This document shows, one piece after another, positions 1 to 64,000 of a stretch of 64,000 bases of DNA; positions within the stretch are counted from its first letter, which is position 1; every line of letters starts with the position of its first letter. Origin of the DNA: a phage; sequence record PZ445534.1, one strand, 5' to 3'. The position numbers and the translations under genes were made by a program. Under the pieces are notes generated by a model. The model searched no databases. It worked only from the letters and a program-made list of their open reading frames with translations, and had not been told where the DNA came from.

Positions 1-4
1 TATT

Positions 5-571
5 GTGACGTGGTTTAACAGTAATGTTAACCCTAATACAGCACTGCCTGGTCTAACTTGGACGTATCTGAACAATGGTGTTGGTAGAACTATCAGAATT
101 GCAGCAGCAAACGGTTCAGATGTTGCTACAACTGGTGGTTCAGACTCTGTGACGTTAGCTGTTGGGAACTTGCCTTCACACACTCACAGTTTTTCTGCGA
201 CTACCTCATCGTTTGACTACGGAACAAAAAACACTAACACGACTGGTGCTCACACACACTCTGTAAGTGGCTCTACTTCATCTGCTGGTAACCACAACCA
301 TTCCATTTCGTGGATTGGTCAGAACTCTACACACTACTCTGGTGGTGGTGGTGGTAAAATCGGTACAGGTCCGGGTTACACTGATGCTGCTGGTGCGCAC
401 ACCCACTCTGTAAGTGGTACTGCTGGTTCTGCTGGTAACCACGCTCACAGTGTTGGTATTGGTGCTCACAGTCATACAGTTAGTGGTAACACTGGTGGTA
501 CAGGTTCTGGTTCCGCATTTAGTGTTACTAACCAGTTCTATAAGTTAATGGCTTGGGTAAGAACTGCTTAA
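5..571 (+). CDS. tail fibre-like protein, C-terminal fragment (5' end probably outside window)
   Basis: Gly/Ser/Thr-rich ORF with repeated G-x-H-x-H-S motifs ([30 protein letters not shown]) like His-rich distal tail fibre tips; ORF runs to window edge. Confidence 0.4.
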
Positions 572-650
572 TCCCTTGTTGACTGATTGTTAAGATGGTG
601 TTAATATTCTTTATGGGTATTCTCACCATCTTGGCTGATGAGGTGATTAA

Positions 651-848
651 ATGCCTACAATCCTAGCAATTCTTCTAAAAAATCTAGGTAGCTTCTTCTG
701 GAAACTCATTTTATCCCTTCTAAGTGAATACATGATTGAGAAAGTGTTCTTTAAGCTTGCAAGATACCTTGCGAGTAAAACAGACACACCTATTGATGAT
801 GAGTTCGTAGATAACTTAGAAAAAGCTTTTAAGGGGGAGAATAAATGA
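651..848 (+). CDS. hypothetical small hydrophobic protein
   Basis: 65-aa ORF with hydrophobic N-terminus; no recognisable motif. Confidence 0.3.
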   Translation: MPTILAILLKNLGSFFWKLILSLLSEYMIEKVFFKLARYLASKTDTPIDDEFVDNLEKAFKGENK

Positions 849-1216
849 AGTGGCTAGAGGAAGCTTTTAAAAACAATATTGGTGCAATTGTTGTTGGTAT
901 TTTTAGTGTTATTGGGATGTATACCACTATGCAAGTTTCAAGTGGTAAGCAAGAAGTGTCTGTCACAACAAAGTTACAGCAGCTAGATAATTATTCCAAA
1001 AGTAACTATTCAGCTATTCGTGATTTACAGTCTGACATGAGACTGATTCAGCTAGGGATGGAGAACCAGAAAGTTCAGTTAGAGAATGTTAAGGGTGAAA
1101 ACGCAAAACTCACCAAAACTCTTGATAAATTCTCTGACAGTGTGAACAATCTGGCTCAATCAGTATCAGCCCTCCAAGCTATTACTGAAAAGAACACAAA
1201 GAATACTGAAAAATAA
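845..1216 (+). CDS. hypothetical membrane-anchored coiled-coil protein
   Basis: N-terminal TM-like segment IGAIVVGIFSVIGMY followed by heptad-like region; start overlaps previous stop. Confidence 0.3.
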   Translation: MKWLEEAFKNNIGAIVVGIFSVIGMYTTMQVSSGKQEVSVTTKLQQLDNYSKSNYSAIRDLQSDMRLIQLGMENQKVQLENVKGENAKLTKTLDKFSDSVNNLAQSVSALQAITEKNTKNTEK

Positions 1217-1222
1217 AGTTTA

Positions 1223-1248
1223 AGGCTCCTTTTTACGGGAGCCTTTTT
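1223..1248 (+). terminator. rho-independent terminator (hairpin GGCTCC/GGAGCC plus T-run), between convergent genes
   Basis: GC stem followed by TTTTTT at 1243-1248. Confidence 0.6.
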
Positions 1249-1252
1249 TGTT

Positions 1253-2152
1253 TTACTTACCTACTGACAAAGGTGCTTCAATCTTTCCTGCATGTTGGTA
1301 GTTGCTAATACCACCAATAAAATCACTTGCGGTAAGGTGTTTTAGGTCACTTAGTGTGTTAAGCTGCACACCAATCTCAAAAGTAGGTGCATGGAACTCT
1401 TTATTGTTCATCAGTTCATAAACCTGCTTCATATGGTTCTGATAAATCTGAGTATCTCCAAAGACACCTATCAAGTATCGTGGAGTATACCCAGTCATCT
1501 TGCAAAGAACTTCCAGAATAAAGCCATAGGATGCAATGTTAAACGGAAGTCCTAAAAAGGTGTCTACAGAACGTTGATACCATTGTAAATCAACTTCACC
1601 CTCATTAGTAATGTAAATCTGAAACAGAACATGACAAGGTGCTAAAGCCATCGAGTTGGCTGCAATATCTGCTGCATTCCAAGCATTAACAAGCATGTAA
1701 CGGTCTGTGATATCACCTTTCATCTTCGTTACTAAGGTCTCTAACTGGTCTACAACACAACCATTATGACCTTCAAAGTTTCTCCACTGAACCCCGTAGA
1801 TTCTTCCACCTGCATCTTCTAACCAGTCTTGCTCAGAGGAATAGCTAGAGCTTAACCAGCGTTTAAAATCATCTGACCAGATAGTCCAACGTTCCCCATC
1901 ATTTTCACCCCAAGTACGGTAACGGAGTTCACCAAGTTTATTCTCACCGTTCAGGAACCATAAAGCTTCCCCAATAACTTGCCGTGTAAACACCTGTTTA
2001 GATGTTAAGAGTGGGAAACCAGTACGCATATCAAAACGAAATTTTGGTGGAGCAAAAGCAGAGATAACATCTCCAGTTCGTGTAGTACGCAGTTCACCAA
2101 CTGATAAAACATGGTTCAGGATATTTTTGTAGCTTGTATCTGCTTGTGACAT
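1253..2152 (-). CDS. thyA: thymidylate synthase
   Basis: ThyA-like sequence including active-site Cys motif APCHVLFQ and overall length about 300 aa. Confidence 0.9.
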   Translation of the reverse strand: MSQADTSYKNILNHVLSVGELRTTRTGDVISAFAPPKFRFDMRTGFPLLTSKQVFTRQVIGEALWFLNGENKLGELRYRTWGENDGERWTIWSDDFKRWLSSSYSSEQDWLEDAGGRIYGVQWRNFEGHNGCVVDQLETLVTKMKGDITDRYMLVNAWNAADIAANSMALAPCHVLFQIYITNEGEVDLQWYQRSVDTFLGLPFNIASYGFILEVLCKMTGYTPRYLIGVFGDTQIYQNHMKQVYELMNNKEFHAPTFEIGVQLNTLSDLKHLTASDFIGGISNYQHAGKIEAPLSVGK

Positions 2153-2153
2153 A

Positions 2154-2699
2154 TTAAAAGTGCCCTTTTACTTGTGGAACATAAATTTCAAAGGTTGCTT
2201 TACCATCCTCTGATGGTTTTGACTGTACCTTTGTAAATACACGGTTATCATACAGCTTCTCAAAGAAGTTTTCAAAAGGTAAATGCACAGTGGCCTCTTC
2301 AGTAACTTTATGGAAAACAGTATGGAACACCACACTAGCATATGGTAAAGCGTTGACAAGGATACCTGCACCACCAATTACAAAGATATCTTCATCAATA
2401 GAGCTATCAAGATACTTCAAAAATGCTCCAAATGACTCTTTACTGGCTTTAGCATACATTACATCATCTTTGCCAAAGTCTATGCCTAAGTATGGTACAG
2501 AATTTGTTAAGATGAGGTTTGCACGTTCTGGTAAAGGTTTACTACCCAGAGTCTTAAAAGTCTCATTACCCATGACTACTAAGTTATTTTTAGTGAGTCT
2601 CTTAAACTCTTGCATGTCCTGTTTATGTCGAGGCCACGGCATACCAGTCGGTGTACCAAATTCACCGTTTTCACCACTTGCAAATATTAGTTTAATCAT
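2154..2699 (-). CDS. folA: dihydrofolate reductase
   Basis: DHFR-like N-terminus MIKLIFA...GMPWPRHKQDMQEFKRLT...NLVVMGNETFKTLG; adjacent to thyA. Confidence 0.85.
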   Translation of the reverse strand: MIKLIFASGENGEFGTPTGMPWPRHKQDMQEFKRLTKNNLVVMGNETFKTLGSKPLPERANLILTNSVPYLGIDFGKDDVMYAKASKESFGAFLKYLDSSIDEDIFVIGGAGILVNALPYASVVFHTVFHKVTEEATVHLPFENFFEKLYDNRVFTKVQSKPSEDGKATFEIYVPQVKGHF

Positions 2700-2956
2700 T
2701 TTGTAAACCCTTTCTTAATGAACCAGTTGATGACACTCTTCACAAATTTACTACGATGGTAGATAAAATGTGGAGAGGGTTGGTATGAACCATAAGCCCA
2801 GAAAGCGATAATTTCATTACACCCTGTGCATCGGGTACTTTCTTCAGCAATATGACCGTTGACTATTTCATTTACCTCACCTTGTAAGTCTGTACACCCA
2901 CAATGTGGACAACGGATAGGTGTTCCATCAGACTCATAGCAGTGTTCAATTTTCAT
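2696..2956 (-). CDS. small zinc-ribbon protein
   Basis: CPHCGC ... CTGCN paired CxxC motifs in 86-aa ORF. Confidence 0.4.
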   Translation of the reverse strand: MKIEHCYESDGTPIRCPHCGCTDLQGEVNEIVNGHIAEESTRCTGCNEIIAFWAYGSYQPSPHFIYHRSKFVKSVINWFIKKGFTK

Positions 2957-3472
2957 CTATTTAACCTCAAAAACTGGCTCAAGAACCAATATAAAGTCTA
3001 CACAGTCATCTTCTTCATCCAGAACACCATCAAAGTTCTTAGGAACGAAGTCGAAGAGGCTCATAACAAAACAGTCAGAAGTGACCCTGATAGTTCCTCC
3101 CATGTTCTCTACAGTTAACACTGTACGACTTTCTTTTACCTCCCTCAGAAGATTACCCACAAAGTCATCCAAGAAGTGCTTCATCAGTGACTTAAAACCT
3201 TTAGGGTAATCTGTACCAGAGTATGTTTCAATCTGGGGAACAAGCTTAACATTTATACTAGTCTTTGTTAAGAATGTATTAGAGAACATACTATCAGGTA
3301 ACTTACAAACAGTCTTTCCAGTACCTTCATGTTCAATCTCAACAAAACCAGCTTCATCGCCACATGTAACTATTTTAAAAGATGCTTCATTCTCATACTG
3401 TGAAGCCATAAACTTTTTAAGCATCACTTTAAGGAAGTCTGCATGAGCATCTTGTAAGAAGATATCAATCAT
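2957..3472 (-). CDS. hypothetical protein
   Basis: 171-aa ORF in operon-like arrangement, no motif recognised. Confidence 0.35.
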   Translation of the reverse strand: MIDIFLQDAHADFLKVMLKKFMASQYENEASFKIVTCGDEAGFVEIEHEGTGKTVCKLPDSMFSNTFLTKTSINVKLVPQIETYSGTDYPKGFKSLMKHFLDDFVGNLLREVKESRTVLTVENMGGTIRVTSDCFVMSLFDFVPKNFDGVLDEEDDCVDFILVLEPVFEVK

Positions 3473-3485
3473 AGTTAATCACCTA

Positions 3486-3845
3486 TTATGGGAACAAGCA
3501 CTTAATGTCATCGTTTTTGAAAACAAAACTTGTGTAGTTATGACCATCAACATCCAGCCAAACAGCCTGAACATCTACACCATCAAGATTCTGGTAAAGT
3601 TCTTTGATGAAGTGGTCTTTCACAATCTGACTGCTAGTTGTTTCCAGCTTAATGTTCGAGATTGCTGAACCTACAGCCATATAGCCCATGACACGTTTCT
3701 TCTCAGTATGCTTAATCTTACCATCTTTGTAAGCCATAATGAGATTGGAAAGAATCTTTACACCATAATACTTTTCAAGGTGAGTAGGTACACCATAAAA
3801 GCCTAATGCGAAGTTTTCAGAGTGGATAATGTTTTCACGTTTCAT
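3486..3845 (-). CDS. hypothetical protein
   Basis: 119-aa ORF, no motif recognised. Confidence 0.35.
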   Translation of the reverse strand: MKRENIIHSENFALGFYGVPTHLEKYYGVKILSNLIMAYKDGKIKHTEKKRVMGYMAVGSAISNIKLETTSSQIVKDHFIKELYQNLDGVDVQAVWLDVDGHNYTSFVFKNDDIKCLFP

Positions 3846-3846
3846 A

Positions 3847-4176
3847 TTAATCTGCCAGCCTTAAATTAAAATTAACACCAAATTTTTCGCATACTTCCAA
3901 CATATACTCAAGCGAGACATTACCAGTGAGGTGGACTATGTTGGATACACGAGCTTGAGAGATACCACAAATTTTAGCAACTTGCTCTTGAGAAAGACCT
4001 CTGGATTTAATCTCTCTCTTAAAACGATGTGCAACGAAATCTCTCATTTCGTCTACATCCATTGGACAAATATAACTCTCCATTTCAGCCTCTCTGTCAG
4101 CCTCCCAATCATCTTGTGGAGCATAAGGGTCAAAAACCTCATTCATCTTTCTTCTTCCGTTTGCGTGAAGTGTCAA
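3847..4176 (-). CDS. helix-turn-helix DNA-binding protein (XRE-like)
   Basis: C-terminal segment LSQEQVAKICGISQARVSNIV resembles XRE-family HTH. Confidence 0.5.
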   Translation of the reverse strand: MTLHANGRRKMNEVFDPYAPQDDWEADREAEMESYICPMDVDEMRDFVAHRFKREIKSRGLSQEQVAKICGISQARVSNIVHLTGNVSLEYMLEVCEKFGVNFNLRLAD

Positions 4177-4352
4177 TCAATGAATCTATGTTTGTAGCCC
4201 TAACCTTTTCACGTTCATCATTAAGATAATCGTCAAGAGCCTTTTCAATCTGTGAATCATCTTGACAGATAACTGTAAAGACTGTAAAGCCATCTGTATC
4301 GTCAATTATCTTGCCATAACCACTTCTGGGATGTAACTTTTTAAGAGCCATA

Positions 4353-4736
4353 TCAAATACCTGTGCAGCTTCTGTTTTCTAAGAAATACTCAACACCATA
4401 CATAGCTTTTTGCATCAAATCCTCTTTAAACTGGATACGATGATTTAGCATAGCCTGTACATCAATATTATCAGGGTGCTTCTCTTTAATGTTTGCAGAT
4501 TGCAAGAAATACTCTGCAAGAACACGATACTGATAGTCAGTTACTTTATCAGTCATCTCTGTTAAAGACTCTTCAGAGATTGGTTTAAGTAACTCACCAT
4601 TAGCCAGAGCAACACCTTTAACAATCTGACAAGTATCTTCTGGAACACCTGATAAGTCCACATTTGGGAGTTCTGTTGCATTGACTGGTAAATTCATTGC
4701 CATAACCATTGCAGCAGCTAATAAAATCTTTTTCAT
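4353..4736 (-). CDS. secreted/periplasmic hypothetical protein
   Basis: N-terminal signal peptide MKKILLAAAMVMAMNLPVNA. Confidence 0.4.
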   Translation of the reverse strand: MKKILLAAAMVMAMNLPVNATELPNVDLSGVPEDTCQIVKGVALANGELLKPISEESLTEMTDKVTDYQYRVLAEYFLQSANIKEKHPDNIDVQAMLNHRIQFKEDLMQKAMYGVEYFLENRSCTGI

Positions 4737-5169
4737 AATGACCTCAAAGTTATATTAAATTTTGTATTACATTGAGTATAAAAATAAGCTATAATACCTG
4801 ACTTGTCAACAGATTTTATAGCTTATTTGGCAGATTTTTTATAAGGCTACTGCCATCCTTCCATACCAGACCACACCATGCCAAACCAGACTTCACATCA
4901 CCTTACCGTGCAATACATTACTTAAAAACCCTCTTAAAAGGGTCTTAAGTGATGCTGGTGAGTACCCGTTGGTTTATGCTGCTCAGTATACTCACCAAAT
5001 TTTCTATGTCAACAACTTTTTATATAAAAGTCCTGATAGCTATATGTGTTACAAAACAGAAGATTGTGAACAAGACACCCATTGCAAAGGATGTGTTCAA
5101 AAGCTTACTTGTGATGTAAGACAACACAAAGATAACTAATGCAAATAGTATGATTATGCTTAGCATAGT

Positions 5170-6273
5170 TTACTCATAATCCCTAATAACTAGCCCGACA
5201 GGGAACTGTAAAGAACCCTTACGAGTCATCTTCTGGAACTGAACCGTTAGAGGCTTCCCGATAAACTCTTCAGGATGCTCAGCAAGATACTGTTTCTTCT
5301 CATGAGTAGTCTTCCATGAGACATCTACAAAGACGTTAGGAAGAGTCTCTACAACGAACTTACCATGACCACGTTTATCAGTCTTTACACCAGTAACTTT
5401 AAACTCTTCAGTGTGCATCTTCTTGTGCTTAATCAAGAAGTATGAACGGTGACCACACTCATAGAAAGATTCTTCAGAGATTGAACGGTACATTGCACCT
5501 TCAAACTTAGCTTCAACCCACTTATCATGAGCTTCATCAAATTCTTCCCAAGAATTTACACGACGAGACTTAACAGGAACAACTTTACAGCCATCTCTAA
5601 AGTCATTCAATGGTGAAGTCTCAATAATATCTCTACGCTCAGGCCACGTCTTAGTGCTGTCACAGATATCGTACCAGTAAAACTTGAGTAAATGTCGGTC
5701 AGGATTGTCTTCATTTTTAATCATGGAGACAATATCTTCTAAGTCCCACCCATGAGCATAAATCTCACCATCAAATTCATCAACATCTTTATGGAGCCTC
5801 AACATTGCCATAATGTCAGGTATTAGCTCAGTAGGAATTTTATAAATAGTGTTCTCACGAGAATATGCTGTAAATACACTGCCAATACTCAAGTGTCTTG
5901 AAATTCTACAACGGACACCATCAAGTTTTGGTTGAGCATCAGCAGGGAACTTCAGATACTTTGCATGGCTAACCTTTGCAGCATCATGAGCAAGCTGTAC
6001 ACCTACCTTCTCAGTATTCTGTGCAGACTCTTTTGTGTAAGCATAACCTTTGCGGTCTACTTGCTTTTTATACTTAGCAGCAACTTCAAAGAGAGCTTGC
6101 TGTTCAGCATTACGCTCATTCTTTTTACCGATGTTCTTAGGCTCTGCTGTGTACTCTTCAAACATCATCTTGCCATTTTCTTTACCATAGGTTGTAATAA
6201 CTTTGTTACCTATAGCACCGCATGACCAGATGTTGAAGGAACCGTCTTTATTTTGTTTGTATAGTGTTGTCAT
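5170..6273 (-). CDS. ATP-dependent DNA ligase (nucleotidyltransferase, T7 gp1.3-like size)
   Basis: Motif I lysine in PKLDGVRCRI (KxDGxR) within a 367-aa ORF; could alternatively be an RNA ligase. Confidence 0.6.
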   Translation of the reverse strand: MTTLYKQNKDGSFNIWSCGAIGNKVITTYGKENGKMMFEEYTAEPKNIGKKNERNAEQQALFEVAAKYKKQVDRKGYAYTKESAQNTEKVGVQLAHDAAKVSHAKYLKFPADAQPKLDGVRCRISRHLSIGSVFTAYSRENTIYKIPTELIPDIMAMLRLHKDVDEFDGEIYAHGWDLEDIVSMIKNEDNPDRHLLKFYWYDICDSTKTWPERRDIIETSPLNDFRDGCKVVPVKSRRVNSWEEFDEAHDKWVEAKFEGAMYRSISEESFYECGHRSYFLIKHKKMHTEEFKVTGVKTDKRGHGKFVVETLPNVFVDVSWKTTHEKKQYLAEHPEEFIGKPLTVQFQKMTRKGSLQFPVGLVIRDYE

Positions 6274-6575
6274 TTTCTCTTACCACCAATCTCTACGTCG
6301 ATAACCTGAACATCACCAGCAACATCAAACTTATGAATGATGCTTTCCACAGTGTAAGTCCAACCATCAATGCGAACCAACTCACCTTCTCGTGGGACGA
6401 TTGGATTACGTTGAGCTATGGTTGTAGTGGAGTGAACAACATCATAACGATAGATATAGTTTACTAATACTTCCATCGTGAAAACCTCACTCAATAACCG
6501 TAGTATGTGATTGACCATTTTTGCCATAGCTATAAGATGTTGTTGTTTGAGAGTTTGGGCATCTGACAACAACAA
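6270..6575 (-). CDS. hypothetical protein
   Basis: 101-aa ORF; 5' part overlaps the lipoprotein ORF so true start may be internal. Confidence 0.3.
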   Translation of the reverse strand: MLLSDAQTLKQQHLIAMAKMVNHILRLLSEVFTMEVLVNYIYRYDVVHSTTTIAQRNPIVPREGELVRIDGWTYTVESIIHKFDVAGDVQVIDVEIGGKRK

Positions 6576-6744
6576 TATCTCTGCTTATAGCATCACCATT
6601 GAGTTTGTAGATTTTGCAGTCTTGCATCTCTGGAGGGAGGCTGTAAGAAGCATCTTTGTTTTCATAAGATGGGTTGCAGCCAGCCAGAAAAATTACTCCA
6701 AGTGCAACCATTGCTTTCACACAACTCTTAACCTTATTGTTCAC
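6487..6744 (-). CDS. putative lipoprotein
   Basis: Signal peptide with lipobox FLAGC. Confidence 0.4.
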   Translation of the reverse strand: MNNKVKSCVKAMVALGVIFLAGCNPSYENKDASYSLPPEMQDCKIYKLNGDAISRDIVVVRCPNSQTTTSYSYGKNGQSHTTVIE

Positions 6745-6876
6745 GATAGTCTACCTCTCTGTATGTTTTTAAATAGTGAGTGATGAGTTCTGGTAATTCA
6801 CTACGTTTAACGTTTGAACGAAGAAGTGTCCAGTCAAAACCCTTACCAACCCTTCCCCAGAGACTGTACATTTTCT

Positions 6877-7110
6877 TCATAGCAACTCCAGAATATCAAT
6901 ACGTTCGCCTTTGAGTACTCCAGTACGGTCTTTTGCAATCTTACCGTCAACGATAAGGATGTGTGTAGACCTTAAAGCGTCGTTGTTAAAGGTTTTTACG
7001 AACTTGCTAGGCATGACTACAATGGACATCTCCTGAATTAACTCTGGAGTGTAGCAGTTATCATGAAGTTGCTGAATAACGTCTGCAAGTGTCATTTTTG
7101 ATGTCTCCAA
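6877..7110 (-). CDS. hypothetical protein
   Basis: 77-aa ORF. Confidence 0.3.
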   Translation of the reverse strand: METSKMTLADVIQQLHDNCYTPELIQEMSIVVMPSKFVKTFNNDALRSTHILIVDGKIAKDRTGVLKGERIDILELL

Positions 7111-7301
7111 TATTCAATATCTACAAGTTCTTGTGCAATGCTTTTCAGATTACCTTTCAAGAAAACCTTCTCAGAACCTGAAAGAGATGAATTGTCAATT
7201 AACCTGTTCATTCTCTCAAACAACTTCTGCTTACGATTTTTGATAGTCTCCTTTGAAGCACCTTTCATCATCGCTGCATGGGTTCTTCCACGATGGCTCA
7301 T
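7092..7301 (-). CDS. hypothetical protein
   Basis: 69-aa ORF. Confidence 0.3.
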   Translation of the reverse strand: MSHRGRTHAAMMKGASKETIKNRKQKLFERMNRLIDNSSLSGSEKVFLKGNLKSIAQELVDIEYWRHQK

Positions 7302-7352
7302 AAGCCCTCCTATATAAGATATAGTATAAGGTACTCTTCCATGAGCACCTTG

Positions 7353-7886
7353 TCAACTTAGTTTTGCAAACTCTCCGTGGAGTTTAATAGCAGCTTCACA
7401 GTAAGCTTTATGGGCTTCTTCAGGTGTGTCATGGTGACCTAAAAACATCTTCTTACCTTTATAACTTATCTGTGCGACCCACTTACCAGACTTCTTCTTA
7501 AGACTTACACCCTTGTACCCAGATTTATTGGTGACCGGTTTACCTTTATTCCAAGCACTTTGAAAATCATCTGCTTCCCTTAAGTTTACAATCCTGTTGT
7601 CAAGTGAGTCTCCGTTGATATGGTCAATGATACCTTTTGGCATCTTGCCATACACGTAAAGCCATGCGAGTCTGTGTGCTTTATGTGCTTTCTTGTCAAA
7701 ATAGATACTAACCTGTTTATGACCACTTGAATCAGTCTGGATATTACCTGCCACCTTTCCTGCATAATTACTGTTAAAAACACTAACAGCTCTTGATTTA
7801 CCTTCTCTACGAAGCCAAGTAAAGACCCCTGTTTCGGGGTCATAGTGCAGCAGCTCCTTTAAACGTTTTTGTAAAATTAAATCCAT
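7353..7886 (-). CDS. HNH homing endonuclease with AP2-like DNA-binding domain
   Basis: HNH_3-like core DHINGDSLDNRIVNLR and AP2-like SGYKGVS...GKWVAQI...EEAHKAY; N-terminus LHYDPETGVFTW shared with ORF 17725-18240. Confidence 0.7.
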   Translation of the reverse strand: MDLILQKRLKELLHYDPETGVFTWLRREGKSRAVSVFNSNYAGKVAGNIQTDSSGHKQVSIYFDKKAHKAHRLAWLYVYGKMPKGIIDHINGDSLDNRIVNLREADDFQSAWNKGKPVTNKSGYKGVSLKKKSGKWVAQISYKGKKMFLGHHDTPEEAHKAYCEAAIKLHGEFAKLS

Positions 7887-7889
7887 TAA

Positions 7890-8444
7890 TCAATGTACCT
7901 CATACCAGCTCTTACCAACCTTTGCTGTACCAGTTACAAGTGTTTCTTTCCTCAAACCTAAGTTTTTTGAAGCTTGTCCATACATCCAGTCAGCAATTGC
8001 TTTCATATCATGTGTCATACCCTCTGGACATTCCCAACTATTTTCATCGTGATATGCCAGAAGTAACCTTGCTCCGATAGCTGGTTTTCGAGCATTCAGT
8101 TTTGTCAGGCCATCTTCACAGGCTTTTCTTGCTGCTAGGTTGATGGCCTCATTCTGAATCTGTGCTTCCGAACTCATCAGGAGGTAGTTCAGTAGTTTAT
8201 GTGGAGATTTGCACCATATCCATGCTCCAGCGACCCTGATATAACCACCTTTAGCAATTGAAGAATTCTTCCCAAAAACCTCTTCCAGAGCCTTTTTAGA
8301 CGCCTTAAAATCGGCTTCTAAGCTATCAAGTAACTTCTTAATCTTTGGCAGACGCATATAGTAAGTTTGTTTAGTCAATGCACCTTCTTCCGTAGATGAT
8401 GCCTTGATAGTTTTTGCAAACTTCTCGTCTCCAGCCCCGAACAA
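7890..8444 (-). CDS. DNA polymerase (family A), downstream exon/fragment (motif B second half to motif C)
   Basis: FGAGDEK, KSPHKLLNYLL and AYHDENSWEC align with T7 gp5 YGAGDEK, RSPHAALNTLL, AWVHDEIQVGC; ORF track start is a TTG preceded by stop, no good RBS. Confidence 0.75.
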   Translation of the reverse strand: MFGAGDEKFAKTIKASSTEEGALTKQTYYMRLPKIKKLLDSLEADFKASKKALEEVFGKNSSIAKGGYIRVAGAWIWCKSPHKLLNYLLMSSEAQIQNEAINLAARKACEDGLTKLNARKPAIGARLLLAYHDENSWECPEGMTHDMKAIADWMYGQASKNLGLRKETLVTGTAKVGKSWYEVH

Positions 8445-8705
8445 TACATCTGGTCAATACACTCGCAAGGTGTACCAGTTCTCTTATGAACTTCTCCGCA
8501 TTTCTACGGAGTGTCGGACTATATCACGTAGCAGTGGTGCTACCGTTGCACTTGGGATGGTCATTAGCTTACCACCCTACTCTACTCAGTTCATACGTTA
8601 AGTATGCTTTTCGATAGTCTCTGAACGTTCCTCTTAAGAGGCTTCGCTGCTGATTACCATATCTTTACAGACTTAGGCTTCCAGCAATTCACAACGTTTT
8701 ACATG
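8445..8705 (-). ncRNA. putative ORF-less group I intron interrupting DNA polymerase motif B
   Basis: Intervening sequence with stop codons; coding strand has R-like GTTCAGAGACTA and S-like GATATAGTCC elements, ends in G; exact splice sites not resolved. Confidence 0.6.
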
Positions 8706-10886
8706 CGCCACTGACGCATAAATGCCATTTTTGGCTTTCTTACGACCTTTTGTAATCTCGTGGAGAAGTTCCTCATCCTGTGTCTCCCTACAACGAACAA
8801 TGTCTTCTTCCTTGTTCAGACCAAAGTAAATACTATTCAGTGTATGTGCATCAGTACCTGTGTAGACTTCATAGAGGTCATTCTCAGCATCATAACGCAG
8901 ATACTTGTCAGTTTCTGGGTTAAGATACTTGTCAAGATGCTTGCAGTAGTATCTACCATCATCTTGCTTAGTGAACTCAACTGACTCTTTACCCTCAGTT
9001 ACCGCTTTAGTGAAGTCTTCATCACCCATAAAGTTACAAAGAAGAACTAGCTGGGCTGAGTTTTGGTCTACAGAGACAACGTTAGTACCTTCTTCACAAA
9101 TCCACACCTCCCTCATAGGTGCTCCATAGACAGCAGCACCAGACGGTACGTTTACAATACCATATTGTGTCATACGTCCAGTTGAAGTACCAAACACCAT
9201 TGCACCAGCACTAAGGCGACCATCAGGACGAATCTGGTTCAACCAACCTTTTTCATCATCTTTTGAGTTCTCAATAGTTCTACGTCGGTGCATCAAAGTA
9301 TAGTACTTAGCAATCTTCTGTCCAAGCTCACCTTCAATCGTATCATAAGATGATTCAGTAAGTTTTGGTGAAGTACGGATTAAGCAAGGCTCAAGCAAAT
9401 CTGTGTATTTCTTCACAGACCAGTTATGCTCAATGTACTGGACACCTTCATGCTCAACATAGCTCAAACCACACCGCTCAACCATTTCCTGCCACTTAGG
9501 ATGCTTTGTAATCATCTTTTTATTGTCTTTGAAACGACAAACTTTGATAGGGCGACCATCTGAGTCTTTCTTGTAATTCCAGTCATCTGGAATCCAACCA
9601 ACTGATTTCAAGTAGTCTTTAACAACTGCTACCTGAGTCATACGAGAAACTTCAAACTCAATTGGTGTATATGGTGCATCAATCAAACCTGTGTAGCGAC
9701 TTGACTCAAGTTCAAAGTGGTTAACAACGTGGCTGTTATAGTACTTCACAGTTTTGACTGTTTTTACTGGCTTCCAGTCTTTGCATTTCTTACCAATCTT
9801 TGCGTTCAACTCATTGCAAATTGCACGAGCATCCTTCATTGCTACAAAACCTTCCTTGTACTCTTCACCAGTTACAGAGTTGGTTGGTGTATAGCAATTC
9901 CTTTTTTCAATGTTAAAAATCTTTGTAGTTGGCTTACCAAATGGTTTGATTTCGTATGTCTGCATCTCACCATTACGTACCTGCTGACGATACTTTGTCT
10001 TAGGGTACTTGGTAATTCTTTTCAGTCCATCTGCATGACCAAATGTTTCAACATACTCATTCCAAGCTTTTGCAAACTCTTCTCCAGTGACTTTACCTTT
10101 GGTCTTAATAGTTGGAGGAAGATGTGGTTCAACCTCTGAAGCAAGCTCATTAGTCAACTTGTCAAGTTCCTTTACATGGAACTCCATAAGCTCTTTATCA
10201 GCTTTCCAACCATTAATAGCTTGTTGACTCATCCAGAAAGATGTTTCTTTAGCTCGCATGTAGGTTTCATAAGTGTCTATGCCACACTTCTTAAGCTTGA
10301 GATACTCATTATCAAGTGCCCGTTTAGTTTTGGCGTTAATACGGATATCTTCTACAACACGAGTGAAGATTTCTGCATTCCACACACCCCAATGTTCAAT
10401 CTCTGGTTTACGAACACCAACACGAGCACCCCATGCAGCCAAGCCATGAGCACCTTTATAACCCTTTGGAGTTGGTCTATCCATCCACTGAACACGAGAC
10501 TGGATAAGAGAATCCTGAAAGAAATTACTCCACGGCTTACACTTTGGATTATCAAAGTTCCATAAATCCGGTGCAATGTGATTGAAAACCCACCAGTCAT
10601 AACCTAGACCATTATGAATGCAAAGACGTTTTGCCTTTAACGCAAACTCAACACCTTCACGTAAGCCACCCTTAATGTACTTGGTATACTTGTGACCGAG
10701 GATAGGCTCATCTGTAAAGACCCATACAGGCGGCTCTTTATCGTCAGATTTATAGTCTGCGAAAGCCATTACGTGCACTTTAGTGAACTCAAGGAGTAAA
10801 CCATCAGTTTCTGTATCACCAACTAAATGTAAGTTTTTAAAATCTACGTTTTCCATTTTTACTCCCTCTAAAATCATTAACCTCAT
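8673..10886 (-). CDS. DNA polymerase (family A, T7 gp5-like) upstream exon/fragment with 3'-5' exonuclease domain
   Basis: Exo motif VGDTETDG near N-terminus; ORF ends inside motif B (RKKAKNGIY...) shortly before an in-frame stop. Confidence 0.85.
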   Translation of the reverse strand: MRLMILEGVKMENVDFKNLHLVGDTETDGLLLEFTKVHVMAFADYKSDDKEPPVWVFTDEPILGHKYTKYIKGGLREGVEFALKAKRLCIHNGLGYDWWVFNHIAPDLWNFDNPKCKPWSNFFQDSLIQSRVQWMDRPTPKGYKGAHGLAAWGARVGVRKPEIEHWGVWNAEIFTRVVEDIRINAKTKRALDNEYLKLKKCGIDTYETYMRAKETSFWMSQQAINGWKADKELMEFHVKELDKLTNELASEVEPHLPPTIKTKGKVTGEEFAKAWNEYVETFGHADGLKRITKYPKTKYRQQVRNGEMQTYEIKPFGKPTTKIFNIEKRNCYTPTNSVTGEEYKEGFVAMKDARAICNELNAKIGKKCKDWKPVKTVKTVKYYNSHVVNHFELESSRYTGLIDAPYTPIEFEVSRMTQVAVVKDYLKSVGWIPDDWNYKKDSDGRPIKVCRFKDNKKMITKHPKWQEMVERCGLSYVEHEGVQYIEHNWSVKKYTDLLEPCLIRTSPKLTESSYDTIEGELGQKIAKYYTLMHRRRTIENSKDDEKGWLNQIRPDGRLSAGAMVFGTSTGRMTQYGIVNVPSGAAVYGAPMREVWICEEGTNVVSVDQNSAQLVLLCNFMGDEDFTKAVTEGKESVEFTKQDDGRYYCKHLDKYLNPETDKYLRYDAENDLYEVYTGTDAHTLNSIYFGLNKEEDIVRCRETQDEELLHEITKGRKKAKNGIYASVAHVKRCELLEA

Positions 10887-11113
10887 ACATTACTGCAAAA
10901 AATTATAAAAAGCAAGTTGACAATGCACTTGACAAGGTGTTAATCTTTGCGAAGTGGGTTTTTACTTAAAAGGTTACTTAACAGTTTAACTATACAGATA
11001 CTTTAAAACTCTTAAAAGATTATTTAATAGCTTTTAAAAAGCTTTAAAATATAACGTATAGAATACGTTAAGATAAAAGATTAAAACTTAATAGTTACTT
11101 AAAAGAGGCTTAC

Positions 11114-11536
11114 ATGCAGAAAATGTTTGTTCACCCAGACATAGCTGACTTTGTTAGAGCTTTGCAGAAGTTGGAAGAACTTGACATTGCTGCTCAACGG
11201 GAATATGCTCACCATCACAGGAGAATGGTTGATATACAACATGAAATAGAGTTGTCTGAAAACTATGAAGATGACTTAAAATGCTCTGTATTTGAGCATA
11301 TGAAAGATGTTGCTACAGCTAGACGTAAAGCTAAAGACACAGTTGCTTTACTAGATTCTCTTAAAAAGAGGTTGCAAAGTGGTACAGACCTGTGTAATCT
11401 AGCGTCACTGATTAACGATGTTGAAACTTCTTGGGATAGGCACTATTATCCACGTTCTGAAAAGACACTTGACTTTTCTTCATCAGAAAACTTAAAATGT
11501 TCTAGAAAGAAACTTAACCAACTGAGAGAGAAATAA
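11114..11536 (+). CDS. hypothetical protein
   Basis: 140-aa ORF, first gene of plus-strand block. Confidence 0.35.
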   Translation: MQKMFVHPDIADFVRALQKLEELDIAAQREYAHHHRRMVDIQHEIELSENYEDDLKCSVFEHMKDVATARRKAKDTVALLDSLKKRLQSGTDLCNLASLINDVETSWDRHYYPRSEKTLDFSSSENLKCSRKKLNQLREK

Positions 11537-11537
11537 T

Positions 11538-12338
11538 ATGAATATCGATGTAGAAAAGATGCTTGAAGAGAAAGGTATTGATGAAGCATTTTTAATCAAT
11601 GCCGTAGAAAGCATGGCTATGATTCTTCGTGGCAACAACTACACAGAAAAGTTTATGCCTGCAAGCTATAACTTGCCTGAAGACAAGTCTGATAACGGTG
11701 CTTTTGCAGAACAGGTTAATATGATGTTGACAGACACTACACTTGCTCTGGCATCTATTGCGGTTGGTGTTGATGCACTTGCTGAGTTCATTTTTTATGA
11801 AATGCAAAAGAATGACTATATCAGGATGTCAGACGAAGATAAGGAACTGTTGCTGACTAAGGACACTGATTTCATTATTGATACGCTTATCTCATCAACG
11901 AGTGCTGTTATGGCTGTTCTTGAGAAGCGTATGGAAGAGAAACTTTCACGATATGAAAAACTTGATTGGGGCGTAGAAGAATTAAACCCACGAATCAAAG
12001 AGATTATCCAGCAAACTAAAGAGTCTTTGGAAGAAGCTGTTGAAAATGACTCTGTAGCTGACATTGAACCACTTCAGGTGAAAGTTGCACTGATGATTCC
12101 AGCTATATCTACGATGATGAATATCGTTGCACTAATCCAACTGTCACAGATGATGGGTGTGAGTATTGAGTTCATTGAGGAAATGACTGGTGGCGTTAGT
12201 ATGCAAGCAATCAATGATGTTTTGGTGAACATTGGTGCTTCAATCATTGAAGAGAAACTACGCATTAACTTCGGTGATGATTTTGTGAAGCAAATCTCAG
12301 CTATGGCTGAAAAAGAGTCTGCTGAGCAACTGCACTAA
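11538..12338 (+). CDS. hypothetical acidic protein
   Basis: 266-aa ORF, tightly coupled to upstream gene. Confidence 0.4.
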   Translation: MNIDVEKMLEEKGIDEAFLINAVESMAMILRGNNYTEKFMPASYNLPEDKSDNGAFAEQVNMMLTDTTLALASIAVGVDALAEFIFYEMQKNDYIRMSDEDKELLLTKDTDFIIDTLISSTSAVMAVLEKRMEEKLSRYEKLDWGVEELNPRIKEIIQQTKESLEEAVENDSVADIEPLQVKVALMIPAISTMMNIVALIQLSQMMGVSIEFIEEMTGGVSMQAINDVLVNIGASIIEEKLRINFGDDFVKQISAMAEKESAEQLH

Positions 12339-12356
12339 GTCTTTATAAATCTTACA

Positions 12357-12381
12357 AGCCTCCTTAGTTGGGGGCTTTTTA
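12357..12381 (+). terminator. rho-independent terminator
   Basis: AGCCTCC/GGGGGCT stem followed by TTTTT. Confidence 0.55.
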
Positions 12382-12399
12382 GTAATTAAGGGAGATAAA

Positions 12400-13143
12400 A
12401 TGAGTAATATTATCGCATTTACTGGAAAGGCACGTTCTGGAAAAGACACCTCATGTTCTATTGTGAAGAACATCTTAGAGGATGAGTATGGCTACAATGT
12501 TGCTGTAATGGCCTTTGCAGACAACCTTAAACTATCTGCATCAAAGATATTTGACTTGACTTGGAATGACCTGTACGGTGAAACTAAAGAGACTCCGCAG
12601 GTATTTGACTTATCATATCATGAACTGATGTTTAAAGTTACGGAAGCTATGGAGTTCACCTTCAGGGATGAACGTTACCATATGGACTTCAAGCTTATGT
12701 CAGAGTTAACCGGACGATTAATCATGGAGCTTAAGAAGGTTGCTAAACCGACTCTATTGACACGTCTGGGGTTTAGTAAAAAGTATAAATTCTCATCAAG
12801 ACAAATTCAACAGATTTGGGGTACTGAAGTTGTCCGTAAAGTAATGGGCGACAAGTTCTGGTCTAAAGACCTTGAAAAAAGAATGGTTAGATTCCATGAA
12901 ATGTGCTCACTTAGAAACCAATATGGTTTTGTCTTAATCAGTGATTTAAGATTTGACTCTGAAGCTGAATGGCTGAGTAGATTTGCACACCAAACTATTG
13001 AAGTAAAAAGAGACAATGTGGACAAAGTTTCATCACATGTTTCAGAAAATGGGATTTCTACAAAATATGAGCGTGACATTATTCATAATAATGGTACTCT
13101 TGCAGACCTTGAGAACAAGCTAAGAGCCATCATTAAAGTTTAA
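12400..13143 (+). CDS. deoxynucleoside monophosphate kinase (T4 gp1-like)
   Basis: P-loop FTGKARSGKDT near N-terminus, length 247 aa. Confidence 0.6.
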   Translation: MSNIIAFTGKARSGKDTSCSIVKNILEDEYGYNVAVMAFADNLKLSASKIFDLTWNDLYGETKETPQVFDLSYHELMFKVTEAMEFTFRDERYHMDFKLMSELTGRLIMELKKVAKPTLLTRLGFSKKYKFSSRQIQQIWGTEVVRKVMGDKFWSKDLEKRMVRFHEMCSLRNQYGFVLISDLRFDSEAEWLSRFAHQTIEVKRDNVDKVSSHVSENGISTKYERDIIHNNGTLADLENKLRAIIKV

Positions 13144-13151
13144 AAGAGAGA

Positions 13152-13352
13152 ATGAAGATGAGAGTAAAAGACAATTTTAAAGTTATTGACCACCGTTTAG
13201 TGGAACTCTCATCTCTTTCCAATGAGGTAATGATTGAACGTCTTAAGAGAGTTGAATCACGAAGGAAAGAGATTGCAGATGAAATTCATGAACTGGACAA
13301 GATTGAAAATGGATTGAAGGCAGAACTACAACGAAGAGGTGCTAATGTCTAA
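13152..13352 (+). CDS. hypothetical small protein
   Basis: 66-aa ORF. Confidence 0.3.
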   Translation: MKMRVKDNFKVIDHRLVELSSLSNEVMIERLKRVESRRKEIADEIHELDKIENGLKAELQRRGANV

Positions 13353-15330
13353 AGGTCGTAAATTGAAAGAGGCTGGTCAGTTTGTTGGTCATTGCGCATG
13401 TCCACGTTGTGGTTCATCAGATGCTGGTTCAATCTATCATCATGACGATGATTCTTATTCAATGACTTGCTTTAGTTGTAACAAAGGTTTCCCAGAGTGG
13501 GATTTTGATAAAGGACAAATCGTGAGCACTTATTCTACTGGTTCAGACAATAAAAACCGTACTTTCCGTGGAATGGATTTAGACGATGTAAAAGAAAACC
13601 TTGAAGCAATGGACTTAAAGGATAGGAAGATTCCTGCAAAAGTCCTTGAACGCTTAGGTATCAAGGTTGACATTGACAGTGACGGTGAAATTGATGCGCA
13701 CTTCTATCCAACTTACAAACGTAATGAAGATGGTAAGCTAGAACATGTTGGCTACCGTGTTCGTCACCGTTACCCAGAAGACCATCCAAAAGAGCACCTA
13801 CGTGGTAAGCTAAAAGACTTTTCTGGTGGTGTTGGAGACATTAAAGGTGAACTAGCAATGTTCGGTTCATGGATTGCTCCAGAAGGTGGTAACCGTCTAT
13901 TCATCTGGGAAGGTGAGATGGAATGTGCGACAGCAATCTATATGACTTCTCTTGCGATTAAGGACAAGTCTCGTCGTAAGAATTACTGTCACGTATCTGT
14001 TCCATCAGGTGCAAACATTAAGTCTATCAAAGACAACTATCAGTACATCACATCATTTGATGAGATTTACTTGTGCTTTGATAACGATGAAGCAGGTGCT
14101 AAAGCTACCAAAGAGGCTGCTGGTATCCTACCTATTGAGAAGGTTCGCTTATTCCAGTATCCAGAAGGCGTAAAAGACCTTAACGAGTGGTGGACAAAGT
14201 TCTATAAAGAGAAAGATACAGTTCTGGAAGGATTTAAGCAGCGTATCTACAATGCACCTCGTTACTGTCCTGCTGGTATCAAGAACTTTGCAGATGGTTT
14301 TGAGGCAATGAAGAATCGTGGTCAGATTCCATTGATTCCTTTCCCAGAATCTTTCGGAGATTTGAACAGGCTGACTTATGGTGGTTATGGTCTAGGTGAG
14401 ATTACAACTATTGCAGCCCCATCTTCAGTAGGTAAGTCAGCTTACACTCGTGAGATGATTTACTCAGCTTGGAAAGAAACTGATTATAATATCGGTGTAA
14501 TTCCTGTAGAAGATACCTATGAAGAGTTGATGGAGATGCTCTGTGCAATCCACTTAAGCAAGCAGATTTCTGAGATTCCTTATGATGAACGAGATTGGGA
14601 TGAATTAAAGGGAGCACACGCCGAGCTTTCAAAAGGTCGTCGCATCAATATCGTTGACCATCAAGGGGCAATTGACCAAGATAACCTGCTGGAGTTTGTT
14701 GACTATCTTGTTAATAGCTTAGACTGTAAGATTATCATTCTTGACCCTATTACGTTGGCTCTGTCACGTTCAGATACGGATGAAGAGGAAGTTTTATCTG
14801 AGCTATTGCGTCGTTGCAAACGCTACCAGTATGCACAGGTAAACGTCTGTCACGTTCGTAAGAGTGCAGGTGGTCAGAAAGCTAACTCTGAAGGTGGAGA
14901 TATCTCTGAAGAGGACATTAAAGGTTCTGGTGCGTATTTCCAGATTTCCATGAACAACATTCTGTTAATGCGTAACAAGGTTGACCCAGACCCTGTTAAG
15001 AAAAACTTGACAAAAATTAAGTTAACTAAGTGTCGTCGTCATGGCAAGTCAACAGGTATTGCTGGTCATACTTGGTACAATCCAGACACAGGACGTCTTA
15101 TCAAAGCTTCTGGATGTGGTGTTGACATTGATGGTGCAGCAGAAAATATTCGTCAACAGTTTGGTATTGGTGAAGCCGAAGACCATTATGACGACTCTTT
15201 GCCTCATTATGAGGATGAAGTGTTTGACCGTGAGACTGGTGAAGTCTATACTGAAGAACAGCGTCAAAGCTCAACGATTCCACCTGTATTAAGTGAGGAT
15301 GCAGATGACTGCCCGTTTGAAACTGAGTGA
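13339..15330 (+). CDS. DNA primase/helicase (T7 gp4-like)
   Basis: N-terminal zinc finger CPRCGS...CFSCNKG, TOPRIM-like FDNDEAGAKA, DnaB-like Walker A AAPSSVGKSAY. Confidence 0.9.
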   Translation: MLMSKGRKLKEAGQFVGHCACPRCGSSDAGSIYHHDDDSYSMTCFSCNKGFPEWDFDKGQIVSTYSTGSDNKNRTFRGMDLDDVKENLEAMDLKDRKIPAKVLERLGIKVDIDSDGEIDAHFYPTYKRNEDGKLEHVGYRVRHRYPEDHPKEHLRGKLKDFSGGVGDIKGELAMFGSWIAPEGGNRLFIWEGEMECATAIYMTSLAIKDKSRRKNYCHVSVPSGANIKSIKDNYQYITSFDEIYLCFDNDEAGAKATKEAAGILPIEKVRLFQYPEGVKDLNEWWTKFYKEKDTVLEGFKQRIYNAPRYCPAGIKNFADGFEAMKNRGQIPLIPFPESFGDLNRLTYGGYGLGEITTIAAPSSVGKSAYTREMIYSAWKETDYNIGVIPVEDTYEELMEMLCAIHLSKQISEIPYDERDWDELKGAHAELSKGRRINIVDHQGAIDQDNLLEFVDYLVNSLDCKIIILDPITLALSRSDTDEEEVLSELLRRCKRYQYAQVNVCHVRKSAGGQKANSEGGDISEEDIKGSGAYFQISMNNILLMRNKVDPDPVKKNLTKIKLTKCRRHGKSTGIAGHTWYNPDTGRLIKASGCGVDIDGAAENIRQQFGIGEAEDHYDDSLPHYEDEVFDRETGEVYTEEQRQSSTIPPVLSEDADDCPFETE

Positions 15331-15804
15331 TAGTTATAAAAGAGAGGGATTCATACCCTTCTTTCAAGAAAAAAGTTTAAATGAATTTCAGGAAGAGTGT
15401 TTGACAAAGATTGATAGGTTCTATAGAATGCTCTACATGAAATGTGATGGAGGTGTTGAGGTAGAAGAAAAGTTCCATCATAGTATTATCACAGTCACTA
15501 TTACTATACCTGAACATAATATTGGTTGGCTGTTTATAATGAAAGAAAATGTGTTTGAATATCAAGTATATCGGAGAATATCATGAAACACTCTAAAGCA
15601 TTTGAAAAAGTTTTTGGGGATTCCTTAAAAGCCACTGCTGGAAAACCAGCAAAATACTATGAAGAGAAGCGTGTAAGAACTGGAAAAACTGCACGTAAAG
15701 CAGCTTCTAAAGATAAGCACAACTTCCAGTAATTAGTATTTGACAATAGAGTATCAACAAATTAGAATTGGTACTCTTCATAAATTGAGATAGAGGTTTA
15801 AATA

Positions 15805-16662
15805 ATGTCTAAAGTTGTTAAAATGAAAGCTCCGGTAGAGAAGTACAACGGTACTGAACGTCAAACTCTGCGTTACCTGCTGAAAGATGTCTGGTTTTAT
15901 TACCTGAACACTTCACCACGTCCGGGAAAAGGTAAGTCTATTGATAAGAAATTCCCAGGAAAAGATTGTAACTACAGCGTATCAATTCTGGCAGAAGACG
16001 GTAACAAACTGTTTAAAGAGTTTACTAAGTCTAAGAAAAATCCAGAAGGCTGGGATAAAGTTACTACTGAAGCAGTTGATGCAGATGACTTCGAAGAGAA
16101 GTTTGGTTGTAAACCACCTTTTGAAGCAGACACTTACTACATCTTGAAAGTAAGTCGTGCAGCAGCTTATAAAGATGGTGCTGTATGGACAGCTAAACAG
16201 TCATTCCCTGTAATGCTGATTGAAGAAGTAAATGGTAAGCGTGTAGCTGTTAAGCAGCCGATGAAGAAAATCAAAGCTCAAGCATCTGATAAACATGAAG
16301 ATGACAAGAACTATGATGTAATTCATCCAGATATTGCAGTTGGCAACGGTTCTTTTGGTAGTGTGATTCTTTCTACTCACTTCTACACTTTTGAGAACAA
16401 TGTTCTGACAAAACCTATTCAGGAACAGTTTATCATTGACACTCTTGTACCTTACACTGGTGGTAACGGTGCTAATGGTGAGCCTGAACTGGATGAAGAT
16501 GAACTGGCTATGCTTGGTCTTGATGGTGTTGAAGATAACGGTGAAATCACTGAAGAAGACGCAACAGACCATAAACCTTCGAATGCTTCTGATGATGGTG
16601 ATGATGAAGATTTACCAGACCCAGATGACGAAGAAGATGAAGACTTCGATACAGAAGACTAA
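15805..16662 (+). CDS. putative ssDNA-binding protein (gp2.5-like, acidic C-terminal tail)
   Basis: Position between primase-helicase and exonuclease; C-terminus DDGDDEDLPDPDDEEDEDFDTED. Confidence 0.4.
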   Translation: MSKVVKMKAPVEKYNGTERQTLRYLLKDVWFYYLNTSPRPGKGKSIDKKFPGKDCNYSVSILAEDGNKLFKEFTKSKKNPEGWDKVTTEAVDADDFEEKFGCKPPFEADTYYILKVSRAAAYKDGAVWTAKQSFPVMLIEEVNGKRVAVKQPMKKIKAQASDKHEDDKNYDVIHPDIAVGNGSFGSVILSTHFYTFENNVLTKPIQEQFIIDTLVPYTGGNGANGEPELDEDELAMLGLDGVEDNGEITEEDATDHKPSNASDDGDDEDLPDPDDEEDEDFDTED

Positions 16663-16681
16663 TCTCTAAAAGTTACTTTAA

Positions 16682-16708
16682 AGCCCTGTACTTAGTATGG
16701 GGCTTTTT
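16682..16708 (+). terminator. rho-independent terminator
   Basis: AGCCC/GGGCT stem plus TTTTT. Confidence 0.5.
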
Positions 16709-16724
16709 CATATGGAGAGCCATA

Positions 16725-17771
16725 ATGGAGAAGTACACATTAACAAAACTTCCCGATTCAGTTACACATGTTTTTATTGACTCTGACAGTATTGCCTATA
16801 AAGGTGCTTGTGTAGTTGAGAAAGCAAAGTATAAATATGTCAATAAACTCACAGCAGAAGAATCTGAACCATTTGATAATGCGAAAGATGCTGCAAGATG
16901 GTTAGCAGACCAGAGAATCCTTGTGGAAGAACTTGGCCTGACATTTGATGAAGATGAATGGGAAAGACAGACTTGGAAAGAAGCTAAGAGTGAAAAAGAA
17001 GCTATCATGGCTACTCAACAGGTTCTTCAGGAATGGCTTAAGGTTGTTGGTAAAGAGAGAATTTGGGTAGGTTATCTAACAGAGAAAGGTGTGCATAAGC
17101 ATAAAGACATTAAAGGTCTTGAGCACCAATATCAAGGTAACCGTAAAGATGCTGTCACACCAACACACTTAGTTGCTTGTCGTGAGTATCTTCTGTCAAG
17201 ACCAGAGTTCAAACTAATTCTTGATGGATTTGAAGCCGATTCTATCGTTATTGCTAAAGCTGAAAAGATGGGTAAAAAGGCTGCCTTGATGAGTATTGAT
17301 AAAGACCTTCGTCAAGCTGAAGGGACTTACTGCATTGATATGACCTATGAAAAGTCACCTTTGATTTTCATTGCTGACAACAACGTAGGTGAAATTTGGG
17401 ATTGCCCAATAAAATCGACACCAAAAGCTAAGAAGACAGTTGGGGTAGGTTTTAAATTTCTTTGTTACCAAGCTGTGGCTGGTGATAATGCTGATAATTA
17501 TTTTGGTTTAAAGGGCGTTGGTAAGGCTACTGTAATGAAAGCACTTGAAGGTAAAACCACCTACAAAGAGTGTCTTGATGCAATTTATGAGCTTTATGCT
17601 AAGAAAGAGTCATACACTTATGTCTCGTGGGATGGTCAAACAATTACCAGAACACCTTTAGAGTTAATGCAGCAACACTTTTTCTTAGCTTATCAGGAAA
17701 GAAACAAGAAAGACGATTTTACTTTTGATAAGTATGGGTGGACACCAAATGTTAACTCAACAAACTCTTAA
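16725..17771 (+). CDS. 5'-3' exonuclease / flap endonuclease (FEN family, T7 gp6-like)
   Basis: Acidic cluster FIDSDSIAY near N-terminus, AGDNADNYFG and H3TH-like LKGVGKATVMKAL. Confidence 0.65.
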   Translation: MEKYTLTKLPDSVTHVFIDSDSIAYKGACVVEKAKYKYVNKLTAEESEPFDNAKDAARWLADQRILVEELGLTFDEDEWERQTWKEAKSEKEAIMATQQVLQEWLKVVGKERIWVGYLTEKGVHKHKDIKGLEHQYQGNRKDAVTPTHLVACREYLLSRPEFKLILDGFEADSIVIAKAEKMGKKAALMSIDKDLRQAEGTYCIDMTYEKSPLIFIADNNVGEIWDCPIKSTPKAKKTVGVGFKFLCYQAVAGDNADNYFGLKGVGKATVMKALEGKTTYKECLDAIYELYAKKESYTYVSWDGQTITRTPLELMQQHFFLAYQERNKKDDFTFDKYGWTPNVNSTNS

Positions 17772-18240
17772 AGAGTACCTACATTATGACCCCGAAACAG
17801 GGGTCTTTACTTGGATTAAGAAATCTGCTAGACACACAAAAATTGGCTCTGTTGCAGGTACAAACTTAAGAGGGTATACCAGAATTTATTTGTTTGGTAA
17901 GGGCTATTATGCACATACCCTAGCCGTTCTGTATATGGATGGATACCTACCTGAGTGTGTTGACCATAAAAATCATGTAACACTAGACAATCGCTGGGTA
18001 AATCTTAGGGCATGTACGTTATCAGAGAACCAATGTAATAGGTTGCTCAATAAGAACAATAAATCAGGTGTTAAAGGTGTGTACTACAAAAAACAGTATG
18101 GTAAGTGGTCTACACAGATAACTTTTAAGAAGAGGGTTTACTTCTTCGGCAACTATGACACTATTGATGAAGCAGCAGAGGTTGTAAATAGGGAACGTCA
18201 ACGTTTACACAAAGAGTTTGCTAATAAAGGTGATGAATGA
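17725..18240 (+). CDS. HNH homing endonuclease with AP2-like domain (paralog of 7353-7886)
   Basis: LHYDPETGVFTW N-terminus, VDHKNHVTLDNRWVNLR HNH core, SGVKGVYY...GKWSTQI AP2-like. Confidence 0.7.
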   Translation: MISMGGHQMLTQQTLKEYLHYDPETGVFTWIKKSARHTKIGSVAGTNLRGYTRIYLFGKGYYAHTLAVLYMDGYLPECVDHKNHVTLDNRWVNLRACTLSENQCNRLLNKNNKSGVKGVYYKKQYGKWSTQITFKKRVYFFGNYDTIDEAAEVVNRERQRLHKEFANKGDE

Positions 18241-18737
18241 GAAAAATAAAAGGTTTTGGCAATTGCCCTGAATATGGACATTGGGTTTCACTATGTGGTG
18301 AAGTTGACCCAGCAAAGCACTTTGGTTTTGTCTACCTAGTGTACTGCAAAAAGACTGGACAGTACTATTTGGGTAAAAAACAGCTTAACAGTGTGACCAA
18401 AAGAAAAGTTGCTGGGAAGACTCGGAAGAAGATAGTCACTAAGGAAAGTGATTGGATGACTTATGAGACTTCTTCTGAGTATATTAAAAAAGATATTGAA
18501 AGCTTTGGAAAAGAATTTTTTGACTTTTACATTATTCAGACCTACTACACAAAAGGTGGCCTAGTCTATGGTGAAGCAAACCTTCAACATAAATTCGATG
18601 TAATGACAAAAAGGATTGACTCGAAGCTCAGACTCTTCTACAATGCCAATATTGCAGCAATTAAGTTTATTACTAAAGAAACTTATGAAGATGCTGAAAA
18701 AAGAATCCATAAGGTAATGAAAGCAAACTGTGCTTGA
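18237..18737 (+). CDS. putative GIY-YIG homing endonuclease
   Basis: GFVYLVYCKKTGQYYLGKK matches GIY-(10 aa)-YIG spacing. Confidence 0.5.
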   Translation: MRKIKGFGNCPEYGHWVSLCGEVDPAKHFGFVYLVYCKKTGQYYLGKKQLNSVTKRKVAGKTRKKIVTKESDWMTYETSSEYIKKDIESFGKEFFDFYIIQTYYTKGGLVYGEANLQHKFDVMTKRIDSKLRLFYNANIAAIKFITKETYEDAEKRIHKVMKANCA

Positions 18738-18743
18738 TAACTA

Positions 18744-18989
18744 TTGAGAGAGAATAAAATGTTTAACAAAAGTAAAGCTGTGAGTCATGTAGCAAAGGTT
18801 GACAGCAAGATTGAAGAACTTGAGCGCATTCTTGCAAATGCCAGAGAGTCAATAATTAAAGAAGTTGAAGCTGTTGAATCTCAAATGCAACACCTAATGC
18901 TTAAACGTCAAGAGTTACGTGAGCATCTGGAATATATTGAAACACGAGAGCTAAAGGTTAACAGATTTTTAAGGAGTCCAAATGTTTAA
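18744..18989 (+). CDS. hypothetical coiled-coil protein
   Basis: 81-aa ORF. Confidence 0.3.
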   Translation: MRENKMFNKSKAVSHVAKVDSKIEELERILANARESIIKEVEAVESQMQHLMLKRQELREHLEYIETRELKVNRFLRSPNV

Positions 18990-19737
18990 CTCAAGAGAAG
19001 CAGTAAAAAACTGGAATCTTCGTTGTGGAAACACTCAAAAGCAACCTTACAGTGATGAGTATTGGGAATCTTTAAAATCCCAGTCTCTGTGTATGCTTGA
19101 AGAAGCAAAAGAGCTTGTAAAAGCAATTGAAGAGAAAGACCCCATTGAGACACTGGATGCTCAGGCAGATTTGCAATATGTTCTTGATGGTCTGATTTAT
19201 CTGTCACAACATGACCATAACGGTGCTATGAAAGCTGTTTGCCATAATAATGACCTGAAATACACAGATAACTATGAAGAAGCTTTAAAACGTCTTGCAG
19301 ATATTGAAAAGCGTACTGGTCAAGAGTGTATTATCAGAATGTCAGTAGTTGATGGTAAAGAGTGGTATGCAATTGTTCGTGCAGCAGATGGGAAGATTAT
19401 GAAGCAATCAAATCTCCCTAAAGTACAGCTTGGTGAATACATTGTAGAACTTGAAAGCCAAGAACTTTTTGTGGTAGTATCTGAGACATGCGTTATCTGC
19501 AAAGGTATTGTATGTAGCTTAAAGGATTTGGGTGTAGATGGTTTTGTAGAAGTTAATCCAATTACCTCTAAAGCAGATAAAGATTTCTGTAAAGAGAATG
19601 GACTATGGATTGCAGATATTGTCTACTATGATGGTGAGCAGTTCCATGTAACCTCATACCCGAAACTGAATTATGATGCTAATAACCTGAAGTGCTGGTT
19701 AAAAGGGGTTGGTTATAATGGATTCACAGAACATTAA
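18982..19737 (+). CDS. hypothetical protein
   Basis: 251-aa ORF. Confidence 0.4.
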   Translation: MFNSREAVKNWNLRCGNTQKQPYSDEYWESLKSQSLCMLEEAKELVKAIEEKDPIETLDAQADLQYVLDGLIYLSQHDHNGAMKAVCHNNDLKYTDNYEEALKRLADIEKRTGQECIIRMSVVDGKEWYAIVRAADGKIMKQSNLPKVQLGEYIVELESQELFVVVSETCVICKGIVCSLKDLGVDGFVEVNPITSKADKDFCKENGLWIADIVYYDGEQFHVTSYPKLNYDANNLKCWLKGVGYNGFTEH

Positions 19738-20041
19738 TAAAGAGGGTGTGGCTCAGAAGAGCCACTTCTCAAACTACAATATTTCTATGACGGTGTTTAT
19801 GAATGACCCGTTACTAGAAAAATATGGTGAGACTCCAGATACACTTCTGGACAATGAACAAGTTTTAAAAGCAGTCCTGTACAAATATGGGATTGATATT
19901 GAGAAAGAGTATTCTTTTGAAATCTGCCAACACAGAAATACTTTTGGGAAAGTTGTAATGGCTCCACTCTTCATGGGTGTAGAAAGGACTGACTATGGTT
20001 GGTTATATCTAAAAAGAAACTTGGAGAAATACCGTGTCTAA
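19709..20041 (+). CDS. hypothetical protein
   Basis: 110-aa ORF. Confidence 0.35.
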   Translation: MVIMDSQNINKEGVAQKSHFSNYNISMTVFMNDPLLEKYGETPDTLLDNEQVLKAVLYKYGIDIEKEYSFEICQHRNTFGKVVMAPLFMGVERTDYGWLYLKRNLEKYRV

Positions 20042-20369
20042 AACAAAAAAGCTATCTTATGATGACATTATCTCAGGTGCTAAGTTAGGTGTTGACAGTA
20101 TCGGACAAGATATCAAGCACGGAGACACAGTCATGTACTGTGATGACCGAAGAGGAAGAAGTGCAATCTTGTTTGGAAGGATTGTTTGCAAGATGCGAGG
20201 TAATTACGTTGTTGCAGACATGGATGTGAACGTTACACAAAAACTTGAAACAATTATGGATGATAATACACCATCATGGTTCCTAAATTGTATGCACACC
20301 TCGTCAGTCACAAAAGTAAGTGATAAGTTTTACGATATGTGGCAGAATGAGCAAATTTTCAAGATTTAA
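20034..20369 (+). CDS. hypothetical protein
   Basis: 111-aa ORF. Confidence 0.35.
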   Translation: MSKTKKLSYDDIISGAKLGVDSIGQDIKHGDTVMYCDDRRGRSAILFGRIVCKMRGNYVVADMDVNVTQKLETIMDDNTPSWFLNCMHTSSVTKVSDKFYDMWQNEQIFKI

Positions 20370-20374
20370 ACTAT

Positions 20375-20398
20375 GGAGCCTCTTCGGAGGCTCTTTTC
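20375..20398 (+). terminator. rho-independent terminator
   Basis: GGAGCCTC-TTCG-GAGGCTC stem-loop plus TTTT. Confidence 0.65.
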
Positions 20399-20415
20399 AT
20401 CTGTAGGATTCAAAA

Positions 20416-22650
20416 ATGATTAAGACAATTAAAAAATCAAACGGTACAGTAGTAAGCTTTGACCCAGAAAGACTGAATAAGTGGGCATCATGGGCAGATA
20501 AACGTGGGATTATCTGGTCAGAAGTCACTATGGAAGCCATGAAACGTGTCTATGAGGGTTGCACTACAAAAGAGATGCACCAAGCCATGATTGATGTTTG
20601 TGTTGATAAACAAACTCAAGAGTACTCAGATATGGCTGGACGACTGCTTTTGGGTATTATCTACAAAGAAGCCTTTGGAGGCTTTACTAAGGTTCCTACG
20701 CTGGTTACCTTCGTTAAAAATATGGAGAGAGCAGGACTTTGGGAGAAGATGGACTATTCACAGGAAGAGCTTGAATATCTGCAAGGTTACATCGTACACT
20801 CAAAAGATATCTCTTACGGCTATGCAGTCTTGAAACAGTTCAGAGACAAGTATGGTATCCGTGATATTAAAACTGGAAGACTTTTTGAGTCACCACAATT
20901 TATGTTTATGGGTATGGCTATGAAAGCCTTTGAGAAGCAACCAAAGCACCGTAGACTGCAAGATGTTATCAAGCTGTACACTTACCTATCCGACCTGAAG
21001 ATTAACGCTCCTACGCCTTATTTAAATGGTTTAAGAGCAACTAAATCAGGTTATGCGTCATGCTGTTTGATTAAGGCAAATGATACTGCTGAGTCTCTCG
21101 GTATTGCTGCAAAGGTTGCTTATGATATGACCACAAAGCAAGCTGGTATTGGTATGCTGATGGAGACACGTACTATTGGTGATGGTATCCGTCAAAACAC
21201 TATTGAGCACATGGGTAAACTACCTTATTACAAGCTTGTACGTTCATCTGTAGAGGCAAACAAACAGAAGAGCCGTGGTGGTTCAGCTAATAACTTCTAC
21301 ACCGCTCTAGACCCGCAGATTGAAGACTTACTGCGTTTGAAGCACCCTACAACGGTTCCTTCTAAACGTATTAATGAGATGGACTACTCATTCGGCACAA
21401 ACGATTATTTCTGGCAGTGTGTTCAGTATGATACAGATTGGTTGCTATTCTCGTACAAAGATGCACCAAAACTCTATGACATGTTCTACACAGCATCTGC
21501 TGATGAGTTTGCTATGGCAGTTGGTCACGCAGTACACTCAGGAGTTAAGCACAGACGAGTTAAGGCTCGTGAAATTGCTAAGCTGTTTATTCAACAGCGT
21601 TATGCTACAGGACGTGTGTATCCATTCTTCACTAACAATGCAAACACACATACACCATTTAAAGAGCCTTTGAAGATGTCAAATCTTTGTATGGAAATTG
21701 TGTTGCCAGTGTATGGTTTTGAGAAAGAGACAGACCTTTACAGAGACGATGCTGTGAAAGAGGATGGTGAGGTGGCTCTTTGCTTCCTAGCTAGTTTGGT
21801 TGCAGGGAGAATTTCAGAAGATGAATACGCTGACGTTGCTTATTATGCTCTTGCAATGGTTGACTCCGTTATTGACCTTATGGATTATCCGTATCCGTCG
21901 ATGCGTAACCATGTTCAGAAGCGTCGTTCTGTTGGGATTGGCCTTACAAATGTGGCTCATTACCTTGCGAAGAACTACGTGAACTACTCTTCACGAGCAG
22001 GTAAAACGAAACTTCATGAACTTGCAGAGATGCACTCTTACTATCTGCATGAAGCTTCTCTGAGACTTGCTAAAGAGCGTGGTGTTCCAGAGTACATGAA
22101 GTTCACTAAGTATCCTGAAGGCTGGGTTCCTCCAAAGACAGCTAACAAGAAGATTGATGAAAAGCATGATGCAAAACTACGATATGATTGGGATGACTTA
22201 GCACAACGTATCAAAGAAAATGGTGGAATCCGAAACTCTGTATTAGAAGCTTACATGCCTAATGAGAGTTCTTCACTAGCAACTAATACGACAAACGGCT
22301 TGTACCCAATTCGTGACTTTATTTTAACTAAAAAGTCTGCAACTGGTAACGTACTGTTTATTGTTCCAGATTATGAAGAGTTGAAGTATGTCTATGAAAT
22401 TGCTTGGAATATTGACACCTTTGATATGATTGATTGTTATGCAATTGTTCAAAAGTTCACTGGTCAAGCTATCTCTTCAGACTTCTATGTTGACTATGCA
22501 AAGTCTAAGAAGGTATCATTGGCTCAAGCTCTGAAGTACATGATTTATGCCAACTCGGTAGGTATGAAAACAATGTACTACCTTAACAGTCGCATTGGTG
22601 TAGGTAAATCTGCACTGCAAGATGCTTATTGCGAGGGTTGTGGTGTTTAG
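20416..22650 (+). CDS. nrdA: ribonucleoside-diphosphate reductase class Ia large subunit
   Basis: N-terminal ATP-cone-like segment, 744 aa, C-terminal CEGCGV cysteine pair. Confidence 0.85.
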   Translation: MIKTIKKSNGTVVSFDPERLNKWASWADKRGIIWSEVTMEAMKRVYEGCTTKEMHQAMIDVCVDKQTQEYSDMAGRLLLGIIYKEAFGGFTKVPTLVTFVKNMERAGLWEKMDYSQEELEYLQGYIVHSKDISYGYAVLKQFRDKYGIRDIKTGRLFESPQFMFMGMAMKAFEKQPKHRRLQDVIKLYTYLSDLKINAPTPYLNGLRATKSGYASCCLIKANDTAESLGIAAKVAYDMTTKQAGIGMLMETRTIGDGIRQNTIEHMGKLPYYKLVRSSVEANKQKSRGGSANNFYTALDPQIEDLLRLKHPTTVPSKRINEMDYSFGTNDYFWQCVQYDTDWLLFSYKDAPKLYDMFYTASADEFAMAVGHAVHSGVKHRRVKAREIAKLFIQQRYATGRVYPFFTNNANTHTPFKEPLKMSNLCMEIVLPVYGFEKETDLYRDDAVKEDGEVALCFLASLVAGRISEDEYADVAYYALAMVDSVIDLMDYPYPSMRNHVQKRRSVGIGLTNVAHYLAKNYVNYSSRAGKTKLHELAEMHSYYLHEASLRLAKERGVPEYMKFTKYPEGWVPPKTANKKIDEKHDAKLRYDWDDLAQRIKENGGIRNSVLEAYMPNESSSLATNTTNGLYPIRDFILTKKSATGNVLFIVPDYEELKYVYEIAWNIDTFDMIDCYAIVQKFTGQAISSDFYVDYAKSKKVSLAQALKYMIYANSVGMKTMYYLNSRIGVGKSALQDAYCEGCGV

Positions 22651-22705
22651 TTTTAACAACTATGAGGGTCGTAAAAGACCCTCTAAAAATAACTTTGGAG
22701 AGACC

Positions 22706-22963
22706 ATGAAAGATTTAATAGAAAAACATGAGCGACCTATATACTTGCTCCACAAGCCTCGGAAAACGATGTACTATGTGAGTAGCACAGACATGATGAT
22801 AAAACAAAATGATGACTCATGGGTTGCTGGTATCTCTTACATCTCTACAGCAGATGGTAAAATCTATGCAAGACCTTATGAGATGTTTAACAAAGAAAAT
22901 TGGGAAGTTTTAGACAGAAAACAAGCCTTAGAAATGATAAAGAAAGGAGAAATCACACTATGA
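22706..22963 (+). CDS. hypothetical protein between nrdA and nrdB
   Basis: ATG at 22706 with GGAGA RBS; ORF track gives longer version from 22622. Confidence 0.35.
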   Translation: MKDLIEKHERPIYLLHKPRKTMYYVSSTDMMIKQNDDSWVAGISYISTADGKIYARPYEMFNKENWEVLDRKQALEMIKKGEITL

Positions 22964-24033
22964 TTAACCAGCACCCAATCTTTTTAGGTGGTGAGAGAAA
23001 AACTTTTGACTCACTTAATAAACACTACCCAAAAATCTTTGAGCTTTATAAGCAACAAAAAGCACAAGACTGGTCAGAAGATGAGTTCCCTTTTGAACAA
23101 TCACGTCTTGATTTTGAGAGTGTCCCAGCATCAATGTCAGGTGTAATGCTTGAGATTCTTAAGTGGCAGTGGGAAGCAGATACCCAAGTTGCTAAGAGCT
23201 TGGCATTTGCCTTTGCACCATTTATCTCTGATGACATCTATGCAACTGCAATTATGAAGCAGTCTGAGATTGAAAACCTACATGCTCTTACTTACTCAGA
23301 GATTGTAAGGCAATGTATTAAAAACCCTGAAACAATCTTAGATGAGATTAACCAGAATGTTGCTGTGCAAGACCGATTAAAAACTGTGAATCGTGTTCTT
23401 GAAGAATTACTGGATGAAGGTATAAACTATCGTCTGAATTATGTTCGTGATTCACTTCTGGACAAAGACCCTTTACACTTCCATAAAGTGATTCTGAAAG
23501 GGCTGTTTGCAGTGACTGCACTTGAAGGTATATCTTTTATGGCATCATTTGCATGTACTTTTGCACTTGATGCTCAAGATAAATTTCAGGGTATTGCTCA
23601 AGCTGTCCAGAAAATTATGCTTGATGAAATCCTTCACACTAAAATTGATATTGAAGTTTTAAAAGAAACTTTAAGAGATGATGAGTGGCAGAAAGCTTTT
23701 CAACAGATTCTTCCAGAGATTAAAGTAATCTTAGATGAAGTAGTTGAAAGTGAAGAGAAATGGTCGTATTATATCTTCTCCGAAGGACGTGCTGTAGTTG
23801 GCTTAAATACAAAGCTTCTTCATGAGTGGGTTTACTATAATGCTGCCCCACTGTATGATATGTTTGGCATTCCCAGAGATTTTGTAGCTCCTAAAGAACC
23901 ACCTTTGAAGTACATGATTAAGAAGATGGAAATTGATAAAGAGCAGAATGCTAATCAGGAGCAACAGAACGGTGCGTACCTATTGAATACTGTTGTAGAT
24001 GATTTGAATAGTGGATTTTTAGAGGTTCCTTAA
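22960..24033 (+). CDS. nrdB: ribonucleoside-diphosphate reductase small subunit
   Basis: R2-like iron-ligand region ...ENLHALTYSEIV...; start at internal ATG 22960 with AAGGAGA RBS (ORF track start 22900). Confidence 0.8.
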   Translation: MINQHPIFLGGERKTFDSLNKHYPKIFELYKQQKAQDWSEDEFPFEQSRLDFESVPASMSGVMLEILKWQWEADTQVAKSLAFAFAPFISDDIYATAIMKQSEIENLHALTYSEIVRQCIKNPETILDEINQNVAVQDRLKTVNRVLEELLDEGINYRLNYVRDSLLDKDPLHFHKVILKGLFAVTALEGISFMASFACTFALDAQDKFQGIAQAVQKIMLDEILHTKIDIEVLKETLRDDEWQKAFQQILPEIKVILDEVVESEEKWSYYIFSEGRAVVGLNTKLLHEWVYYNAAPLYDMFGIPRDFVAPKEPPLKYMIKKMEIDKEQNANQEQQNGAYLLNTVVDDLNSGFLEVP

Positions 24034-24275
24034 TGACTTATGTAATTTACTCCAAAACTGGATGCCCTCAGTGTGAGACTGCAAAGAATTTTGCAAAAGC
24101 TCGTGGTATTGACCATGTTGTGAGAATGTTAGGGCAGGATTATGAACTGTCAGACCTGATGGATATTGCACAGATGCCAGTCCGTCAGATGCCATTCATC
24201 ATGAAAACCGATGGACAAAACCTAAAACCTGTTGGGACGCTACAGAATTTTATGGCAGAGGTGAATAATGCTTAA
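24033..24275 (+). CDS. glutaredoxin-like protein (NrdH/NrdC-like)
   Basis: CPQC redox motif near N-terminus of 80-aa ORF directly after nrdB. Confidence 0.7.
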   Translation: MTYVIYSKTGCPQCETAKNFAKARGIDHVVRMLGQDYELSDLMDIAQMPVRQMPFIMKTDGQNLKPVGTLQNFMAEVNNA

Positions 24276-24474
24276 ACGCATTTGGGAAGGTTTGGTTGTT
24301 GATGCACCAGCTATTGTGATTGGTATGCTTATTGTTAACCTATTTACTGACTTTGAACAAGGTTCATTGTTTGGAGCCATGTTACTATGGGTTATCTTCG
24401 AAATATTAGAGATACAGCTAGGCATCACTGAAAAACTAAGAGAAATCTTTGCGAAGTTTTCTAAAAAGATTTAA
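24268..24474 (+). CDS. hypothetical small membrane protein
   Basis: 68-aa hydrophobic ORF. Confidence 0.3.
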   Translation: MLKRIWEGLVVDAPAIVIGMLIVNLFTDFEQGSLFGAMLLWVIFEILEIQLGITEKLREIFAKFSKKI

Positions 24475-24481
24475 AATGAAA

Positions 24482-24504
24482 GGGTCTCTTCGGAGACCTT
24501 TTTA
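24482..24504 (+). terminator. rho-independent terminator
   Basis: GGGTCTC-TTCG-GAGACC plus TTTTT. Confidence 0.65.
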
Positions 24505-24522
24505 GCATGTAAAGGGGCAATA

Positions 24523-25722
24523 ATGAACAAAGTACAGATTATTAAAAAGAATGGCTCACTTGAAGAACCTGATATCAAAAAAGTTTTAGCAGCAGTCACA
24601 AAGTCAGCTAACAGAGTTGGTTATAAAGAGCTTCCACCAGATGTTACTCAAGCTCTTGAGTCAGCATTTATGAGGATTCTGGTAAAGTCCACTAAGCAGA
24701 ATAATTTGCTAATTTCGGTAAATGATATTCACAGTATTGTTGAGGGTGCTTTGGCAGAAGTCAATCACGAGATTTATGAGTCTTACTCAACATATAGAAA
24801 TTACCGTAAAGAGGTTGCTCAAAATTGGGATGAACTCTACCAGAAGACCAAAGATACACTCTTCTTAGGCGACCGAGAAAACGCTAATTTTGACAGCAGT
24901 TTAATTTCTACAAAAGGCTCAATTATTCGTGGTTACCTGACTAAAGAAATCTTTAAACAGTACCATTTAACACCAGAGGAACTTGAAGCCATTGAAAAAG
25001 GATTTATCTATATCCATGATTTAAGAGACCTAATTTTTGGTGGTATCAACTGTTGCCTGTTTGACATTGGTAAAGTCCTGAAAGGTGGCTTTGAAATGTC
25101 TGGCATTGAATATTGTGAACCGAAGTCTGTGCTGTCAGCCTTACAGGTTATTGGTGATGTAGTTCTTTCAGCAACTGCACAGCAATTTGGTGGCTTTACT
25201 TTAGCAGAGATTGATAAGGTACTTGTACCGTATGCTAAGAAGTCTCTACGTTACCATGCTGAAAAAGCAACAGCTTATGGTATTCCTAAAGAACATTACC
25301 ACAACTATGTCATGGAGCAGCTACAGATTGAATTAACTCAAGGTTTTCAGTCTCTTGAAATGAAGCTCAATACTGTGCCTTGTAGCCGTGGTGATTTTGC
25401 ATTCACAACTTTGACATTCGGGTTACTTGACTCAGATATGTCTAATGAAGATAACCGACTGCAATACATGATTGCGAGCACTCTCCTAGATGTTCGTATG
25501 AATGGACAAGGTAAGAGCAAGAAACCTGTTGTATTCCCTAAACTGGTTTATATTTATGACCAGAAGAGACACAATGAGAATATCTGTCAAGGCCACCTGT
25601 ACAGTAAAGCTATTGAGTGTTGCTCTAAAGCTATGTATCCAGATTTCTTAAGTGTATCTGGACATGGTGCTGTAGCAGAGGCTTTTGAGCGTTCTGGCAA
25701 GGTAATTTCCCCGATGGGTTAA
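24523..25722 (+). CDS. nrdD: anaerobic ribonucleoside-triphosphate reductase, exon 1
   Basis: ATP-cone-like N-terminus; ORF ends at TAA 25720-25722 which lies at start of intron-like sequence. Confidence 0.75.
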   Translation: MNKVQIIKKNGSLEEPDIKKVLAAVTKSANRVGYKELPPDVTQALESAFMRILVKSTKQNNLLISVNDIHSIVEGALAEVNHEIYESYSTYRNYRKEVAQNWDELYQKTKDTLFLGDRENANFDSSLISTKGSIIRGYLTKEIFKQYHLTPEELEAIEKGFIYIHDLRDLIFGGINCCLFDIGKVLKGGFEMSGIEYCEPKSVLSALQVIGDVVLSATAQQFGGFTLAEIDKVLVPYAKKSLRYHAEKATAYGIPKEHYHNYVMEQLQIELTQGFQSLEMKLNTVPCSRGDFAFTTLTFGLLDSDMSNEDNRLQYMIASTLLDVRMNGQGKSKKPVVFPKLVYIYDQKRHNENICQGHLYSKAIECCSKAMYPDFLSVSGHGAVAEAFERSGKVISPMG

Positions 25723-26023
25723 CAAGCTCTATAGCTCATCTAAAACGTGCCTAAACAGGGAAACTCTACAGATGTAGACAATCCTGTGCTAAATGATGTA
25801 CGATGTAAGAAACTATACAACATAGGAGTCTTACATGCCAAATAACTTCGAATATGAGTTTGAATACATCTAAATGCCGAACGACTAACCGTGATGAATG
25901 TAGCGGTGTAGGGTCAAGCGACTCGAAATGGTACGCTACTTAGAAATAAGTAGAAGATATAGTCTGGACTTACTGGCGACAGTAAGCAGCTTGAATAAAG
26001 CGGGGTAAGCTTAGCGAACTTAC
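25720..26023 (+). ncRNA. putative ORF-less group I intron in nrdD
   Basis: AAACAGGGAAACTCTACAGATGTAGACAATCCTGTGCTAAAT closely resembles the T4 td intron core as recalled; S-like AAGATATAGTC element present; 3' boundary uncertain (26014-26038). Confidence 0.7.
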
Positions 26024-26983
26024 TTGAACAACAAGTGTAGAGCATTTTTATCACCATACCATAACGAACATGGTGAAGAGTTTTATGTAGGTCGTGCTAA
26101 CATTGGTGCTGTATCTTTGAACTTACCAATGATTTATCAGTACACCAAAGAGAATGGCTTAGATTTCTGGAAAGAGCTTGATAAGTACCTAGAAATGATT
26201 CGCAGCTTCCACAAGAAACGTTACGAAATGATTGCTAATATGCCAGCAAGTTCTAACCCTCTTGCATTCACACAGGGTGGTCTGTACAAAGGGAATAAGA
26301 AACCTACTGACAAGGTTGGCTGGGATATCGTGAAGTCCTTCACAGCTTCTTTTGGGGTTACTGCGCTTGATGAGCTATCTGTTCTTGCTGAAGGTAAACG
26401 ACTCCATGAAGTTGGAAGCTGTAGTTTTGCATATGATGTTCTGGCATACATTAACATGAAAACTGAAGAGTTTAAGAACGAAGATGGCTTCTTGTATGCG
26501 GTATATGGCACTCCAGCAGAATCACTTTGTGGAACTCAGTTAAAACAGTTCAGAGATATGTTTGGCGTTATTAAAGGTGTCTCTGACAAGGAATACTTTA
26601 CAAACAGTTTCCATATGAATGTTGCAGCAGACATCTCACCATTTGAGAAGCAGGACTTAGAAGAGCCATTCTTCCATATCTGTAGAGGTGGTAGAATCCA
26701 GTATGTAAGGGTAGCTAACCCAGAAAACTTAACAGCACTTAAAAGTTGTATTACAAGAGGGATGTTGAAAGGTTTCTATCAGGGGCTTAACTTTGACTTA
26801 GCAATCTGTGAACATTGTGGTAACAGACCAAAGGCTGATGTTGAAGAATGTGAGGTTTGCCATTCACATGATATCTCTGTGATTAACAGGGTGTGCGGGT
26901 ACTTGTCATTCACAAAAATTAAAGGTCAGTCTCGAATGAATGACGCTAAGATGGCAGAAATTAAGGATAGGGTTTCTATGTAA
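26024..26983 (+). CDS. nrdD: anaerobic ribonucleoside-triphosphate reductase, exon 2
   Basis: C-terminal CEHCGN...CEVCH zinc site and glycyl-radical motif RVCGYL; true exon start probably slightly upstream of ORF-track start. Confidence 0.75.
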   Translation: MNNKCRAFLSPYHNEHGEEFYVGRANIGAVSLNLPMIYQYTKENGLDFWKELDKYLEMIRSFHKKRYEMIANMPASSNPLAFTQGGLYKGNKKPTDKVGWDIVKSFTASFGVTALDELSVLAEGKRLHEVGSCSFAYDVLAYINMKTEEFKNEDGFLYAVYGTPAESLCGTQLKQFRDMFGVIKGVSDKEYFTNSFHMNVAADISPFEKQDLEEPFFHICRGGRIQYVRVANPENLTALKSCITRGMLKGFYQGLNFDLAICEHCGNRPKADVEECEVCHSHDISVINRVCGYLSFTKIKGQSRMNDAKMAEIKDRVSM

Positions 26984-26994
26984 AACTTGACAAG

Positions 26995-27381
26995 GTGGTG
27001 TGGGTCTTGATAGGCTTACATCACCTTTTTATTTGGAGTTACATTATGGACTTGTGGCTTTATGTAGCAGTTTGTGGGATTGTATGTCTGATAATCTTAT
27101 TTATTCTTGGAATAATGCGATTTAGAGACATCATACAGTCAGATTTTTTGCCTGAGTTTACCATGATAGTTGGAGTTATTACACTTTGTGTCTTGGCTGT
27201 GTTCTATTCATACAAAACTGTGATATGGATGGAGGCAAACAATTGTGTAAAAACTCATCAGCATCGTGAGGTTACTCATTCTGTGAGTGTACTTAGTGGT
27301 AGCACCACTATACTTGTCCCACAAACTTCTGTAGAGTATCTTTACACATGTGATAATGGTAAAACTATATGGTGGAATTAA
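26995..27381 (+). CDS. hypothetical membrane protein
   Basis: TM-like segments. Confidence 0.35.
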   Translation: MVWVLIGLHHLFIWSYIMDLWLYVAVCGIVCLIILFILGIMRFRDIIQSDFLPEFTMIVGVITLCVLAVFYSYKTVIWMEANNCVKTHQHREVTHSVSVLSGSTTILVPQTSVEYLYTCDNGKTIWWN

Positions 27382-27584
27382 CAATGACAACACTCTTAAA
27401 AGTATTGATACCCATACTACATATAGCAGTCTTCTTTTTTGGTGTTAGTGTTATGGTATGGGGATTTTCAGACCCACAATGGAGTTTCTCATATCATGGT
27501 CAGATGGATTTATGGTCATGCTTCAAACCATTTTTAGGGTTAGCTATAGCATTCAGTGCATTACCAACTAAGGTGAAATTATGA
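27369..27584 (+). CDS. hypothetical membrane protein
   Basis: 71-aa hydrophobic ORF. Confidence 0.3.
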   Translation: MVELTMTTLLKVLIPILHIAVFFFGVSVMVWGFSDPQWSFSYHGQMDLWSCFKPFLGLAIAFSALPTKVKL

Positions 27585-27976
27585 TTAAGTTGAACCAAAA
27601 ACAGTTAGAGTGGCTTAAAGATTACGCCTCAGAGTGTGGCTCTTGCGAAAAGAATCACGTAAAATACTCAACATTCCATACAACCTTCACATTGTATATT
27701 GGCGACAACGTTCTAAGTGATTCCGTAGAAGATGGTGTACCGTTGCCTAATGAATTGCTTGACAAATTAGCTGTAGTCACTGGAACTTGGTCTGAAGAAG
27801 ACGGTCATGAATTATCTGACAATGTTGTCTTCTACAGTCTTGAAAATATTATGAATCCAGAGTACATTATGCTAATGACTTGTGCACAAGATTGTGTGCC
27901 ATTGCAAAACTTCATTAAAGAGCACTGTGAAGAATTTATTACTAAACAGGTTCCCTGTCAGGTAGTGTTTGAATGA
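27581..27976 (+). CDS. hypothetical protein
   Basis: 131-aa ORF. Confidence 0.35.
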   Translation: MIKLNQKQLEWLKDYASECGSCEKNHVKYSTFHTTFTLYIGDNVLSDSVEDGVPLPNELLDKLAVVTGTWSEEDGHELSDNVVFYSLENIMNPEYIMLMTCAQDCVPLQNFIKEHCEEFITKQVPCQVVFE

Positions 27977-28035
27977 GTAAAACAATTCGAAGAAAAGGTT
28001 TAAAGAGCGATTAAATAAATTGGTGAGGTAACTAG

Positions 28036-28521
28036 ATGAATTACATGGAGATTAGACCATTCGATACATCTAATGGTGAAGGGGTTCGTGTAAGCCTCTT
28101 CGTAGCTGGTTGTAAGCATCACTGTGAAGGCTGCTTTAACAGGGAGTCTTGGAAGTTTAATGCTGGTAAAGTATTTACTTATGCAAACTTCTACGGCATC
28201 ATTAAGTTAATGGATGATGATGCTGTCAGTGGGCTGTCAATACTTGGTGGAGAACCTCTGGATGATAGAAATATTCAAGAGGTTACCAACATATGCAAAC
28301 GTATTAAAACCGTTTACCCAGAAAAATCTATCTGGCTCTGGACAGGTTTTCAGTTACACGAAAAAATTCACCTAGATGTGATGAAATATGTTGACGTGGT
28401 GATTGATGGTAAGTATGATTCATCTAAACCAACAGTTAAACCATATCGTGGTTCTGATAACCAAAACCTCTGGAGAAAAGAGTATGGATGGCAAGGCGAT
28501 TGTCAATGGCGAGCAGAGTGA
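28036..28521 (+). CDS. nrdG: anaerobic ribonucleotide reductase activating protein (radical SAM)
   Basis: CxxxCxxC cluster GCKHHCEGCFN near N-terminus, about 160 aa. Confidence 0.8.
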   Translation: MNYMEIRPFDTSNGEGVRVSLFVAGCKHHCEGCFNRESWKFNAGKVFTYANFYGIIKLMDDDAVSGLSILGGEPLDDRNIQEVTNICKRIKTVYPEKSIWLWTGFQLHEKIHLDVMKYVDVVIDGKYDSSKPTVKPYRGSDNQNLWRKEYGWQGDCQWRAE

Positions 28522-28759
28522 TTATTCTGGCAAATGGACTTACGACATCAACAAGTTAGATGCTTGGATGATTTATACGAGAGAAAAATTTGGTGCAAGT
28601 TCATTATGTGCTCTTGCAACGATGGTGAAGAACGTTACCTTTGACATTCATGACTCAGATAAGTTTGGAGACTTCTACAGGATTCAAAACATCAGAGAAG
28701 GCATGACTCCAATTGGTATCACTGAAGAAGAACTTCATAAGTTCTGTATTAAACTTTAA
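28484..28759 (+). CDS. hypothetical protein
   Basis: ATG at 28484 with GGAGAAAAG RBS; overlaps nrdG 3' end in another frame. Confidence 0.3.
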   Translation: MDGKAIVNGEQSDYSGKWTYDINKLDAWMIYTREKFGASSLCALATMVKNVTFDIHDSDKFGDFYRIQNIREGMTPIGITEEELHKFCIKL

Positions 28760-29040
28760 TGAGAGAGACTAAAATGGGAATTTTAGGTAATATGAAAGCT
28801 GGCTTCTTGAAGGCACTGGCAAAAGCAGCAGCAATCATTTCTATGACTGGAAAGCAGGTTGGTGTAGATGCTTCAGCAGTTGCACAAGTTCTTACAAGCC
28901 AAATTGAACAGCAACCTTACATCTACGTAGGCCGTGGCAAAGGTGGTAAAAAACAAGCACATCGACCAACTGGTGCAGCAGCAATTAAACGTGCAGCTAA
29001 AAAAGCTCGTAACCGTAAACGTAATAAGAAGGCTAAATAA
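28759..29040 (+). CDS. hypothetical small basic protein
   Basis: Lys/Arg-rich C-terminus. Confidence 0.35.
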   Translation: MRETKMGILGNMKAGFLKALAKAAAIISMTGKQVGVDASAVAQVLTSQIEQQPYIYVGRGKGGKKQAHRPTGAAAIKRAAKKARNRKRNKKAK

Positions 29041-29042
29041 TC

Positions 29043-29363
29043 ATGAGCAAAGTTTATAACACTCGCAAATTACAGATTTTCGTACTGTGCCAGTTTATGG
29101 CTAAAGAATACAACTTCTACTATTGCGGCACAGGTTTTATTAGCGACGATGATGGTTCATACCTACCATTCAAAGAAGCTGTAAAACTCTTTAATGAAGA
29201 GAAAAGCTCTAAGAAAGATATTGAAAAGGTTAAGCTAACTTACAGTAAGAAAGATAAGAAGATTATCTGCCTAGATAACTTTGTAAAAGTTACTGGAGAA
29301 GCAAAAGAGTTTATGGATGAGAGTGAGATTTCATTCACAAGCATCTTGAAAGTAGCTCAGTAA
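29043..29363 (+). CDS. hypothetical protein
   Basis: 106-aa ORF. Confidence 0.35.
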   Translation: MSKVYNTRKLQIFVLCQFMAKEYNFYYCGTGFISDDDGSYLPFKEAVKLFNEEKSSKKDIEKVKLTYSKKDKKIICLDNFVKVTGEAKEFMDESEISFTSILKVAQ

Positions 29364-29376
29364 ACAGATACTATAA

Positions 29377-29405
29377 GGGAACTGTAAAGGTTCCCTTTTT
29401 ATTTT
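29377..29405 (+). terminator. rho-independent terminator
   Basis: GGGAAC/GTTCCC stem plus TTTTTATTTT. Confidence 0.65.
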
Positions 29406-29527
29406 GGAGATGATATGTATCTGTCAAACCTAAAACGTTCTGCTGCAATGTCAGTGTTAAGACTTAGCTTTGAGGAACGTCAAGAGTTCATTGACTCCAC
29501 CAATACGACCCCTCAAACTCCAATCAC

Positions 29528-29800
29528 ATGATTCTCTGGAATCGTGAAAGTACTCGTGAAAGAGTACTATTCCGTTATTACCCACACTACACTATAGATA
29601 ACCTGTATGAATGTTTTGTTGTGAAGAACACCATTGCAGTGCTCAATAAGCTTTGTAGATACACAGGTAGTCAATCCTTCACATTAGGCCACCACAAACC
29701 TGTTACAAAAGGTGGTGAACATCACTGTGCAAACTGGTTTATTCAGACTAAAGCTGATAACCAGAAGCAAGGAGATAACCTTTTAAGTGCCCTAAGATGA
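29528..29800 (+). CDS. putative small HNH endonuclease
   Basis: LGHHKPVTKGGEHHCANW...QTKADNQKQ resembles HNH His/Asn core. Confidence 0.35.
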   Translation: MILWNRESTRERVLFRYYPHYTIDNLYECFVVKNTIAVLNKLCRYTGSQSFTLGHHKPVTKGGEHHCANWFIQTKADNQKQGDNLLSALR

Positions 29801-29920
29801 CCTATGAAGAGCAAGAGAGATATATCAAAAATAATATGCCAGATGTGCTTGACAACAACTATACAGATTTGGCAATATCTCTCCTGTTGAAGTTCGAGAC
29901 AGTTTATAGGGCAACTTATA

Positions 29921-30199
29921 ATGGCTAAAGAAAAGTGGGAGATTTTACCATTAGTCAGTGAAGGAGGTAATGGTTGTGAAATGTACATGATACGTGGTCA
30001 TGTTCCAGAGCCAATTGCACTTGAGATGGTAAACAACTTTACAGATGGTTCTTACAAAGACTTAGGCGAACCAACTGTCAAGCAACAATGGGTTAAACCT
30101 GTACCAGACAGCACAGGTAACTGTAGTGTACTTTATCACGTTGTAGACCCTGCAAAATGCAAATCTGCAATGGCAGTAACAAACGTAACTTTTGATTGA
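29921..30199 (+). CDS. hypothetical protein
   Basis: 92-aa ORF. Confidence 0.3.
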   Translation: MAKEKWEILPLVSEGGNGCEMYMIRGHVPEPIALEMVNNFTDGSYKDLGEPTVKQQWVKPVPDSTGNCSVLYHVVDPAKCKSAMAVTNVTFD

Positions 30200-31092
30200 G
30201 AGAGAAAACTATGAAAACTGTTATTGAAGCCGTCATCACCGCTCAAGAGAAATTCTTCCACACAGAAAAATTTAATATCATTCAATTCCCATCTGGAGAA
30301 ATTGGTGGAAACTTCTCTGAAGATTTTGTTAAGTTTACTGAGCGTAATGCCGGTAAGATTGATAATGTTATAATTACTGTACAGGGATATGACAAAGATA
30401 CACTGTTTGCATTAGCTTTGGCTAAGGATGCCGTTGACAGTCTTGTTCCCCAGAAATCAGCGATGAAAACCGTTGTTTTCGGGTTCTTACCAAATGCTCG
30501 ATATGACCGCCACATGTTCAAAGGTGATGCAGCAGCACTGAAAGTCTTTGCCAACCTAGTTAATGCAATGGGTTTTGATGCAGTATGTGCTCTTGACCCT
30601 CATAGTAATGTTGCAGAAAACTTATTTAAGTGCTTTCAAAGCATGAAGCAAAAAGATGTGGCAGTACACTTTGCAAGTGACCCACGCATTGATTTCTTGG
30701 TAGCCCCAGATGCAGGTGCAGCTAAGAAGACTGAAGATACCGCTAAAGAGGTGGATAAACCGTATATCACAATGTCTAAGGTGCGCAATCTTAAGACTGG
30801 AGAAATCACTGGTATGCGAATCCTAGACGATGTTGATTTGACCGATAAAACTGTCATGATTCTTGATGATATCTGTGATGGTGGTCGAACCTTCGTAGAG
30901 GCAGCTAAACACCTACGTGAAGCAGGTGCAAAACGTGTGGAACTCTATGTAACTCATGGTATTTTCTCTAAAGGTGTTGAAAACTTACTTGACAACGGTA
31001 TTGACCATATCTACACTACAAACACCTTAGGTGAAGCTAAAGACCGTGGCTTAACACATTACGCCCAAGTTACTGTAGCAACCATTGATTGA
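30196..31092 (+). CDS. ribose-phosphate pyrophosphokinase (Prs)-family protein; candidate ADP-ribose pyrophosphate synthetase (Adps-like)
   Basis: PRTase-type motif VMILDDICDGGRT and NARYDR (cf. Prs GYARQDR); adjacent to NAMPT-like gene. Confidence 0.7.
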   Translation: MREKTMKTVIEAVITAQEKFFHTEKFNIIQFPSGEIGGNFSEDFVKFTERNAGKIDNVIITVQGYDKDTLFALALAKDAVDSLVPQKSAMKTVVFGFLPNARYDRHMFKGDAAALKVFANLVNAMGFDAVCALDPHSNVAENLFKCFQSMKQKDVAVHFASDPRIDFLVAPDAGAAKKTEDTAKEVDKPYITMSKVRNLKTGEITGMRILDDVDLTDKTVMILDDICDGGRTFVEAAKHLREAGAKRVELYVTHGIFSKGVENLLDNGIDHIYTTNTLGEAKDRGLTHYAQVTVATID

Positions 31093-31141
31093 AACTTTAT
31101 ATGGGCTTGAAAGCCCCACTTTGAGAGAGAGAGATTAAAAG

Positions 31142-32923
31142 ATGACTAAATCACTTTACGCAGTACCAGCAGGTCTTAATGCAGATGCTTACAAGGCATC
31201 ACATATATATCAGTATCCAGATGCTACGCAATATCTTATGTTGAACCTGACACCACGTAGTGATAAATGGTTTAACAGCCCTTTGGCAATTGACGGTGTA
31301 GTGGCTTTTGGTATTCAACGTTTCGTTAAAGATTACTTGATAGACCACTGGAACGCCACTTTCTTTGAACGTGATAAAAAAGAAGCCATTGATGAAATCT
31401 TAGAAGTCATGAATGGTGTTCTGGGTAAAGATGCTATCGGTCGAGAGCACTGGGAAGCACTTCACGACTTAGGTTATCTACCAGTTGAAGTATACGCTGT
31501 AGAAGAAGGTACAGTTGTCCCTATGCGCGTCCCAATGATTGTCTTCCAGAACACTGTTTCAGGCTTCCATTGGGTAGCGGGGTATCTGGAAGATGCTTTC
31601 TCTGCTGAGATTTGGAAGGCTTGTACCATTGCAACTATTGCATTGCACTACAAACGTATCTGTAAGAAGTGGGCTGACCTTACTTGTGACAACGACTTGC
31701 ATTTGCCTTATCAGTGCCATGACTTTGCTATGCGTGGTATGTCCGGCTTTACTGATGACGCATTTAACGCTGTAGGCCACTTAACCAGCTTTAAAGGAAC
31801 TGATAGCTTCCCTGCTGTGTATACGGCTAAACGAATCTATGGACAGTCCTACCCAATCTCTGATATTGGTAGCTCTGTACCAGCCACTGAGCACTCTGTA
31901 ATGTGTGCAAACATTGCTTGGGAAGGTGGTAATGAGTTGATTGAAGAAGAAAGACGCTTTAAAGGTGAGTTACAAACCTTCCGTCGTTTCTTAACAGAAA
32001 CTTACCCAACTGGTATTGCAAGTGTTGTTTCAGACACTTATAACTTCTGGAGAACTGTGTCAGAAATTTTACCAGCACTTCGTAAAGAAATTATGGAACG
32101 TGATGGCAAACTGGTAATTCGTCCTGACTCTGGAGACCCTGTACATATTGTCACAGGTTATAAAGCAATCCACTTAGAATGTGCTAAAAAGGCTTATTAC
32201 GAGCACCTAAGCAAGCTGGAAGCCAGTGACACAATGTTGAATGCTGTTCTGAACATGAAGCTTGAAAATATCAACTATGGTATTGCTGGATGGCTACTGT
32301 CAGAAGGCTACGAAATGGTTGTTGACAGAGAAGACTTTGAAGTTGCTGATACAGTGATGTTGAAAAATGCTTATATGGTTGGTTCTGCAAACGTTGTAAC
32401 ACGTCCTGTAGCTGAGATTGATGGAGCTATTAAGACACTGTACAACATCTTCGGAGGGACTATTAACTCTAAAGGGTTTAAGGTACTGGATGAGCACATC
32501 GGCCTTATCTATGGTGACTCTATCACGCTGGAACGTGCAAACGAAATCCTGAAGCGTCTGTATGAAATGGGTTTTGCAAGCTCTAACGTAGTGTTTGGTG
32601 TAGGCTCTTACACTTACCAGTACATGACTCGTGACACCTTTGCATTTGCTGTCAAAGCAACTCTTGCAAGCATTGGTGGTAAAGAGATTATGCTTGCAAA
32701 AGACCCTAAAACAGATAGTGGTGTTAAGAAATCTGCCTTTGGTGGTGTAGCACCTATGTGGGATGGTGATAAGCTGAAAGCTGTAGATGGCTATGGATTC
32801 CAGAGTTTTGCAGATGTACTTGACCACCAAGCTTGTGCTTTACGTTTAGTCTTTAGCGACTCTGAGCAGTTCGGTTATACAACTCTTGGAGATATTCGAA
32901 ATAATATTGACAAGCAGCTTTAA
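31142..32923 (+). CDS. nicotinamide phosphoribosyltransferase-family protein (NAMPT/NadV-like; candidate Namat)
   Basis: 593-aa ORF with NadV-like N-terminus ...NADAYKASHIYQYP... Confidence 0.75.
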   Translation: MTKSLYAVPAGLNADAYKASHIYQYPDATQYLMLNLTPRSDKWFNSPLAIDGVVAFGIQRFVKDYLIDHWNATFFERDKKEAIDEILEVMNGVLGKDAIGREHWEALHDLGYLPVEVYAVEEGTVVPMRVPMIVFQNTVSGFHWVAGYLEDAFSAEIWKACTIATIALHYKRICKKWADLTCDNDLHLPYQCHDFAMRGMSGFTDDAFNAVGHLTSFKGTDSFPAVYTAKRIYGQSYPISDIGSSVPATEHSVMCANIAWEGGNELIEEERRFKGELQTFRRFLTETYPTGIASVVSDTYNFWRTVSEILPALRKEIMERDGKLVIRPDSGDPVHIVTGYKAIHLECAKKAYYEHLSKLEASDTMLNAVLNMKLENINYGIAGWLLSEGYEMVVDREDFEVADTVMLKNAYMVGSANVVTRPVAEIDGAIKTLYNIFGGTINSKGFKVLDEHIGLIYGDSITLERANEILKRLYEMGFASSNVVFGVGSYTYQYMTRDTFAFAVKATLASIGGKEIMLAKDPKTDSGVKKSAFGGVAPMWDGDKLKAVDGYGFQSFADVLDHQACALRLVFSDSEQFGYTTLGDIRNNIDKQL

Positions 32924-32937
32924 AAGTATATGATAAG

Positions 32938-32959
32938 AGGCTCCTACGGGAGCCTTTTT
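32938..32959 (+). terminator. rho-independent terminator
   Basis: GGCTCC-TAC-GGGAGCC plus TTTTT. Confidence 0.65.
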
Positions 32960-32976
32960 AATTTCTGGAGAAGACT

Positions 32977-33312
32977 ATGAAAATCAAAGAAATGAACATC
33001 AACATTGTCTTAGAAGAACGTTGGGAGAACATCAAGAAGCCTGAAGATGGTAAAAAGTTCCTTAACAAAATTTTAGTAGCAGCTAAAGAAGAACTGACTG
33101 GCAAGATTGCAGCAGCAATCACAATAAAAATCTGTGTAAAAGGTCTTCCACAACATCACCAATTTGCACTTGACGAGTTTAAAGAAAGCTTCTACAATCC
33201 AAACAAACAGATGCTTGAAAGTAACTTTGCAGTGTCTACAAGTATCGTCCATGACAGAAGCTTTATCCTTTACAAGAATATGAGAGGTGAGTCATGCAAG
33301 CATATTGGATAG
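32977..33312 (+). CDS. hypothetical protein
   Basis: 111-aa ORF. Confidence 0.35.
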   Translation: MKIKEMNINIVLEERWENIKKPEDGKKFLNKILVAAKEELTGKIAAAITIKICVKGLPQHHQFALDEFKESFYNPNKQMLESNFAVSTSIVHDRSFILYKNMRGESCKHIG

Positions 33313-33498
33313 AAATTTTACTGTCACTTGGTAGTGTAGCAGTATTTGTTTACCTTCTTTGCAAGTACTATGCAGAGCACAAGAAGTGTGATTACTGCAA
33401 CGGGGAAGGGTACACAAGAGCAGGCTGTTGCCCTATGTGTGGTGGTTCTGGTAAAATGTTTAATAAGTAATTTAACAGTAAACTAAGAGGAAAGTATT

Positions 33499-35865
33499 AT
33501 GCGCATGGTAAATGACCACGCAGAAGTGATTAAGAGTTCAACTTCTTTAGAGACGTCTCAAGCACAGATTACAATGACACCTGAGATGTTCAGCCTTTTG
33601 AGTTCTGGTGTATACACCTTTAAAGAAAGGGCAGTGATTCGCGAACTGTCATGTAACGCAGTAGATGCTCAGAAAGAAGCTGGAAAAGAGAACATCCCAT
33701 TCCATGTGCATTTACCTACTCGTTTTGAGCCTTACTTCGAAGTTCGTGATTTTGGAACTGGATTGACTCATGATAAAGTTATGAGTTTGTACCTAAACTA
33801 TGGAGCTTCTACGAAGAATGACTCTAATGACTACATTGGTGCAATGGGTATCGGCTCAAAGTCACCATTTGCAATTGCTCAGTCATTCACAGTATCTAGC
33901 TATGTTGACGGTGTTGTTAATAAATACTCTGTTTATCTTGAGAATGGTATCCCTCAAGTAACTAAGCTGACAACTAACCCAACAAAAGAACCTAATGGTT
34001 TGGCTGTACGTGTGGCAGTTGCTGACCACCGTATCTCAAAGTTCTTTGAAGAAGCTGGAAATGTGTACTCATACTTCACTGTAAAACCAGAAAGTAATAT
34101 TGAGTACGACGATGTATTAGCAGATATGAACGTCATTGCCCGTGAAGAAGGTGTTTATGATGCCATGATTCATAAGCAAAGCTGGCGTTCTAGTGGTAAC
34201 AGGACAGAGTTTAATGTGGTGATGGGTAATATTGCCTATCCAGTGAACATGGAAGCATTACTTGGTGATGATTTCTTCAAAGTCTTGCCAGAGTTTTTCC
34301 GTAGGAGCGTAGACCTTGTAAACATCTACATGCCTATTGGTTCAGTTGCTATAGCAGCTTCTCGTGAAGCATTGCAGATGAATGATACGACAAAAAATGT
34401 TATCATCGAGGCTACCAAAAAGATAACTGAAGCAATTACAAAGGATGTTATCAAGAAAGTTAATAGTCAACCTACACTTATGGATGCTGCACAGGCTTAT
34501 GCTGAGTTACGTTTGAACTCACGAGAGATGTTTAATGCTGTGTGTCCAAAGCTAGAGTGGGGAGGCGTTAAGCTTGATTCTCTGGAAGAAGAATTACTAA
34601 ACATTCGTCGTGGAATTATCTACGCAGAAGACGGCTCAGTCATTTATGAACGTGACGGCAAAGGTAATATTAAGGTTGATAGGAATGGGAACAATATCCC
34701 TAAAGTAGATTATCTTTATGACCCAGTTGCTTATGTCAAGTTCAACTCTTTAGAGAGTAAGATTCGTGCAACATCACTTTCCTACACTCAAGAGGCAAGT
34801 ATGTTCAATATCTTTGGCGCAATGCGTAAAAGCCAAATTGAACAGTTTTTGTTTGTTATAAATGACCGTCGAAATAAAAACGGTACTGAGAAGACTGTAG
34901 GACGCAACCAAATCTTGCGTGGTGCATGTCGAGACTATGCCAGTGAATCAAGTCTGTTTCACAGATACAATGGTATTGTCTTTGTATTCTCTACAGAGAA
35001 AGAGCTAGACGACTTAATCAATCTGCACAAACTTGATAAAAGCTTGTTAAAGATTGTGAAGATGTCTGATAAGGAACATCATTATCAGCGTAAAGAAGCT
35101 GTAAGAGGCGTTGTAAAACTTTGGAAAGCTGTTCCAGCAGAAGGTGTAGCTTCCTATAAAGAGGTTTCAGAGGACTTTGATACAATTGAAGAACCTCAGC
35201 TTTACATTAAGGCAGTCGGTGACACAGTTGATGGTGAATGTTTTTGCTCATCTCCAGAAGATGTAGCTAAGTCAGTTGCTAATGTTACAGGTAAGACAGT
35301 CTATGTTTTCCGAAAAGCAAATTGGAAAAAGATACCAGAAGACTGGATTGAAGTAGATGAGAAACTCTTGAACGACAGCTTAACTGATGTTCATTGGATT
35401 AATCATAACAGGTATATGACACGTATCTATATGAATGGTGTCCTCGACCTTACAAGCAGTTGGATTATTGCCAGAAACTTTACGTTCAATAACAGGAAGA
35501 TTTCTCGTGGCTATTGTTATTCACGGGATACAAACAAAACTATCTTCTTAGAAGGTAATGAAGATGCTGTAGAGGCAATGTTTGGTAAAATCCAATACGT
35601 TGCTGCGCCTTTTGCATACACTTACACTATTAGTGTGTTGCAAGATTTAAAAAGCTGTCTTGATAATGATACAAAGCTGTACAAGAAAATTAAGAAAGCT
35701 GGTGACCGTATGGTCATCAAGGTGACAAACTACCTTTCAAAAAGAAAACAAGAAAACTTCTTGCTTTCTCATTTAGATTGGAATAAAGTGTCACCCATCG
35801 AAGTGAGTAAGTTCTTAGGCTTTGATGTGAAGTGTGTTCCAGAAGGGACTACAATTTACGATTAA
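33499..35865 (+). CDS. GHKL-type ATPase domain protein (rIIA-like)
   Basis: Bergerat-fold motifs: N-box ELSCNAVDA, G1 box VRDFGTGL, G2 box GAMGIGSKS; 788 aa. Confidence 0.45.
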   Translation: MRMVNDHAEVIKSSTSLETSQAQITMTPEMFSLLSSGVYTFKERAVIRELSCNAVDAQKEAGKENIPFHVHLPTRFEPYFEVRDFGTGLTHDKVMSLYLNYGASTKNDSNDYIGAMGIGSKSPFAIAQSFTVSSYVDGVVNKYSVYLENGIPQVTKLTTNPTKEPNGLAVRVAVADHRISKFFEEAGNVYSYFTVKPESNIEYDDVLADMNVIAREEGVYDAMIHKQSWRSSGNRTEFNVVMGNIAYPVNMEALLGDDFFKVLPEFFRRSVDLVNIYMPIGSVAIAASREALQMNDTTKNVIIEATKKITEAITKDVIKKVNSQPTLMDAAQAYAELRLNSREMFNAVCPKLEWGGVKLDSLEEELLNIRRGIIYAEDGSVIYERDGKGNIKVDRNGNNIPKVDYLYDPVAYVKFNSLESKIRATSLSYTQEASMFNIFGAMRKSQIEQFLFVINDRRNKNGTEKTVGRNQILRGACRDYASESSLFHRYNGIVFVFSTEKELDDLINLHKLDKSLLKIVKMSDKEHHYQRKEAVRGVVKLWKAVPAEGVASYKEVSEDFDTIEEPQLYIKAVGDTVDGECFCSSPEDVAKSVANVTGKTVYVFRKANWKKIPEDWIEVDEKLLNDSLTDVHWINHNRYMTRIYMNGVLDLTSSWIIARNFTFNNRKISRGYCYSRDTNKTIFLEGNEDAVEAMFGKIQYVAAPFAYTYTISVLQDLKSCLDNDTKLYKKIKKAGDRMVIKVTNYLSKRKQENFLLSHLDWNKVSPIEVSKFLGFDVKCVPEGTTIYD

Positions 35866-35944
35866 AGTGTTTGACAAGGGGCTTCAAAGCCCCTTAGAAT
35901 AGCCTTACAAAATGATTTATTAACTAACAAGAGAGAGTAATAAG

Positions 35945-37054
35945 ATGACTACTAAAACTAAAGCACAGATTGACGCAGAAATTTACGAACTGGTTAAAGA
36001 AGGTAAGCTGACTAAAACAGCTATTGCACAGAAGTTCAATACTTCAACCCGTTCAGTTGGTCGTGCTGTAGAGCGTCATGAAGCAACCTTAAAAGGTAAG
36101 AAGAAGGTGACTTCTACACCAGCTAAGAAGACCCTAAAGCAAGTTGCTAAGTCAGTTAAAAAGAAAGCTGGCAAACCAGTTGAAAAGGCCGTTAAAGATG
36201 CTGTACAGAAAGCCCCAGTAAATAAACTGCATGAAGCTATGCAGAAAGATGACAAGATTGAGTACATGATTACTGGTGACTCTGTAATTATGACTTACGG
36301 TTCAGAATCTGAAATTGTTGAGTCTACTCATCCGAACTATCAAGAAATTGTAGTCCATGTTGTGAAAGGTGAGTTCAAGAAAGCATTTGAACTAATGAAC
36401 ATTCGTAAGTCTATCGAAAACTTCACTCAGGGTGCTATCACAATCAAAGGCGATAAGCTCTTCTACGGTGCTGTTGAGATGCGTTCTACTCTGGTTGACC
36501 GTATTCTTCACATGATGAAGACTGGAGATAAGGGTTTTGAACGCCTTGTGATGTTCTTCGAAAAACTGATGGAAAACCCATCTAAAGATTCTGTAGAACA
36601 ACTTTGGGGATTCGTATCTCACCTTGATGTTGAAATTGATGAAGAAGGCTACATCATTGGTTGGAAGAAAGTCTCTACTCATGAAGGCAAGCTGGTTGAC
36701 TCCCACACCTACAGAGTACCTAATGATTTGGGTAACATTGTAGAAATGCCACGTTGGATGGTTGATAATAACCGTAACGTGACTTGCTCTCAGGGTCTTC
36801 ACGTTGGTGCTTGGGATTATGTTCGTTGCTTCTCAGGTGATACAATCCTGAAGGTTCGTGTCCATCCACGAGATGTTGTATCTGTTCCAACTGATTACAA
36901 CGATATGAAGATGCGTTCGTCTCGTTATGAAGTTGCAGCAATCGTTGATAATCAACGTAAAGTGCTGAAAGAATGGGATGGCAAGACTGAAGCTTTGCAT
37001 GTCATCGTTGGCACTGCTGGTGAACTAATCTCCCAACGTAAACGTGAAATCTAA
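35945..37054 (+). CDS. hypothetical protein (possible rIIB-like partner)
   Basis: Immediately downstream of GHKL ATPase gene; call by context only. Confidence 0.25.
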   Translation: MTTKTKAQIDAEIYELVKEGKLTKTAIAQKFNTSTRSVGRAVERHEATLKGKKKVTSTPAKKTLKQVAKSVKKKAGKPVEKAVKDAVQKAPVNKLHEAMQKDDKIEYMITGDSVIMTYGSESEIVESTHPNYQEIVVHVVKGEFKKAFELMNIRKSIENFTQGAITIKGDKLFYGAVEMRSTLVDRILHMMKTGDKGFERLVMFFEKLMENPSKDSVEQLWGFVSHLDVEIDEEGYIIGWKKVSTHEGKLVDSHTYRVPNDLGNIVEMPRWMVDNNRNVTCSQGLHVGAWDYVRCFSGDTILKVRVHPRDVVSVPTDYNDMKMRSSRYEVAAIVDNQRKVLKEWDGKTEALHVIVGTAGELISQRKREI

Positions 37055-37071
37055 TAAGTAATTTCTTAAAA

Positions 37072-37093
37072 GGCTGCTTCGGCGGCCTTTTTT
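37072..37093 (+). terminator. rho-independent terminator
   Basis: GGCTGC-TTCG-GCGGCC plus TTTTTT. Confidence 0.65.
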
Positions 37094-37154
37094 ATTTGTA
37101 TTTTGTGCAGAGTGCTGTATAATTGTTGTCACGATAAACTAAACAGGAGAACCA

Positions 37155-37703
37155 ATGAAGAAATTGATTCTAGGTTTGTGCTTAATGTTTACAGCACACT
37201 TATCTTATGCAGTTGACTGCCCAGAGCTATCAATTAGCCAAAAAGTAAACATGTTAAAAGCTTACCAGTATGGTGAGAATAACATGGGTAAAGGTTGGGG
37301 TATCACTCTAGCTGCTATAGCCTTACAAGAGTCAGAGTTAGGTCTGAAGGTAGAGAATAAAAAGACACATGACTATGGTATTTTCCAGAATCACTTGAAG
37401 ACTGTTGTAAAGCGTAACAAAATCAGTCCTAATGTGGCTAAAAAGAAACTCTTAAAAGATTTTGATTATGCTGCGAAGGAAACGCACAAAGAACTTGAGT
37501 TTTGGACAAAGGTGCATGGTCAGCCAAAGTCAAAGAAGGCTTTACAAAAAGTTTTAGCATCTTATAATGCTGGGTATTCGTACAGAATCCCTAAAGCTAA
37601 GAAATATTCTCAAGATGTCTATAACAATATGAAAGTAATTGCTCAATGTGAATTTGCAACAAACATTTCTAAGGTAAACCATGAAAAAATTAAGAAAGTC
37701 TGA
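37155..37703 (+). CDS. secreted lytic transglycosylase-like protein
   Basis: Signal peptide MKKLILGLCLMFTAHLSYA; ALQESELG ... DYGIFQ resembles SLT domain ES / GLMQ motifs. Confidence 0.35.
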   Translation: MKKLILGLCLMFTAHLSYAVDCPELSISQKVNMLKAYQYGENNMGKGWGITLAAIALQESELGLKVENKKTHDYGIFQNHLKTVVKRNKISPNVAKKKLLKDFDYAAKETHKELEFWTKVHGQPKSKKALQKVLASYNAGYSYRIPKAKKYSQDVYNNMKVIAQCEFATNISKVNHEKIKKV

Positions 37704-38376
37704 TGAAGTACTGTGTCATGCTTATGACTTACATCCTCATGAGTTGGGTCTTGATTCCTGTGTATGGACTCCAGAACAGTGTAGAGACTTTGAAGACACC
37801 GCAAGAGAAGTTGTATGTTCACTTGAAGAGTTCCACACATCAGAACCAATTGTGAACGTTGTGGACAAAGAGACTGGGCAATCCATAGGTGTAAAACGTG
37901 ATAGCTTAGTCATAGTCAACAAAGACCTTGTAGAGAAAGGTAATCTTATCTTAGCAGATATTGATGGAGTTCTTACAAATTTTAATCACGAAGATTGTTC
38001 AACGGAATTGACTGATGGTTCATTTTCACAGTACACTAATCTTCTTGATTCTGTAAGAGCAAAACCAACGTATGTTTTCAATATCATTGATGCAATTGCT
38101 AATCATGCTGCCGTTGGACTCTTGACAGCGAGAGGCGAATCTCAGAGAATACCCACTGAGATGTTTTTAAGGCATAACACAGAGCATAACTACATGCTTT
38201 TTATGCGTGGTTTTGGTACTAACTCTATAAGTGCAGAAAGTTTGAAAGTGAGGATGATTCAGTCTTGCATTCTGCCTTACTTTAATATAGTATGTTTTAT
38301 AGAAGATACAGAGAAGAATGTGCAGAAGGTGAACAGAATCCTTCCACACATCAAAACCATGTTAGTTAAACATTGA
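37681..38376 (+). CDS. hypothetical protein
   Basis: 231-aa ORF. Confidence 0.35.
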   Translation: MKKLRKSDEVLCHAYDLHPHELGLDSCVWTPEQCRDFEDTAREVVCSLEEFHTSEPIVNVVDKETGQSIGVKRDSLVIVNKDLVEKGNLILADIDGVLTNFNHEDCSTELTDGSFSQYTNLLDSVRAKPTYVFNIIDAIANHAAVGLLTARGESQRIPTEMFLRHNTEHNYMLFMRGFGTNSISAESLKVRMIQSCILPYFNIVCFIEDTEKNVQKVNRILPHIKTMLVKH

Positions 38377-38386
38377 GAGAAAACTT

Positions 38387-38851
38387 ATGAACAATATCAT
38401 TACGGTAGCACTGGACGTTACGGCAAACAAATCTGAAGTAGTTCGTAACATTATCAAGAGCAACTTTGAGGGTAAAATCTTCCGTGCTGTCAATGTAAAA
38501 GCAGACGGCAACATCCGAGAGTATCGTGCTCTTTTGAATGTTAAGAAACACGTAAAAGGTTCTGGTTCAACGACAGCACACAAAGAAAACCTGATGACCA
38601 TCTATGATATGGGGATGGCTTCAGAATTAGGTGCTGAAGGTATCGTTAAAGAAGGTGCTCCGTATCGCTCTTTCAATCTGGAAACTGCTCTCATGCTTTC
38701 CTTTACAAGTGGTTCTAAAACAACTACTTATCTCTTTACTGATGCTGCAACGGTATCTGCTATCAAGGATAGCACTGTCAAAGCTGGGGTAGCTGCTGCT
38801 GCAAAAGCTTCTTCGATGGCTGCAAATGTCCTTGCTAAAGTCCTCGGTTAA
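38387..38851 (+). CDS. hypothetical protein
   Basis: 154-aa ORF followed by terminator. Confidence 0.4.
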   Translation: MNNIITVALDVTANKSEVVRNIIKSNFEGKIFRAVNVKADGNIREYRALLNVKKHVKGSGSTTAHKENLMTIYDMGMASELGAEGIVKEGAPYRSFNLETALMLSFTSGSKTTTYLFTDAATVSAIKDSTVKAGVAAAAKASSMAANVLAKVLG

Positions 38852-38862
38852 GGTTAAGATAC

Positions 38863-38885
38863 AGGCTCCTTCGGGAGCCTTTTTC
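38863..38885 (+). terminator. rho-independent terminator
   Basis: GGCTCC-TTC-GGGAGCC plus TTTTT. Confidence 0.65.
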
Positions 38886-38903
38886 ATTTCAGGAGATTGT
38901 TAA

Positions 38904-39251
38904 ATGACATTTAAAGAGTTCTGTCAAGCTACTTTCATAATTGTTTTCTTAGTTGGGGCAGGTGTCTGGGGAGGATACTCTTACAGAGACTACCAAGTTG
39001 CTGAAGCTGAGTTAAGCAATGAGAAACTAATAAGTGTTGCTAAAGATGCTTATCAGGAAGGTTTAGCCACACTCAGCACCAATTACAAAAATGATTTGAA
39101 AGATGTGCTTGCTAAGAATAAGCATACAAAAGAGGTACTAACATATGAAAAAACTAAGCCAGAGTTTTATAATGTTTGTGTTACTGATAATTATGTCAGG
39201 GTGTTCAACCAACAAAGTGAACAGTACATTCAAAAACTCCCAAGTAAGTGA
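38904..39251 (+). CDS. membrane-anchored periplasmic protein (i-spanin-like architecture)
   Basis: N-terminal TM FIIVFLVGAGVWGGY then helical region; 3' end overlapped by lipoprotein ORF. Confidence 0.3.
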   Translation: MTFKEFCQATFIIVFLVGAGVWGGYSYRDYQVAEAELSNEKLISVAKDAYQEGLATLSTNYKNDLKDVLAKNKHTKEVLTYEKTKPEFYNVCVTDNYVRVFNQQSEQYIQKLPSK

Positions 39252-39414
39252 GAGTGACAAGTACACTCAAGATGAGTCAAGATTCACTGTCAAAGGTAAT
39301 ACCGGTAGTGATGTGGCAGCAGCCCTTGAGTTTTACCGTGATGGATTCTACCAGTGTACAATCAAAGCTAATAACCTTATTGATATGATTTTATTAGGAA
39401 ACAAACAGCAATGA
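39145..39414 (+). CDS. lipoprotein (o-spanin-like position, not proline-rich)
   Basis: Signal peptide with lipobox IMSGC; overlaps previous gene out of frame. Confidence 0.3.
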   Translation: MKKLSQSFIMFVLLIIMSGCSTNKVNSTFKNSQVSESDKYTQDESRFTVKGNTGSDVAAALEFYRDGFYQCTIKANNLIDMILLGNKQQ

Positions 39415-39680
39415 CAGAGAATGAAGATACTTTTTACGTAGAAGGTTACTTACTGTTACCACGACCAAAAGAAACTTATATGCGGGTTGATTTCTCACCA
39501 ACCATTATGGATAACGTGATGTGTCATATCTTTATGCAAGGTGTCACAGCACAGCTTAAGCACGTTGATAAAGAGTGCAAAATAAAGGTTGACACTCATC
39601 CAGAAATCAAAGAGAATCACTACACATGGTTCTTACCAGACTCTAAAGAAATCTTAGCAGTTCTTAAAACGAGGAAGTAA
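39411..39680 (+). CDS. hypothetical protein
   Basis: 89-aa ORF. Confidence 0.3.
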   Translation: MTENEDTFYVEGYLLLPRPKETYMRVDFSPTIMDNVMCHIFMQGVTAQLKHVDKECKIKVDTHPEIKENHYTWFLPDSKEILAVLKTRK

Positions 39681-39682
39681 CT

Positions 39683-40009
39683 ATGCAGATTAATGGAAGA
39701 GATTTTGTAGCCGTTTACTACGAGAAAGATAAAGAGGTTGGTGTAGCACAAGTAACTTACGGCAATGGTAAGTGGCTATATGGAACAATCGCAGTAGTAG
39801 GAACAAGAAGTGATACAAAAACTTTTAAAGATTGTGTTGACCTTCTTGAAGAATCCATCCACAATCATTGGTGTCTGATATGGATGACTGACAATGAAGT
39901 GATGGAACGTTTCAAAAAGATTGATATCAACATAGACAGCATTGAGCATGTTGACTTGTATGAACTGACTGAGAAGGTAAATTATGAAAGTAATTCTAGC
40001 CAGAGATAA
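39683..40009 (+). CDS. hypothetical protein
   Basis: 108-aa ORF. Confidence 0.3.
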   Translation: MQINGRDFVAVYYEKDKEVGVAQVTYGNGKWLYGTIAVVGTRSDTKTFKDCVDLLEESIHNHWCLIWMTDNEVMERFKKIDINIDSIEHVDLYELTEKVNYESNSSQR

Positions 40010-40211
40010 AAAGACACGGAAAATTATCCGGTCAGCAGTATTTATTGGAAGAAATGAAGTGATTCCTTTTACAGCAAATGATGTGATAGTCTACAGGAAA
40101 AAATTAGCATTCAGTTATTGCTTACGTGGCTTTATCTCCCAGCCATTAGAAGATTTTAAAAATCGTTGTGGTAAAGGCATCATCATTCAAGAGGCAATTA
40201 TTCATGGCTGA
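39984..40211 (+). CDS. hypothetical protein
   Basis: 75-aa ORF. Confidence 0.25.
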   Translation: MKVILARDKKTRKIIRSAVFIGRNEVIPFTANDVIVYRKKLAFSYCLRGFISQPLEDFKNRCGKGIIIQEAIIHG

Positions 40212-40404
40212 CTTCTGTAAAGATTGTTCTATCGAAATGTTCGGACGTGATACAGGTGACTTAAAAGGTCTTATCACTGAAGATGACTTTAAAGCTGGTT
40301 ATGCAATGCCAGTAATCTGTGAAGGTTGTGGGTGCATCTGGGTAGACCACGAAGGGCAGCGTGTAAAACCTTCAGAAGATAAAGAATCTTGGGAGAGATG
40401 TTAA
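40168..40404 (+). CDS. hypothetical Cys-rich small protein
   Basis: CxxC...CxxC pattern; start may be internal ATG at 40204. Confidence 0.3.
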   Translation: MVKASSFKRQLFMADFCKDCSIEMFGRDTGDLKGLITEDDFKAGYAMPVICEGCGCIWVDHEGQRVKPSEDKESWERC

Positions 40405-41190
40405 ATGGGTATTGTAAAAATCATCAATGGCGATATCTTTGCCGCATTTGATAAAGGTAAGTTTGACATTATTGGTCACGGTTGCAACTGTATGAATTTA
40501 ATGGGTGCAGGTATCGCTGACAAGATTTCTAAACTTTACCCAAAAGCATATGAGACAGATACAGAAGTCTATCTATATGCAGGTGGCATAGGTCACAAAC
40601 CCTGTGAAAATTTACTGGGTAATTTCTCTGTAGCACGTTTAAAACAAGGTCGTATAGCTAACCTTTACACTCAGCTTAAGACTGGTAAAGATGCCCGATA
40701 CAGTGCTTTAGAGTCATCTTTGAAGCAACTTAACAGATACTGTGAAGTTAATCAGTTGAAGAAAGTTGGTTTACCTATGATTGGTGCAGGTATCGGTGGA
40801 CTTGACCCTCAAGCCGTCACAGTTATCATCAATCAGGTGATGAAGAGCGTAGATGTTTATCTATATGTCTATGAAGGAGAGATGTACCATAAGTTACTCT
40901 CAGGTTGGAAGAACTACTGTGAACCAGAATACTTTGCAGGTGTAGCAGTGTTCACAGATAACGCAGTTACCCTCTTCAGACGAAGAAAAGGTAAGATACA
41001 TCAAAGTAACCCTCCGGTTGAAAAGATGTCTCTAAGTAACGCTCTAGTTACCCACCTGTCAAAGAGCAATCACAGAATTGCTGTAACATTTGGTAGTGAT
41101 GCAGAAGCTTATATCTATGCAAGAACTGATGAGGATATTGAGGCAATCTTCTCTTCACCAGAAGTTACCTTCTTAGACGCAAAGAACTAA
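40405..41190 (+). CDS. macrodomain protein (TARG1/OARD1-like ADP-ribose hydrolase fold) with C-terminal extension
   Basis: INGDIFAA...IIGHGCNCMNLMGAGIA and GLPMIGAGIGGLD match TARG1 motifs as recalled (GDLFAC...HCISEDCRMGAGIA and MPRIGCGLDRL). Confidence 0.6.
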   Translation: MGIVKIINGDIFAAFDKGKFDIIGHGCNCMNLMGAGIADKISKLYPKAYETDTEVYLYAGGIGHKPCENLLGNFSVARLKQGRIANLYTQLKTGKDARYSALESSLKQLNRYCEVNQLKKVGLPMIGAGIGGLDPQAVTVIINQVMKSVDVYLYVYEGEMYHKLLSGWKNYCEPEYFAGVAVFTDNAVTLFRRRKGKIHQSNPPVEKMSLSNALVTHLSKSNHRIAVTFGSDAEAYIYARTDEDIEAIFSSPEVTFLDAKN

Positions 41191-41254
41191 GAAACTCTGT
41201 AGGATATTCACAATAGACTAAGCCTTTCTTATCTGGTAAATTTTTCAGGTAAGG

Positions 41255-41500
41255 AGGGCTTTTTCATTTCAGATTTGTGCAGGTAGAGTTCTGTAGAGAA
41301 ATCTATAGAGAAAATTTTGAACTCCAAAGAGAAAATTCATTCTCAAACTGTGCAGGTAATCTCCAAAGAGCTTTTTCATTTTCAAAACGTGCAGACCCCG
41401 CTCAGGTCGGGCAAGAAAAATCATTTTAGAATTGTGCAGGTAGGTTTTTATAGACAGCCAGCCCAACCCCTCTCCCCCTCTTACTCCCCCTCTCCCCAAA
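41255..41500. repeat. four tandem imperfect direct repeats (TTCATTTTCA-N4-6-GTGCAGGTA core) followed by a C-rich tract
   Basis: Repeat copies near 41257, 41330, 41368, 41413; C-rich run CCCAACCCCTCTCCCCCTCTTACTCCCCCTCTCCCC at 41461-41497. Confidence 0.6.
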
Positions 41501-41618
41501 AGTCAAGAGAAAAATTTGTAGCGGATTGAAAAATAATTCTTGATTTGCGTTCTGTTTTGTGGTAGTCGTGCGCACCCGTTTCATTACAGTTTTGCCAAAA
41601 ATATTTTTAAAATTTTTA

Positions 41619-41647
41619 TTGACTCTTTGAACGTGGTTATCTAATAT
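41619..41647 (+). promoter_or_regulatory. sigma70-like promoter, type B cassette (TTGACT-17-TAATAT) followed by 5' leader hairpin
   Basis: -35 41619-41624, -10 41642-41647; hairpin GGAGAGGGAATAACCTTCCCC just downstream. Confidence 0.55.
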
Positions 41648-41713
41648 TTGCATCAACGGAGAGGGAATAACCTTCCCCACTAAATAACTAACCTTAAACT
41701 AGGAGACTCTAAA

Positions 41714-42094
41714 ATGGCATATCGTGCACCTAAATTCATCAATAAAGACAACTTTCGCAACGCACTGGAGAAGGCACTTGATGAGAATTTCAAAGGTAAC
41801 GTTATCGTTGTTCACTCGTTCAATTTCAAGTATGATATCAACGGGAACAAAATCAACCACTACACTGCAACCATGCTAGATGGTACACTATCAAGTGAAA
41901 AAGCCGTACTGAATGCACTAGCAGGACGCGGAAAAGTATTAGTAAGATGTGATAAGAGACGTTATCAAGGCGGCGCATATGGTTACGACGATGCTATTTA
42001 TCATCTTGAAAATATGGGCTATCAAGTAGAAAAAGCTGGGGTATCACAAATCATCGGTAGTGATGGCTACGTGACAATCTTCAAAATTAAATAA
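41714..42094 (+). CDS. early-array small protein 1, hypothetical
   Basis: 126-aa ORF with strong SD (AACTAGGAGACTCTAAAATG). Confidence 0.5.
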   Translation: MAYRAPKFINKDNFRNALEKALDENFKGNVIVVHSFNFKYDINGNKINHYTATMLDGTLSSEKAVLNALAGRGKVLVRCDKRRYQGGAYGYDDAIYHLENMGYQVEKAGVSQIIGSDGYVTIFKIK

Positions 42095-42101
42095 AAAGTA
42101 C

Positions 42102-42130
42102 TTTACAAGGGGCTTATAGTTCGATAAAGT
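42102..42130 (+). promoter_or_regulatory. sigma70-like promoter, type A cassette (TTTACA-17-TAAAGT) overlapping hairpin GGGGCTTA...TAAGCCCC
   Basis: -35 42102-42107, -10 42125-42130; hairpin 42109-42137. Confidence 0.5.
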
Positions 42131-42182
42131 AAGCCCCAGATAAAGAGCTTTACCACTAAATCCTAAATTGGAGAACTTAAAA

Positions 42183-42473
42183 ATGGCTACTATCAAAAAC
42201 GTTGTAATTCCTGCAAAAACTCGTGATGACGCTCGCATTATGGCTAAAAAGTTAGGCGGGAAAGTGGTTGACAACGGAAAACAATCTGCTGTAAGATGGG
42301 GCGTGAAGACTGATAGACAGTTGAAGTTAAAAAATTCACCAATAAACCTTTTTACATGTGTAAACACTATCGGGAAGACAAATGTATACACGAAAAAGGC
42401 ATATATTAGACGCGTAGCCTTAACATCCCCCATTCGTACAATGAGAGGTTATGCAAAACTGAAAATTAACTGA
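42183..42473 (+). CDS. early-array small protein 2, hypothetical basic protein
   Basis: ATG 42183 after GGAGA SD; ORF track starts at upstream TTG. Confidence 0.5.
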   Translation: MATIKNVVIPAKTRDDARIMAKKLGGKVVDNGKQSAVRWGVKTDRQLKLKNSPINLFTCVNTIGKTNVYTKKAYIRRVALTSPIRTMRGYAKLKIN

Positions 42474-42482
42474 TAAAGTACT

Positions 42483-42511
42483 TTACAGGGGGCTTAAAAG
42501 TTGGTATCTTA
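42483..42511 (+). promoter_or_regulatory. sigma70-like promoter, type A cassette (TTTACA-17-TATCTT) overlapping hairpin
   Basis: Hairpin GGGGCTTAA...TTAAGCCCC between -35 and -10. Confidence 0.5.
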
Positions 42512-42561
42512 AGCCCCAGATAAAGAGCTTTACCACTAAATCCTAAACTGGAGATTCAAAA

Positions 42562-43074
42562 ATGAAAACTGTAGACGCTACCTTTGAAGTTGTAAAAGAA
42601 AAATTCACCATTATCTATGAAGCGGTAAATTGCTACGAAGCAAGCCATAACCTTGATAATTGGAAGTTTACAGATGACCATCAAGGCGGCGTGACTGTTA
42701 AAAATCCTAACTATCAGCATAATGCATTTAAATATGCAATCCCTTTGCATTACAGCCTTAAACAGCTTTCAAGTGACTATGCAAAACAAGGCCGGGAAAA
42801 TCCATCGAAAGAGGCTTACACCAGCTTACAGAAAGAACTAGAAAGAGATTTAGAGGCTTCAGAATACAACCTTGCCGCGAAAGTTGTGGATGCAAACGGT
42901 AACACGGTTTTAGAAAGTTTTTATCTTGGTTATGCTTTCGATTGGTGCTATCGTGACGGCGATGATTTAGAGGATAGACTAAAAGAAGAGGTGAACAATT
43001 CAGACGCAGAAACTGAAGTATTAGAACGTTTGGAATCGTTGAAAGACTCAGTGATGAATATCTTTAAGAACTAA
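42562..43074 (+). CDS. early-array small protein 3, hypothetical
   Basis: 170-aa ORF with conserved leader and SD. Confidence 0.5.
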   Translation: MKTVDATFEVVKEKFTIIYEAVNCYEASHNLDNWKFTDDHQGGVTVKNPNYQHNAFKYAIPLHYSLKQLSSDYAKQGRENPSKEAYTSLQKELERDLEASEYNLAAKVVDANGNTVLESFYLGYAFDWCYRDGDDLEDRLKEEVNNSDAETEVLERLESLKDSVMNIFKN

Positions 43075-43084
43075 ATAGCTTTCT

Positions 43085-43113
43085 TTACACGGGGTTATCA
43101 AGCTGGTAGGATA
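43085..43113 (+). promoter_or_regulatory. sigma70-like promoter, type A cassette (TTTACA-17-TAGGAT) overlapping hairpin
   Basis: Hairpin GGGGTTATC...GATAGCCCC keeps pairing via U.G wobble. Confidence 0.45.
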
Positions 43114-43166
43114 GCCCCAGATAAAGAGATTTATCAAATAAAGCCCTTAAACTAGGAGATTCTAAA

Positions 43167-43463
43167 ATGAAATTATCAAATCAAGTGCGTGAAAATCTGA
43201 GCAAATTACTCAACAAAATTGATTTCATTGAAACATCAAGGAATAGTCATGATGTTATGGAATGGTTACACGGCAAAATAAAAGGCCGTCGTGTAGTGAT
43301 TTGCTTATGGAATAGTTGCAGGGAATATAAAAAACCTGTATTGCAAGTTAATATTTATGATGATACTTTTAAAAGTCCTGTAAAGTCTAAAAGCGATTTA
43401 TTAGAATCCTATGAGATAACTGTAAATGGCAAAGTATCACGTAAAGAGGAAACACCATGTTAA
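43167..43463 (+). CDS. early-array small protein 4, hypothetical
   Basis: 98-aa ORF. Confidence 0.5.
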   Translation: MKLSNQVRENLSKLLNKIDFIETSRNSHDVMEWLHGKIKGRRVVICLWNSCREYKKPVLQVNIYDDTFKSPVKSKSDLLESYEITVNGKVSRKEETPC

Positions 43464-43789
43464 TGACTGGTATCACTGCAATCATTGCCATTTTCGCGCT
43501 ATATAAGGCATATAAAGCCTATAATCTAGCAAATAAGGCAATCACACAGCAGGTCAGCAATAACCTTGTAGAGAGCTTTCTAGGGCGTCTCAGTGATGAG
43601 CAAATAAAGCGGCTAGAGATGAGCTTCAGATACAAAGCGAAAACCTATCAGATAAGTGACATCTTCAAAGATGATTTTCAGTTAATCGATGATTATAATT
43701 CACTAATAAATGCTTTAAATATCAGTGACTTAAAAGACTACTACGCTGTAATTGTTCAAGAATTGAGCAAACGAAAACAAAACTGTTGA
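43457..43789 (+). CDS. early-array small protein 5, membrane-anchored hypothetical
   Basis: N-terminal TM ITAIIAIFALY; start overlaps previous stop (ATGTTAATGA). Confidence 0.45.
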   Translation: MLMTGITAIIAIFALYKAYKAYNLANKAITQQVSNNLVESFLGRLSDEQIKRLEMSFRYKAKTYQISDIFKDDFQLIDDYNSLINALNISDLKDYYAVIVQELSKRKQNC

Positions 43790-43814
43790 CACTGGTTTTT
43801 AGATAGATTAAATT
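43786..43814 (+). promoter_or_regulatory. sigma70-like promoter, type B cassette (TTGACA-17-TAAATT)
   Basis: -35 43786-43791, -10 43809-43814, hairpin GGGGAGGGAATGACCTTCCCC at 43825-43845. Confidence 0.6.
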
Positions 43815-43879
43815 ACACATCAACGGGGAGGGAATGACCTTCCCCACTAAATAAAGTCCTTAAACTAGGAGATTCTAAA

Positions 43880-44152
43880 ATGTATACTACTAACAACGGT
43901 CGCACTTTAAATGTCACACTACGTCACTATGTAGATGGTGTCATGCACTTTGAAGACTTACAAGCTGAGCAACATATCTTAGATTGGCAAGTAGCAGGAC
44001 TCCAAAAAACTGCTACGGGATACGGTAAAAAGATTCCAACCAGTTGGAAAGTACACTACGAAGGACGTTTGCGCAGAATTTATCAGGATGTGCAAAGCAA
44101 TAGCGCATCGAGTTACATTATAGTAAAAGGCAAAAAACTGCATTTAATGTAA
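43880..44152 (+). CDS. early-array small protein 6, hypothetical
   Basis: 90-aa ORF. Confidence 0.5.
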   Translation: MYTTNNGRTLNVTLRHYVDGVMHFEDLQAEQHILDWQVAGLQKTATGYGKKIPTSWKVHYEGRLRRIYQDVQSNSASSYIIVKGKKLHLM

Positions 44153-44157
44153 AGTAC

Positions 44158-44186
44158 TTTACATGGGGCTTGGAAGTTGATATCTT
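44158..44186 (+). promoter_or_regulatory. sigma70-like promoter, type A cassette (TTTACA-17-TATCTT) overlapping hairpin
   Basis: Hairpin GGGGCTTGG...TTAAGCCCC with two G.U pairs. Confidence 0.45.
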
Positions 44187-44238
44187 AAGCCCCAGATAAA
44201 GAGCTTTACCACTCAATCCTAAATTGGAGAACTTAAAA

Positions 44239-44643
44239 ATGGCTATTAATAACCGTGAATTATCAATGTTAAAAGCACGTTTGACCGTTAATCGAATCAA
44301 CATTATGACATCATCAGCGCCTGATGAGACATTGCACAACATTATCGGAAAGATTCAAAGCGTTATTTTAGACGTTGAAAACGTAAAAAGTTCATTGGCT
44401 GACGTTGCAGCAGGTATCACGCTAGACGGTGCGCAATATGAAATGTCCGACATGTTAGGCAAATCAAAGGTAATGAATAAAGAGCTTGATTTAAAGATGT
44501 TCCGATTTGCTGTTAAAGTATGGCTATCCGTCGAGTATGACGCTAATTTTGCAATCGCTGATTTCTTTGCCACTTGGTTACAACGTAATTTGACAAATCA
44601 CGATTTTCGTGATGTCTGTGATGCAATTTATGCAGAACTCTAA
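44239..44643 (+). CDS. early-array small protein 7, hypothetical
   Basis: ATG 44239 after GGAGA SD. Confidence 0.5.
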   Translation: MAINNRELSMLKARLTVNRINIMTSSAPDETLHNIIGKIQSVILDVENVKSSLADVAAGITLDGAQYEMSDMLGKSKVMNKELDLKMFRFAVKVWLSVEYDANFAIADFFATWLQRNLTNHDFRDVCDAIYAEL

Positions 44644-44652
44644 AAAATTTTG

Positions 44653-44681
44653 TTGACACTGGTTTTTAGATAGATTAAATT
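44653..44681 (+). promoter_or_regulatory. sigma70-like promoter, type B cassette (TTGACA-17-TAAATT)
   Basis: Near-identical copy of 43786-43845 element. Confidence 0.6.
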
Positions 44682-44744
44682 ACACATCAACGGGGAGGGA
44701 ATGACCTTCCCCACTAAATAAAGTCCTAAACTGGAGATTCTAAA

Positions 44745-44948
44745 ATGGCTATTATTAACGGTTTAACCATTGAAACTACACACATCAAAGATATCAAAGT
44801 TGGCGATATAGTCCTTTCCCACGGCGTAGAAAAAACTGTCACTGCAAAGGATATCAAAGAGGATTCTTTCATGGGTAGGACTCTTTTCGGTGATTCTTAT
44901 TGCTTAGGTTACCTTGCAGTTTTAAAAGTTGTCAAAAATAACAAATAA
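44745..44948 (+). CDS. early-array small protein 8, hypothetical
   Basis: 67-aa ORF. Confidence 0.45.
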   Translation: MAIINGLTIETTHIKDIKVGDIVLSHGVEKTVTAKDIKEDSFMGRTLFGDSYCLGYLAVLKVVKNNK

Positions 44949-44953
44949 AGTAC

Positions 44954-44982
44954 TTTACATGGGGCTTATAGTTCGATAAAGT
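44954..44982 (+). promoter_or_regulatory. sigma70-like promoter, type A cassette (TTTACA-17-TAAAGT) overlapping hairpin
   Basis: Same element as 42102-42137. Confidence 0.5.
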
Positions 44983-45032
44983 AAGCCCCAGATAAAGAGC
45001 TTTACACAATCCTTAAACTAGGAGATTAAAAA

Positions 45033-45281
45033 ATGATGAATTATTTCAATATCCCTGATACCTGCCGACTGTTGACACGAGAAGAAAACTTGGGTAAACC
45101 TTTTCTTTACCACATGCCAGATAACACACCAAAAACTTATAGTTACAATGTCAACCGTTTTACCGCATACGCTGCAAAGAACGGTTATAAGTTGGTCACT
45201 CAAAAAGTAATGCTGGTTACAATCGCTGACGAGGTTCCTACGGTTGCAGTTAAACTAATTTTCTCAAAGAAAGTTAAATAA
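45033..45281 (+). CDS. early-array small protein 9, hypothetical
   Basis: 82-aa ORF. Confidence 0.45.
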   Translation: MMNYFNIPDTCRLLTREENLGKPFLYHMPDNTPKTYSYNVNRFTAYAAKNGYKLVTQKVMLVTIADEVPTVAVKLIFSKKVK

Positions 45282-45286
45282 AGTAC

Positions 45287-45315
45287 TTTACAAGGGGCTT
45301 ATAGTTCGATAAAGT
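45287..45315 (+). promoter_or_regulatory. sigma70-like promoter, type A cassette (TTTACA-17-TAAAGT) overlapping hairpin
   Basis: Same element as 42102-42137. Confidence 0.5.
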
Positions 45316-45365
45316 AAGCCCCAGATAAAGAGCTTTACACAATCCTTAAACTAGGAGATTCAAAA

Positions 45366-45908
45366 ATGAAATGCTATCACGGAACTACTCAAGAAAATTT
45401 CCTCAACCTGATTAATAACGGTGATAAACCATCAGGCGCATGGAATTGTTCGGATATGGACGGCAATTTTTACGTGTATCCAGAAAATAAAATCTATGGC
45501 GACGATGAGGAAGAAATAGCATCAGAGGGCATTCAGCAAGCTCTAGGCAATGCCACTATCACCGCAGCTTTTCAGATGAAGACTCAAAATATTGTTATCT
45601 TAGAACTCGATATTCCAGAGGATGAGCTAAATGATGATTATTCTTGTGATAATATGTCGAGTGTAGCAAGTTTTACAGAGTACTTTGATGTAAATTGGAT
45701 TAAAAAGGTCTATACAACAGAGTTTAACGCTATGTATTCACCTTTTTGTCTTCCTTCATTGGATAACCCAAATTTAAACTATCTTGATGAGCCTCTGGAG
45801 CTTCTTGCTAAAAGTGTCCAACAGTCGGACAGTATTCAGGTTTTTTGTGACATCATGGACACACTAACGGGAAACATCGCAGAAGAGGATTTAAAGAGCT
45901 TTTTCTAA
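45366..45908 (+). CDS. early-array protein 10; possible ADP-ribosyltransferase-like fold (tentative)
   Basis: N-terminal CYHGTT resembles the YHGT NAD-binding motif of H-Y-E class ADP-ribosyltransferases; otherwise unassigned. Confidence 0.25.
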   Translation: MKCYHGTTQENFLNLINNGDKPSGAWNCSDMDGNFYVYPENKIYGDDEEEIASEGIQQALGNATITAAFQMKTQNIVILELDIPEDELNDDYSCDNMSSVASFTEYFDVNWIKKVYTTEFNAMYSPFCLPSLDNPNLNYLDEPLELLAKSVQQSDSIQVFCDIMDTLTGNIAEEDLKSFF

Positions 45909-45940
45909 AAACCTATGCAATCGCCTTATAAACACTGATT

Positions 45941-45961
45941 AGCCCCTCACAGGGGCTTTTA
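45941..45961 (+). terminator. weak terminator-like hairpin
   Basis: AGCCCCT-CAC-AGGGGCT then TTTT. Confidence 0.4.
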
Positions 45962-45974
45962 AGAGGCTTAAATC

Positions 45975-46208
45975 ATGCTTACAACCGTTTATCTTATCCT
46001 TTCTATTTGTAATGGTCATTCATGTGATTTTAAAGGGCTTGATGAGTTTACAGGAAGTAAAGAAAATGCTGTTCAGGTCTGTCAGATAGCAAGGCAAGAC
46101 TACCCCGCCAGTGATGACATACAATGTTACTTTAAGACAGAAGATGAAGATGGTATCTATTTCGATAGTGTAGACGGTCAATATGAAATAATTATAGAAA
46201 AAGACTAG
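45975..46208 (+). CDS. early-array small protein 11, Cys-containing, signal-peptide-like N-terminus
   Basis: 77-aa ORF, N-terminal hydrophobic segment. Confidence 0.4.
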   Translation: MLTTVYLILSICNGHSCDFKGLDEFTGSKENAVQVCQIARQDYPASDDIQCYFKTEDEDGIYFDSVDGQYEIIIEKD

Positions 46209-46234
46209 ACAAGCCTGATAAAAATCTGTAAATT
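46206..46234 (+). promoter_or_regulatory. sigma70-like promoter, type B cassette (TAGACA-17-TAAATT)
   Basis: -10 TAAATT 46229-46234 followed by GGGGAGGGAATGACCTTCCCC hairpin. Confidence 0.5.
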
Positions 46235-46297
46235 ACTAATCAACGGGGAGGGAATGACCTTCCCCACTAAACAAAATCCTAAACTGGAGATTCAAAA

Positions 46298-46639
46298 ATG
46301 GCTTATGTAACCGTAATTACCGATAAAGCTGGCGCATCTTGGTCAACTCAGGTTAGTGATAAGATGTCGCCTATGCAGTGCCTAAAATACTTTGAACAGT
46401 GGAACAAAGGCGAGGACACAAGCCCCTTTCACGTAATGCAGATTATTCATGTAGACAATGAAGGGAAGAAAACAACCCTGAATAGTGAGTACTACGCAAG
46501 CCGTTTTGAAACGAGAAGTAAAGCAATGAAGCTCTTACGTGAGGCCGGATATGGTCACATTGCCGCGATAATCTGGGATGACCTTCTAAAAAGTCAACGT
46601 ATCAGCTATGTAAAGCCTGAAAAAATATTCATCAGTTAA
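46298..46639 (+). CDS. early-array small protein 12, hypothetical
   Basis: 113-aa ORF. Confidence 0.5.
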   Translation: MAYVTVITDKAGASWSTQVSDKMSPMQCLKYFEQWNKGEDTSPFHVMQIIHVDNEGKKTTLNSEYYASRFETRSKAMKLLREAGYGHIAAIIWDDLLKSQRISYVKPEKIFIS

Positions 46640-46768
46640 TCAATAACTTACAAAAAACTTTTAAAAAAGTGTTGACAATACCCCTTGACATTGGTAACTT
46701 TGTTCGAGGGGGTTTATCTAAAAGGGATTCACTTAAAAGATTCTTTATAGATAAGCTTAAAAAATTGC

Positions 46769-46797
46769 TTGCAATCAGCTATCAAAACAAGTAAATT
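46769..46797 (+). promoter_or_regulatory. sigma70-like promoter, type B cassette (TTGCAA-17-TAAATT)
   Basis: Followed by variant hairpin GGGAGGGATGACCTCCCC. Confidence 0.5.
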
Positions 46798-46858
46798 ACT
46801 AATCAACGGGAGGGATGACCTCCCCACTAAATAAAATCCTTAAACTAGGAGAGTCAAA

Positions 46859-47389
46859 ATGAACAAGTTTAAAGCTATCAACTTCATTCGTTCAAATGCT
46901 GTAATGTCAAAACCTGTAAAAGACACATACGAATTTCGCTGCAATGGGGTACACTTTGCAACCATCACTAAGTCAGAAAACGGGGCTTATTACGTACATC
47001 GTCGTAATGTTGCAACCGTTGTAGTCTCTCACTTTATGCAAGCTGTAGCGGAGTTATTACCGTTATTCTTAGAGATTTATCTAGGTGAGTGTAAAAACGT
47101 TCGTAACCACGTTAAAAACCTTTTAAACGGTTATAAAATGGCTTATGAACGTTCTATCAAGTCCTTGAACAAGTTCTATAAAGCCCCTGTAAATACTGTT
47201 TCAATGGCTTACAGTGTAAGCGGTGAGTTGGTTAGCCTCTTCGAAGTAGAAGAAATTGAACTATATGACTCACGTCCTAGCGGTTACTCTAAGACACTGG
47301 GAGAAGGATTATCTTTCAATATCAAGAACTTAGAAAAAACTTTAAAAGATATTGAAAAAGATATTGACGAAACAATAAAAAGTCTGTAA
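46859..47389 (+). CDS. early-array protein 13, hypothetical
   Basis: 176-aa ORF. Confidence 0.5.
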   Translation: MNKFKAINFIRSNAVMSKPVKDTYEFRCNGVHFATITKSENGAYYVHRRNVATVVVSHFMQAVAELLPLFLEIYLGECKNVRNHVKNLLNGYKMAYERSIKSLNKFYKAPVNTVSMAYSVSGELVSLFEVEEIELYDSRPSGYSKTLGEGLSFNIKNLEKTLKDIEKDIDETIKSL

Positions 47390-47392
47390 ATT
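47364..47392 (+). promoter_or_regulatory. sigma70-like promoter, type B cassette (TTGACG-17-TAAATT), overlapping 3' end of previous gene
   Basis: -35 47364-47369, -10 47387-47392. Confidence 0.5.
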
Positions 47393-47457
47393 ACTAATCA
47401 ACGGGGAGGGAATGACCTTCCCCACTAAATAAAACCCTTAAACTAGGAGATTCAAAA

Positions 47458-47706
47458 ATGGCAACTATCCGCGCTACTGTTAACGAGTTCGGTTTTTCCT
47501 CTCTGGATGTTAAATTTGACATTGTAGGCACTGATAACGCCTTTGAAATGGTGAAAGGTCTTATCAGTCAGACCATCAAAGGCTATAATCCTTCTAATGA
47601 GTTCTGGGAGGAAACAAAACAGGAAGTTCTTAAAGAGGGTTATTCTTTTCACTATTGGGGTGAAAAAATTGTCTCCCTGTACTACGACAAAGAAGGCACT
47701 AACTAA
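47458..47706 (+). CDS. early-array small protein 14, hypothetical
   Basis: 82-aa ORF, last gene before non-coding region. Confidence 0.5.
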   Translation: MATIRATVNEFGFSSLDVKFDIVGTDNAFEMVKGLISQTIKGYNPSNEFWEETKQEVLKEGYSFHYWGEKIVSLYYDKEGTN

Positions 47707-47744
47707 TCGACGCAGCGGGGCTAAATAGCCCCAGATACCTTTAC

Positions 47745-47770
47745 AGCCCCTTTCCCATAGGGGCTTTTTT
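47745..47770 (+). terminator. rho-independent terminator
   Basis: AGCCCC...GGGGCT stem plus TTTTTT. Confidence 0.6.
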
Positions 47771-49360
47771 ACGTCTATCCAATCCTCATACAACCCCTTT
47801 CCCTTTCCTTTCCAGAATCTTATCAGACCTTAAAAAGCAATAACTTTACAGCCTTTTACTAAGTCAATTAATTGGCCTTATTAATAAGCCCTTAAACATA
47901 AGCCAATAACCCCAGAAAGGGGGCAACCCATTTAAACGCCATATAAAGCCCTATAACGGCCTTTTTAACCTAACTTAAGGGATTGCATTACCTCACCCTT
48001 AAAAGCCCTTTATAAAGCTTCACAGAGCCTTAAAAGAATCTTATAAGGGTGTAAGCTTTATTATCTCGTTAGCTATCTTGTGAACTACTAAACAACCCCC
48101 TTGATAGTAACTGAAAAGTATGTTATAGGGGCTTTAAAGTTACTTTGAAGTAGCTTAAAAGTTACGTAAATGCTAGCCCCCTTAACATTTTCTTAACAAT
48201 TTCTTAACAATCCCTACATAGTTATGCTTTTAAGGCACTTGTTAGCAACTTGTTAGCCCCTTGTTAAATCTCTGTTAAGACCACGTAAAAGCCTTGTAAG
48301 AGTCTTTGACATAGCCTTAAAAGCTCCTGTAAAGCCCTATAAAGAGCTTTCTGTATAGTTGGGGTGTAACTACTAGGAAGAGACTTAAAAGAGCTTACAA
48401 GGAGCTATAGAGAGCTTTTAAGAGGTATGTTTAAAGAATCACTAGGGATTGGTAACAATACCAATTAAGAAGTAAAGGGAACGATAAGAAAAGAGTAGTG
48501 ACCATGTTAATAGCTTGTTAAAAAGATTAAACACTTGTTAGGAACTTGTTAATTATCTTAACAAAATAACTCTTTAAAATTAACTTCTTAGCTCTTGTTA
48601 GTCATCTGTTAAGATTCTGTAAAGCCTATTCAGCACTTGTTAATTGGTATTGTTACCAATCCCTAGAAAACTGTTAAGCCCTTGTTAGTTCTGTTAAGAA
48701 ACTGTTAAGACTTTTGAAGATTTGTTAAGAGCTTGAGAGAGTTGTTAAGAAATTGTTAAGGATATTTTAAAATTTTGCAAAGTACTTGTAAGGGAGCTGT
48801 TAAGGGCTACCAAGCAGATATACATCTTCTACAGATATTTTTCAGTTCCTTCAAAGACCCTAAAAAATGACTTGATAGTCCTATTTTATAAAAATTTTAA
48901 GATTCTGAATAATTACCTAGACAGTCTTTTAAAAATACAGGTAATAACAGGCTTATAAGATACCTTGTTAGTACCGTGTTAGACCTTGTGAGATAAGGTC
49001 TGTAAAGATATTCCTGTTAAGTTTGTTAAAACAGTCTATATAGAGGCTTAGTAATACCTAGTGAACACCTATAGAGGGTATCATAGCTAACCTAGAGATT
49101 AAGAGGTGTATAGGAGCTTCTAAGAGGGTATAGAGAGATGGTTAAGGTGATTGTATAGGTTGTTAAGAAGGCTTGTTAGAGGGCTTGTTAGAAGGGTTAT
49201 ACAGAGGGCTATTAAGACCACTAGATAGTTACTAAGATACTATATAGTACTATATAACTATATAGAGAGTAAGATTAAGAGGGTTGTTAAGAAGGATAGA
49301 TATTTTGTTCACATATGCTGGTGACCCAGAGGTTGGGACAACCGATGGAATTTTATAAAA
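47771..49360. repeat. 1.6 kb non-coding region dense in short (C/T)TGTTA(A/G)(G/C) repeats with a 24-bp perfect inverted repeat pair
   Basis: No ORF over 60 aa; more than 30 TTGTTAAG/CTGTTAAG/TTGTTAGC copies; GGGATTGGTAACAATACCAATTAA at 48445-48468 and its reverse complement at 48640-48663. Confidence 0.7.
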
Positions 49361-49398
49361 ATTAAAAAGCCCCCAATTAAGGAGGCTCTTAAGATATT

Positions 49399-50004
49399 TT
49401 AAATCAGACTTTCTAAAACTGTTTTTAGTGATGACTTGGTTGTCTGATAAAAATGAGTGAATCCGTTGTTGTTATCGAATATCTGCATCATAACAGCATC
49501 TCCCTTGATTGGGTACACTCGGATATCATAGTGAAACCCATTAAAGACAGCAGAACCATTACAGAATACACTAAAATCACTTGCTGAGATATACTCTTCA
49601 TGACCTGTGATTTTTATACAGACACCTTTACTCGGTCTCTTAGGGTTGATATCTTCCATAATAGACATACTCTGTCCACCAAGAGATACCATAGTGACCA
49701 CTTTACGGTTCTTCTGTCTGAAGTACATTTTAACCTTCTGCAAGGTGTCTTCATAGAACGGATAAGACTTCTCTACAAAGATTCCTTCAAGTGGCTCTTT
49801 ACCGTTTACAATACCTCTGGTATGGCGTACTGAGAAGATAAGTTGCTCTAGCAGGTCAAGGCTTTCTTCGGATAGTGCTTCCCGAATATCGCTCCAGTCA
49901 AGTACTAGGTAGTTACCTTCAACTTCTTTTAAGTTATCTTTTTCCATAGCTATCACACCATTATCGTAAAACTTGGTAGGCTGGTACTGCAAACTTGTTG
50001 CCAT
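49399..50004 (-). CDS. hypothetical protein
   Basis: 201-aa ORF. Confidence 0.4.
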   Translation of the reverse strand: MATSLQYQPTKFYDNGVIAMEKDNLKEVEGNYLVLDWSDIREALSEESLDLLEQLIFSVRHTRGIVNGKEPLEGIFVEKSYPFYEDTLQKVKMYFRQKNRKVVTMVSLGGQSMSIMEDINPKRPSKGVCIKITGHEEYISASDFSVFCNGSAVFNGFHYDIRVYPIKGDAVMMQIFDNNNGFTHFYQTTKSSLKTVLESLI

Positions 50005-50425
50005 TGTTCTTAATAAGGTCTTCTTCTGTTACTAAGAATGTAATCCCACATAAGTGCGTATAGTGGCTATCATACTCAAATATTTTAAGTAAGTATTTAC
50101 CATCATGATAAACAGATTCTACTACACCTTTTGCAACAATCTTTCCAGTCTTGAAATCTTTAAGAGGGTATGTATTACCGACTCTAGGGACTGTTTTCAT
50201 CTCAGGCTCTTTTAGCTTATCACCAGCTTCTACATCACCTAGCAAGTGAGAACTTTCAAAAGCTACATATTGCATATAAGCCTCTGAGCATTCCCAGATA
50301 AAACAATGTACAAGAGCCTTAGCAGCATGTCTTGAACAATTCAACTTATCACAAATCTCTTTGTACATTTCATCTTTAGTTGAGTTGTCAAGCATTGCTT
50401 TTTGAACGACTTCTTTAATTTTCAT
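49961..50425 (-). CDS. hypothetical protein
   Basis: 154-aa ORF. Confidence 0.4.
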   Translation of the reverse strand: MKIKEVVQKAMLDNSTKDEMYKEICDKLNCSRHAAKALVHCFIWECSEAYMQYVAFESSHLLGDVEAGDKLKEPEMKTVPRVGNTYPLKDFKTGKIVAKGVVESVYHDGKYLLKIFEYDSHYTHLCGITFLVTEEDLIKNNGNKFAVPAYQVLR

Positions 50426-50477
50426 TTCGCTACCTTCTAAGTTTCTACAAAGGGGCTATCAAGTAACCCCTAAGTTA

Positions 50478-50702
50478 TTACTCAGACTTTTCAGTCTTCT
50501 TGTCGGATTTCTTACTAGTCTTCTTCTCAGCTTTCTGTTCAGGCTCCTTCTCAGAAGTTGCCTTAATAACCATATCAAGAAGCTCTGATAAGTCACTCTT
50601 CAGCAAAGTAACAGGCTGCTCGTTGTAGAAGTTTTTGTCAAGATAAACTTTGAACTCTTCTATAGAAGGAAATCCAAAAATTGGTACAGGTGTCTTAATC
50701 AT
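50478..50702 (-). CDS. hypothetical protein with Lys/Glu-rich tail
   Basis: 74-aa ORF. Confidence 0.3.
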   Translation of the reverse strand: MIKTPVPIFGFPSIEEFKVYLDKNFYNEQPVTLLKSDLSELLDMVIKATSEKEPEQKAEKKTSKKSDKKTEKSE

Positions 50703-50778
50703 TGTTTAGTCTCTCCATAGGCATCTTTTAAGATTGCCTTGTTAATCATTTCAGCGATTGCAAAACGAACACATACAG

Positions 50779-51312
50779 CTATAATTGTAGGTTGCATTCT
50801 TTACTTACCTCTTCAAGTTTAACTTCAGAGTCCTTAAGTCGTTTCTTATGAACTCTGAATCTTAGTAGTGAGATTATGATACCAGCTAAAGGAACAGCAT
50901 ACAAGTACCAAACATCATATACCTTTGCAGTAATCTGTGTAATAGTCAAGTCTTGAGCTATGTAGCTGATTGCTGATACGGCTAGTAATGTTGCTAAGAA
51001 GAAAACCAGTATCATGGCAATATTCAGACAACCTCTGGCATGGTATTCATGCTTAATGCACTTATTCTTCTCTTCAACAACACTGTTGTAGTCATTTGTA
51101 AAGTCTCTGTAGAAAGCTTTCAAGTATTCTTGAGTGTAGCCTTCAAAGCAACCTGTACCGTACCAGTAATCACCACCAAAATGTGCTATGATACCGGTAT
51201 CTCCATTTGGTTTTGTTACTCTTAGGGAGACATGATGACCAGTCTTCTGGTAATCTATTTTGTATCTTTCTTCGTAAATCATTTCCCAACCCCTCTCAAT
51301 CGTTTGTTCCAT
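50779..51312 (-). CDS. hypothetical membrane protein
   Basis: Two C-terminal TM-like segments. Confidence 0.4.
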   Translation of the reverse strand: MEQTIERGWEMIYEERYKIDYQKTGHHVSLRVTKPNGDTGIIAHFGGDYWYGTGCFEGYTQEYLKAFYRDFTNDYNSVVEEKNKCIKHEYHARGCLNIAMILVFFLATLLAVSAISYIAQDLTITQITAKVYDVWYLYAVPLAGIIISLLRFRVHKKRLKDSEVKLEEVSKECNLQL

Positions 51313-51497
51313 TCAAGGTCAACAAATCTTTGCAGAACTTTCCCTCTAGGTGTTACGCCTTTTAAATCTGCATCATAGCAATGGTAAAAATCGCCTTCAG
51401 CGTACTTACCATAGCATTTTCTGATATTCTGGCTTCTGCGATACTGTTCTAACAGGGAAAGTTTGTAGTAATCTTCAACTGTAGTTAACTTTTTCAT
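51279..51497 (-). CDS. hypothetical protein
   Basis: 72-aa ORF. Confidence 0.3.
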   Translation of the reverse strand: MKKLTTVEDYYKLSLLEQYRRSQNIRKCYGKYAEGDFYHCYDADLKGVTPRGKVLQRFVDLEWNKRLRGVGK

Positions 51498-51580
51498 TCT
51501 TTTACCATGTCTCTTCTCTAGAAACTAAAAAGGGAACTACCTCTCGATAGCTCCCATCATAATCAGTTTTGTATACTCGG

Positions 51581-52162
51581 TCAAGAGTATTTTTTAGGCA
51601 GTAATGCACTGCGCTTGTTACTCTCTTCACTCAATAGTGCAATGAAATCATCACTTTTACCTTTCCACGGGCTGAATGAAGGGATGTGTTCACGGATAGC
51701 ATCAATCACTGTTTTAAGTGCTGTGTTCTTCATCCACCAATCAGAATCTGCTGATGCTACCACGTAGTATCCACCATCATCAGTTAAAATTGGCTCTGAA
51801 ATACATGGTGAAATCAAAGTGGTGATGATTGAACCATTGTTCATGTAATATGTGCGCTTAATAACCTTTTCAAGAAGCTTGTGAAGGTCACCAAACAGTG
51901 TTACAAGTTCTTTGTGGTCGATGTCTTTTTCTAGGCTTGCTCGGTACTTCAATAGTGCAGCATCAACCTCTCTGTCATTAAACTTGAAGTACTGGACTTC
52001 ATCAACAAGGCAGACACTAATGTTATTAACATTCATAGTCAACTTGCAAACTTTTGCAGGGGAATTGATACTCGGTTGAAAAAGTGCAACACACCCTTCA
52101 ATGTTTCCAAAATGTTGGACTAATGTTACTTGTGGAATGATATCCTGTTGCTCTTCGGACAT
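51581..52162 (-). CDS. hypothetical protein
   Basis: 193-aa ORF. Confidence 0.4.
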   Translation of the reverse strand: MSEEQQDIIPQVTLVQHFGNIEGCVALFQPSINSPAKVCKLTMNVNNISVCLVDEVQYFKFNDREVDAALLKYRASLEKDIDHKELVTLFGDLHKLLEKVIKRTYYMNNGSIITTLISPCISEPILTDDGGYYVVASADSDWWMKNTALKTVIDAIREHIPSFSPWKGKSDDFIALLSEESNKRSALLPKKYS

Positions 52163-52506
52163 TACAGTTTCCTCATTAAATACTTTTTAAGTTGTGTGTT
52201 AGGTTTCTCAAAAACTTCTATAGAAGATATCTTGACAGCTTCACCACGCATACCTGTATGTTTGAATATGTAATACTCTAACATCCCTATGTACTTTGCT
52301 GGTAAGTCATATTTGACATACACCGTCACAGAATCTTCAAACTCAACAACCTTTGTACCATCTTTGTAGTTGAACTCTTTAGGATGGTTGTAGTTGTCTA
52401 TATCGTACATTAAAAAGAGTCTTTTACGTTGTAAGTCAAGCTTATTTGTTAAAGACTCTTTGATATCTGAGAAGTTTTTGTACACTGTGACATGGAGCTT
52501 ACTCAT
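52162..52506 (-). CDS. hypothetical protein
   Basis: 114-aa ORF. Confidence 0.35.
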   Translation of the reverse strand: MSKLHVTVYKNFSDIKESLTNKLDLQRKRLFLMYDIDNYNHPKEFNYKDGTKVVEFEDSVTVYVKYDLPAKYIGMLEYYIFKHTGMRGEAVKISSIEVFEKPNTQLKKYLMRKL

Positions 52507-52792
52507 CGTTAAACTCTCTGACGAAGAAATAGTTGACTTTATTATTACCTACCATAAGGTCAAAGCAGGTATTTTCAAAAGGCTTGTTGTAGGCATCGTA
52601 TGCAGTGTACGTATCAGCTACTTGTTTAGTGTTGAGCTTTTTACTTGATGGGTTTAAGAGGCCACCATACAGCTTCTTGATAGCCTCTTCTACAACAGAC
52701 CAGATGATTTCGTCAGTAATTTCTTCGTACAGGTCAAGTTCACGCTCTAGTGAGAAGTCACAAATAGGGAAAACAACCTGTACTTTACTCAT
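52499..52792 (-). CDS. hypothetical protein
   Basis: 97-aa ORF. Confidence 0.35.
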   Translation of the reverse strand: MSKVQVVFPICDFSLERELDLYEEITDEIIWSVVEEAIKKLYGGLLNPSSKKLNTKQVADTYTAYDAYNKPFENTCFDLMVGNNKVNYFFVREFNDE

Positions 52793-53181
52793 TAACGAAT
52801 AACCTGTGAGACTTGAATTGCTTCAGTTACAGACAAATCACCAACTTTCTCTTCTTTGATAAAAGTGAAGGTGAGTTCAACAGGCTCTTGCTCTTCTTGC
52901 TCAACTGGAATACCGTTAAGCTCATCACGGATTGATTGAGTTGTCCAATCTTCCCCACCATCTGGATAATGGATTGCATAAAGTGGGAACTCCATGTCAT
53001 ACCAACCAAATACAGGGCAGCCATCTGCATCATCTCGCATCCTACGTAGTGTGCTACCTGAGCCTGTAAAACGAAGGCTGATATTACCATTACACTCAAA
53101 AATTACTGCATCAGCAAGACCAGCGTCTTCACGGCCATCATGGCCAAAAGTGTCAACTTTTACTTGAATCTCTTTATTCAT
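52792..53181 (-). CDS. hypothetical protein
   Basis: 129-aa ORF. Confidence 0.35.
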   Translation of the reverse strand: MNKEIQVKVDTFGHDGREDAGLADAVIFECNGNISLRFTGSGSTLRRMRDDADGCPVFGWYDMEFPLYAIHYPDGGEDWTTQSIRDELNGIPVEQEEQEPVELTFTFIKEEKVGDLSVTEAIQVSQVIR

Positions 53182-53572
53182 AGAAACCTCTCTCTGCTTG
53201 TTCGATTTTTGCTCTTAAAGCTTCGCAATGTTGTAAATGATAGTTAGCTTCTTGTTCATGTGTTGCTAACTGCCTTTCCAGAACAGTTTTATAATAACTT
53301 GCAAGTTGCTCTTTTGTCAATGGGTGCTCTGAAATAATATCAAGTCCACTTTCACCGAGAGGGTTGAATTGTCCATGTTCGTTGACATTGTAAGTCTCAA
53401 ACTTGAACAGGCCATTGTTCACAGACTCAATAGGTGACAGTTCAACAAGCTCTACAGTAAACCGTGTATATACCTTGTCACCTCTTGAAACCACATTGTT
53501 CCCGACAATGCGTACAAGCGAGCCATTACGAGTGTACTTAAAAGTCCCAAAGTCACTAGCCCAAAGTTTCAT
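53174..53572 (-). CDS. hypothetical protein
   Basis: 132-aa ORF. Confidence 0.35.
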   Translation of the reverse strand: MKLWASDFGTFKYTRNGSLVRIVGNNVVSRGDKVYTRFTVELVELSPIESVNNGLFKFETYNVNEHGQFNPLGESGLDIISEHPLTKEQLASYYKTVLERQLATHEQEANYHLQHCEALRAKIEQAERGFYE

Positions 53573-53589
53573 AGTTTTCTCCTTAGAAA

Positions 53590-53616
53590 ATAAAAAAGGC
53601 TCCAGAAGGAGCCTAT
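53590..53616 (-). terminator. rho-independent terminator (minus strand)
   Basis: AGGCTCC-AGAA-GGAGCCT hairpin with A-run on plus strand (T-run on minus). Confidence 0.55.
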
Positions 53617-53623
53617 GAAGATA

Positions 53624-54088
53624 TTACTTTGGGTATACACTGTCAAGATAAATGTCAGCTTCCATTCTACGTCTGTTTTTCAGTCCGTTTGAAGTGACCT
53701 TCTTACCTTTGACTGTAACCTTGTTCCACCACTGCATAGCTTCTGCACAACCCACCTTATTACCAGCATTGTGGCGCTTGATAAATGTGGAATCCTGCAT
53801 AGCTGTGATACCAATGTTGTATGTTTCACTTACAAGTGCGTCAAACTCATTCTGAGAAGTTGGAACATTGACGGCTTTGTTCACTGCTGCAACAAACTTT
53901 TCAACATCTGCGAGAAGATACTGTTCAGCTTGTTCAGCGGTAATCTTCATACCCATCTTAACAGGTTTTCCGTCAATACGGATTGTCCCATACCCGATTG
54001 TTGGGATTCCGGCAGAATCTTCGTAAGCCTCTAACTTCAGACCTTCAAAGAACTTAATAGCTTCTAAACCTTTTCTTGAGAGTTGCAT
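53624..54088 (-). CDS. endolysin (T4 lysozyme-like glycoside hydrolase)
   Basis: LEAIKFFEGLKLEAYEDSAGIPTIGYGT matches the phage lysozyme catalytic region (E...D...TIGYG). Confidence 0.85.
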   Translation of the reverse strand: MQLSRKGLEAIKFFEGLKLEAYEDSAGIPTIGYGTIRIDGKPVKMGMKITAEQAEQYLLADVEKFVAAVNKAVNVPTSQNEFDALVSETYNIGITAMQDSTFIKRHNAGNKVGCAEAMQWWNKVTVKGKKVTSNGLKNRRRMEADIYLDSVYPK

Positions 54089-54972
54089 TATGCCTCCCCT
54101 GCTGGATTAACTGTAACTGTTGCTGCATTAGATGTTACAGAGCCACCTGCGCCAGTAACTACACAGGTGTAGCTTCCTGAATCAGCAGCGGTTGCTCCTT
54201 CTTTGGTGTAGGTTGCAGTAGTTGCATCGAGGATGTCTTCCTCATCTTTCTTCCACTGATAACCTGTTGCACCTGTTGCCACAACATTCAACGTTAAGGT
54301 CTCACCTTCATTGATTTCTTGATTGGTTGGCTGTTGAGTGATGACAGGAAGTGCATTCACAGTCACTGTTGCTGCATCTGAGGTAACACTTGTTCCACCC
54401 TCTCCAGATACAACACAAGTGTATGAACCAGCATCAGAAGGTGCTACTGACTGTTTTGTGTAAGTTGCAGAATTGGCACTAGGGATGTCCTCACCATCCT
54501 TCTTCCACTGATATCCAGTGGCGTTAGTTGCTAGAATGCTTAGAGTAAGTGTGCCACCCTCATTGACTGTTTGACCTGTCGGTTGCTGAGTAATTGCTGG
54601 TGGCTTAATAGCATCCTTCAACTTAGCATTCAACATTGAGAACGGCTTAACTCTTGCCAACCATTCACAGTAAATTGTGTCAACATCTTTACCATTGATG
54701 ATTGCATACTGCAAATCCATGAAGAAATCAGCAGTTCTCATCTGTGCACCAACACTGTAAAGCAATTCATCACTAAATGGAACTTTGTAGTCTGGTTTGT
54801 AGTCAAACTTCTCAACTTCTGCAATATCAGCTTCAGGCCAATATGAACTATAGGTAAGTGGTAAAATAGCCTCTTGATATGTTCTAAAATCATACCTCTT
54901 ACCAGCCTTTACATTTGCAATGAAACCCTTCACAAACTCTTTGAAGTCTGGGTAAGTCTTTGCTTTAATCAT
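54088..54972 (-). CDS. protein with N-terminal domain paralogous to 54969-55340 and two Ig-like (Big-type) repeats
   Basis: Duplicated ITQQPT-N-QxxNEGxTLTLxxxATxATGYQWKKD...SYTCVV repeats. Confidence 0.5.
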   Translation of the reverse strand: MIKAKTYPDFKEFVKGFIANVKAGKRYDFRTYQEAILPLTYSSYWPEADIAEVEKFDYKPDYKVPFSDELLYSVGAQMRTADFFMDLQYAIINGKDVDTIYCEWLARVKPFSMLNAKLKDAIKPPAITQQPTGQTVNEGGTLTLSILATNATGYQWKKDGEDIPSANSATYTKQSVAPSDAGSYTCVVSGEGGTSVTSDAATVTVNALPVITQQPTNQEINEGETLTLNVVATGATGYQWKKDEEDILDATTATYTKEGATAADSGSYTCVVTGAGGSVTSNAATVTVNPAGEA

Positions 54973-55340
54973 TTCTTTTTAGCCTCTAAATGTGCGTTTA
55001 GTCTAAAATAACCTTTGTGATGCGGAGATACATCACCAACAACAATACCTTTAACCTTATAGCCTTTACCAATTACATACTGGATATCCATAAGGAATCT
55101 TCCAAGTCCAACAATATGGAACATTGGATATAATAGGTTCTCAGAATCTGGAATATTGATTTCAGGTTTGTAGGTGCATTGTTCGATTGTTGGTGTAATA
55201 TCTTCTTCAGGCCATTTGCTGAGTCTCCATGTCAAAGGTGTTGGGATAACATCATTAAGGTTGTACCTTTCACCATTTTGCACGGAATTGATATAGGATT
55301 GTAGGAAGCAATAAAAGTCTTTTGCACTCTTAGCTTTCAT
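54969..55340 (-). CDS. hypothetical protein, paralog of N-terminal domain of 54088-54972
   Basis: Shared pattern K-A-K...F...Y...GxRY...WPExDI...YKP...LLY...FxMDxQYxI. Confidence 0.45.
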   Translation of the reverse strand: MKAKSAKDFYCFLQSYINSVQNGERYNLNDVIPTPLTWRLSKWPEEDITPTIEQCTYKPEINIPDSENLLYPMFHIVGLGRFLMDIQYVIGKGYKVKGIVVGDVSPHHKGYFRLNAHLEAKKK

Positions 55341-55387
55341 TAAATATCCTTATAAATAGTTAAAGGGGCATCAGCCCCTATTCACAC

Positions 55388-55978
55388 TTAAGCTTTGGTC
55401 TTAAGTAGGTTCTTAAGTTTTTTAAGATTCATACTCTCATCAAACTTAAAACCAAATCCATTGACATAATCAATGAACTCGGATTTCTTACTAAGTGACA
55501 ATGCGTAACTCATATCAAAGTTCTTACTTGTTTCTGCGTCTGGACTAGAGTTCACATCAAATGAAATTTCTGTAGGCTCTTGCTTACTTTTTCTCATATT
55601 ATCAACCAACAAACATGTATAGTTTGCTGGATAGAAGTTTACACTACCATCAACGTAGCTGTACTTATTATTATGGATAAGGTTGGAAAATACCTTAAGG
55701 AATGTTTCTGAGTCGTGGCAAACAAGTTTGAATTGGCTGCTCTCTCCAAGCGCAACTAATGAGTACGGACTTTCACTATCAAAGTCATAATTTAGATTCG
55801 ATGCCGTCACTGTTACACGCATCAAGTTATTAGCAATAGTCTTCTGTTTAAAAGAATTTTGAACATAGTGAAGACCTCTATCACACTGATTGACTAGCTC
55901 TTTAAGCAGGTCATTTGCATATGGTGAATTAATTGATACAGAGCCATCACTATTGTAATTAAAACTTACTGTTAACAT
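55388..55978 (-). CDS. hypothetical protein
   Basis: 196-aa ORF. Confidence 0.4.
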   Translation of the reverse strand: MLTVSFNYNSDGSVSINSPYANDLLKELVNQCDRGLHYVQNSFKQKTIANNLMRVTVTASNLNYDFDSESPYSLVALGESSQFKLVCHDSETFLKVFSNLIHNNKYSYVDGSVNFYPANYTCLLVDNMRKSKQEPTEISFDVNSSPDAETSKNFDMSYALSLSKKSEFIDYVNGFGFKFDESMNLKKLKNLLKTKA

Positions 55979-56205
55979 TTTTCAGTTCTCCTGCGATTTA
56001 TAATTTTGCTGCAATAGAGAAACGAAGTAAACTCACTGGAAGAAACTACTAAGTGTTGTTCACTAGATTGAGCCATTGCCCTGAAATACATTCCAGTCAA
56101 AGCATCATAGTGACTATTCTTTCCAATTGAGGTTATATAGCCATGACTCTTTGCAGTTTGATATAAATCTATAATATCTGCGATTTCTAATTGGGAACTA
56201 CACAT
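55972..56205 (-). CDS. hypothetical protein
   Basis: 77-aa ORF. Confidence 0.3.
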   Translation of the reverse strand: MCSSQLEIADIIDLYQTAKSHGYITSIGKNSHYDALTGMYFRAMAQSSEQHLVVSSSEFTSFLYCSKIINRRRTEKC

Positions 56206-56597
56206 AGATAATCCTCTTGTCTTCTGTAATTTTGAAAGAACAGGTACAGACCAATTTCAGAGGATGAATAGTAGAGTAACTCTACCCTTTTTGATTCCTT
56301 ACAGTGATTGGTATTTTTACCTTTCTTCGGGTTGTTTGATTTTCTCATTAAGTCTCCTTTGTAGAACAAGGCAGACCTACAGCTTTAAGTAAGATGGTAC
56401 AGTAATCCATACAACAAGTCAAGAACTATTGCAAGTTAAAAAAGTTGTTGACAAAGTACTTGACAAGGTGTAGGCTTATAAATACTTAGAAGATAACTTA
56501 AAAGGTTCCTCTAAAAAGGCTATTTAAACAGATATCTTTCTGGATATCTATCTTTTATCTTAAAAGCCTTTTAAGAGGTCTTATAAGAGGCATACCA

Positions 56598-56969
56598 ATG
56601 AAAAACAGAACAAACAAAGGCCAGTTTAAAAAAGGCCAGTCTGGAAACCCATCTGGAAGACCAAAAGGCTCTCGTAACAAAAGTTCACTCGTAAAAGCTC
56701 AACTGACCATTGATAATTCTGCTGAGTTCGCTGCAAAGCTGTTTGAGGCGATTGTTACAAGGGACGCGGCTAAGCTTGCAGAGTTCGGGTTAAACACAGA
56801 TGACGTAACCATCAAGAGTATGATTGAGGTCGGTAAAACTATCTTTACTCACTCAGCAGGTGAGATGAAAGCACTTGCAGCAGACACTAAGAAGACTCCT
56901 GATAATGGTGGTCAACAACAGACAGATAACAAACCAACGTTCTCTGCTGTAGCGACTCTCAAAAAATAA
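56598..56969 (+). CDS. hypothetical protein with N-terminal GNPSGRPKG motif
   Basis: KKGQSGNPSGRPKGSRN motif at N-terminus; function unknown. Confidence 0.4.
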   Translation: MKNRTNKGQFKKGQSGNPSGRPKGSRNKSSLVKAQLTIDNSAEFAAKLFEAIVTRDAAKLAEFGLNTDDVTIKSMIEVGKTIFTHSAGEMKALAADTKKTPDNGGQQQTDNKPTFSAVATLKK

Positions 56970-56981
56970 TCTTAAAAGATG

Positions 56982-57011
56982 TTGACAGACTCTACAAAGT
57001 TGCTCTAAAGT
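56982..57011 (+). promoter_or_regulatory. sigma70-like promoter (TTGACA ... TAAAGT) embedded in inverted repeat GACAGACT/AGTCTGTC
   Basis: -35 56982-56987; -10 near 57006-57011. Confidence 0.4.
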
Positions 57012-57050
57012 CTGTCACATCAAACAACAAATGAGAGAAGAGAGTAAAAT

Positions 57051-58466
57051 ATGAGCGAGTTATTTAAACATGCGCACCTTCATGCAGGTCGAACTGAAAA
57101 TGGTGCTGTAAACCATACTTCATCAATGTCTGCTCTGGTAGACTTCTACAAAGCCGCTGGCTCAAGCCGTAGCAATGTAGAAGTCTTACCAGACCTGTTC
57201 TACAAAGCTTTGCGTGAGGATGTTGATGTTGCAGTTCGTATTTTACTGCATATGCGAGATGTACGAGAGGGTATGGGTGAGCGTAAAGCCTTCCGAACTG
57301 TTTTACTTCAAGCAATTGAAGATAAGGTTTTAGAACCTACACAGGTTCTTCGCATTATGGATAAGATTGCAGAACTTGGTCGTTTTGATGACTTCAAAAT
57401 CTTCGTAGGTACTCGTTTTGAGACAGATGCCTTCAAACATTTAGAAGCAGCATTACTAGACCCTGCAACAGCAGGTTTGGCAGCTAAGTGGTTACCACGA
57501 GTCAAACCACGTCATAAGCAGTTTGTAAAACGTTTCTGCAAGTTTGCCAACTTGAGTGAGAAAGAGTACCGCACACTGTTGTCTGCACTATCTGATACAG
57601 TTGAGCAAAAAATCTCTGCTAATGAGTTTGGTAAGATTGACTACAGTAAGATTCCTTCACTTGCTGCTGCACGTTACCAAAAACTGTTTAACCGTAAAGA
57701 TGGAGAGCGTTACAAAGCTTACATCGAGTCCTTATCAAAAGGTGAGACTAAGATTAACGCTGGTGCTGTTTACCCATACGATGTGATTAAATCTGTCAAG
57801 TATGGTAATGCAGATGTTGCTAATGAGCAGTGGAAAGCACTACCAAACTGGATGGCAGAAGGTGAAAACATCTTGTGTATGTCTGATGTATCAAGTTCAA
57901 TGTCTTGGGTGAATTTTGGCTCCATTACTGCTCTGGATATTGGTGTATCACTTGCCTTGTATGTAGCAGAACGCAATACAGGTTGCTTTAAGAATGAGTT
58001 AATGGTTTATTCAACAAACCCTCACTTCATCGAACTGAGTGGTGATTTACGAAACCGTCATCGTCAGGTGATGCGACACGTTGAATATGGCTCAACTAAC
58101 TTACAAGCAGCTTTTGACCGCATTCTTGAAACAGGTAAAAGAAACAACTTGACTCAGAAAGATATGCCAAGTAAGCTTATCATCTTCTCCGATATGGAGT
58201 TCAATCAGGTTGATGGAGCTAACGGTCGTACAAACTTTGAAGCAATTCAGAGTAAGTACAAAAAAGCTGGATATGAGATGCCACAACTGGTATTCTGGTA
58301 CTTAGCAAACCGTAATGGTACTTGCGAAGTATCTGTTAAGGATAACGGTGTAGCAATGTTATCAGGGTTCTCTCCAGCCACTTTAAAAGCTCTGCTTGGT
58401 GGTGAGAAGTTTGACCCAATCAGTGTAATGCTCAAAGCAGTAATGATTGACCGTTATATCTGGTAA
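57051..58466 (+). CDS. von Willebrand factor A domain protein (DUF2828/TROVE-like?)
   Basis: MIDAS-like CMSDVSSSMSW (DxSxS); N-terminal TENGAVNHTSS segment. Confidence 0.45.
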   Translation: MSELFKHAHLHAGRTENGAVNHTSSMSALVDFYKAAGSSRSNVEVLPDLFYKALREDVDVAVRILLHMRDVREGMGERKAFRTVLLQAIEDKVLEPTQVLRIMDKIAELGRFDDFKIFVGTRFETDAFKHLEAALLDPATAGLAAKWLPRVKPRHKQFVKRFCKFANLSEKEYRTLLSALSDTVEQKISANEFGKIDYSKIPSLAAARYQKLFNRKDGERYKAYIESLSKGETKINAGAVYPYDVIKSVKYGNADVANEQWKALPNWMAEGENILCMSDVSSSMSWVNFGSITALDIGVSLALYVAERNTGCFKNELMVYSTNPHFIELSGDLRNRHRQVMRHVEYGSTNLQAAFDRILETGKRNNLTQKDMPSKLIIFSDMEFNQVDGANGRTNFEAIQSKYKKAGYEMPQLVFWYLANRNGTCEVSVKDNGVAMLSGFSPATLKALLGGEKFDPISVMLKAVMIDRYIW

Positions 58467-58484
58467 AAAGTTTTAAAAAGGGTA

Positions 58485-58513
58485 TTGACAATGTGTTTAA
58501 TACCCTTTAATAT
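58485..58513 (+). promoter_or_regulatory. sigma70-like promoter (TTGACA-17-TAATAT) embedded in palindrome AAGGGTATT/AATACCCTT
   Basis: -35 58485-58490, -10 58508-58513. Confidence 0.5.
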
Positions 58514-58575
58514 GTTCTACATAGTAGCGAAATGAGAGCTTTTCTAAGATACTGAAAAATATTTTAAAAAAGTTC

Positions 58576-58605
58576 TTGACAATCACTAAAAAATAATGTT
58601 AAAGT
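58576..58605 (+). promoter_or_regulatory. sigma70-like promoter upstream of tRNA array (TTGACA-18-TAAAGT)
   Basis: -35 58576-58581, -10 58600-58605. Confidence 0.45.
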
Positions 58606-58622
58606 GGTTACATAGAGTTTGA

Positions 58623-58699
58623 AAAGTTTATCTCTGTTTAGCTCAGCTTGGTAGAGCGTTCCGTTTGGGGCGGTAAGGCCGGAGGTTCAAGTCCTCCAA
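58623..58699 (+). tRNA. tRNA-Pro (anticodon TGG)
   Basis: Acceptor CTCTGTT/AACAGAG, D-arm AGCTCAGCTTGGTAGAGC, T-arm GGAGGTTCAAGTCCTCC, encoded CCA; one anticodon-stem mismatch. Confidence 0.7.
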
Positions 58700-58706
58700 C
58701 AGAGAC

Positions 58707-58784
58707 CAAATTAATGTTCCAGTAGACAAAATGGTATAGTCACCACTCTTTCAAAGTGGATATCTGAGGGTTCAAATCCCTTCT
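58707..58784 (+). tRNA. tRNA-Glu (anticodon TTC)
   Basis: Acceptor GTTCCAG/CTGGAAC, anticodon arm CCACT-CTTTCAA-AGTGG, T-loop TTCAAAT, CCA. Confidence 0.7.
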
Positions 58785-58786
58785 GG

Positions 58787-58866
58787 AACGCCAGTTTTGA
58801 CAGAAGACCAATTACAGCAAACTTAATCTACTCATCTGAAAGTTAATCGGACAAAGAAGATATTTG
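58787..58866 (+). repeat. inter-tRNA repeat element copy 1 (ACAGAAGACC-N4-TACAGCAA ... GGTCTGG)
   Basis: Conserved 5' and 3' motifs shared with copies at 58953, 59347, 59437. Confidence 0.6.
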
Positions 58867-58875
58867 GTCTGGTCA

Positions 58876-58951
58876 TTAAGAATTGCGGGTATAGAGAAAG
58901 GGCGTCTCACATGTCTCATTAGCATGGTATCGGCAGGTTCGACTCCTGCAC
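58876..58951 (+). tRNA. tRNA with CAT anticodon (Met/fMet/Ile2), irregular acceptor pairing
   Basis: D-arm GAGA-AAGGGCG-TCTC, anticodon arm CATGT-CTCATTA-GCATG, T-arm GCAGGTTCGACTCCTGC; acceptor 6 of 7 pairs. Confidence 0.5.
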
Positions 58952-58952
58952 C

Positions 58953-59025
58953 CGCCTCCAAATTTACAGAAGACCGTTTACAGCAATATTTATTAAATTT
59001 TTAGCGGAAAAATTGAAAGATACGG
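58953..59025 (+). repeat. inter-tRNA repeat element copy 2
   Basis: ACAGAAGACCGTTTACAGCAA ... ACGGTCTGGT. Confidence 0.6.
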
Positions 59026-59034
59026 TCTGGTAAT

Positions 59035-59108
59035 ACTAAATATGGTTAGGAAGCACATAAGGTATGTGCGGTCGCCTGTTAAGCGAATGGCACAGGGTTC
59101 GAATCCCT
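59035..59108 (+). tRNA. tRNA-Asn (anticodon GTT)
   Basis: Acceptor GGTTAGG/ACTAACC, D-arm GCAC-ATAAGGTAT-GTGC, anticodon loop CTGTTAA, T-arm CAGGGTTCGAATCCCTG; no encoded CCA. Confidence 0.6.
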
Positions 59109-59119
59109 GACTAACCGCA

Positions 59120-59207
59120 AAATTAAATGTGTCGTTATCCCGTAGATGGTAGCGGTGGGGACTGTAAATCCCTTGTCATTGAGACTCGGTAGGTTCGACT
59201 CCTACAC
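59120..59207 (+). tRNA. tRNA-Tyr (anticodon GTA), long variable arm
   Basis: Acceptor GTGTCGT/ACGGCAC, anticodon arm GGGGA-CTGTAAA-TCCCT, T-arm GTAGGTTCGACTCCTAC, CCA. Confidence 0.65.
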
Positions 59208-59212
59208 GGCAC

Positions 59213-59289
59213 ACCAATAAAGGCTATGTAGTTTAACTGGAGAAAATACTCCCCTGTCACGGGAGATGATGTGAGTTCAAGTCTCATCG
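59213..59289 (+). tRNA. tRNA-Asp (anticodon GTC)
   Basis: Acceptor GGCTATG/CGTAGCC, anticodon arm CTCCC-CTGTCAC-GGGAG, T-loop TTCAAGT, CCA. Confidence 0.7.
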
Positions 59290-59346
59290 TAGCCGCCAAT
59301 TTTGAGAGGGCTATTTAGCCCCTCCCTTAAAGAGTTCTTACGAGTA

Positions 59347-59428
59347 TTCTTTAAAGGAGCAGAAGACCAAATACAGCAAGAATGTATGATATTTTCAAGC
59401 CAATTCAATTTTGAAAAATTTAAAACTT
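59347..59428 (+). repeat. inter-tRNA repeat element copy 3
   Basis: CAGAAGACCAAATACAGCAA ... CTTGGTCTGGC. Confidence 0.55.
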
Positions 59429-59436
59429 GGTCTGGC

Positions 59437-59572
59437 TCAACAAATTTACAGAAGACCGTTTACAGCAAAACTTAAACAATCTATTTCTCGGTAAAGAAAA
59501 GGCGAAGGTTCGATTCCTTCACTCGGCAGAGGTCGAGTTGGTGTAATGGTAGCACTTAAGATGATAAACAAC
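59437..59572 (+). repeat. inter-tRNA repeat element copy 4 enclosing tRNA halves in permuted order
   Basis: ACAGAAGACCGTTTACAGCAA ... [anticodon-arm-like + T-arm GAAGGTTCGATTCCTTC + 3' acceptor ACTCGGC] GAG [5' acceptor GTCGAGT + D-arm GTGTAATGGTAGCAC] ... ACGGTCTGGT. Confidence 0.5.
59474..59547 (+). other. tRNA-like segments in 3'-half then 5'-half order (permuted tRNA or recombinant tRNA fragments)
   Basis: 3' acceptor ACTCGGC (59512-59518) is complementary, with one G.U, to GTCGAGT (59523-59529) located 4 nt downstream. Confidence 0.4.
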
Positions 59573-59721
59573 GGTCTGGTAATTATCTTTGCAGTAGCTT
59601 ATGTGGCTAATTATGTCGTCCCATGAGTGCCGATGAATTTCCTTAGCATGATTCTAGATTAGCTTAATAGGAAATGACTCTACAGACCCTTTAGCAAGGT
59701 CTGCGTAGGTTACTGCAAAGA

Positions 59722-59797
59722 TGATTTAATGGAAGTGTAGCAGAATGGTGATGCGGCAGACTTTTAATCTGACAGGCGATGGGTTCGAATCCCTCCA
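59722..59797 (+). tRNA. tRNA-Lys (anticodon TTT)
   Basis: Acceptor GGAAGTG/CACTTCT, anticodon loop CTTTTAA, T-loop TTCGAAT with weak T-stem, CCA; homologous to tRNA at 60957. Confidence 0.55.
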
Positions 59798-59802
59798 CTT
59801 CT

Positions 59803-59879
59803 ACCAAAAATGGTTCAGTCGCAGATAAGGTAATGCAAGGGTTTCATAAGCCCTATGAATGTGGGTTCGATTCCCATCT
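59803..59879 (+). tRNA. tRNA with CAT anticodon (Met/fMet/Ile2)
   Basis: Acceptor GGTTCAG/CTGAACC, anticodon arm AGGGT-TTCATAA-GCCCT, T-loop TTCGATT, CCA. Confidence 0.65.
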
Positions 59880-59881
59880 GA

Positions 59882-59957
59882 ACCTCCAATGCTGTGAAAG
59901 CACATATGGATGTGCATTCGGCTGATAACCGAAAGGCAGAAGGTTCGAATCCTTCTC
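59882..59957 (+). tRNA. tRNA-Ile (anticodon GAT)
   Basis: Acceptor GCTGTGA/TCACAGT, D-arm GCAC-ATATGGAT-GTGC, anticodon arm TTCGG-CTGATAA-CCGAA, T-arm GAAGGTTCGAATCCTTC, CCA. Confidence 0.7.
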
Positions 59958-59972
59958 ACAGTACCAATTTCA

Positions 59973-60001
59973 ATAAAGTTGTTGACATTAAGATGTGACT
60001 A
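59973..60001 (+). promoter_or_regulatory. sigma70-like promoter inside tRNA array (TTGACA-17-TATAGT)
   Basis: -35 59973-59978, -10 59996-60001. Confidence 0.55.
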
Positions 60002-60205
60002 CTTTATAGTAACCTTAGTTTTCGTTGCGTAGCGTCTATTTTGCAAATTTAAAATAAATGCAAACGACAATGTTTTTCTGGCAGTAGCTTGATAGGCTAA
60101 ACACCAGTGAGGTCTTCCAATCCCTCATCAAAGAATTTGGCGTACTCGCCCACGGTATGATTAATAAGGTGGGCATCTTTAAGGGCTTTCTAATAGAGTC
60201 TTTAA

Positions 60206-60287
60206 AGATAATTACGGGGCGTATCTCAGCGGTCTTCTAAACCGCCGTTAACCGAGTAAGTGGAGTATGCGGGTTCGAGTCCTGCCG
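60206..60287 (+). tRNA. atypical tRNA-like gene, possible anticodon TCT (Arg)
   Basis: Acceptor CGGGGCG/CGCCTCG, T-arm GCGGGTTCGAGTCCTGC, CCA; hairpin GCGGT-CTTCTAA-ACCGC; D-arm region not canonical. Confidence 0.4.
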
Positions 60288-60430
60288 CCTCGACCAATTT
60301 AGTTAGCAGATTACTTAGACGACCTAAGCGGGTCTTCCTGTAGGGAGGTGGTCTGTATCTCATGTTTTCCAGAACATGTAAATAATCTGAGAAGGGGCTT
60401 TACAGTGTTGAGATAATACGGTAAGCTTCG

Positions 60431-60513
60431 AATTATAGTATGGGACGATGTTAAGACTCTAAGGCATGAGCAACGGCCTCCAAAACCGTTTCAAAGGGGT
60501 TCAACTCCTCCGT
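60431..60513 (+). tRNA. atypical tRNA-like gene, possible anticodon CCA (Trp)
   Basis: Perfect acceptor ATGGGAC/GTCCCAT, T-loop TTCAACT, CCA; enlarged D region. Confidence 0.4.
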
Positions 60514-60526
60514 CCCATGCCAAAGT

Positions 60527-60614
60527 CTTATTAGGGGTAGGTAGCGGCTAATGGCAGCCAAACAGTCTTGAAAACTGTTGCCACTGTAGAGATACGGTGA
60601 GGGTTCGACTCCTT
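60527..60614 (+). tRNA. tRNA-Ser (anticodon TGA), long variable arm
   Basis: Acceptor GGTAGGT/ACTTACC, anticodon arm ACAGT-CTTGAAA-ACTGT, 20-nt variable arm, T-loop TTCGACT. Confidence 0.6.
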
Positions 60615-60770
60615 TACTTACCGCCTAATAAGATTTTAAAGCCAAGCTTCATTCGGATGTCGCTTTGGTATCCCTCGTGTATTGTCGTACACACTGATAA
60701 AACACCTAGTAGGTGTCACGGAGAAGAGATAATATCAAGCTCTCCAAAGGTTCTAGTCACCGGATTAAAC

Positions 60771-60797
60771 AAGACTATGCAAAGACCTTTTTAGGTC
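60771..60797 (+). terminator. rho-independent terminator inside tRNA array
   Basis: AGACC-TTTTT-AGGTCT plus TTTTT. Confidence 0.5.
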
Positions 60798-60872
60798 TTT
60801 TTAGAGGGCTTCTAAGGTTATTACAGCTTGTTGTGGAACCTTGTTGCTTAGGTTCTTAGAAGTTCTCTAAAA

Positions 60873-60949
60873 AGATTTAATGCACCTATAGCCCAACTGG
60901 TAGAGGCAGCAGACTTAGAATCTGCTCAGTGTGAGTTCGAATCTCTCTA
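60873..60949 (+). tRNA. tRNA with anticodon TAG (Leu by anticodon) but short variable arm
   Basis: Acceptor GCACCTA/TAGGTGT, anticodon arm GCAGA-CTTAGAA-TCTGC, T-loop TTCGAAT, CCA. Confidence 0.55.
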
Positions 60950-60956
60950 GGTGTAC

Positions 60957-61032
60957 CAAATTAATGCAGGTGTAGCAAAATGGTTATGCGGCTGACCCTT
61001 AATCAGTAAGACGATGGGTTCAATTCCCTCCA
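60957..61032 (+). tRNA. tRNA-Lys (anticodon CTT)
   Basis: Acceptor GCAGGTG/CACCTGT, anticodon arm GCTGA-CCCTTAA-TCAGT, T-loop TTCAATT, CCA. Confidence 0.55.
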
Positions 61033-61038
61033 CCTGTA

Positions 61039-61114
61039 CCAAACAATGGGGTCATAGTTTATATGGTTAAAATTCGAGTTTTGCAAACTTGGGAACTGAG
61101 TTCAATTCTCAGTG
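61039..61114 (+). tRNA. tRNA-Ala (anticodon TGC)
   Basis: Acceptor GGGGTCA/TGACTCC, anticodon arm CGAGT-TTTGCAA-ACTTG, T-arm CTGAGTTCAATTCTCAG, CCA. Confidence 0.7.
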
Positions 61115-61120
61115 ACTCCA

Positions 61121-61195
61121 CCAATTAGTGCATCCATAGTTTAAACGGGAAAATTACAGTCTTCCAAACTGAGGTTGAGGGTTCGATTCCCTCTG
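61121..61195 (+). tRNA. tRNA-Gly (anticodon TCC)
   Basis: Acceptor GCATCCA/TGGATGC, anticodon loop CTTCCAA, T-arm GAGGGTTCGATTCCCTC, CCA. Confidence 0.7.
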
Positions 61196-61202
61196 GATGC
61201 TC

Positions 61203-61278
61203 CAAATTAATGCTCCTATCGTATAATTGGTTATTACGGTTGCCTTGTAAGCAACTTATCAGGGTTCGAGTCCTTGTG
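61203..61278 (+). tRNA. tRNA-Thr (anticodon TGT)
   Basis: Acceptor GCTCCTA/TGGGAGC, anticodon arm GTTGC-CTTGTAA-GCAAC, T-loop TTCGAGT, CCA. Confidence 0.7.
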
Positions 61279-61384
61279 GGAGCACCAATTCAGAGGTCAA
61301 GTGAAAGACCGCTTTGAGTCAACTGAAGACCGTAACAAATTCCACGAAGTTGAGTTAGCGGCACAACTTCAGACCTCTTTCATA

Positions 61385-61459
61385 CTCGCTTAGTTTATAT
61401 GGTAAAACATCACCCTTACAAGATGAAGAAAAAGGTTCAAGTCCTTTAGTGAGTACCAT
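61385..61459 (+). tRNA. tRNA-Val (anticodon TAC)
   Basis: Acceptor ACTCGCT/AGTGAGT, anticodon loop CTTACAA, T-arm AAAGGTTCAAGTCCTTT, CCA. Confidence 0.6.
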
Positions 61460-61460
61460 G

Positions 61461-61538
61461 TTCCAGTATCCCAATTGGCAGAGGATGCAAGCTCAAACCT
61501 TGTATTAGTGACGGTTCGAATCCGTCTTGGAACACCAA
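61461..61538 (+). tRNA. tRNA with anticodon CAA (Leu by anticodon) but short variable arm
   Basis: Acceptor GTTCCAG/TTGGAAC, anticodon arm GCAAG-CTCAAAC-CTTGT, T-arm GACGGTTCGAATCCGTC, CCA. Confidence 0.55.
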
Positions 61539-61543
61539 TTTTG

Positions 61544-61619
61544 CAGGATTAGTTCAAATGGATAGAGCAACAGTCTACGAAGCTGCTAATAGGGGTTCGA
61601 ATCCCTTATCCTGCGCCAA
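61544..61619 (+). tRNA. tRNA-Arg (anticodon ACG)
   Basis: Acceptor GCAGGAT/ATCCTGC, D-arm GTTC-AAATGGATA-GAGC, anticodon loop CTACGAA, T-loop TTCGAAT, CCA. Confidence 0.6.
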
Positions 61620-61637
61620 TTTAAAGAGGCTATTTAG

Positions 61638-62195
61638 ATGAGATATTTGAAGTATGCTTCATGGATTTTCTTAGCTTTGTTAGAGCCATTTGCAGCAATC
61701 TTAGCAGTTATCTTAGCACCTTTTGTAGTTCCATTCTACAGTGAGAAGAAAGGGCACTTACCTTTCGGGTTCAGATGGATGGAGACATATGACAACCCAA
61801 TTGATGGTGATGAAGGTCACGTTAAAAGATGGGCTAATATTAGATGGATTGGTAAACTAGGTGTCTACATGCAAAGAGTCGGATGGCTCTGGAGAAACAA
61901 AGCTTATAACTTCTCTTACCATGTATTAGGAAGAGATGTAAGAGATGTTACTAAGTGGAAAGGTAATATCAACGTAAGTTCTGACCCCGAAGATAATCAG
62001 ACAGGTTATCTCCTAATGTGGAACAGTAATGCTTGGGGATTATTCGCTTTTATCCCATCAATTAAAATCTTTGGTAAACAATTTTACTGGAGAATTTATA
62101 TTGGATGGAAACTAAAAAGTGTTGTCCCAGAAGAAAGAGCATTCTCAAGGGAAAGAGTTATGTTGGCATTCTTTATTCATCCACTGAGAAAGTAA
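61638..62195 (+). CDS. hypothetical membrane-anchored protein encoded within tRNA array
   Basis: 185-aa ORF with N-terminal hydrophobic segment WIFLALLEPFAAILAVILAPFVV. Confidence 0.45.
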   Translation: MRYLKYASWIFLALLEPFAAILAVILAPFVVPFYSEKKGHLPFGFRWMETYDNPIDGDEGHVKRWANIRWIGKLGVYMQRVGWLWRNKAYNFSYHVLGRDVRDVTKWKGNINVSSDPEDNQTGYLLMWNSNAWGLFAFIPSIKIFGKQFYWRIYIGWKLKSVVPEERAFSRERVMLAFFIHPLRK

Positions 62196-62203
62196 AGATT
62201 TAA

Positions 62204-62279
62204 AGGGGATTAGTTTACAAGGTTAAAACCTCGGTCTTTGAAATCGAAGAAGTTGGTTCAATTCCAACATCCCCCGCCA
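62204..62279 (+). tRNA. tRNA-Gln (anticodon TTG)
   Basis: Acceptor AGGGGAT/ATCCCCC (1-72 mismatch), D-arm GTTT...AAAC, anticodon arm TCGGT-CTTTGAA-ATCGA, T-arm GTTGGTTCAATTCCAAC, CCA. Confidence 0.6.
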
Positions 62280-62281
62280 AT

Positions 62282-62360
62282 GCTCCATTACTCCAATTGG
62301 CAGAGAGGCCAGACTTAAAATCTGTGTTATGTATCGGTTCGAATCCGATATGGAGTACCA
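62282..62360 (+). tRNA. tRNA with anticodon TAA (Leu by anticodon), 7-nt variable loop
   Basis: Acceptor GCTCCAT/ATGGAGT, anticodon loop CTTAAAA, T-arm ATCGGTTCGAATCCGAT, CCA. Confidence 0.5.
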
Positions 62361-62365
62361 AATTT

Positions 62366-62441
62366 AGCGGTATAGCATAACTGGCAATGCAGCAGCCTCT
62401 GAAGCTGTCCTATTAAGGTTCAAATCCTTATGCCGCTGCCA
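62366..62441 (+). tRNA. tRNA-Gln (anticodon CTG)
   Basis: Acceptor AGCGGTA/TGCCGCT, D-arm GCAT-AACTGGCA-ATGC, anticodon arm GCAGC-CTCTGAA-GCTGT, T-arm TAAGGTTCAAATCCTTA, CCA. Confidence 0.7.
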
Positions 62442-62472
62442 CTTCTAAGGATTCTTGCGAGAGTCCTTAAAT

Positions 62473-62548
62473 GTGGCCTTATCATAAACGGTAATGACCC
62501 ATGCTGTGAACATGGTCTATACGGGTTCAAATCCCGTAGGTCACCCCA
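62473..62548 (+). tRNA. tRNA-His (anticodon GTG)
   Basis: Acceptor GTGGCCT/AGGTCAC, anticodon arm CCATG-CTGTGAA-CATGG, T-arm ACGGGTTCAAATCCCGT, CCA. Confidence 0.7.
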
Positions 62549-62554
62549 ATTTAT

Positions 62555-62630
62555 AGTCCAAGTAGCTTATATGGTTAAAGCGCGTGTCTGAAAAACATGA
62601 GAAGAGAGTTCAAATCCCACTGGACTACCA
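62555..62630 (+). tRNA. tRNA-Phe (anticodon GAA), boundaries approximate
   Basis: Anticodon arm CGTGT-CTGAAAA-ACATG, D-arm GCTT...AAGC, T-loop TTCAAAT; acceptor pairing ambiguous between two registers. Confidence 0.5.
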
Positions 62631-62646
62631 ATTTCAAAGGTGCTTA

Positions 62647-63381
62647 ATGAAAGAGATGACAGAACAAGGTAAGGAGATTTTTAATCTCTTAAAAACTGGT
62701 AAAGGGTTCTCTAACCCGCTTATTACTGGTGCAGCAGTTCTCGGTGGAACCGTAGCTGCCTCTACATCACTTGTAAGCTCTATTAGTTCTGTAACAGACC
62801 CTACAATGAAGGAGAAGCTTGTTGCTGCTGGACTTACAACAGTCCTTCTAAACAGCTTTACAACAAGCCTGACAAGCACTACAGCAACCACTAAGACCCT
62901 AACAGACTATGGTCAAAAGTCTATTGATGAGTTTTCATCACGTATGCAGGTAGCAAAGGGATACTCCAATGTTATGGGTGCAGCAGGAGAACAAGTTGGT
63001 TGTACACCATTCAGTGGTATTATGGGTGTTGCTACAGAATATGGTCAAAAAGCTATTGATACGATTAACAGTACACTAGAGAGTGTTAATGGTGTGTTAA
63101 GTGACTTACAAGATGCTATTGATAAGGGTCTTGATACTGTTTCTGATTTAGCTAATCAGGCTGTTAGTAAGATTAATGAAGGTATTTCAAAGATTACAGC
63201 TTATGCAGATGAAGTTGTGCAGATGATTGAAGAAGAAGCTGCCCTTATTGCAGAGTACCTTAAAACGAATATCAATGGGTTCTTAGCAGGTATCTTACCA
63301 GACTGGTTTGATGATGCTTGTAAAACTGGTGTAATCGACACTATTGCAACACCAGAAATGAAGAACGCATTGCAGAAATAA
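62647..63381 (+). CDS. hypothetical Ser/Thr-rich protein
   Basis: ATG at 62647 with AAGGTG RBS (ORF track start 62584 would overlap tRNA-Phe). Confidence 0.45.
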   Translation: MKEMTEQGKEIFNLLKTGKGFSNPLITGAAVLGGTVAASTSLVSSISSVTDPTMKEKLVAAGLTTVLLNSFTTSLTSTTATTKTLTDYGQKSIDEFSSRMQVAKGYSNVMGAAGEQVGCTPFSGIMGVATEYGQKAIDTINSTLESVNGVLSDLQDAIDKGLDTVSDLANQAVSKINEGISKITAYADEVVQMIEEEAALIAEYLKTNINGFLAGILPDWFDDACKTGVIDTIATPEMKNALQK

Positions 63382-63382
63382 T

Positions 63383-63475
63383 GGAAGATTAACCCTAAAA
63401 GGTAAGGGAGCAGTTTGCTAAACTGCCAGTAGCTGAGAAATCGGTGTACCAGTTCAAGTCTGGTATCTTCCTCCA
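63383..63475 (+). tRNA. tRNA-Ser (anticodon GCT), long variable arm
   Basis: Acceptor GGAAGAT/ATCTTCC, anticodon arm GCAGT-TTGCTAA-ACTGC, T-arm ACCAGTTCAAGTCTGGT, CCA. Confidence 0.6.
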
Positions 63476-63480
63476 ATTTT

Positions 63481-63555
63481 GAATCCGTGACAGAAATGGA
63501 TATGTGCCTGTCTGCAAAACAGGTTTATAAGGGTTCAAGTCCCTTCGGATTCTCC
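63481..63555 (+). tRNA. tRNA-Cys (anticodon GCA)
   Basis: Acceptor GAATCCG/CGGATTC, anticodon arm CCTGT-CTGCAAA-ACAGG, T-arm AAGGGTTCAAGTCCCTT, CCA. Confidence 0.65.
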
Positions 63556-63778
63556 AAGTTATTTTACTCTCTCTCAATTAAAATAATAATAATGCCCTGC
63601 TATAAGTATTCTTCCTTTCGCTACCGAAGAGTATTTTTAGACAGGGCTTTTTTACAGAGTTATACTTTATAAGAAGGCTTATACAGTATGTCTCTGACGT
63701 ACATTGTGGTTTCTCCTTGACGGTCTCTGTGCCGTCTTTTTTAAGGAGAAACATGGTTAATTATTTGGAGAAAACATA

Positions 63779-63979
63779 ATGAGTGAGACCGTTTATAAAG
63801 AACTTTATGAAGCTAACAAAAAGCTAGAATTTATGCAGAACACTATCATGGCAATTGCAGATAGATTATCTGTAGCAACAGGTATTGATATCAAAGAAGC
63901 CTCTATAGATGCACTTCTTGATGCTGTTGATGCAAAGTTCGAAGTTAAGAAAGAAGAGACTGCTACAGACTCTGAATAA
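63779..63979 (+). CDS. hypothetical small protein
   Basis: 66-aa ORF with AGGAGA-like RBS (GGAGAAAACATAATG). Confidence 0.4.
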   Translation: MSETVYKELYEANKKLEFMQNTIMAIADRLSVATGIDIKEASIDALLDAVDAKFEVKKEETATDSE

Positions 63980-64000
63980 TTCTATTTGCGGAGGTGCTTA

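What the first reader, a model, noticed from the sequence alone, without database searches (positions are those of the whole stretch)
57051..58466. vWA-domain protein immediately upstream of the tRNA array: possible Ro60-like protein with Y-RNA-like partners (speculative)
The protein has a MIDAS-type DxSxS motif (CMSDVSSSMSW) and an N-terminal TENGA segment that I tentatively link to DUF2828/TROVE-type proteins. Ro60 orthologs (TROVE plus vWA) in bacteria and some phages are encoded next to tRNA-like Y RNAs. Its position beside an array containing non-canonical tRNA-like elements makes a Ro60/Y-RNA-type RNP worth testing. The family assignment is from memory and weak.
Basis: inference. Interest (0 to 1): 0.45.

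Follow-up and report, generated by a model that had tools for sequence, protein, structure and literature searches.

The report
Ro60-like phage protein with partner RNAs
A phage gene next to a tRNA cluster encodes a ring-shaped Ro60-like protein, and beside it lie four unannotated small-RNA genes of a widespread, apparently undescribed family that are its likely partners and closely resemble the enigmatic 'Class I' RNAs of social amoebae.

Summary

New here is a concrete RNA partner. Four unannotated elements sit in the tRNA spacers (58798-58875, 58964-59033, 59357-59438, 59446-59582). All share one handle: AAG, a covarying stem, single-stranded UUACAGCAA, a variable insert, the stem complement, then CUG. 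The fourth carries a permuted tRNA-like module, as in YrlA.

The same handle lies beside distant homologues of the gene in 56 of 75 viral loci and 50 of 80 bacterial loci, about 40:1 on the gene's strand.

The handle matches every RNA hallmark of dictyostelid Class I RNAs. A covariance model built only from amoeba sequences finds the phage elements (27 of 27 hits on the gene strand, best E 2e-4).

Binding is inferred, not shown. Whether dictyostelids have a DUF2828 protein could not be tested.

The parts
57051..58466 (+). Gene for a 471-aa Ro60-fold protein (DUF2828 + DUF7788). Aa 1 to about 265 form the alpha-helical TROVE-like ring domain; aa about 270-471 form a vWA domain with MIDAS residues D279, S281, S283, T349 and D381. 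Orthologue of wV8 gp47 and Bas63 gp130.
56982..57011 (+). Sigma-70-like promoter match (TTGACA-18-TAAAGT) just upstream of the gene. This is a consensus match only.
   Evidence: The total number of such matches in the region is not above shuffles.
58477..58605 (+). Spacer between the gene and the tRNA array. It holds a hairpin (58477-58508) and two promoter-like sites (58485-58513 and 58576-58605). This suggests the tRNA/small-RNA array has its own promoters.
   Evidence: consensus matches only. The duplicated 28-mer containing TTGACAAT is repeat family D10.
58798..58875 (+). Element E1, about 78 nt, lying between tRNA-Glu and tRNA-Met. Layout: outer stem UGAC/GUCA; internal loop AGA/G; stem AGACCAA/UUGGUCU; single-stranded UUACAGCAA; variable insert; 3' CUG.
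   Evidence: Rfam Dicty_Class_I_RNA 17.8 bits. Dicty-only model R1 16.3 bits, E 0.053, the second-best hit in the whole window.
58964..59033 (+). Element E2, about 70 nt, lying between tRNA-Met and tRNA-Asn. Layout: outer stem UUAC/GUAA; stem AGACCGU/ACGGUCU, with compensatory changes relative to E1; UUACAGCAA.
   Evidence: fold z = -2.26. Rfam Dicty_Class_I_RNA 20.1 bits. R1 18.9 bits, E 0.011, the best hit in the whole window.
59357..59438 (+). Element E3, about 82 nt. Layout: outer stem GAGC/GCUC; stem AGACCAA/UUGGUCU; AUACAGCAA.
   Evidence: fold z = -2.14. Descriptor hit.
59446..59582 (+). Element E4, about 137 nt. It has the same handle (UUAC/GUAA; AGACCGUU/AACGGUCU; UUACAGCAA) and encloses a permuted tRNA-like module: T arm 59504-59520 (GAAGG-UUCGAUU-CCUUC), a 7-bp acceptor-like hairpin 59521-59538, and a D-arm-like hairpin 59539-59556.
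   Evidence: Fold. Rfam partial tRNA T-arm match at 59500-59520 and Dicty_Class_I 13.0 bits spanning 59454-59578. The same architecture in a relative matches Rfam YrlA: L023 9865-9927, E 4.4e-5 in 70 kb and 1.7e-7 locally.
58632..63556 (+). Array of 25 tRNA genes in which E1-E4 are embedded. Spacers to the flanking tRNAs are only 3-10 nt for E1 and E2, so tRNA-processing enzymes would release the elements.
   Evidence: The release step is inference from the spacing.

Best explanation
The gene encodes a compact Ro60-type ring protein: a TROVE-like helical ring plus a vWA/MIDAS domain, belonging to the DUF2828/DUF7788 family. I propose that it forms ribonucleoprotein particles with small RNAs encoded beside it.

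In this phage those RNAs are E1-E4. They are transcribed with the tRNA array from the array's own promoters and are cut out by the tRNA-processing machinery. Each RNA has two parts.

- An invariant handle: (A)AG closing a 6-8 bp terminal stem, the single-stranded motif U(U/A)CAGCAA directly 3' of the 5' strand, and a 3' CUG. I propose this is the protein-binding site, playing the role of the Ro-binding bulged stem of Y RNAs.
- A variable cargo: an A-rich loop in E1-E3, and a permuted tRNA-like domain in E4. By analogy with YrlA and Y RNAs, the cargo would tether or decoy other factors such as tRNA-recognising enzymes, exoribonucleases or host anti-phage nucleases.

At least one output of the protein is protection against the Ppl defence system.

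Shown here: the predicted fold, the MIDAS motif, the existence, covariation and strand bias of the RNA elements, and their tight family-wide linkage to the gene. Shown by others: the anti-Ppl activity of the 97%-identical orthologue. Inferred: transcription and processing of the elements, direct binding of the handle, and the tether or decoy role of the cargo.
For: Protein
- The MIDAS residues are invariant.

Elements in the window
- Four copies of AGAAGACCNNNTACAGCAA are found, against 0.8 expected.
- All four fold into the same architecture, with compensatory differences between copies: AA:UU versus GU:AC in the inner stem, and UGAC/GUCA, UUAC/GUAA and GAGC/GCUC in the outer stem.

Linkage in distant relatives (38-47% protein identity)
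- TACAGCAA on the gene strand is 11.5-fold denser within 1 kb of the gene than elsewhere in the loci.
- A structural descriptor finds 99 elements on the gene strand, 2 on the opposite strand, and 2-7 in dinucleotide shuffles.
- A relaxed descriptor finds 107 against 4. By this count 56 of 75 loci have at least one element, and 66 of 107 elements lie within 500 nt of the gene.
- In bacterial genome assemblies (33-42% identity; many phyla) the count is 88 against 2. Here 50 of 80 loci have an element, and 67 of 88 elements lie within 500 nt.
- No neighbouring protein family occurs in more than 17 of 75 loci, so the RNA is the only consistent neighbour.
- Reverse test: among viral stretches chosen by the motif alone, 5 of 17 with stem plus CUG hold the gene on the same strand, against 1 of 103 without the stem.

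Stem covariation
- On hits aligned to an independent model, 100% of cells are paired. There are 80 double-change cells against 22 +/- 3.9 in shuffles, and the covariation score is 0.575 against at most 0.151 for slid registers.

tRNA-like cargo
- It recurs in L023, L074, L022, L030, L007 and L046 and in L233, L248, L251 and L253.
- One copy matches Rfam YrlA over its tRNA-like domain at E 4.4e-5.

Precedent and function
- Canonical Ro60 genes in bacteria and phages have their Y RNAs within 4 kb on the same strand (PMC4201824).
- Phage phiLo Ro60 binds two adjacent Y-like RNAs and host PNPase (PMC12135203).
- Deleting Bas63 gp130 sensitises the phage to Ppl, and complementation rescues it.
Against: - No binding or expression data exist for E1-E4.
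- Bas63 gp130 expressed alone from a plasmid, or inserted into T7, restores T7 growth on a Ppl strain. The anti-Ppl activity therefore does not require the phage-encoded RNAs, unless host RNAs substitute.
- Sequence profiles do not connect the protein to TROVE.
- Rfam Y_RNA and YrlA models do not hit anything in the window. The handle is unlike the GNCGAA or GGUCCGA Ro-binding site.
- 19 of 75 viral and 30 of 80 bacterial loci show no element. Many of these have short flanks, and my descriptors are narrow.
- 12 of 17 motif-selected true elements had no homologue in the short stretch that was held.
- The descriptor counts select for pairing. The evidence independent of that selection is the strand bias, the shuffles, the proximity to the gene and the Dicty-trained model.
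Confidence: 0.68

Rival explanations
1. The elements are genuine small RNAs or processing modules of the tRNA operon, such as spacers that guide RNase processing or stable by-products, and they work independently of the protein. On this view the gene and the RNAs merely travel together in a mobile 'RNA module'.
For: E1 and E2 sit 3-10 nt from the flanking tRNAs. About half of the loci have tRNAs nearby on the same strand. gp130 alone suffices against Ppl in T7. Some elements lie 5-9 kb from the gene, inside tRNA arrays.
Against: In 35 of 75 viral loci there is no tRNA within 10 kb, yet 56 of 75 have the element. In Firmicutes the elements sit directly upstream of the gene. No other neighbour is conserved. 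A sequence-invariant single-stranded 8-mer beside a freely covarying stem is what a protein-recognition site looks like, not an RNase spacer.
Confidence: 0.14
2. The elements are cis-regulatory leaders, attenuators or terminators that control expression of the DUF2828 gene or of the tRNA array.
For: In bacterial loci 81 of 88 elements are upstream of the gene, mostly within 500 nt.
Against: In this phage and in half of the viral loci they lie downstream of the gene. They occur in tandem sets of 2-5. They carry tRNA-like cargo. They lack U-tracts, and none of E1-E4 is among the terminator-like sites found by the scan.
Confidence: 0.05
3. They are DNA-level repeats, such as recombination or homing sites, protein-binding inverted repeats or miniature mobile elements, and not RNAs.
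For: They are inverted repeats flanking variable DNA and occur in several copies per genome. Homing endonuclease genes are common in these tRNA regions; wV8 has an HNH gene there.
Against: The strand ratio is extreme, about 40:1, relative to the neighbouring gene. Stems tolerate G-U pairs, which pair only in RNA of this strand, for example L004 AGACCGA/TTGGTCT and L028 AGATTAGT/GCTAGTCT. The inserts are folded tRNA-like domains in transcript orientation.
Confidence: 0.04
4. The protein is a vWA/MIDAS protein-protein adaptor that blocks Ppl directly. Its Ro60-like N-terminal domain no longer binds RNA, so the structural resemblance is vestigial.
For: Transfer of gp130 alone protects T7. The helical domain has about 265 residues against about 360 in Ro60. 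There is no sequence-level TROVE signal.
Against: The tight, family-wide coupling to one RNA family would then be unexplained. Strongly conserved basic and polar positions in the N-terminal domain (R40, R69, R72, R78, R111, K146, R208) are invariant or nearly so.
Confidence: 0.07

Closest known systems
Ro60/Rsr with Y RNAs (YrlA/YrlB) in bacteria and phages, e.g. mycobacteriophages and Thermus phage phiLo
   Same: The predicted fold is a helical ring plus a vWA domain with a MIDAS motif. Small RNA genes lie next to the protein gene on the same strand, often several per locus. The RNAs are modular: a conserved terminal-stem handle plus variable cargo, and in some copies the cargo is a permuted tRNA-like domain (T arm, acceptor-like hairpin, D arm), as in YrlA.
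   Different: The protein is not detectable as TROVE by sequence, belongs to the separate Pfam families DUF2828 and DUF7788, and is shorter. The RNA handle is different: AAG-stem-UACAGCAA...CUG instead of a bulged stem with GNCGAA or GGUCCGA. The RNAs are embedded in a tRNA array. There is no rtcB/rtcA neighbourhood.
Bas63 (Felixounavirus JohannRWettstein) gp130, described in the PhageMaP preprint
   Same: It is the same gene (97% identical, same synteny, same four elements). It was already described as structurally Ro60-like, as lying upstream of the tRNAs, and as a counter-defence against Ppl.
   Different: That work guessed that some annotated tRNA genes are the Y RNAs. It did not identify the spacer elements, their handle, their family-wide linkage or the Class I resemblance.
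Dictyostelid Class I RNAs (Rfam RF01414; Kjellin et al. 2021)
   Same: The genomic start is AAG, with an invariant G pairing the C of a 3' CUG(U). The terminal stem is 6-8 bp and its sequence covaries freely. The motif (CC)UUACAGCAA lies immediately 3' of the 5' strand. The middle is variable and A-rich, the modal length is about 60 nt, and there are many paralogues. Occasional members carry a T-arm-like insert (asu_can_20, ppa_can_99). A model trained only on amoeba sequences retrieves the phage RNAs.
   Different: Class I RNAs are eukaryotic Pol III-type genes with a DUSE promoter, whereas these elements are phage or bacterial and sit in a tRNA operon. Rfam scores stay below the gathering threshold (at most 20.1 against 41.5 bits). 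The only demonstrated Class I binder is the RRM protein CIBP/Rnp1A. Whether dictyostelids have a DUF2828 protein was not testable here.
Small stable RNAs co-transcribed with phage tRNA clusters (T4 species 1 and 2 RNAs, rnaC/rnaD) - from my own knowledge, not checked here
   Same: They are non-tRNA stable RNAs encoded inside a phage tRNA cluster and processed with it, and their function is unknown.
   Different: No sequence comparison was made. T4 is not known to me to encode a DUF2828 protein.

Membership tests
DUF2828 / DUF7788 protein family (Pfam PF11443 + PF25043; PHROG 850) | Matches to both Pfam models above their gathering scores | tested here: met
   PF11443 scores 102.7 bits (cut-off 29). 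PF25043 scores 147.2 bits (cut-off 27.1). PHROG 850 gives E 2e-183.
Ro60 / TROVE family (Pfam PF05731) | TROVE domain recognisable by sequence profile | tested here: not met
   No Pfam TROVE hit at E<=1. A 39-sequence profile against PDB gives Ro60 at E 0.91, over the vWA region only. hhalign against human Ro60 gives probability 32% for aa 239-383 against Ro60 318-471.
Ro60 / TROVE family (Pfam PF05731) | Ring of alpha-helical repeats followed by a vWA domain | tested here: met
Ro60 / TROVE family (Pfam PF05731) | MIDAS motif (DxSxS...T...D) in the vWA domain | tested here: met
   D279, S281, S283, T349 and D381 are invariant in 39 homologues.
Ro60 / TROVE family (Pfam PF05731) | Adjacent Y RNA with the conserved Ro-binding stem (GNCGAAN0-1G or GGUCCGA bulged helix) | tested here: not met
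   No Y_RNA or YrlA match in 56000-64000 at E<=1, or in 59430-59600 at E<=10. The handle sequence is different.
Ro60 / TROVE family (Pfam PF05731) | Binds Y RNA and misfolded RNA | not testable with these tools
   This needs RIP/CLIP or EMSA.
YrlA-type Y RNA (Rfam RF02553) | Internal tRNA-like domain: T arm, acceptor-like hairpin and D arm in permuted order | tested here: inconclusive
   E4 folds into exactly this arrangement, and its T arm matches the tRNA model at positions 43-63. E4 itself, however, gives no YrlA hit at E<=10. A homologous-handle element in L023 matches YrlA model positions 24-84 at 39.2 bits, E 4.4e-5, below the gathering score of 69.
Dictyostelid Class I RNA (Rfam RF01414) | 5' (AA)G and 3' CUG(U), with the G pairing the C, closing a short terminal stem whose sequence covaries | tested here: met
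   E1-E4 read AAGACCNN...NNGGUCUG. Across 48 distinct phage hits the first pair is G-C in 43 of 44, the other five pairs covary, and 100% of cells are paired.
Dictyostelid Class I RNA (Rfam RF01414) | Conserved 11-nt motif CCUUACAGCAA directly 3' of the 5' stem strand, single-stranded | tested here: met
   UUACAGCAA (9 of 11 positions) is found in E1, E2 and E4, and AUACAGCAA in E3, at the same position and unpaired in the folds. The positions reported as invariant across Dictyostelia (T3, C6, C9, A10, A11) are all kept.
Dictyostelid Class I RNA (Rfam RF01414) | Score at or above the Rfam gathering threshold (41.5 bits) | tested here: not met
   Scores are 20.1, 17.8 and 13.0 bits for E2, E1 and E4. 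My model built from 26 dictyostelid sequences gives E 0.011 and 0.053 for E2 and E1, the two best hits in the 64-kb window. Related loci reach 30.1 bits, E 2e-4.
Dictyostelid Class I RNA (Rfam RF01414) | DUSE promoter about 60 nt upstream; eukaryotic Pol III-type gene | not tested
   The DUSE motif was not searched for. E1-E4 lie in a phage tRNA operon, and the only promoter-like matches nearby are bacterial sigma-70-type consensus matches.
Canonical tRNA | Cloverleaf with acceptor stem and anticodon arm, detected by ARAGORN or the Rfam tRNA model | tested here: not met
   E1-E4 are not called by ARAGORN or by the Rfam tRNA model. Only the E4 T arm matches, at 14.9 bits.

The most novel reading that the evidence does not exclude
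The handle RNAs found here and the Class I RNAs of dictyostelid social amoebae are one RNA family, spanning phages, many bacterial phyla and a eukaryotic lineage. Their common purpose would be to serve as the Y-RNA-like partners of DUF2828-type Ro60-like ring proteins.

If so, the long-unexplained and highly abundant Class I RNAs, reported as unique to Dictyostelia, would be bound by a dictyostelid DUF2828 protein. [quoted passage not shown] The family would also have a prokaryotic or viral origin, or a very ancient one.
Probability: 0.3. Interest if true: 0.95.

Novelty: new variant of a known kind. Interest (0 to 1): 0.82.

Why it matters
Ro60-Y RNA particles are known from animals, about 5% of bacteria and a few phages. 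This result would add a second, much larger branch: more than 8,900 cluster representatives match the DUF2828 family profile at E<=0.001 in the protein library. That branch would have its own, previously unrecognised RNA partner.

It gives the PhageMaP anti-defence protein gp130 a concrete and testable RNA ligand. It assigns a role to unannotated spacers in the tRNA arrays of Felix-O1-like phages, which are used for phage typing and therapy. It also defines a simple handle with exchangeable cargo, including tRNA mimics, that phages may use against tRNA- or RNA-targeting immunity.

The resemblance to dictyostelid Class I RNAs turns an open question, namely what these abundant developmental RNAs do and bind, into a direct experiment.

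Tried and rejected
Sequence-level links to TROVE
- Pfam, phmmer and a family profile against PDB, and hhalign against a single Ro60 sequence were all insignificant or marginal.

Rfam Y_RNA and YrlA in the window
- No hits.

Searching distant loci with the exact Felix handle
- AGAAGACC is found only in Felixounavirus. It was replaced by the TACAGCAA motif and then by structural descriptors.
- A first, loose descriptor (630 hits on the gene strand against 366 on the opposite strand) was too unspecific and was tightened.

Conserved protein neighbours
- None occurs in more than 17 of 75 loci.

Whether Dictyostelium has a DUF2828 protein, or what DDB_G0281243 is
- The only held paper with that identifier calls its function unknown.
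- Avesson et al. 2011 is not held.
- The AlphaFold-database fold library was unavailable.
- The supplementary proteome files of Kjellin et al. are truncated and gave no match for the identifier or for family motifs.
- Literature searches for DUF2828, UCP015417 and 'TROVE domain' with Dictyostelium gave nothing relevant.
- I ran no further search on this, because their top-120 lists would be filled with phage or plant proteins.

Prior descriptions of the motif
- A literature search for the motif string returned only siRNA and primer sequences in the papers listed.

Rejected explanations
- That the 'non-canonical tRNAs' of the array are the Y RNAs. The partners are the spacer elements.
- That the elements are intrinsic terminators. 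None of E1-E4 is among the terminator-like sites found by the scan.
Full report
**1. What is at the coordinates**

The ORF 57051-58466 (+) is real: ATG start, 471 aa.

Pfam assigns DUF2828 (PF11443, E 2.6e-29) and DUF7788 (PF25043, E 5.6e-43). PHROGs assigns phrog_850 'RNA-binding protein' (E 2e-183).

The gene ends 165 nt before the first of 25 same-strand tRNA genes, which span 58632-63556.

The window is a Felixounavirus, 97-98% identical to wV8, skuden and similar phages. The gene is wV8 gp47.

**2. The protein has a Ro60 fold**

I aligned 39 homologues of 40-89% identity. An AlphaFold2 model built on that alignment has pLDDT 88.7 and pTM 0.88: helical repeats over aa 28-263, followed by an alpha/beta vWA domain.

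Structure comparisons agree:
- Foldseek against the PDB returns only Ro60/TROVE entries as the ten best hits, all full-length.

All five MIDAS residues (D279, S281, S283, T349, D381) are invariant.

Sequence methods do not reach TROVE:
- Pfam TROVE gives no hit.
- A family profile against PDB gives Ro60 at E 0.91.
- hhalign against human Ro60 gives probability 32%.

I therefore file the protein as a Ro60-fold member of the DUF2828/DUF7788 family, not as a TROVE-family member.

**3. Prior art**

The PhageMaP preprint (10.1101/2024.10.10.617714) studied Bas63 gp130. I verified that this protein is 97% identical to the window protein, with the same synteny.

The preprint reports the following:
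- The protein is structurally similar to Ro60.
- The gene lies upstream of the tRNA genes.
- Deleting the gene sensitises the phage to the Ppl defence (ATPase plus PHP domains).
- gp130 alone protects T7.

The RNA partner was not identified in that work.

**4. The RNA elements in the window**

Reading the tRNA spacers showed a repeated motif. AGAAGACCNNNTACAGCAA occurs four times on the + strand, against 0.8 expected (repeat family D2).

Each copy is matched downstream by GGTCTGG. All four fold alike:
- an outer 4-bp stem (UGAC/GUCA, UUAC/GUAA, GAGC/GCUC, UUAC/GUAA);
- an AGA/G internal loop;
- a 7-8 bp stem AGACCNN/NNGGUCU, with compensatory differences between copies (AA:UU versus GU:AC);
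- single-stranded U(U/A)ACAGCAA;
- a variable insert.

E1 (58798-58875) and E2 (58964-59033) each occupy a slot between two tRNAs, with spacers of 3-10 nt. E3 (59357-59438) and E4 (59446-59582) follow tRNA-Asp.

E4 encloses a T arm (59504-59520, a canonical UUCGAUU loop), a 7-bp acceptor-like hairpin and a D-arm-like hairpin. This is the permuted tRNA-like arrangement described for YrlA (PMC4201824).

Relatives annotate small minus-strand ORFs over this stretch: wV8 gp48 and bas63_0137/0138. These are probably spurious.

**5. The elements travel with the gene across the whole family**

I fetched 75 viral loci whose protein is only 38-47% identical to the window protein. The results were:
- TACAGCAA on the gene strand is 11.5 times denser within 1 kb of the gene than in the rest of the loci.
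- The elements share the consensus (U/A)AAG, stem, N0-2, U(A/U)CAGCAA, variable region, stem complement, CUG. The stems are entirely different between loci.
- A strict descriptor finds 99 on the gene strand, 2 on the other strand, and 2-7 in dinucleotide shuffles.
- A relaxed descriptor finds 107 against 4. By this count 56 of 75 loci have at least one element, and 66 of 107 elements lie within 500 nt of the gene, either upstream or downstream and often as tandem pairs.
- Lengths peak at 50-70 nt.

The longer elements (100-140 nt) often carry T-arm, acceptor-hairpin and D-arm modules. One such module, at L023 9865-9927, lies inside an element with the same kind of handle (here UACCGCAA). It matches the tRNA-like part of Rfam YrlA at E 4.4e-5.

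No protein-coding neighbour is shared by more than 17 of 75 loci.

I also fetched 80 bacterial genome loci at 33-42% identity. They come from Clostridia, Chloroflexi, Spirochaetes, Endomicrobium, Rickettsiales and others.
- A generalised descriptor finds 88 elements against 2, in 50 loci. Of these, 67 lie within 500 nt of the gene, mostly upstream.
- Firmicutes use the variant AAGGUGC-AU-ACAGCAA...GCACCUUG. Their cargo is often a complete D arm, anticodon arm and T arm.

In the reverse direction, I selected viral stretches by the motif alone. Of those with stem plus CUG, 5 of 17 hold the gene on the same strand. Of the motif hits without a stem, 1 of 103 does.

**6. Resemblance to dictyostelid Class I RNAs**

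Rfam's only non-tRNA matches to E1, E2 and E4 were to RF01414, Dicty_Class_I_RNA, at 17.8, 20.1 and 13.0 bits. All are below the gathering score of 41.5.

Kjellin et al. 2021 (PMC7919456) define Class I RNAs by these features:
- a genomic start AAG;
- a 6-bp terminal stem of variable sequence with many compensatory changes;
- an invariant 5' G that pairs the C of a 3' CUGU;
- an 11-nt motif CCUUACAGCAA next to the 5' strand;
- a variable remainder;
- a length of about 60 nt.

Their curated sequences include GUUGAC-C-UUACAGCAA...GUCAAC-UG, GAUCUC-AU-CACAGCAA...GAGAUC-UG and GAACUC-UUACAGCAA...GAGUUC-UG. These line up feature for feature with the phage RNAs, for example AAGAUUCGG-UACAGCAAUC...CCGAAUCUG. 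The A-rich tract before the 3' strand is shared as well. Two amoeba members even carry T-arm-like inserts (asu_can_20 and ppa_can_99).

As a non-circular test I built a covariance model from 26 dictyostelid sequences only. I then searched 1.3 Mb of phage DNA on both strands.
- All 27 hits with E<=1 are full-length and on the gene strand, and they coincide with descriptor elements. The best reach 30.1 bits, E 2e-4.
- At E<=10, 47 of 49 hits are on the gene strand.
- In the 64-kb window with filters off, the two best hits are E2 (E 0.011) and E1 (E 0.053).
- On the aligned phage hits the stem is 100% paired. There are 80 double-change cells against 22 +/- 3.9 in shuffles. The first pair is G-C in 43 of 44.

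E-values from this model are rough, and the phage elements stay below the Rfam threshold. I claim shared hallmarks, not proven homology.

**7. What could not be settled**

I could not determine whether dictyostelids encode a DUF2828-type protein.

[quoted passage not shown] The function of DDB_G0281243 is described as unknown (10.1101/2020.04.05.026054). I could not obtain its sequence.

DUF2828 proteins do exist in eukaryotes and giant viruses, according to plant papers and the tardigrade contamination study.

**8. Mechanism**

The best-supported reading is a Ro60/Y-RNA-type ribonucleoprotein with a different handle:
- The ring protein recognises the AAG/CUG-closed stem and the adjacent UACAGCAA.
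- The variable cargo, either an A-rich loop or a tRNA mimic, recruits or decoys other factors.
- The particle contributes to phage fitness and counter-defence.

Canonical phage Ro60 (phiLo) binds two adjacent Y-like RNAs and host PNPase (PMC12135203). This gives a precedent.

The main caveat is that gp130 alone protects T7 from Ppl. Either that activity is RNA-independent or host RNAs can substitute.

Transcription, processing and binding of E1-E4 remain inferences.

**9. Verdict**

- The real gain is a specific and apparently undescribed RNA family linked to DUF2828 genes in phages and bacteria, with a striking likeness to Class I RNAs. Rfam has no family for it, and the literature searches I could run found no description of it.

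Noticed in passing
window 59982-60213 (+): A strong sigma-70-like promoter match (TTGACA-17-TATAGT, 11 of 12 positions) is followed by GCAAACGACAATGTTTTTCTGGCAGTAGCTTGA. This reads A-N-D-N-V-F-L-A-V-A-stop and resembles a tmRNA tag reading frame. Rfam tmRNA gives 15.8 bits, E 0.0034, well below the gathering score, and ARAGORN calls no tmRNA. A related 20-mer, GCAGTAGCTTATGTGGCTAA, lies at 59591-59610. This may be a tmRNA-like fragment or mimic inside the tRNA array.
   Followed up: partly
window 60215-60293 and 60442-60516 (+): Two tRNA-like sequences are not called by ARAGORN. The first scores 31.7 bits on the Rfam tRNA model, just above the gathering score of 29. The second scores 23 bits on tRNA-Sec and corresponds by position to a 'tRNA-OTHER' pseudogene annotated in wV8. 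These are the 'non-canonical tRNA-like elements' of the array. They lack the UACAGCAA handle.
   Followed up: partly
window 61682-61891 (+), inside the DUF7338 ORF 61638-62195: The structural descriptor also fires here (AGAGCCATT-TGCAGCAA...GATGGCTCT-G, 210 nt), and the hit is conserved in L001, L003 and L006. Because it lies within a well-supported protein-coding gene it is probably chance, but the 9-bp stem is notable. A second isolated descriptor hit lies at 17660-17851.
   Followed up: no
L001 (wV8) 8922-9179 and L203 (Bas63) 16749-17023, equivalent to window about 59360-59700: Small minus-strand 'hypothetical protein' genes (wV8 gp48; bas63_0137 and 0138) are annotated across elements E3 and E4. 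They are likely annotation artefacts over non-coding RNA genes.
   Followed up: partly
L008 8964-9059, L009 3133-3233, L013 149-281, L016 1265-1374, L028 9734-9829: A second recurring cargo module sits inside handle RNAs of several unrelated phages: GAACCUUUCUGGAGGGGAAAGCAAAAACUCGCCAAAA. It forms a hairpin with a GGAGG-containing loop. Its function is unknown.
   Followed up: no
L217-L283 (bacterial genome assemblies, mostly Clostridia): A variant handle, AAG-stem-AU-ACAGCAA...stem-CUUG, occurs in 1-5 tandem copies directly upstream of the DUF2828 gene. Many copies enclose a complete D arm, anticodon arm and T arm, so that the handle stem replaces the tRNA acceptor stem (for example L233 at about 4600 and L248 at about 4610).
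   Followed up: partly
Kjellin et al. [quoted passage not shown]: Two dictyostelid Class I RNAs contain T-arm-like sequences (CCUAGGUUCGAUCCCUAGC and UUGGUUCGAAUCCGA). In asu_can_20 this is followed by a long hairpin. This parallels the tRNA-like cargo of the phage elements.
   Followed up: no
L023 15696-15922 (+): A group I intron (Rfam RF00028, 71.5 bits, E 4e-16) lies about 4 kb downstream of the DUF2828 gene in this uncultivated phage contig.
   Followed up: no
window 56598-56969 (+): A DUF5681 protein gene (Pfam E 2.3e-14; PHROG 4114) lies immediately upstream of the Ro60-like gene on the same strand. It did not appear among the conserved neighbours in the distant loci.
   Followed up: partly

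What the first reader, a model, noticed from the sequence alone, without database searches (positions are those of the whole stretch)
58623..63555. Large tRNA gene array of about 27 genes with its own promoters, a terminator and an embedded ORF
Hand-folded cloverleafs give anticodons for Pro, Glu, Met/fMet/Ile2 (two CAT), Asn, Tyr, Asp, Lys (TTT and CTT), Ile, Ser (TGA and GCT), Ala, Gly, Thr, Val, Arg (ACG, possibly TCT), Gln (TTG and CTG), His, Phe, Cys, possibly Trp, and three Leu-type anticodons. Most encode CCA. Sigma70-like promoters sit at 58576 and 59973, a terminator at 60771, and a 185-aa membrane-protein ORF (61638-62195) is embedded. Several tRNAs show acceptor or T-stem irregularities in my folds, which may be real or manual-parse errors.
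Basis: partly seen in the sequence, partly recalled or inferred. Interest (0 to 1): 0.5.

Follow-up and report, generated by a model that had tools for sequence, protein, structure and literature searches.

The report
Phage tRNA array hiding Ro/Y-RNA module
The tRNA gene cluster is real and already known from Felix O1-type phages, but its "empty" spacers hold four unannotated Y-RNA-like genes, one a circularly permuted tRNA mimic, just downstream of a Ro60-fold protein gene that in a sister phage disarms a bacterial defence system.

Summary
ARAGORN finds 25 tRNAs at 58632-63556, all on the + strand, and 23 of them encode CCA. The window is a Felixounavirus, about 95% identical to Felix O1, and its tRNA cluster has been annotated since 2010. 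That part is ordinary.

The spacers are the new part. The gene directly upstream (57051-58466) is called DUF2828+DUF7788 by Pfam, but its model matches only full-length Ro60/TROVE structures. It is 97% identical to Bas63 gp130, a published counter of the Ppl defence. Four spacer elements (58796-58877, 58962-59035, 59355-59440, 59444-59584) share a terminal helix followed by a conserved UUACAGCAA loop. The fourth has V, T, a loop-closed acceptor stem and D, which is the YrlA layout.

Covariance models find the same RNA next to 50 of 75 very divergent Ro-like genes. All 85 hits are on the gene's strand and every modelled pair covaries. The same RNA occurs in mycobacteriophage LeBron and a Listeria phage.

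No Rfam family, genome annotation or paper I could search describes these RNAs. They lack the canonical GNCGAA motif. RNA-protein binding is inferred, not shown.

The parts
57051..58466 (+). Ro60-fold protein gene (471 aa): N-terminal helical-repeat domain plus C-terminal vWA domain with a DxSxS MIDAS motif. Orthologue of Bas63 gp130.
   Evidence: Pfam DUF2828+DUF7788 only. AF2 model pLDDT 86, pTM 0.86. The top 11 Foldseek PDB hits are all full-length Ro60/TROVE (E 4e-7 to 2e-5, TM up to 0.64). D279/S281/S283 are invariant. 97% identical to bas63_0130.
58485..58513 (+). sigma-70-like promoter (TTGACA-17-TAATAT) overlapping a hairpin just after the Ro-like gene
58576..58605 (+). sigma-70-like promoter (TTGACA-18-TAAAGT, TG extension) 27 nt upstream of tRNA-Pro
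58632..58708 (+). tRNA-Pro(tgg)
58716..58793 (+). tRNA-Glu(ttc)
58796..58877 (+). Y-like RNA copy 1 (short form). It fills the Glu-Met spacer.
   Evidence: motif; CM R1 48.9 bits; R2 49.6 bits
58884..58960 (+). tRNA-Met(cat), low-scoring (missed by Rfam)
58962..59035 (+). Y-like RNA copy 2 (short form). It fills the Met-Asn spacer. The outer stem covaries between relatives (UUUAC/GUAAU <-> UUUGC/GCAAU).
   Evidence: 53.5 bits
59044..59118 (+). tRNA-Asn(gtt), no encoded CCA
59129..59216 (+). tRNA-Tyr(gta), long variable arm
59222..59298 (+). tRNA-Asp(gtc)
59355..59440 (+). Y-like RNA copy 3 (short form)
   Evidence: 29.8 bits; 40.1 bits
59444..59584 (+). Y-like RNA copy 4 (long, YrlA-like). Order: terminal helix, UUUACAGCAA loop, V hairpin, T-arm GAAGGUUCGAUUCCUUC, loop-closed acceptor-like stem ACUCGGC/GUCGAGU, D-arm GUGUAAUGGUAGCAC.
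   Evidence: fold; acceptor-like stem covariation across relatives; CM 173.9 bits; no Rfam family
59581..59728 (+). Structured RNA E1: 23-bp closing stem and three-way junction. It contains a mini hairpin CAGACC-CUUUAGCAA-GGUCUG that resembles the Y-like binding module. Present only in some relatives.
   Evidence: z -6.8; 4 compensatory pairs; distribution
59731..59806 (+). tRNA-Lys(ttt)
59812..59888 (+). tRNA-Met(cat) second copy (replaced by an HNH gene in Felix O1)
59891..59966 (+). tRNA-Ile(gat)
59982..60010 (+). sigma-70-like promoter TTGACA-17-TATAGT (11/12), equal to P45 of Felix O1
60011..60214 (+). Structured leader RNA E2 downstream of the internal promoter
   Evidence: z -3.0; 3 compensatory pairs
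60215..60293 (+). Non-canonical tRNA-like gene, anticodon loop CUUCUAA (Arg-TCT). It has acceptor, anticodon and T arms and CCA, but no D-arm and a 23-nt variable region.
   Evidence: Rfam 31.7 bits; anticodon stem covaries; compared with the canonical tRNA-Arg(TCT) of Moogle-type phages at the same site
60440..60522 (+). Non-canonical tRNA-Trp(cca)-like gene: A1-U72, G73, CCA end, CUCCAAA loop, and 8 extra nucleotides before a 3-bp D-stem
   Evidence: ARAGORN -mt; 6 compensatory pairs across three genera
60536..60625 (+). tRNA-Ser(tga), no encoded CCA
60781..60800 (+). Weak terminator-like hairpin AAAGACCU/AGGUCUUU plus UUUU. Its 3' arm is also the 5' arm of a large alternative hairpin (60791-60880).
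   Evidence: inverted repeat I1
60882..60958 (+). tRNA-Leu(tag), short variable loop (class I shape)
60966..61041 (+). tRNA-Lys(ctt)
61048..61123 (+). tRNA-Ala(tgc)
61130..61204 (+). tRNA-Gly(tcc)
61212..61287 (+). tRNA-Thr(tgt)
61288..61383 (+). Structured spacer E3 (contains GAAGACCGUAACAA, possibly a decayed Y-like copy)
   Evidence: z -3.3; conserved at 96-100%
61384..61458 (+). tRNA-Val(tac)
61460..61537 (+). tRNA-Leu(caa), short variable loop
61543..61618 (+). tRNA-Arg(acg)
61638..62195 (+). Embedded ORF, 185 aa, DUF7338 (annotated 'putative holin' or 'conserved protein' in relatives)
62204..62279 (+). tRNA-Gln(ttg)
62282..62360 (+). tRNA-Leu(taa), short variable loop
62366..62441 (+). 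tRNA-Gln(ctg)
62473..62548 (+). tRNA-His(gtg)
62555..62630 (+). tRNA-Phe(gaa)
62647..63381 (+).
63383..63475 (+). tRNA-Ser(gct)
63481..63556 (+). tRNA-Cys(gca)
63594..63653 (+). Strong intrinsic-terminator-like hairpin plus U6 closing the array
   Evidence: z -5.2

Best explanation
The region is the Felix O1-type tRNA operon. Host RNA polymerase transcribes it from sigma-70-like promoters at about 58485/58576 and 59982. It supplies 25 canonical tRNAs plus two conserved non-canonical ones for phage translation and, probably, to replace host tRNAs attacked by defence nucleases.

A phage Ro/Y-RNA module is interleaved with the tRNAs. The gene just upstream encodes a divergent Ro60-fold protein. 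Four spacer RNAs are its likely partners. Each has a terminal helix (5' AAG-N5 / N5-CUG 3') followed by a single-stranded UU(A/U)C(A/C)GCAA loop.

Copies 1 and 2 each fill a tRNA-tRNA spacer almost exactly, starting 2-3 nt after the upstream CCA and ending 7-9 nt before the next tRNA. Copies 3 and 4 lie in tandem in the longer Asp-Lys spacer, with copy 4 followed by the E1 element. I infer that the ordinary tRNA-maturation enzymes (RNase P at the downstream tRNA, 3'-trailer nucleases at the upstream one) release the copies as discrete small RNAs.

Copy 4 adds a circularly permuted tRNA-like domain (V, T, closed acceptor stem, D), as YrlA does. By analogy this domain could recruit a tRNA-binding or RNA-decay partner to the Ro ring.

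Shown: the genes, the protein fold, the RNA structure and its covariation, and the genetic linkage across phages. Inferred: expression, processing, RNA-protein binding and biological role.
For: tRNAs. Identity with the known Felix O1 cluster.

Ro fold: the AF2 model matches only Ro60/TROVE chains over its full length. The MIDAS residues are invariant. Relatives are annotated 'Ro-like RNA binding protein'.

RNA family in the window: the motif occurs 4 times against 0.18 expected. The copy-4 fold shows the V-T-AS-D order. The acceptor-like stem changes sequence but stays paired in Mordin, Sf13 and EcSzw-2. With filters off there are exactly four CM hits at 30-174 bits, and the next best is 13 bits or less.

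RNA family elsewhere: with model R1, 47 of 47 hits are on the Ro strand. With model R2, 85 of 85 hits are on the Ro strand, in 50 of 75 divergent loci, at a median of 203 nt from the gene. Covariation: 27/27 and 25/25 pairs change on both sides, with scores of 0.50 and 0.40 against 0.11-0.13 for shuffles and 0.04-0.08 for slid partners. The same RNAs lie beside the Ro-like genes of LeBron and a Listeria phage; in CP30A only the CAGCAA motif was found, as a weak partial match.

Linkage to tRNAs: 226 of 226 tRNAs in the divergent loci are on the Ro strand.

Bas63 gp130 is 97% identical, and Bas63 has the same four RNAs outside its annotated tRNAs. gp130 counters Ppl (PMC11482910).

Precedents: YrlA beside Ro60 in bacteria and phages (PMC4201824), and Thermus phage Ro60 binding Yrl1/2 and PNPase (PMC12135203).
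Against: There is no expression or binding data for these RNAs.

The canonical YrlA/Yrl motif (GNCGAA / CGAA) is absent. No Rfam family matches, even at E<=10.

Pfam does not class the protein as TROVE, and profile-to-PDB sequence matches to Ro60 are not significant (E 0.5).

gp130 alone, from a plasmid or inside T7, rescues T7 from Ppl. The Y-like RNAs are therefore dispensable for that activity.

The covariation counts come from alignments fitted to the model, which favours the structure.

25 of the 75 divergent loci gave no hit.
Confidence: 0.75

Rival explanations
1. A plain tRNA array. The repeated spacer elements are only processing or spacer hairpins (RNase E/III/P guides) that help cut the polycistronic precursor. 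They have no life of their own and no link to the upstream protein.
For: Copies 1 and 2 sit exactly between tRNAs, and tRNA operons do need processing signals. gp130 works against Ppl without them. The energy z-scores of the short copies are modest, -1.1 to -2.4.
Against: Processing hairpins would not need an invariant 8-nt single-stranded loop or a complete permuted tRNA-like domain. Most other spacers in the array are 2-10 nt and carry no such element. In 31 of 79 cases in divergent phages the RNA lies within 100 nt of the Ro-like gene, and several of those loci have no tRNA at all (L020, L023, L083).
Confidence: 0.12
2. The elements are decayed tRNA remnants. Copy 4 would be the 3' half of one dead tRNA next to the 5' half of another, and the other copies are repeat debris from array rearrangements driven by HNH homing endonucleases.
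For: Relatives carry HNH endonuclease genes inside the array and differ in tRNA content. Copy 4 has bona fide T- and D-arm sequences. Tandem tRNAs can mimic the pattern, as in some hits of the regex screen.
Against: The two 'halves' pair with each other through a 7-bp stem that covaries across genera. The arrangement recurs beside Ro-like genes only 30-45% identical to this one, closed by GNRA/UUCG-type tetraloops rather than CCA spacers. Every copy is on one strand.
Confidence: 0.05
3. The RNAs are real and functional but partner something other than the Ro-fold protein. They could be decoys or sponges for tRNA-targeting defence nucleases or for tRNA-modifying enzymes, and are linked to the tRNA array rather than to the protein.
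For: Copy 4 mimics a tRNA body without an anticodon. Phage tRNA arrays are implicated in evading anticodon nucleases (refs 60-61 cited in PMC11482910; PMC12482277). The array also holds two odd tRNA-like genes.
Against: The short forms have no tRNA-like part, yet they share the same helix and loop. In divergent phages the closest and most constant neighbour is the Ro-like gene, not a tRNA.
Confidence: 0.08

Closest known systems
Felix O1 / Felixounavirus tRNA gene cluster (Whichard et al. 2010, PMC3185647)
   Same: Same locus, gene order and anticodons, at about 95% DNA identity. The internal promoter P45 is the same. The cluster lies between the 'RNA-binding/vWFA' gene and the terminase gene.
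   Different: This window has no HNH endonuclease insertions and keeps the second tRNA-Met and tRNA-Ser(tga). The published descriptions list only tRNAs and ORFs, and nothing in the spacers.
YrlA/YrlB Y RNAs of Salmonella and other bacteria, and of mycobacteriophages (Chen et al. 2014, PMC4201824)
   Same: Encoded next to a Ro60-type gene and on its strand. The 5' and 3' ends pair. There is a conserved motif on the 5' side. The interior has V, T, a closed acceptor-like stem and D, in that order. A long tRNA-like form and a short form coexist.
   Different: The conserved loop is UU(A/U)C(A/C)GCAA, not GNCGAA(N)G. The protein partner is the DUF2828/DUF7788 family, which Pfam does not call TROVE. 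There are four copies, and they are interleaved with tRNA genes. No Rfam model hits them.
Thermus phage phiLo Ro60 with Yrl1/Yrl2 (PMC12135203; PDB 9KOP, 9L5Y)
   Same: A phage-encoded Ro60 ring with a vWA domain and adjacent Y-like RNA genes. It is the best structural match to the window protein. In phiLo, binding to the RNAs and to host PNPase was shown.
   Different: About 15% sequence identity. The phiLo RNAs carry the CGAA motif and lie upstream of the gene. No tRNA array is involved.
Bas63 (Escherichia phage JohannRWettstein) gp130, anti-Ppl factor (PhageMaP preprint, PMC11482910)
   Same: Orthologue, 97% identical, at the same position upstream of the tRNA array. The authors noted the Ro60-like fold and guessed that Y RNAs might be nearby.
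   Different: They proposed that some annotated tRNAs might be Y RNAs and named none. Here the candidates are four unannotated spacer elements, one of them under a spurious opposite-strand ORF call (bas63_0137).
Phage T4 tRNA cluster with stable 'species 1 and 2' RNAs (my own knowledge, not checked here)
   Same: Small stable non-tRNA RNAs are co-transcribed and co-processed with a phage tRNA cluster.
   Different: T4 has no Ro-like gene, and I did not test sequence or structural similarity.

Membership tests
Canonical tRNA genes (phage tRNA array) | Cloverleaf recognised by independent tRNA detectors | tested here: met
   25 by ARAGORN. 24 Rfam RF00005 matches above gathering, 23 of them among the ARAGORN set.
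Canonical tRNA genes (phage tRNA array) | Expression, aminoacylation and use in translation | not testable with these tools
   Needs tRNA-seq or charging assays.
Bacterial class II tRNA-Leu | Long variable arm (stem-loop of more than 10 nt) | tested here: not met
   All three Leu genes are 77-79 nt including CCA, with 4-6 nt variable loops. Four of five tRNA-Leu genes in other phage loci are 83-88 nt.
Bacterial class II tRNA-Leu | A73 discriminator and Leu-type D-arm (3-bp stem, AAYUGGYAGA loop) | tested here: met
   Sequences and ARAGORN drawings. The comparison with E. coli tRNA-Leu is from memory.
Ro60/Rsr (TROVE + vWA) proteins | Helical-repeat ring plus C-terminal vWA fold | tested here: met
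   The top 11 Foldseek PDB hits are all full-length Ro60/TROVE, from a pLDDT 86 model.
Ro60/Rsr (TROVE + vWA) proteins | Match to the Pfam TROVE model / significant sequence similarity to Ro60 | tested here: not met
   Pfam gives only DUF2828 and DUF7788. Against PDB, phmmer finds nothing and the profile gives Ro60 at E 0.5.
Ro60/Rsr (TROVE + vWA) proteins | MIDAS motif DxSxS in the vWA domain | tested here: met
   D279, S281 and S283 are invariant in 32 homologues and align to the Ro60 MIDAS.
Ro60/Rsr (TROVE + vWA) proteins | Binds Y RNA / misfolded RNA | not testable with these tools
   Needs EMSA, CLIP or a co-structure.
YrlA-type Y RNA | Encoded within about 4 kb of a Ro60-type gene, on the same strand | tested here: met
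   The four copies lie 330-1120 nt downstream on the same strand. In divergent phages 85 of 85 hits are on the same strand, at a median of 203 nt.
YrlA-type Y RNA | 5' and 3' ends pair into a stem | tested here: met
   Helix 2 is 96.6% paired, and all 7 of its pairs change on both sides.
YrlA-type Y RNA | tRNA-like domain in the order V, T, closed acceptor-like stem, D, with tRNA-type T- and D-loops | tested here: met
   Copy 4 only: T-loop UUCGAUU, D-loop AAUGGUA, U8. Copies 1-3 lack it and are YrlB-like.
YrlA-type Y RNA | GNCGAA(N0-1)G motif near the 5' end | tested here: not met
   The conserved loop is UU(A/U)C(A/C)GCAA in all copies and in the divergent phages. The only GGCGAAG in copy 4 is in the T-stem and is not conserved in relatives.
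YrlA-type Y RNA | Recognised by a curated RNA family model | tested here: not met
   No Rfam hit other than the tRNA T-arm at E<=10.
YrlA-type Y RNA | Bound by Ro; carries tRNA-type modifications; substrate of RNase P / CCA enzyme | not testable with these tools
   Experimental.

The most novel reading that the evidence does not exclude
The spacer elements are founding examples of an undescribed and very widespread phage Y-RNA family. The family is defined by a helix plus a C(A/C)GCAA loop and comes in long tRNA-mimic and short forms. It is the RNA partner of the DUF2828-type Ro proteins, which occur in at least 710 sequenced phages (Felix O1-like, KVP40-like Vibrio, Campylobacter, Listeria, Enterococcus, Staphylococcus, Bacillus, mycobacteriophage cluster L). 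In Felix O1-type phages the RNAs are produced by tRNA-punctuated processing of the tRNA operon. They would tune or redirect a Ro RNP that protects the phage from host defence (Ppl) or polices the phage's own tRNA pool.
Probability: 0.5. Interest if true: 0.75.

Novelty: new variant of a known kind. Interest (0 to 1): 0.6.

Why it matters
The tRNA array itself adds nothing new. The value lies in the spacers.

They give concrete, testable RNA partners for a phage Ro60-like protein that already has a phenotype: Bas63 gp130 defeats the Ppl defence. The authors of that work guessed Y RNAs existed but did not locate them.

Y RNAs and Ro60 are best known from human autoimmunity and bacterial stress responses. 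A large phage branch with its own recognition motif, tied to tRNA arrays and sometimes to RtcB ligase, would link RNA quality control, tRNA supply and anti-defence in phages.

It would also correct the annotation of hundreds of genomes, where these loci are blank or called as spurious small ORFs.

The short-armed Leu tRNAs and the D-arm-less Arg-like and expanded Trp-like genes raise separate questions about how host synthetases or nucleases see phage tRNAs.

Tried and rejected
1. Rfam at permissive thresholds on the whole array and on copy 4 alone gave only tRNA matches plus chance hits (tmRNA 15.8 bits, plastid UTR models on the antisense of tRNAs, miRNA models). I rejected these as noise.

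2. Sequence-only comparison of the upstream protein with PDB showed nothing significant. Only the fold comparison was informative.

3. MAFFT alignment of divergent Y-like RNAs misplaced the stems. I abandoned it and used Infernal realignment from a hand-structured Felix-type seed.

4. My strict regex for permuted modules also caught tandem tRNAs with identical acceptor stems ('CCA' inside the loop: L038, L063, L073 second hit, L079). I excluded those by eye.

5. I considered copy 4 as a true permuted or split tRNA gene. I rejected this because it has no anticodon arm and the ends form the conserved Y-type helix.

6. I considered the repeats as HNH homing sites or mobile elements. I rejected this because HNH genes in Felix O1 and heid sit elsewhere in the array and the repeats are strand-specific and structurally constrained.

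7. Literature searches for DUF2828, for Felix O1 plus Ro-like, for short-armed phage tRNA-Leu and for Felixounavirus small-RNA data found nothing on these RNAs. The supplementary phage list of Chen et al. 2014 is not held, so I could not verify that Felix O1-type phages were absent from their 22 phages.

8. The review PMC10870794 could not be retrieved.

Full report
**The observation**

ARAGORN finds 25 tRNA genes between 58632 and 63556, all on the + strand. Their anticodons are Pro, Glu, Met x2, Asn, Tyr, Asp, Lys x2, Ile, Ser x2, Leu x3, Ala, Gly, Thr, Val, Arg(ACG), Gln x2, His, Phe and Cys. Rfam's tRNA model independently matches 24 sites above its gathering score. These include one extra site at 60215-60293 whose anticodon loop reads Arg-TCT. 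ARAGORN in its permissive mitochondrial mode also calls a Trp(CCA) gene at 60440-60522. 23 of the 25 canonical genes encode CCA.

The promoter-like sites at 58576 and 59982 exist (10/12 and 11/12 matches), and there is a third at 58485. The 59982 site is promoter P45 of the Felix O1 genome paper. The 'terminator at 60771' is a weak 8-bp hairpin plus U4 at 60781-60800. A far stronger terminator, at 63594-63653, closes the array. The embedded ORF 61638-62195 is a real family member (DUF7338). A second embedded ORF, 62647-63381 (DUF7217), was overlooked.

**Where the window comes from**

The 5.6-kb region matches 372 phage records. It is 96.7% identical to Escherichia phage JLBYU32 and 95% identical to Salmonella phage Felix O1. 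All of these are Ounavirinae, and the same tRNA cluster is annotated between a 'vWFA/RNA-binding protein' gene and the terminase gene. Felix O1's 22 tRNAs were published in 2010, together with a codon-usage comparison concluding that seven of them could aid translation. As a tRNA array the finding is therefore correct but already known.

**What else is there**

About 1.5 kb of the array is spacer. A 20-nt motif, CAGAAGACC-NNN-TACAGCAA, occurs four times, only in spacers, against 0.18 expected by chance. Each copy is followed 50-120 nt later by GGUCUGG, which pairs with the start of the motif. The fourth copy (59444-59584) folds into:
- a terminal helix;
- a single-stranded UUUACAGCAA;
- a small hairpin;
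- a perfect T-arm;
- a 7-bp stem closed by a tetraloop;
- a perfect D-arm.

This is a tRNA body opened at the anticodon and closed at the acceptor end. Chen et al. (2014) described that architecture (V, T, AS, D) for YrlA, the bacterial Y RNA that partners the Ro60 orthologue Rsr.

**The protein next door**

The gene ending 166 nt before the first tRNA (57051-58466) hits only DUF2828 and DUF7788 in Pfam. It has no significant sequence match in the PDB. An AlphaFold model built from 32 homologues is confident (pLDDT 86, pTM 0.86). Its eleven best Foldseek matches in the PDB are all full-length Ro60/TROVE structures: Thermus phage phiLo Ro60, Xenopus Ro60 with and without RNA, human Ro60, and Deinococcus Rsr. 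E-values are 4e-7 to 2e-5 and TM-scores reach 0.64. Below them come only isolated vWA domains. The vWA MIDAS residues D279/S281/S283 are invariant. Homologues in mycobacteriophages are annotated 'Ro-like RNA binding protein', and 710 phage records encode a relative.

**Is the RNA real?**

Within Ounavirinae the closed 'acceptor' stem of copy 4 changes sequence but stays paired. It is ACUCGGC/GUCGAGU in the window, ACUCGAC/GUCGAGU in JLBYU32, ACCCUUC/GAAGGGU in Mordin and ACACG/CGUGU in Sf13 and EcSzw-2. The outer stem of copy 2 switches UUUAC/GUAAU to UUUGC/GCAAU.

I fetched 80 viral contigs encoding relatives of the protein, 75 of them only about 40-45% identical. A strict pattern for 'T-arm, closed hairpin, D-arm' hit 27 times on the protein's strand, once on the other strand and never in shuffled sequence. 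The divergent examples share the layout. Each has a helix of unrelated sequence (GGAUUCU/AGAAUCC, AGAUCAU/AUGAUCU, GGCUCU/AGAGCC and so on), followed at once by YNC(A/C)GCAA.

A covariance model built from six Felix-type orthologues with a hand-set structure found 47 matches at E<=1 in 0.96 Mb, all on the protein's strand. Rebuilt from those matches, it found 85 matches at E<=0.1, again all on that strand. They fall in 50 of the 75 divergent loci, at a median of 203 nt from the gene and with 31 within 100 nt. There are 41 long and 38 short forms, and 13 loci have both.

Every modelled base pair shows changes on both sides. 96% and 91% of cells are paired. The covariation scores are 0.50 and 0.40, against 0.11-0.13 for column shuffles and 0.04-0.08 when partners are slid by 1-3 columns. 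These alignments are fitted to the model, which favours the structure. The margin is nevertheless large, and the hand-read examples agree with it.

The family consensus is 5' AAG-N5-UU(A/U)C(A/C)GCAA ... N5-CUG 3'. In the window, scanned with filters off, exactly four copies score 30-174 bits and nothing else exceeds 13 bits.

Named phages show the same thing. LeBron has a short and a long copy immediately after its Ro-like gp53. Listeria phage LMLPA3 has two copies just before its gene, in a neighbourhood that also holds tRNAs and an RtcB ligase. Campylobacter CP30A has the motif just upstream of its gene. In the divergent loci all 226 tRNAs lie on the Ro strand, and several Y-like RNAs abut tRNAs within 0-3 nt.

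**How it probably works**

The following is inference from anatomy and from the YrlA and phiLo precedents. The array is transcribed by host polymerase. Copies 1 and 2 occupy their tRNA-tRNA spacers almost exactly, starting 2-3 nt after the upstream CCA and ending 7-9 nt before the next tRNA. Copies 3 and 4 lie in tandem in the longer Asp-Lys spacer. RNase P and the 3'-trailer nucleases that mature the tRNAs would therefore release the copies as small RNAs. The invariant helix and loop would be the docking site for the Ro-fold protein. The tRNA-like domain of copy 4 would offer a second surface for a tRNA-binding or RNA-decay factor. In bacteria and in phage phiLo, Y RNAs tether Ro to PNPase in this way.

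The orthologous protein of phage Bas63 (97% identical) was shown to counter the Ppl defence system. [quoted passage not shown] My model finds the four RNAs in Bas63 too. They lie in unannotated spacers and under a spurious opposite-strand ORF (bas63_0137), not among the annotated tRNAs.

One important limit applies. gp130 alone restores T7 growth on a Ppl host. The RNAs are therefore not needed for that activity. Their role may be regulatory, or may concern another function such as surveillance of the phage's own tRNAs.

**Comparison and novelty**

The element works like a Ro/Y-RNA system. By adjacency, strand, terminal stem and the V-T-AS-D domain, it belongs with the YrlA/YrlB kind. It fails two tests:
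- The GNCGAA motif is replaced by C(A/C)GCAA.
- Neither Pfam (for the protein) nor Rfam (for the RNA) recognises it.

Chen et al. searched only genomes annotated with a TROVE protein, and the papers I could read name mycobacteriophages, CcrColossus and Bacillus phage G. Their supplementary list is not available to me, so prior detection in some DUF2828-type phage cannot be excluded. I found no paper on DUF2828 and RNA, or on spacer RNAs in Felix O1-type phages. I therefore rate it a new variant of a known kind.

**Other conserved oddities in the array**

- All three Leu tRNAs have a class I shape with 4-6 nt variable loops, but keep A73 and a Leu-type D-arm. Four of five tRNA-Leu genes in other phage loci are class II.
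- The Trp-like gene keeps A1-U72, G73, CCA and a CUCCAAA loop. Six of its pairs change compensatorily across three genera, yet it has 8 extra nucleotides before a 3-bp D-stem.
- The Arg-TCT-like gene has a covarying anticodon stem, but no D-arm and an 18-nt longer variable region than the canonical tRNA-Arg(TCT) found at the same site in Moogle-type phages.
- Two further spacer segments, 59581-59728 and 60011-60214, are strongly structured and have a few compensatory changes. The first contains a mini hairpin, CAGACC-CUUUAGCAA-GGUCUG, that looks like a stripped-down copy of the Y-like docking module.

Noticed in passing
window 8494-8776 (-) and 25605-25986 (+): Two group I intron matches above Rfam's gathering score (61.7 and 54.6 bits). 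The Felix O1 genome paper states that introns are absent from that phage.
   Followed up: no
window 60882-60958, 61460-61537, 62282-62360: All three tRNA-Leu genes lack the long variable arm that defines bacterial tRNA-Leu (77-79 nt with CCA, 4-6 nt variable loop). They keep A73 and a Leu-type D-arm. tRNA-Leu genes in other phage loci fetched here are mostly 83-88 nt.
   Followed up: partly
window 60440-60522: Conserved non-canonical tRNA-Trp(CCA)-like gene with 8 extra nucleotides between the acceptor stem and a 3-bp D-stem. All substitutions across three genera are compensatory. It is not annotated as a tRNA in the relatives checked.
   Followed up: partly
window 60215-60293: tRNA-Arg(TCT)-like gene without a D-arm and with a 23-nt variable region. 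Moogle-type relatives carry a canonical tRNA-Arg(TCT) with different acceptor and T arms at the same site. The anticodon stem covaries among Felix-type phages.
   Followed up: partly
window 59581-59728: 148-nt RNA structure (z -6.8) with a 23-bp closing stem. It holds a mini hairpin CAGACC-CUUUAGCAA-GGUCUG that covaries to CAAACC/GGUUUG. It is present in JLBYU32, Mordin, Sf13 and EcSzw-2, but absent from Felix O1, heid and five IMG/VR relatives.
   Followed up: partly
window 60011-60214: Structured ~200-nt leader after the internal promoter, with three compensatory pairs in one hairpin. It shares the hairpin GCAGUAGCUU..GGCUAA with 59591-59610. The weak tmRNA-model hit here (15.8 bits) is probably chance.
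   Followed up: partly
window 60781-60880: The weak terminator hairpin (60781-60800) and a much stronger 90-nt hairpin (60791-60880, z -5.3) are mutually exclusive, because they share the GGUCUUUUUAGAG arm. This is an attenuator-like arrangement just upstream of tRNA-Leu(tag).
   Followed up: no
L002 (Felix O1) 1864-2349, 2837-3229, 4147-4560; L003 (heid) 2153-2551: Relatives carry one to three HNH homing-endonuclease genes inside the array, replacing or displacing tRNAs (for example the second tRNA-Met in Felix O1). This window has none.
   Followed up: partly
L003 (heid) 1252-1480: In phage heid the 5' motif of copy 4 was not found, although its T/AS/D core and 3' strand are present. Copies 3 and 4 may be fused or rearranged there.
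   Followed up: no
L089 (Listeria phage LMLPA3) 1-9455: The Ro-like gene sits with tRNAs, an RtcB-type RNA ligase, a metal-dependent phosphohydrolase and a 'tRNA amidotransferase'. This RNA-repair neighbourhood recalls the Salmonella rsr-yrlBA-rtcBA operon.
   Followed up: no
L091 (Bas63) 3122-3274 and 3286-3396, minus strand: The small 'hypothetical protein' genes bas63_0137 and bas63_0138 overlap Y-like copy 4 and the following structured RNA on the opposite strand. They are probably annotation artefacts.
   Followed up: partly
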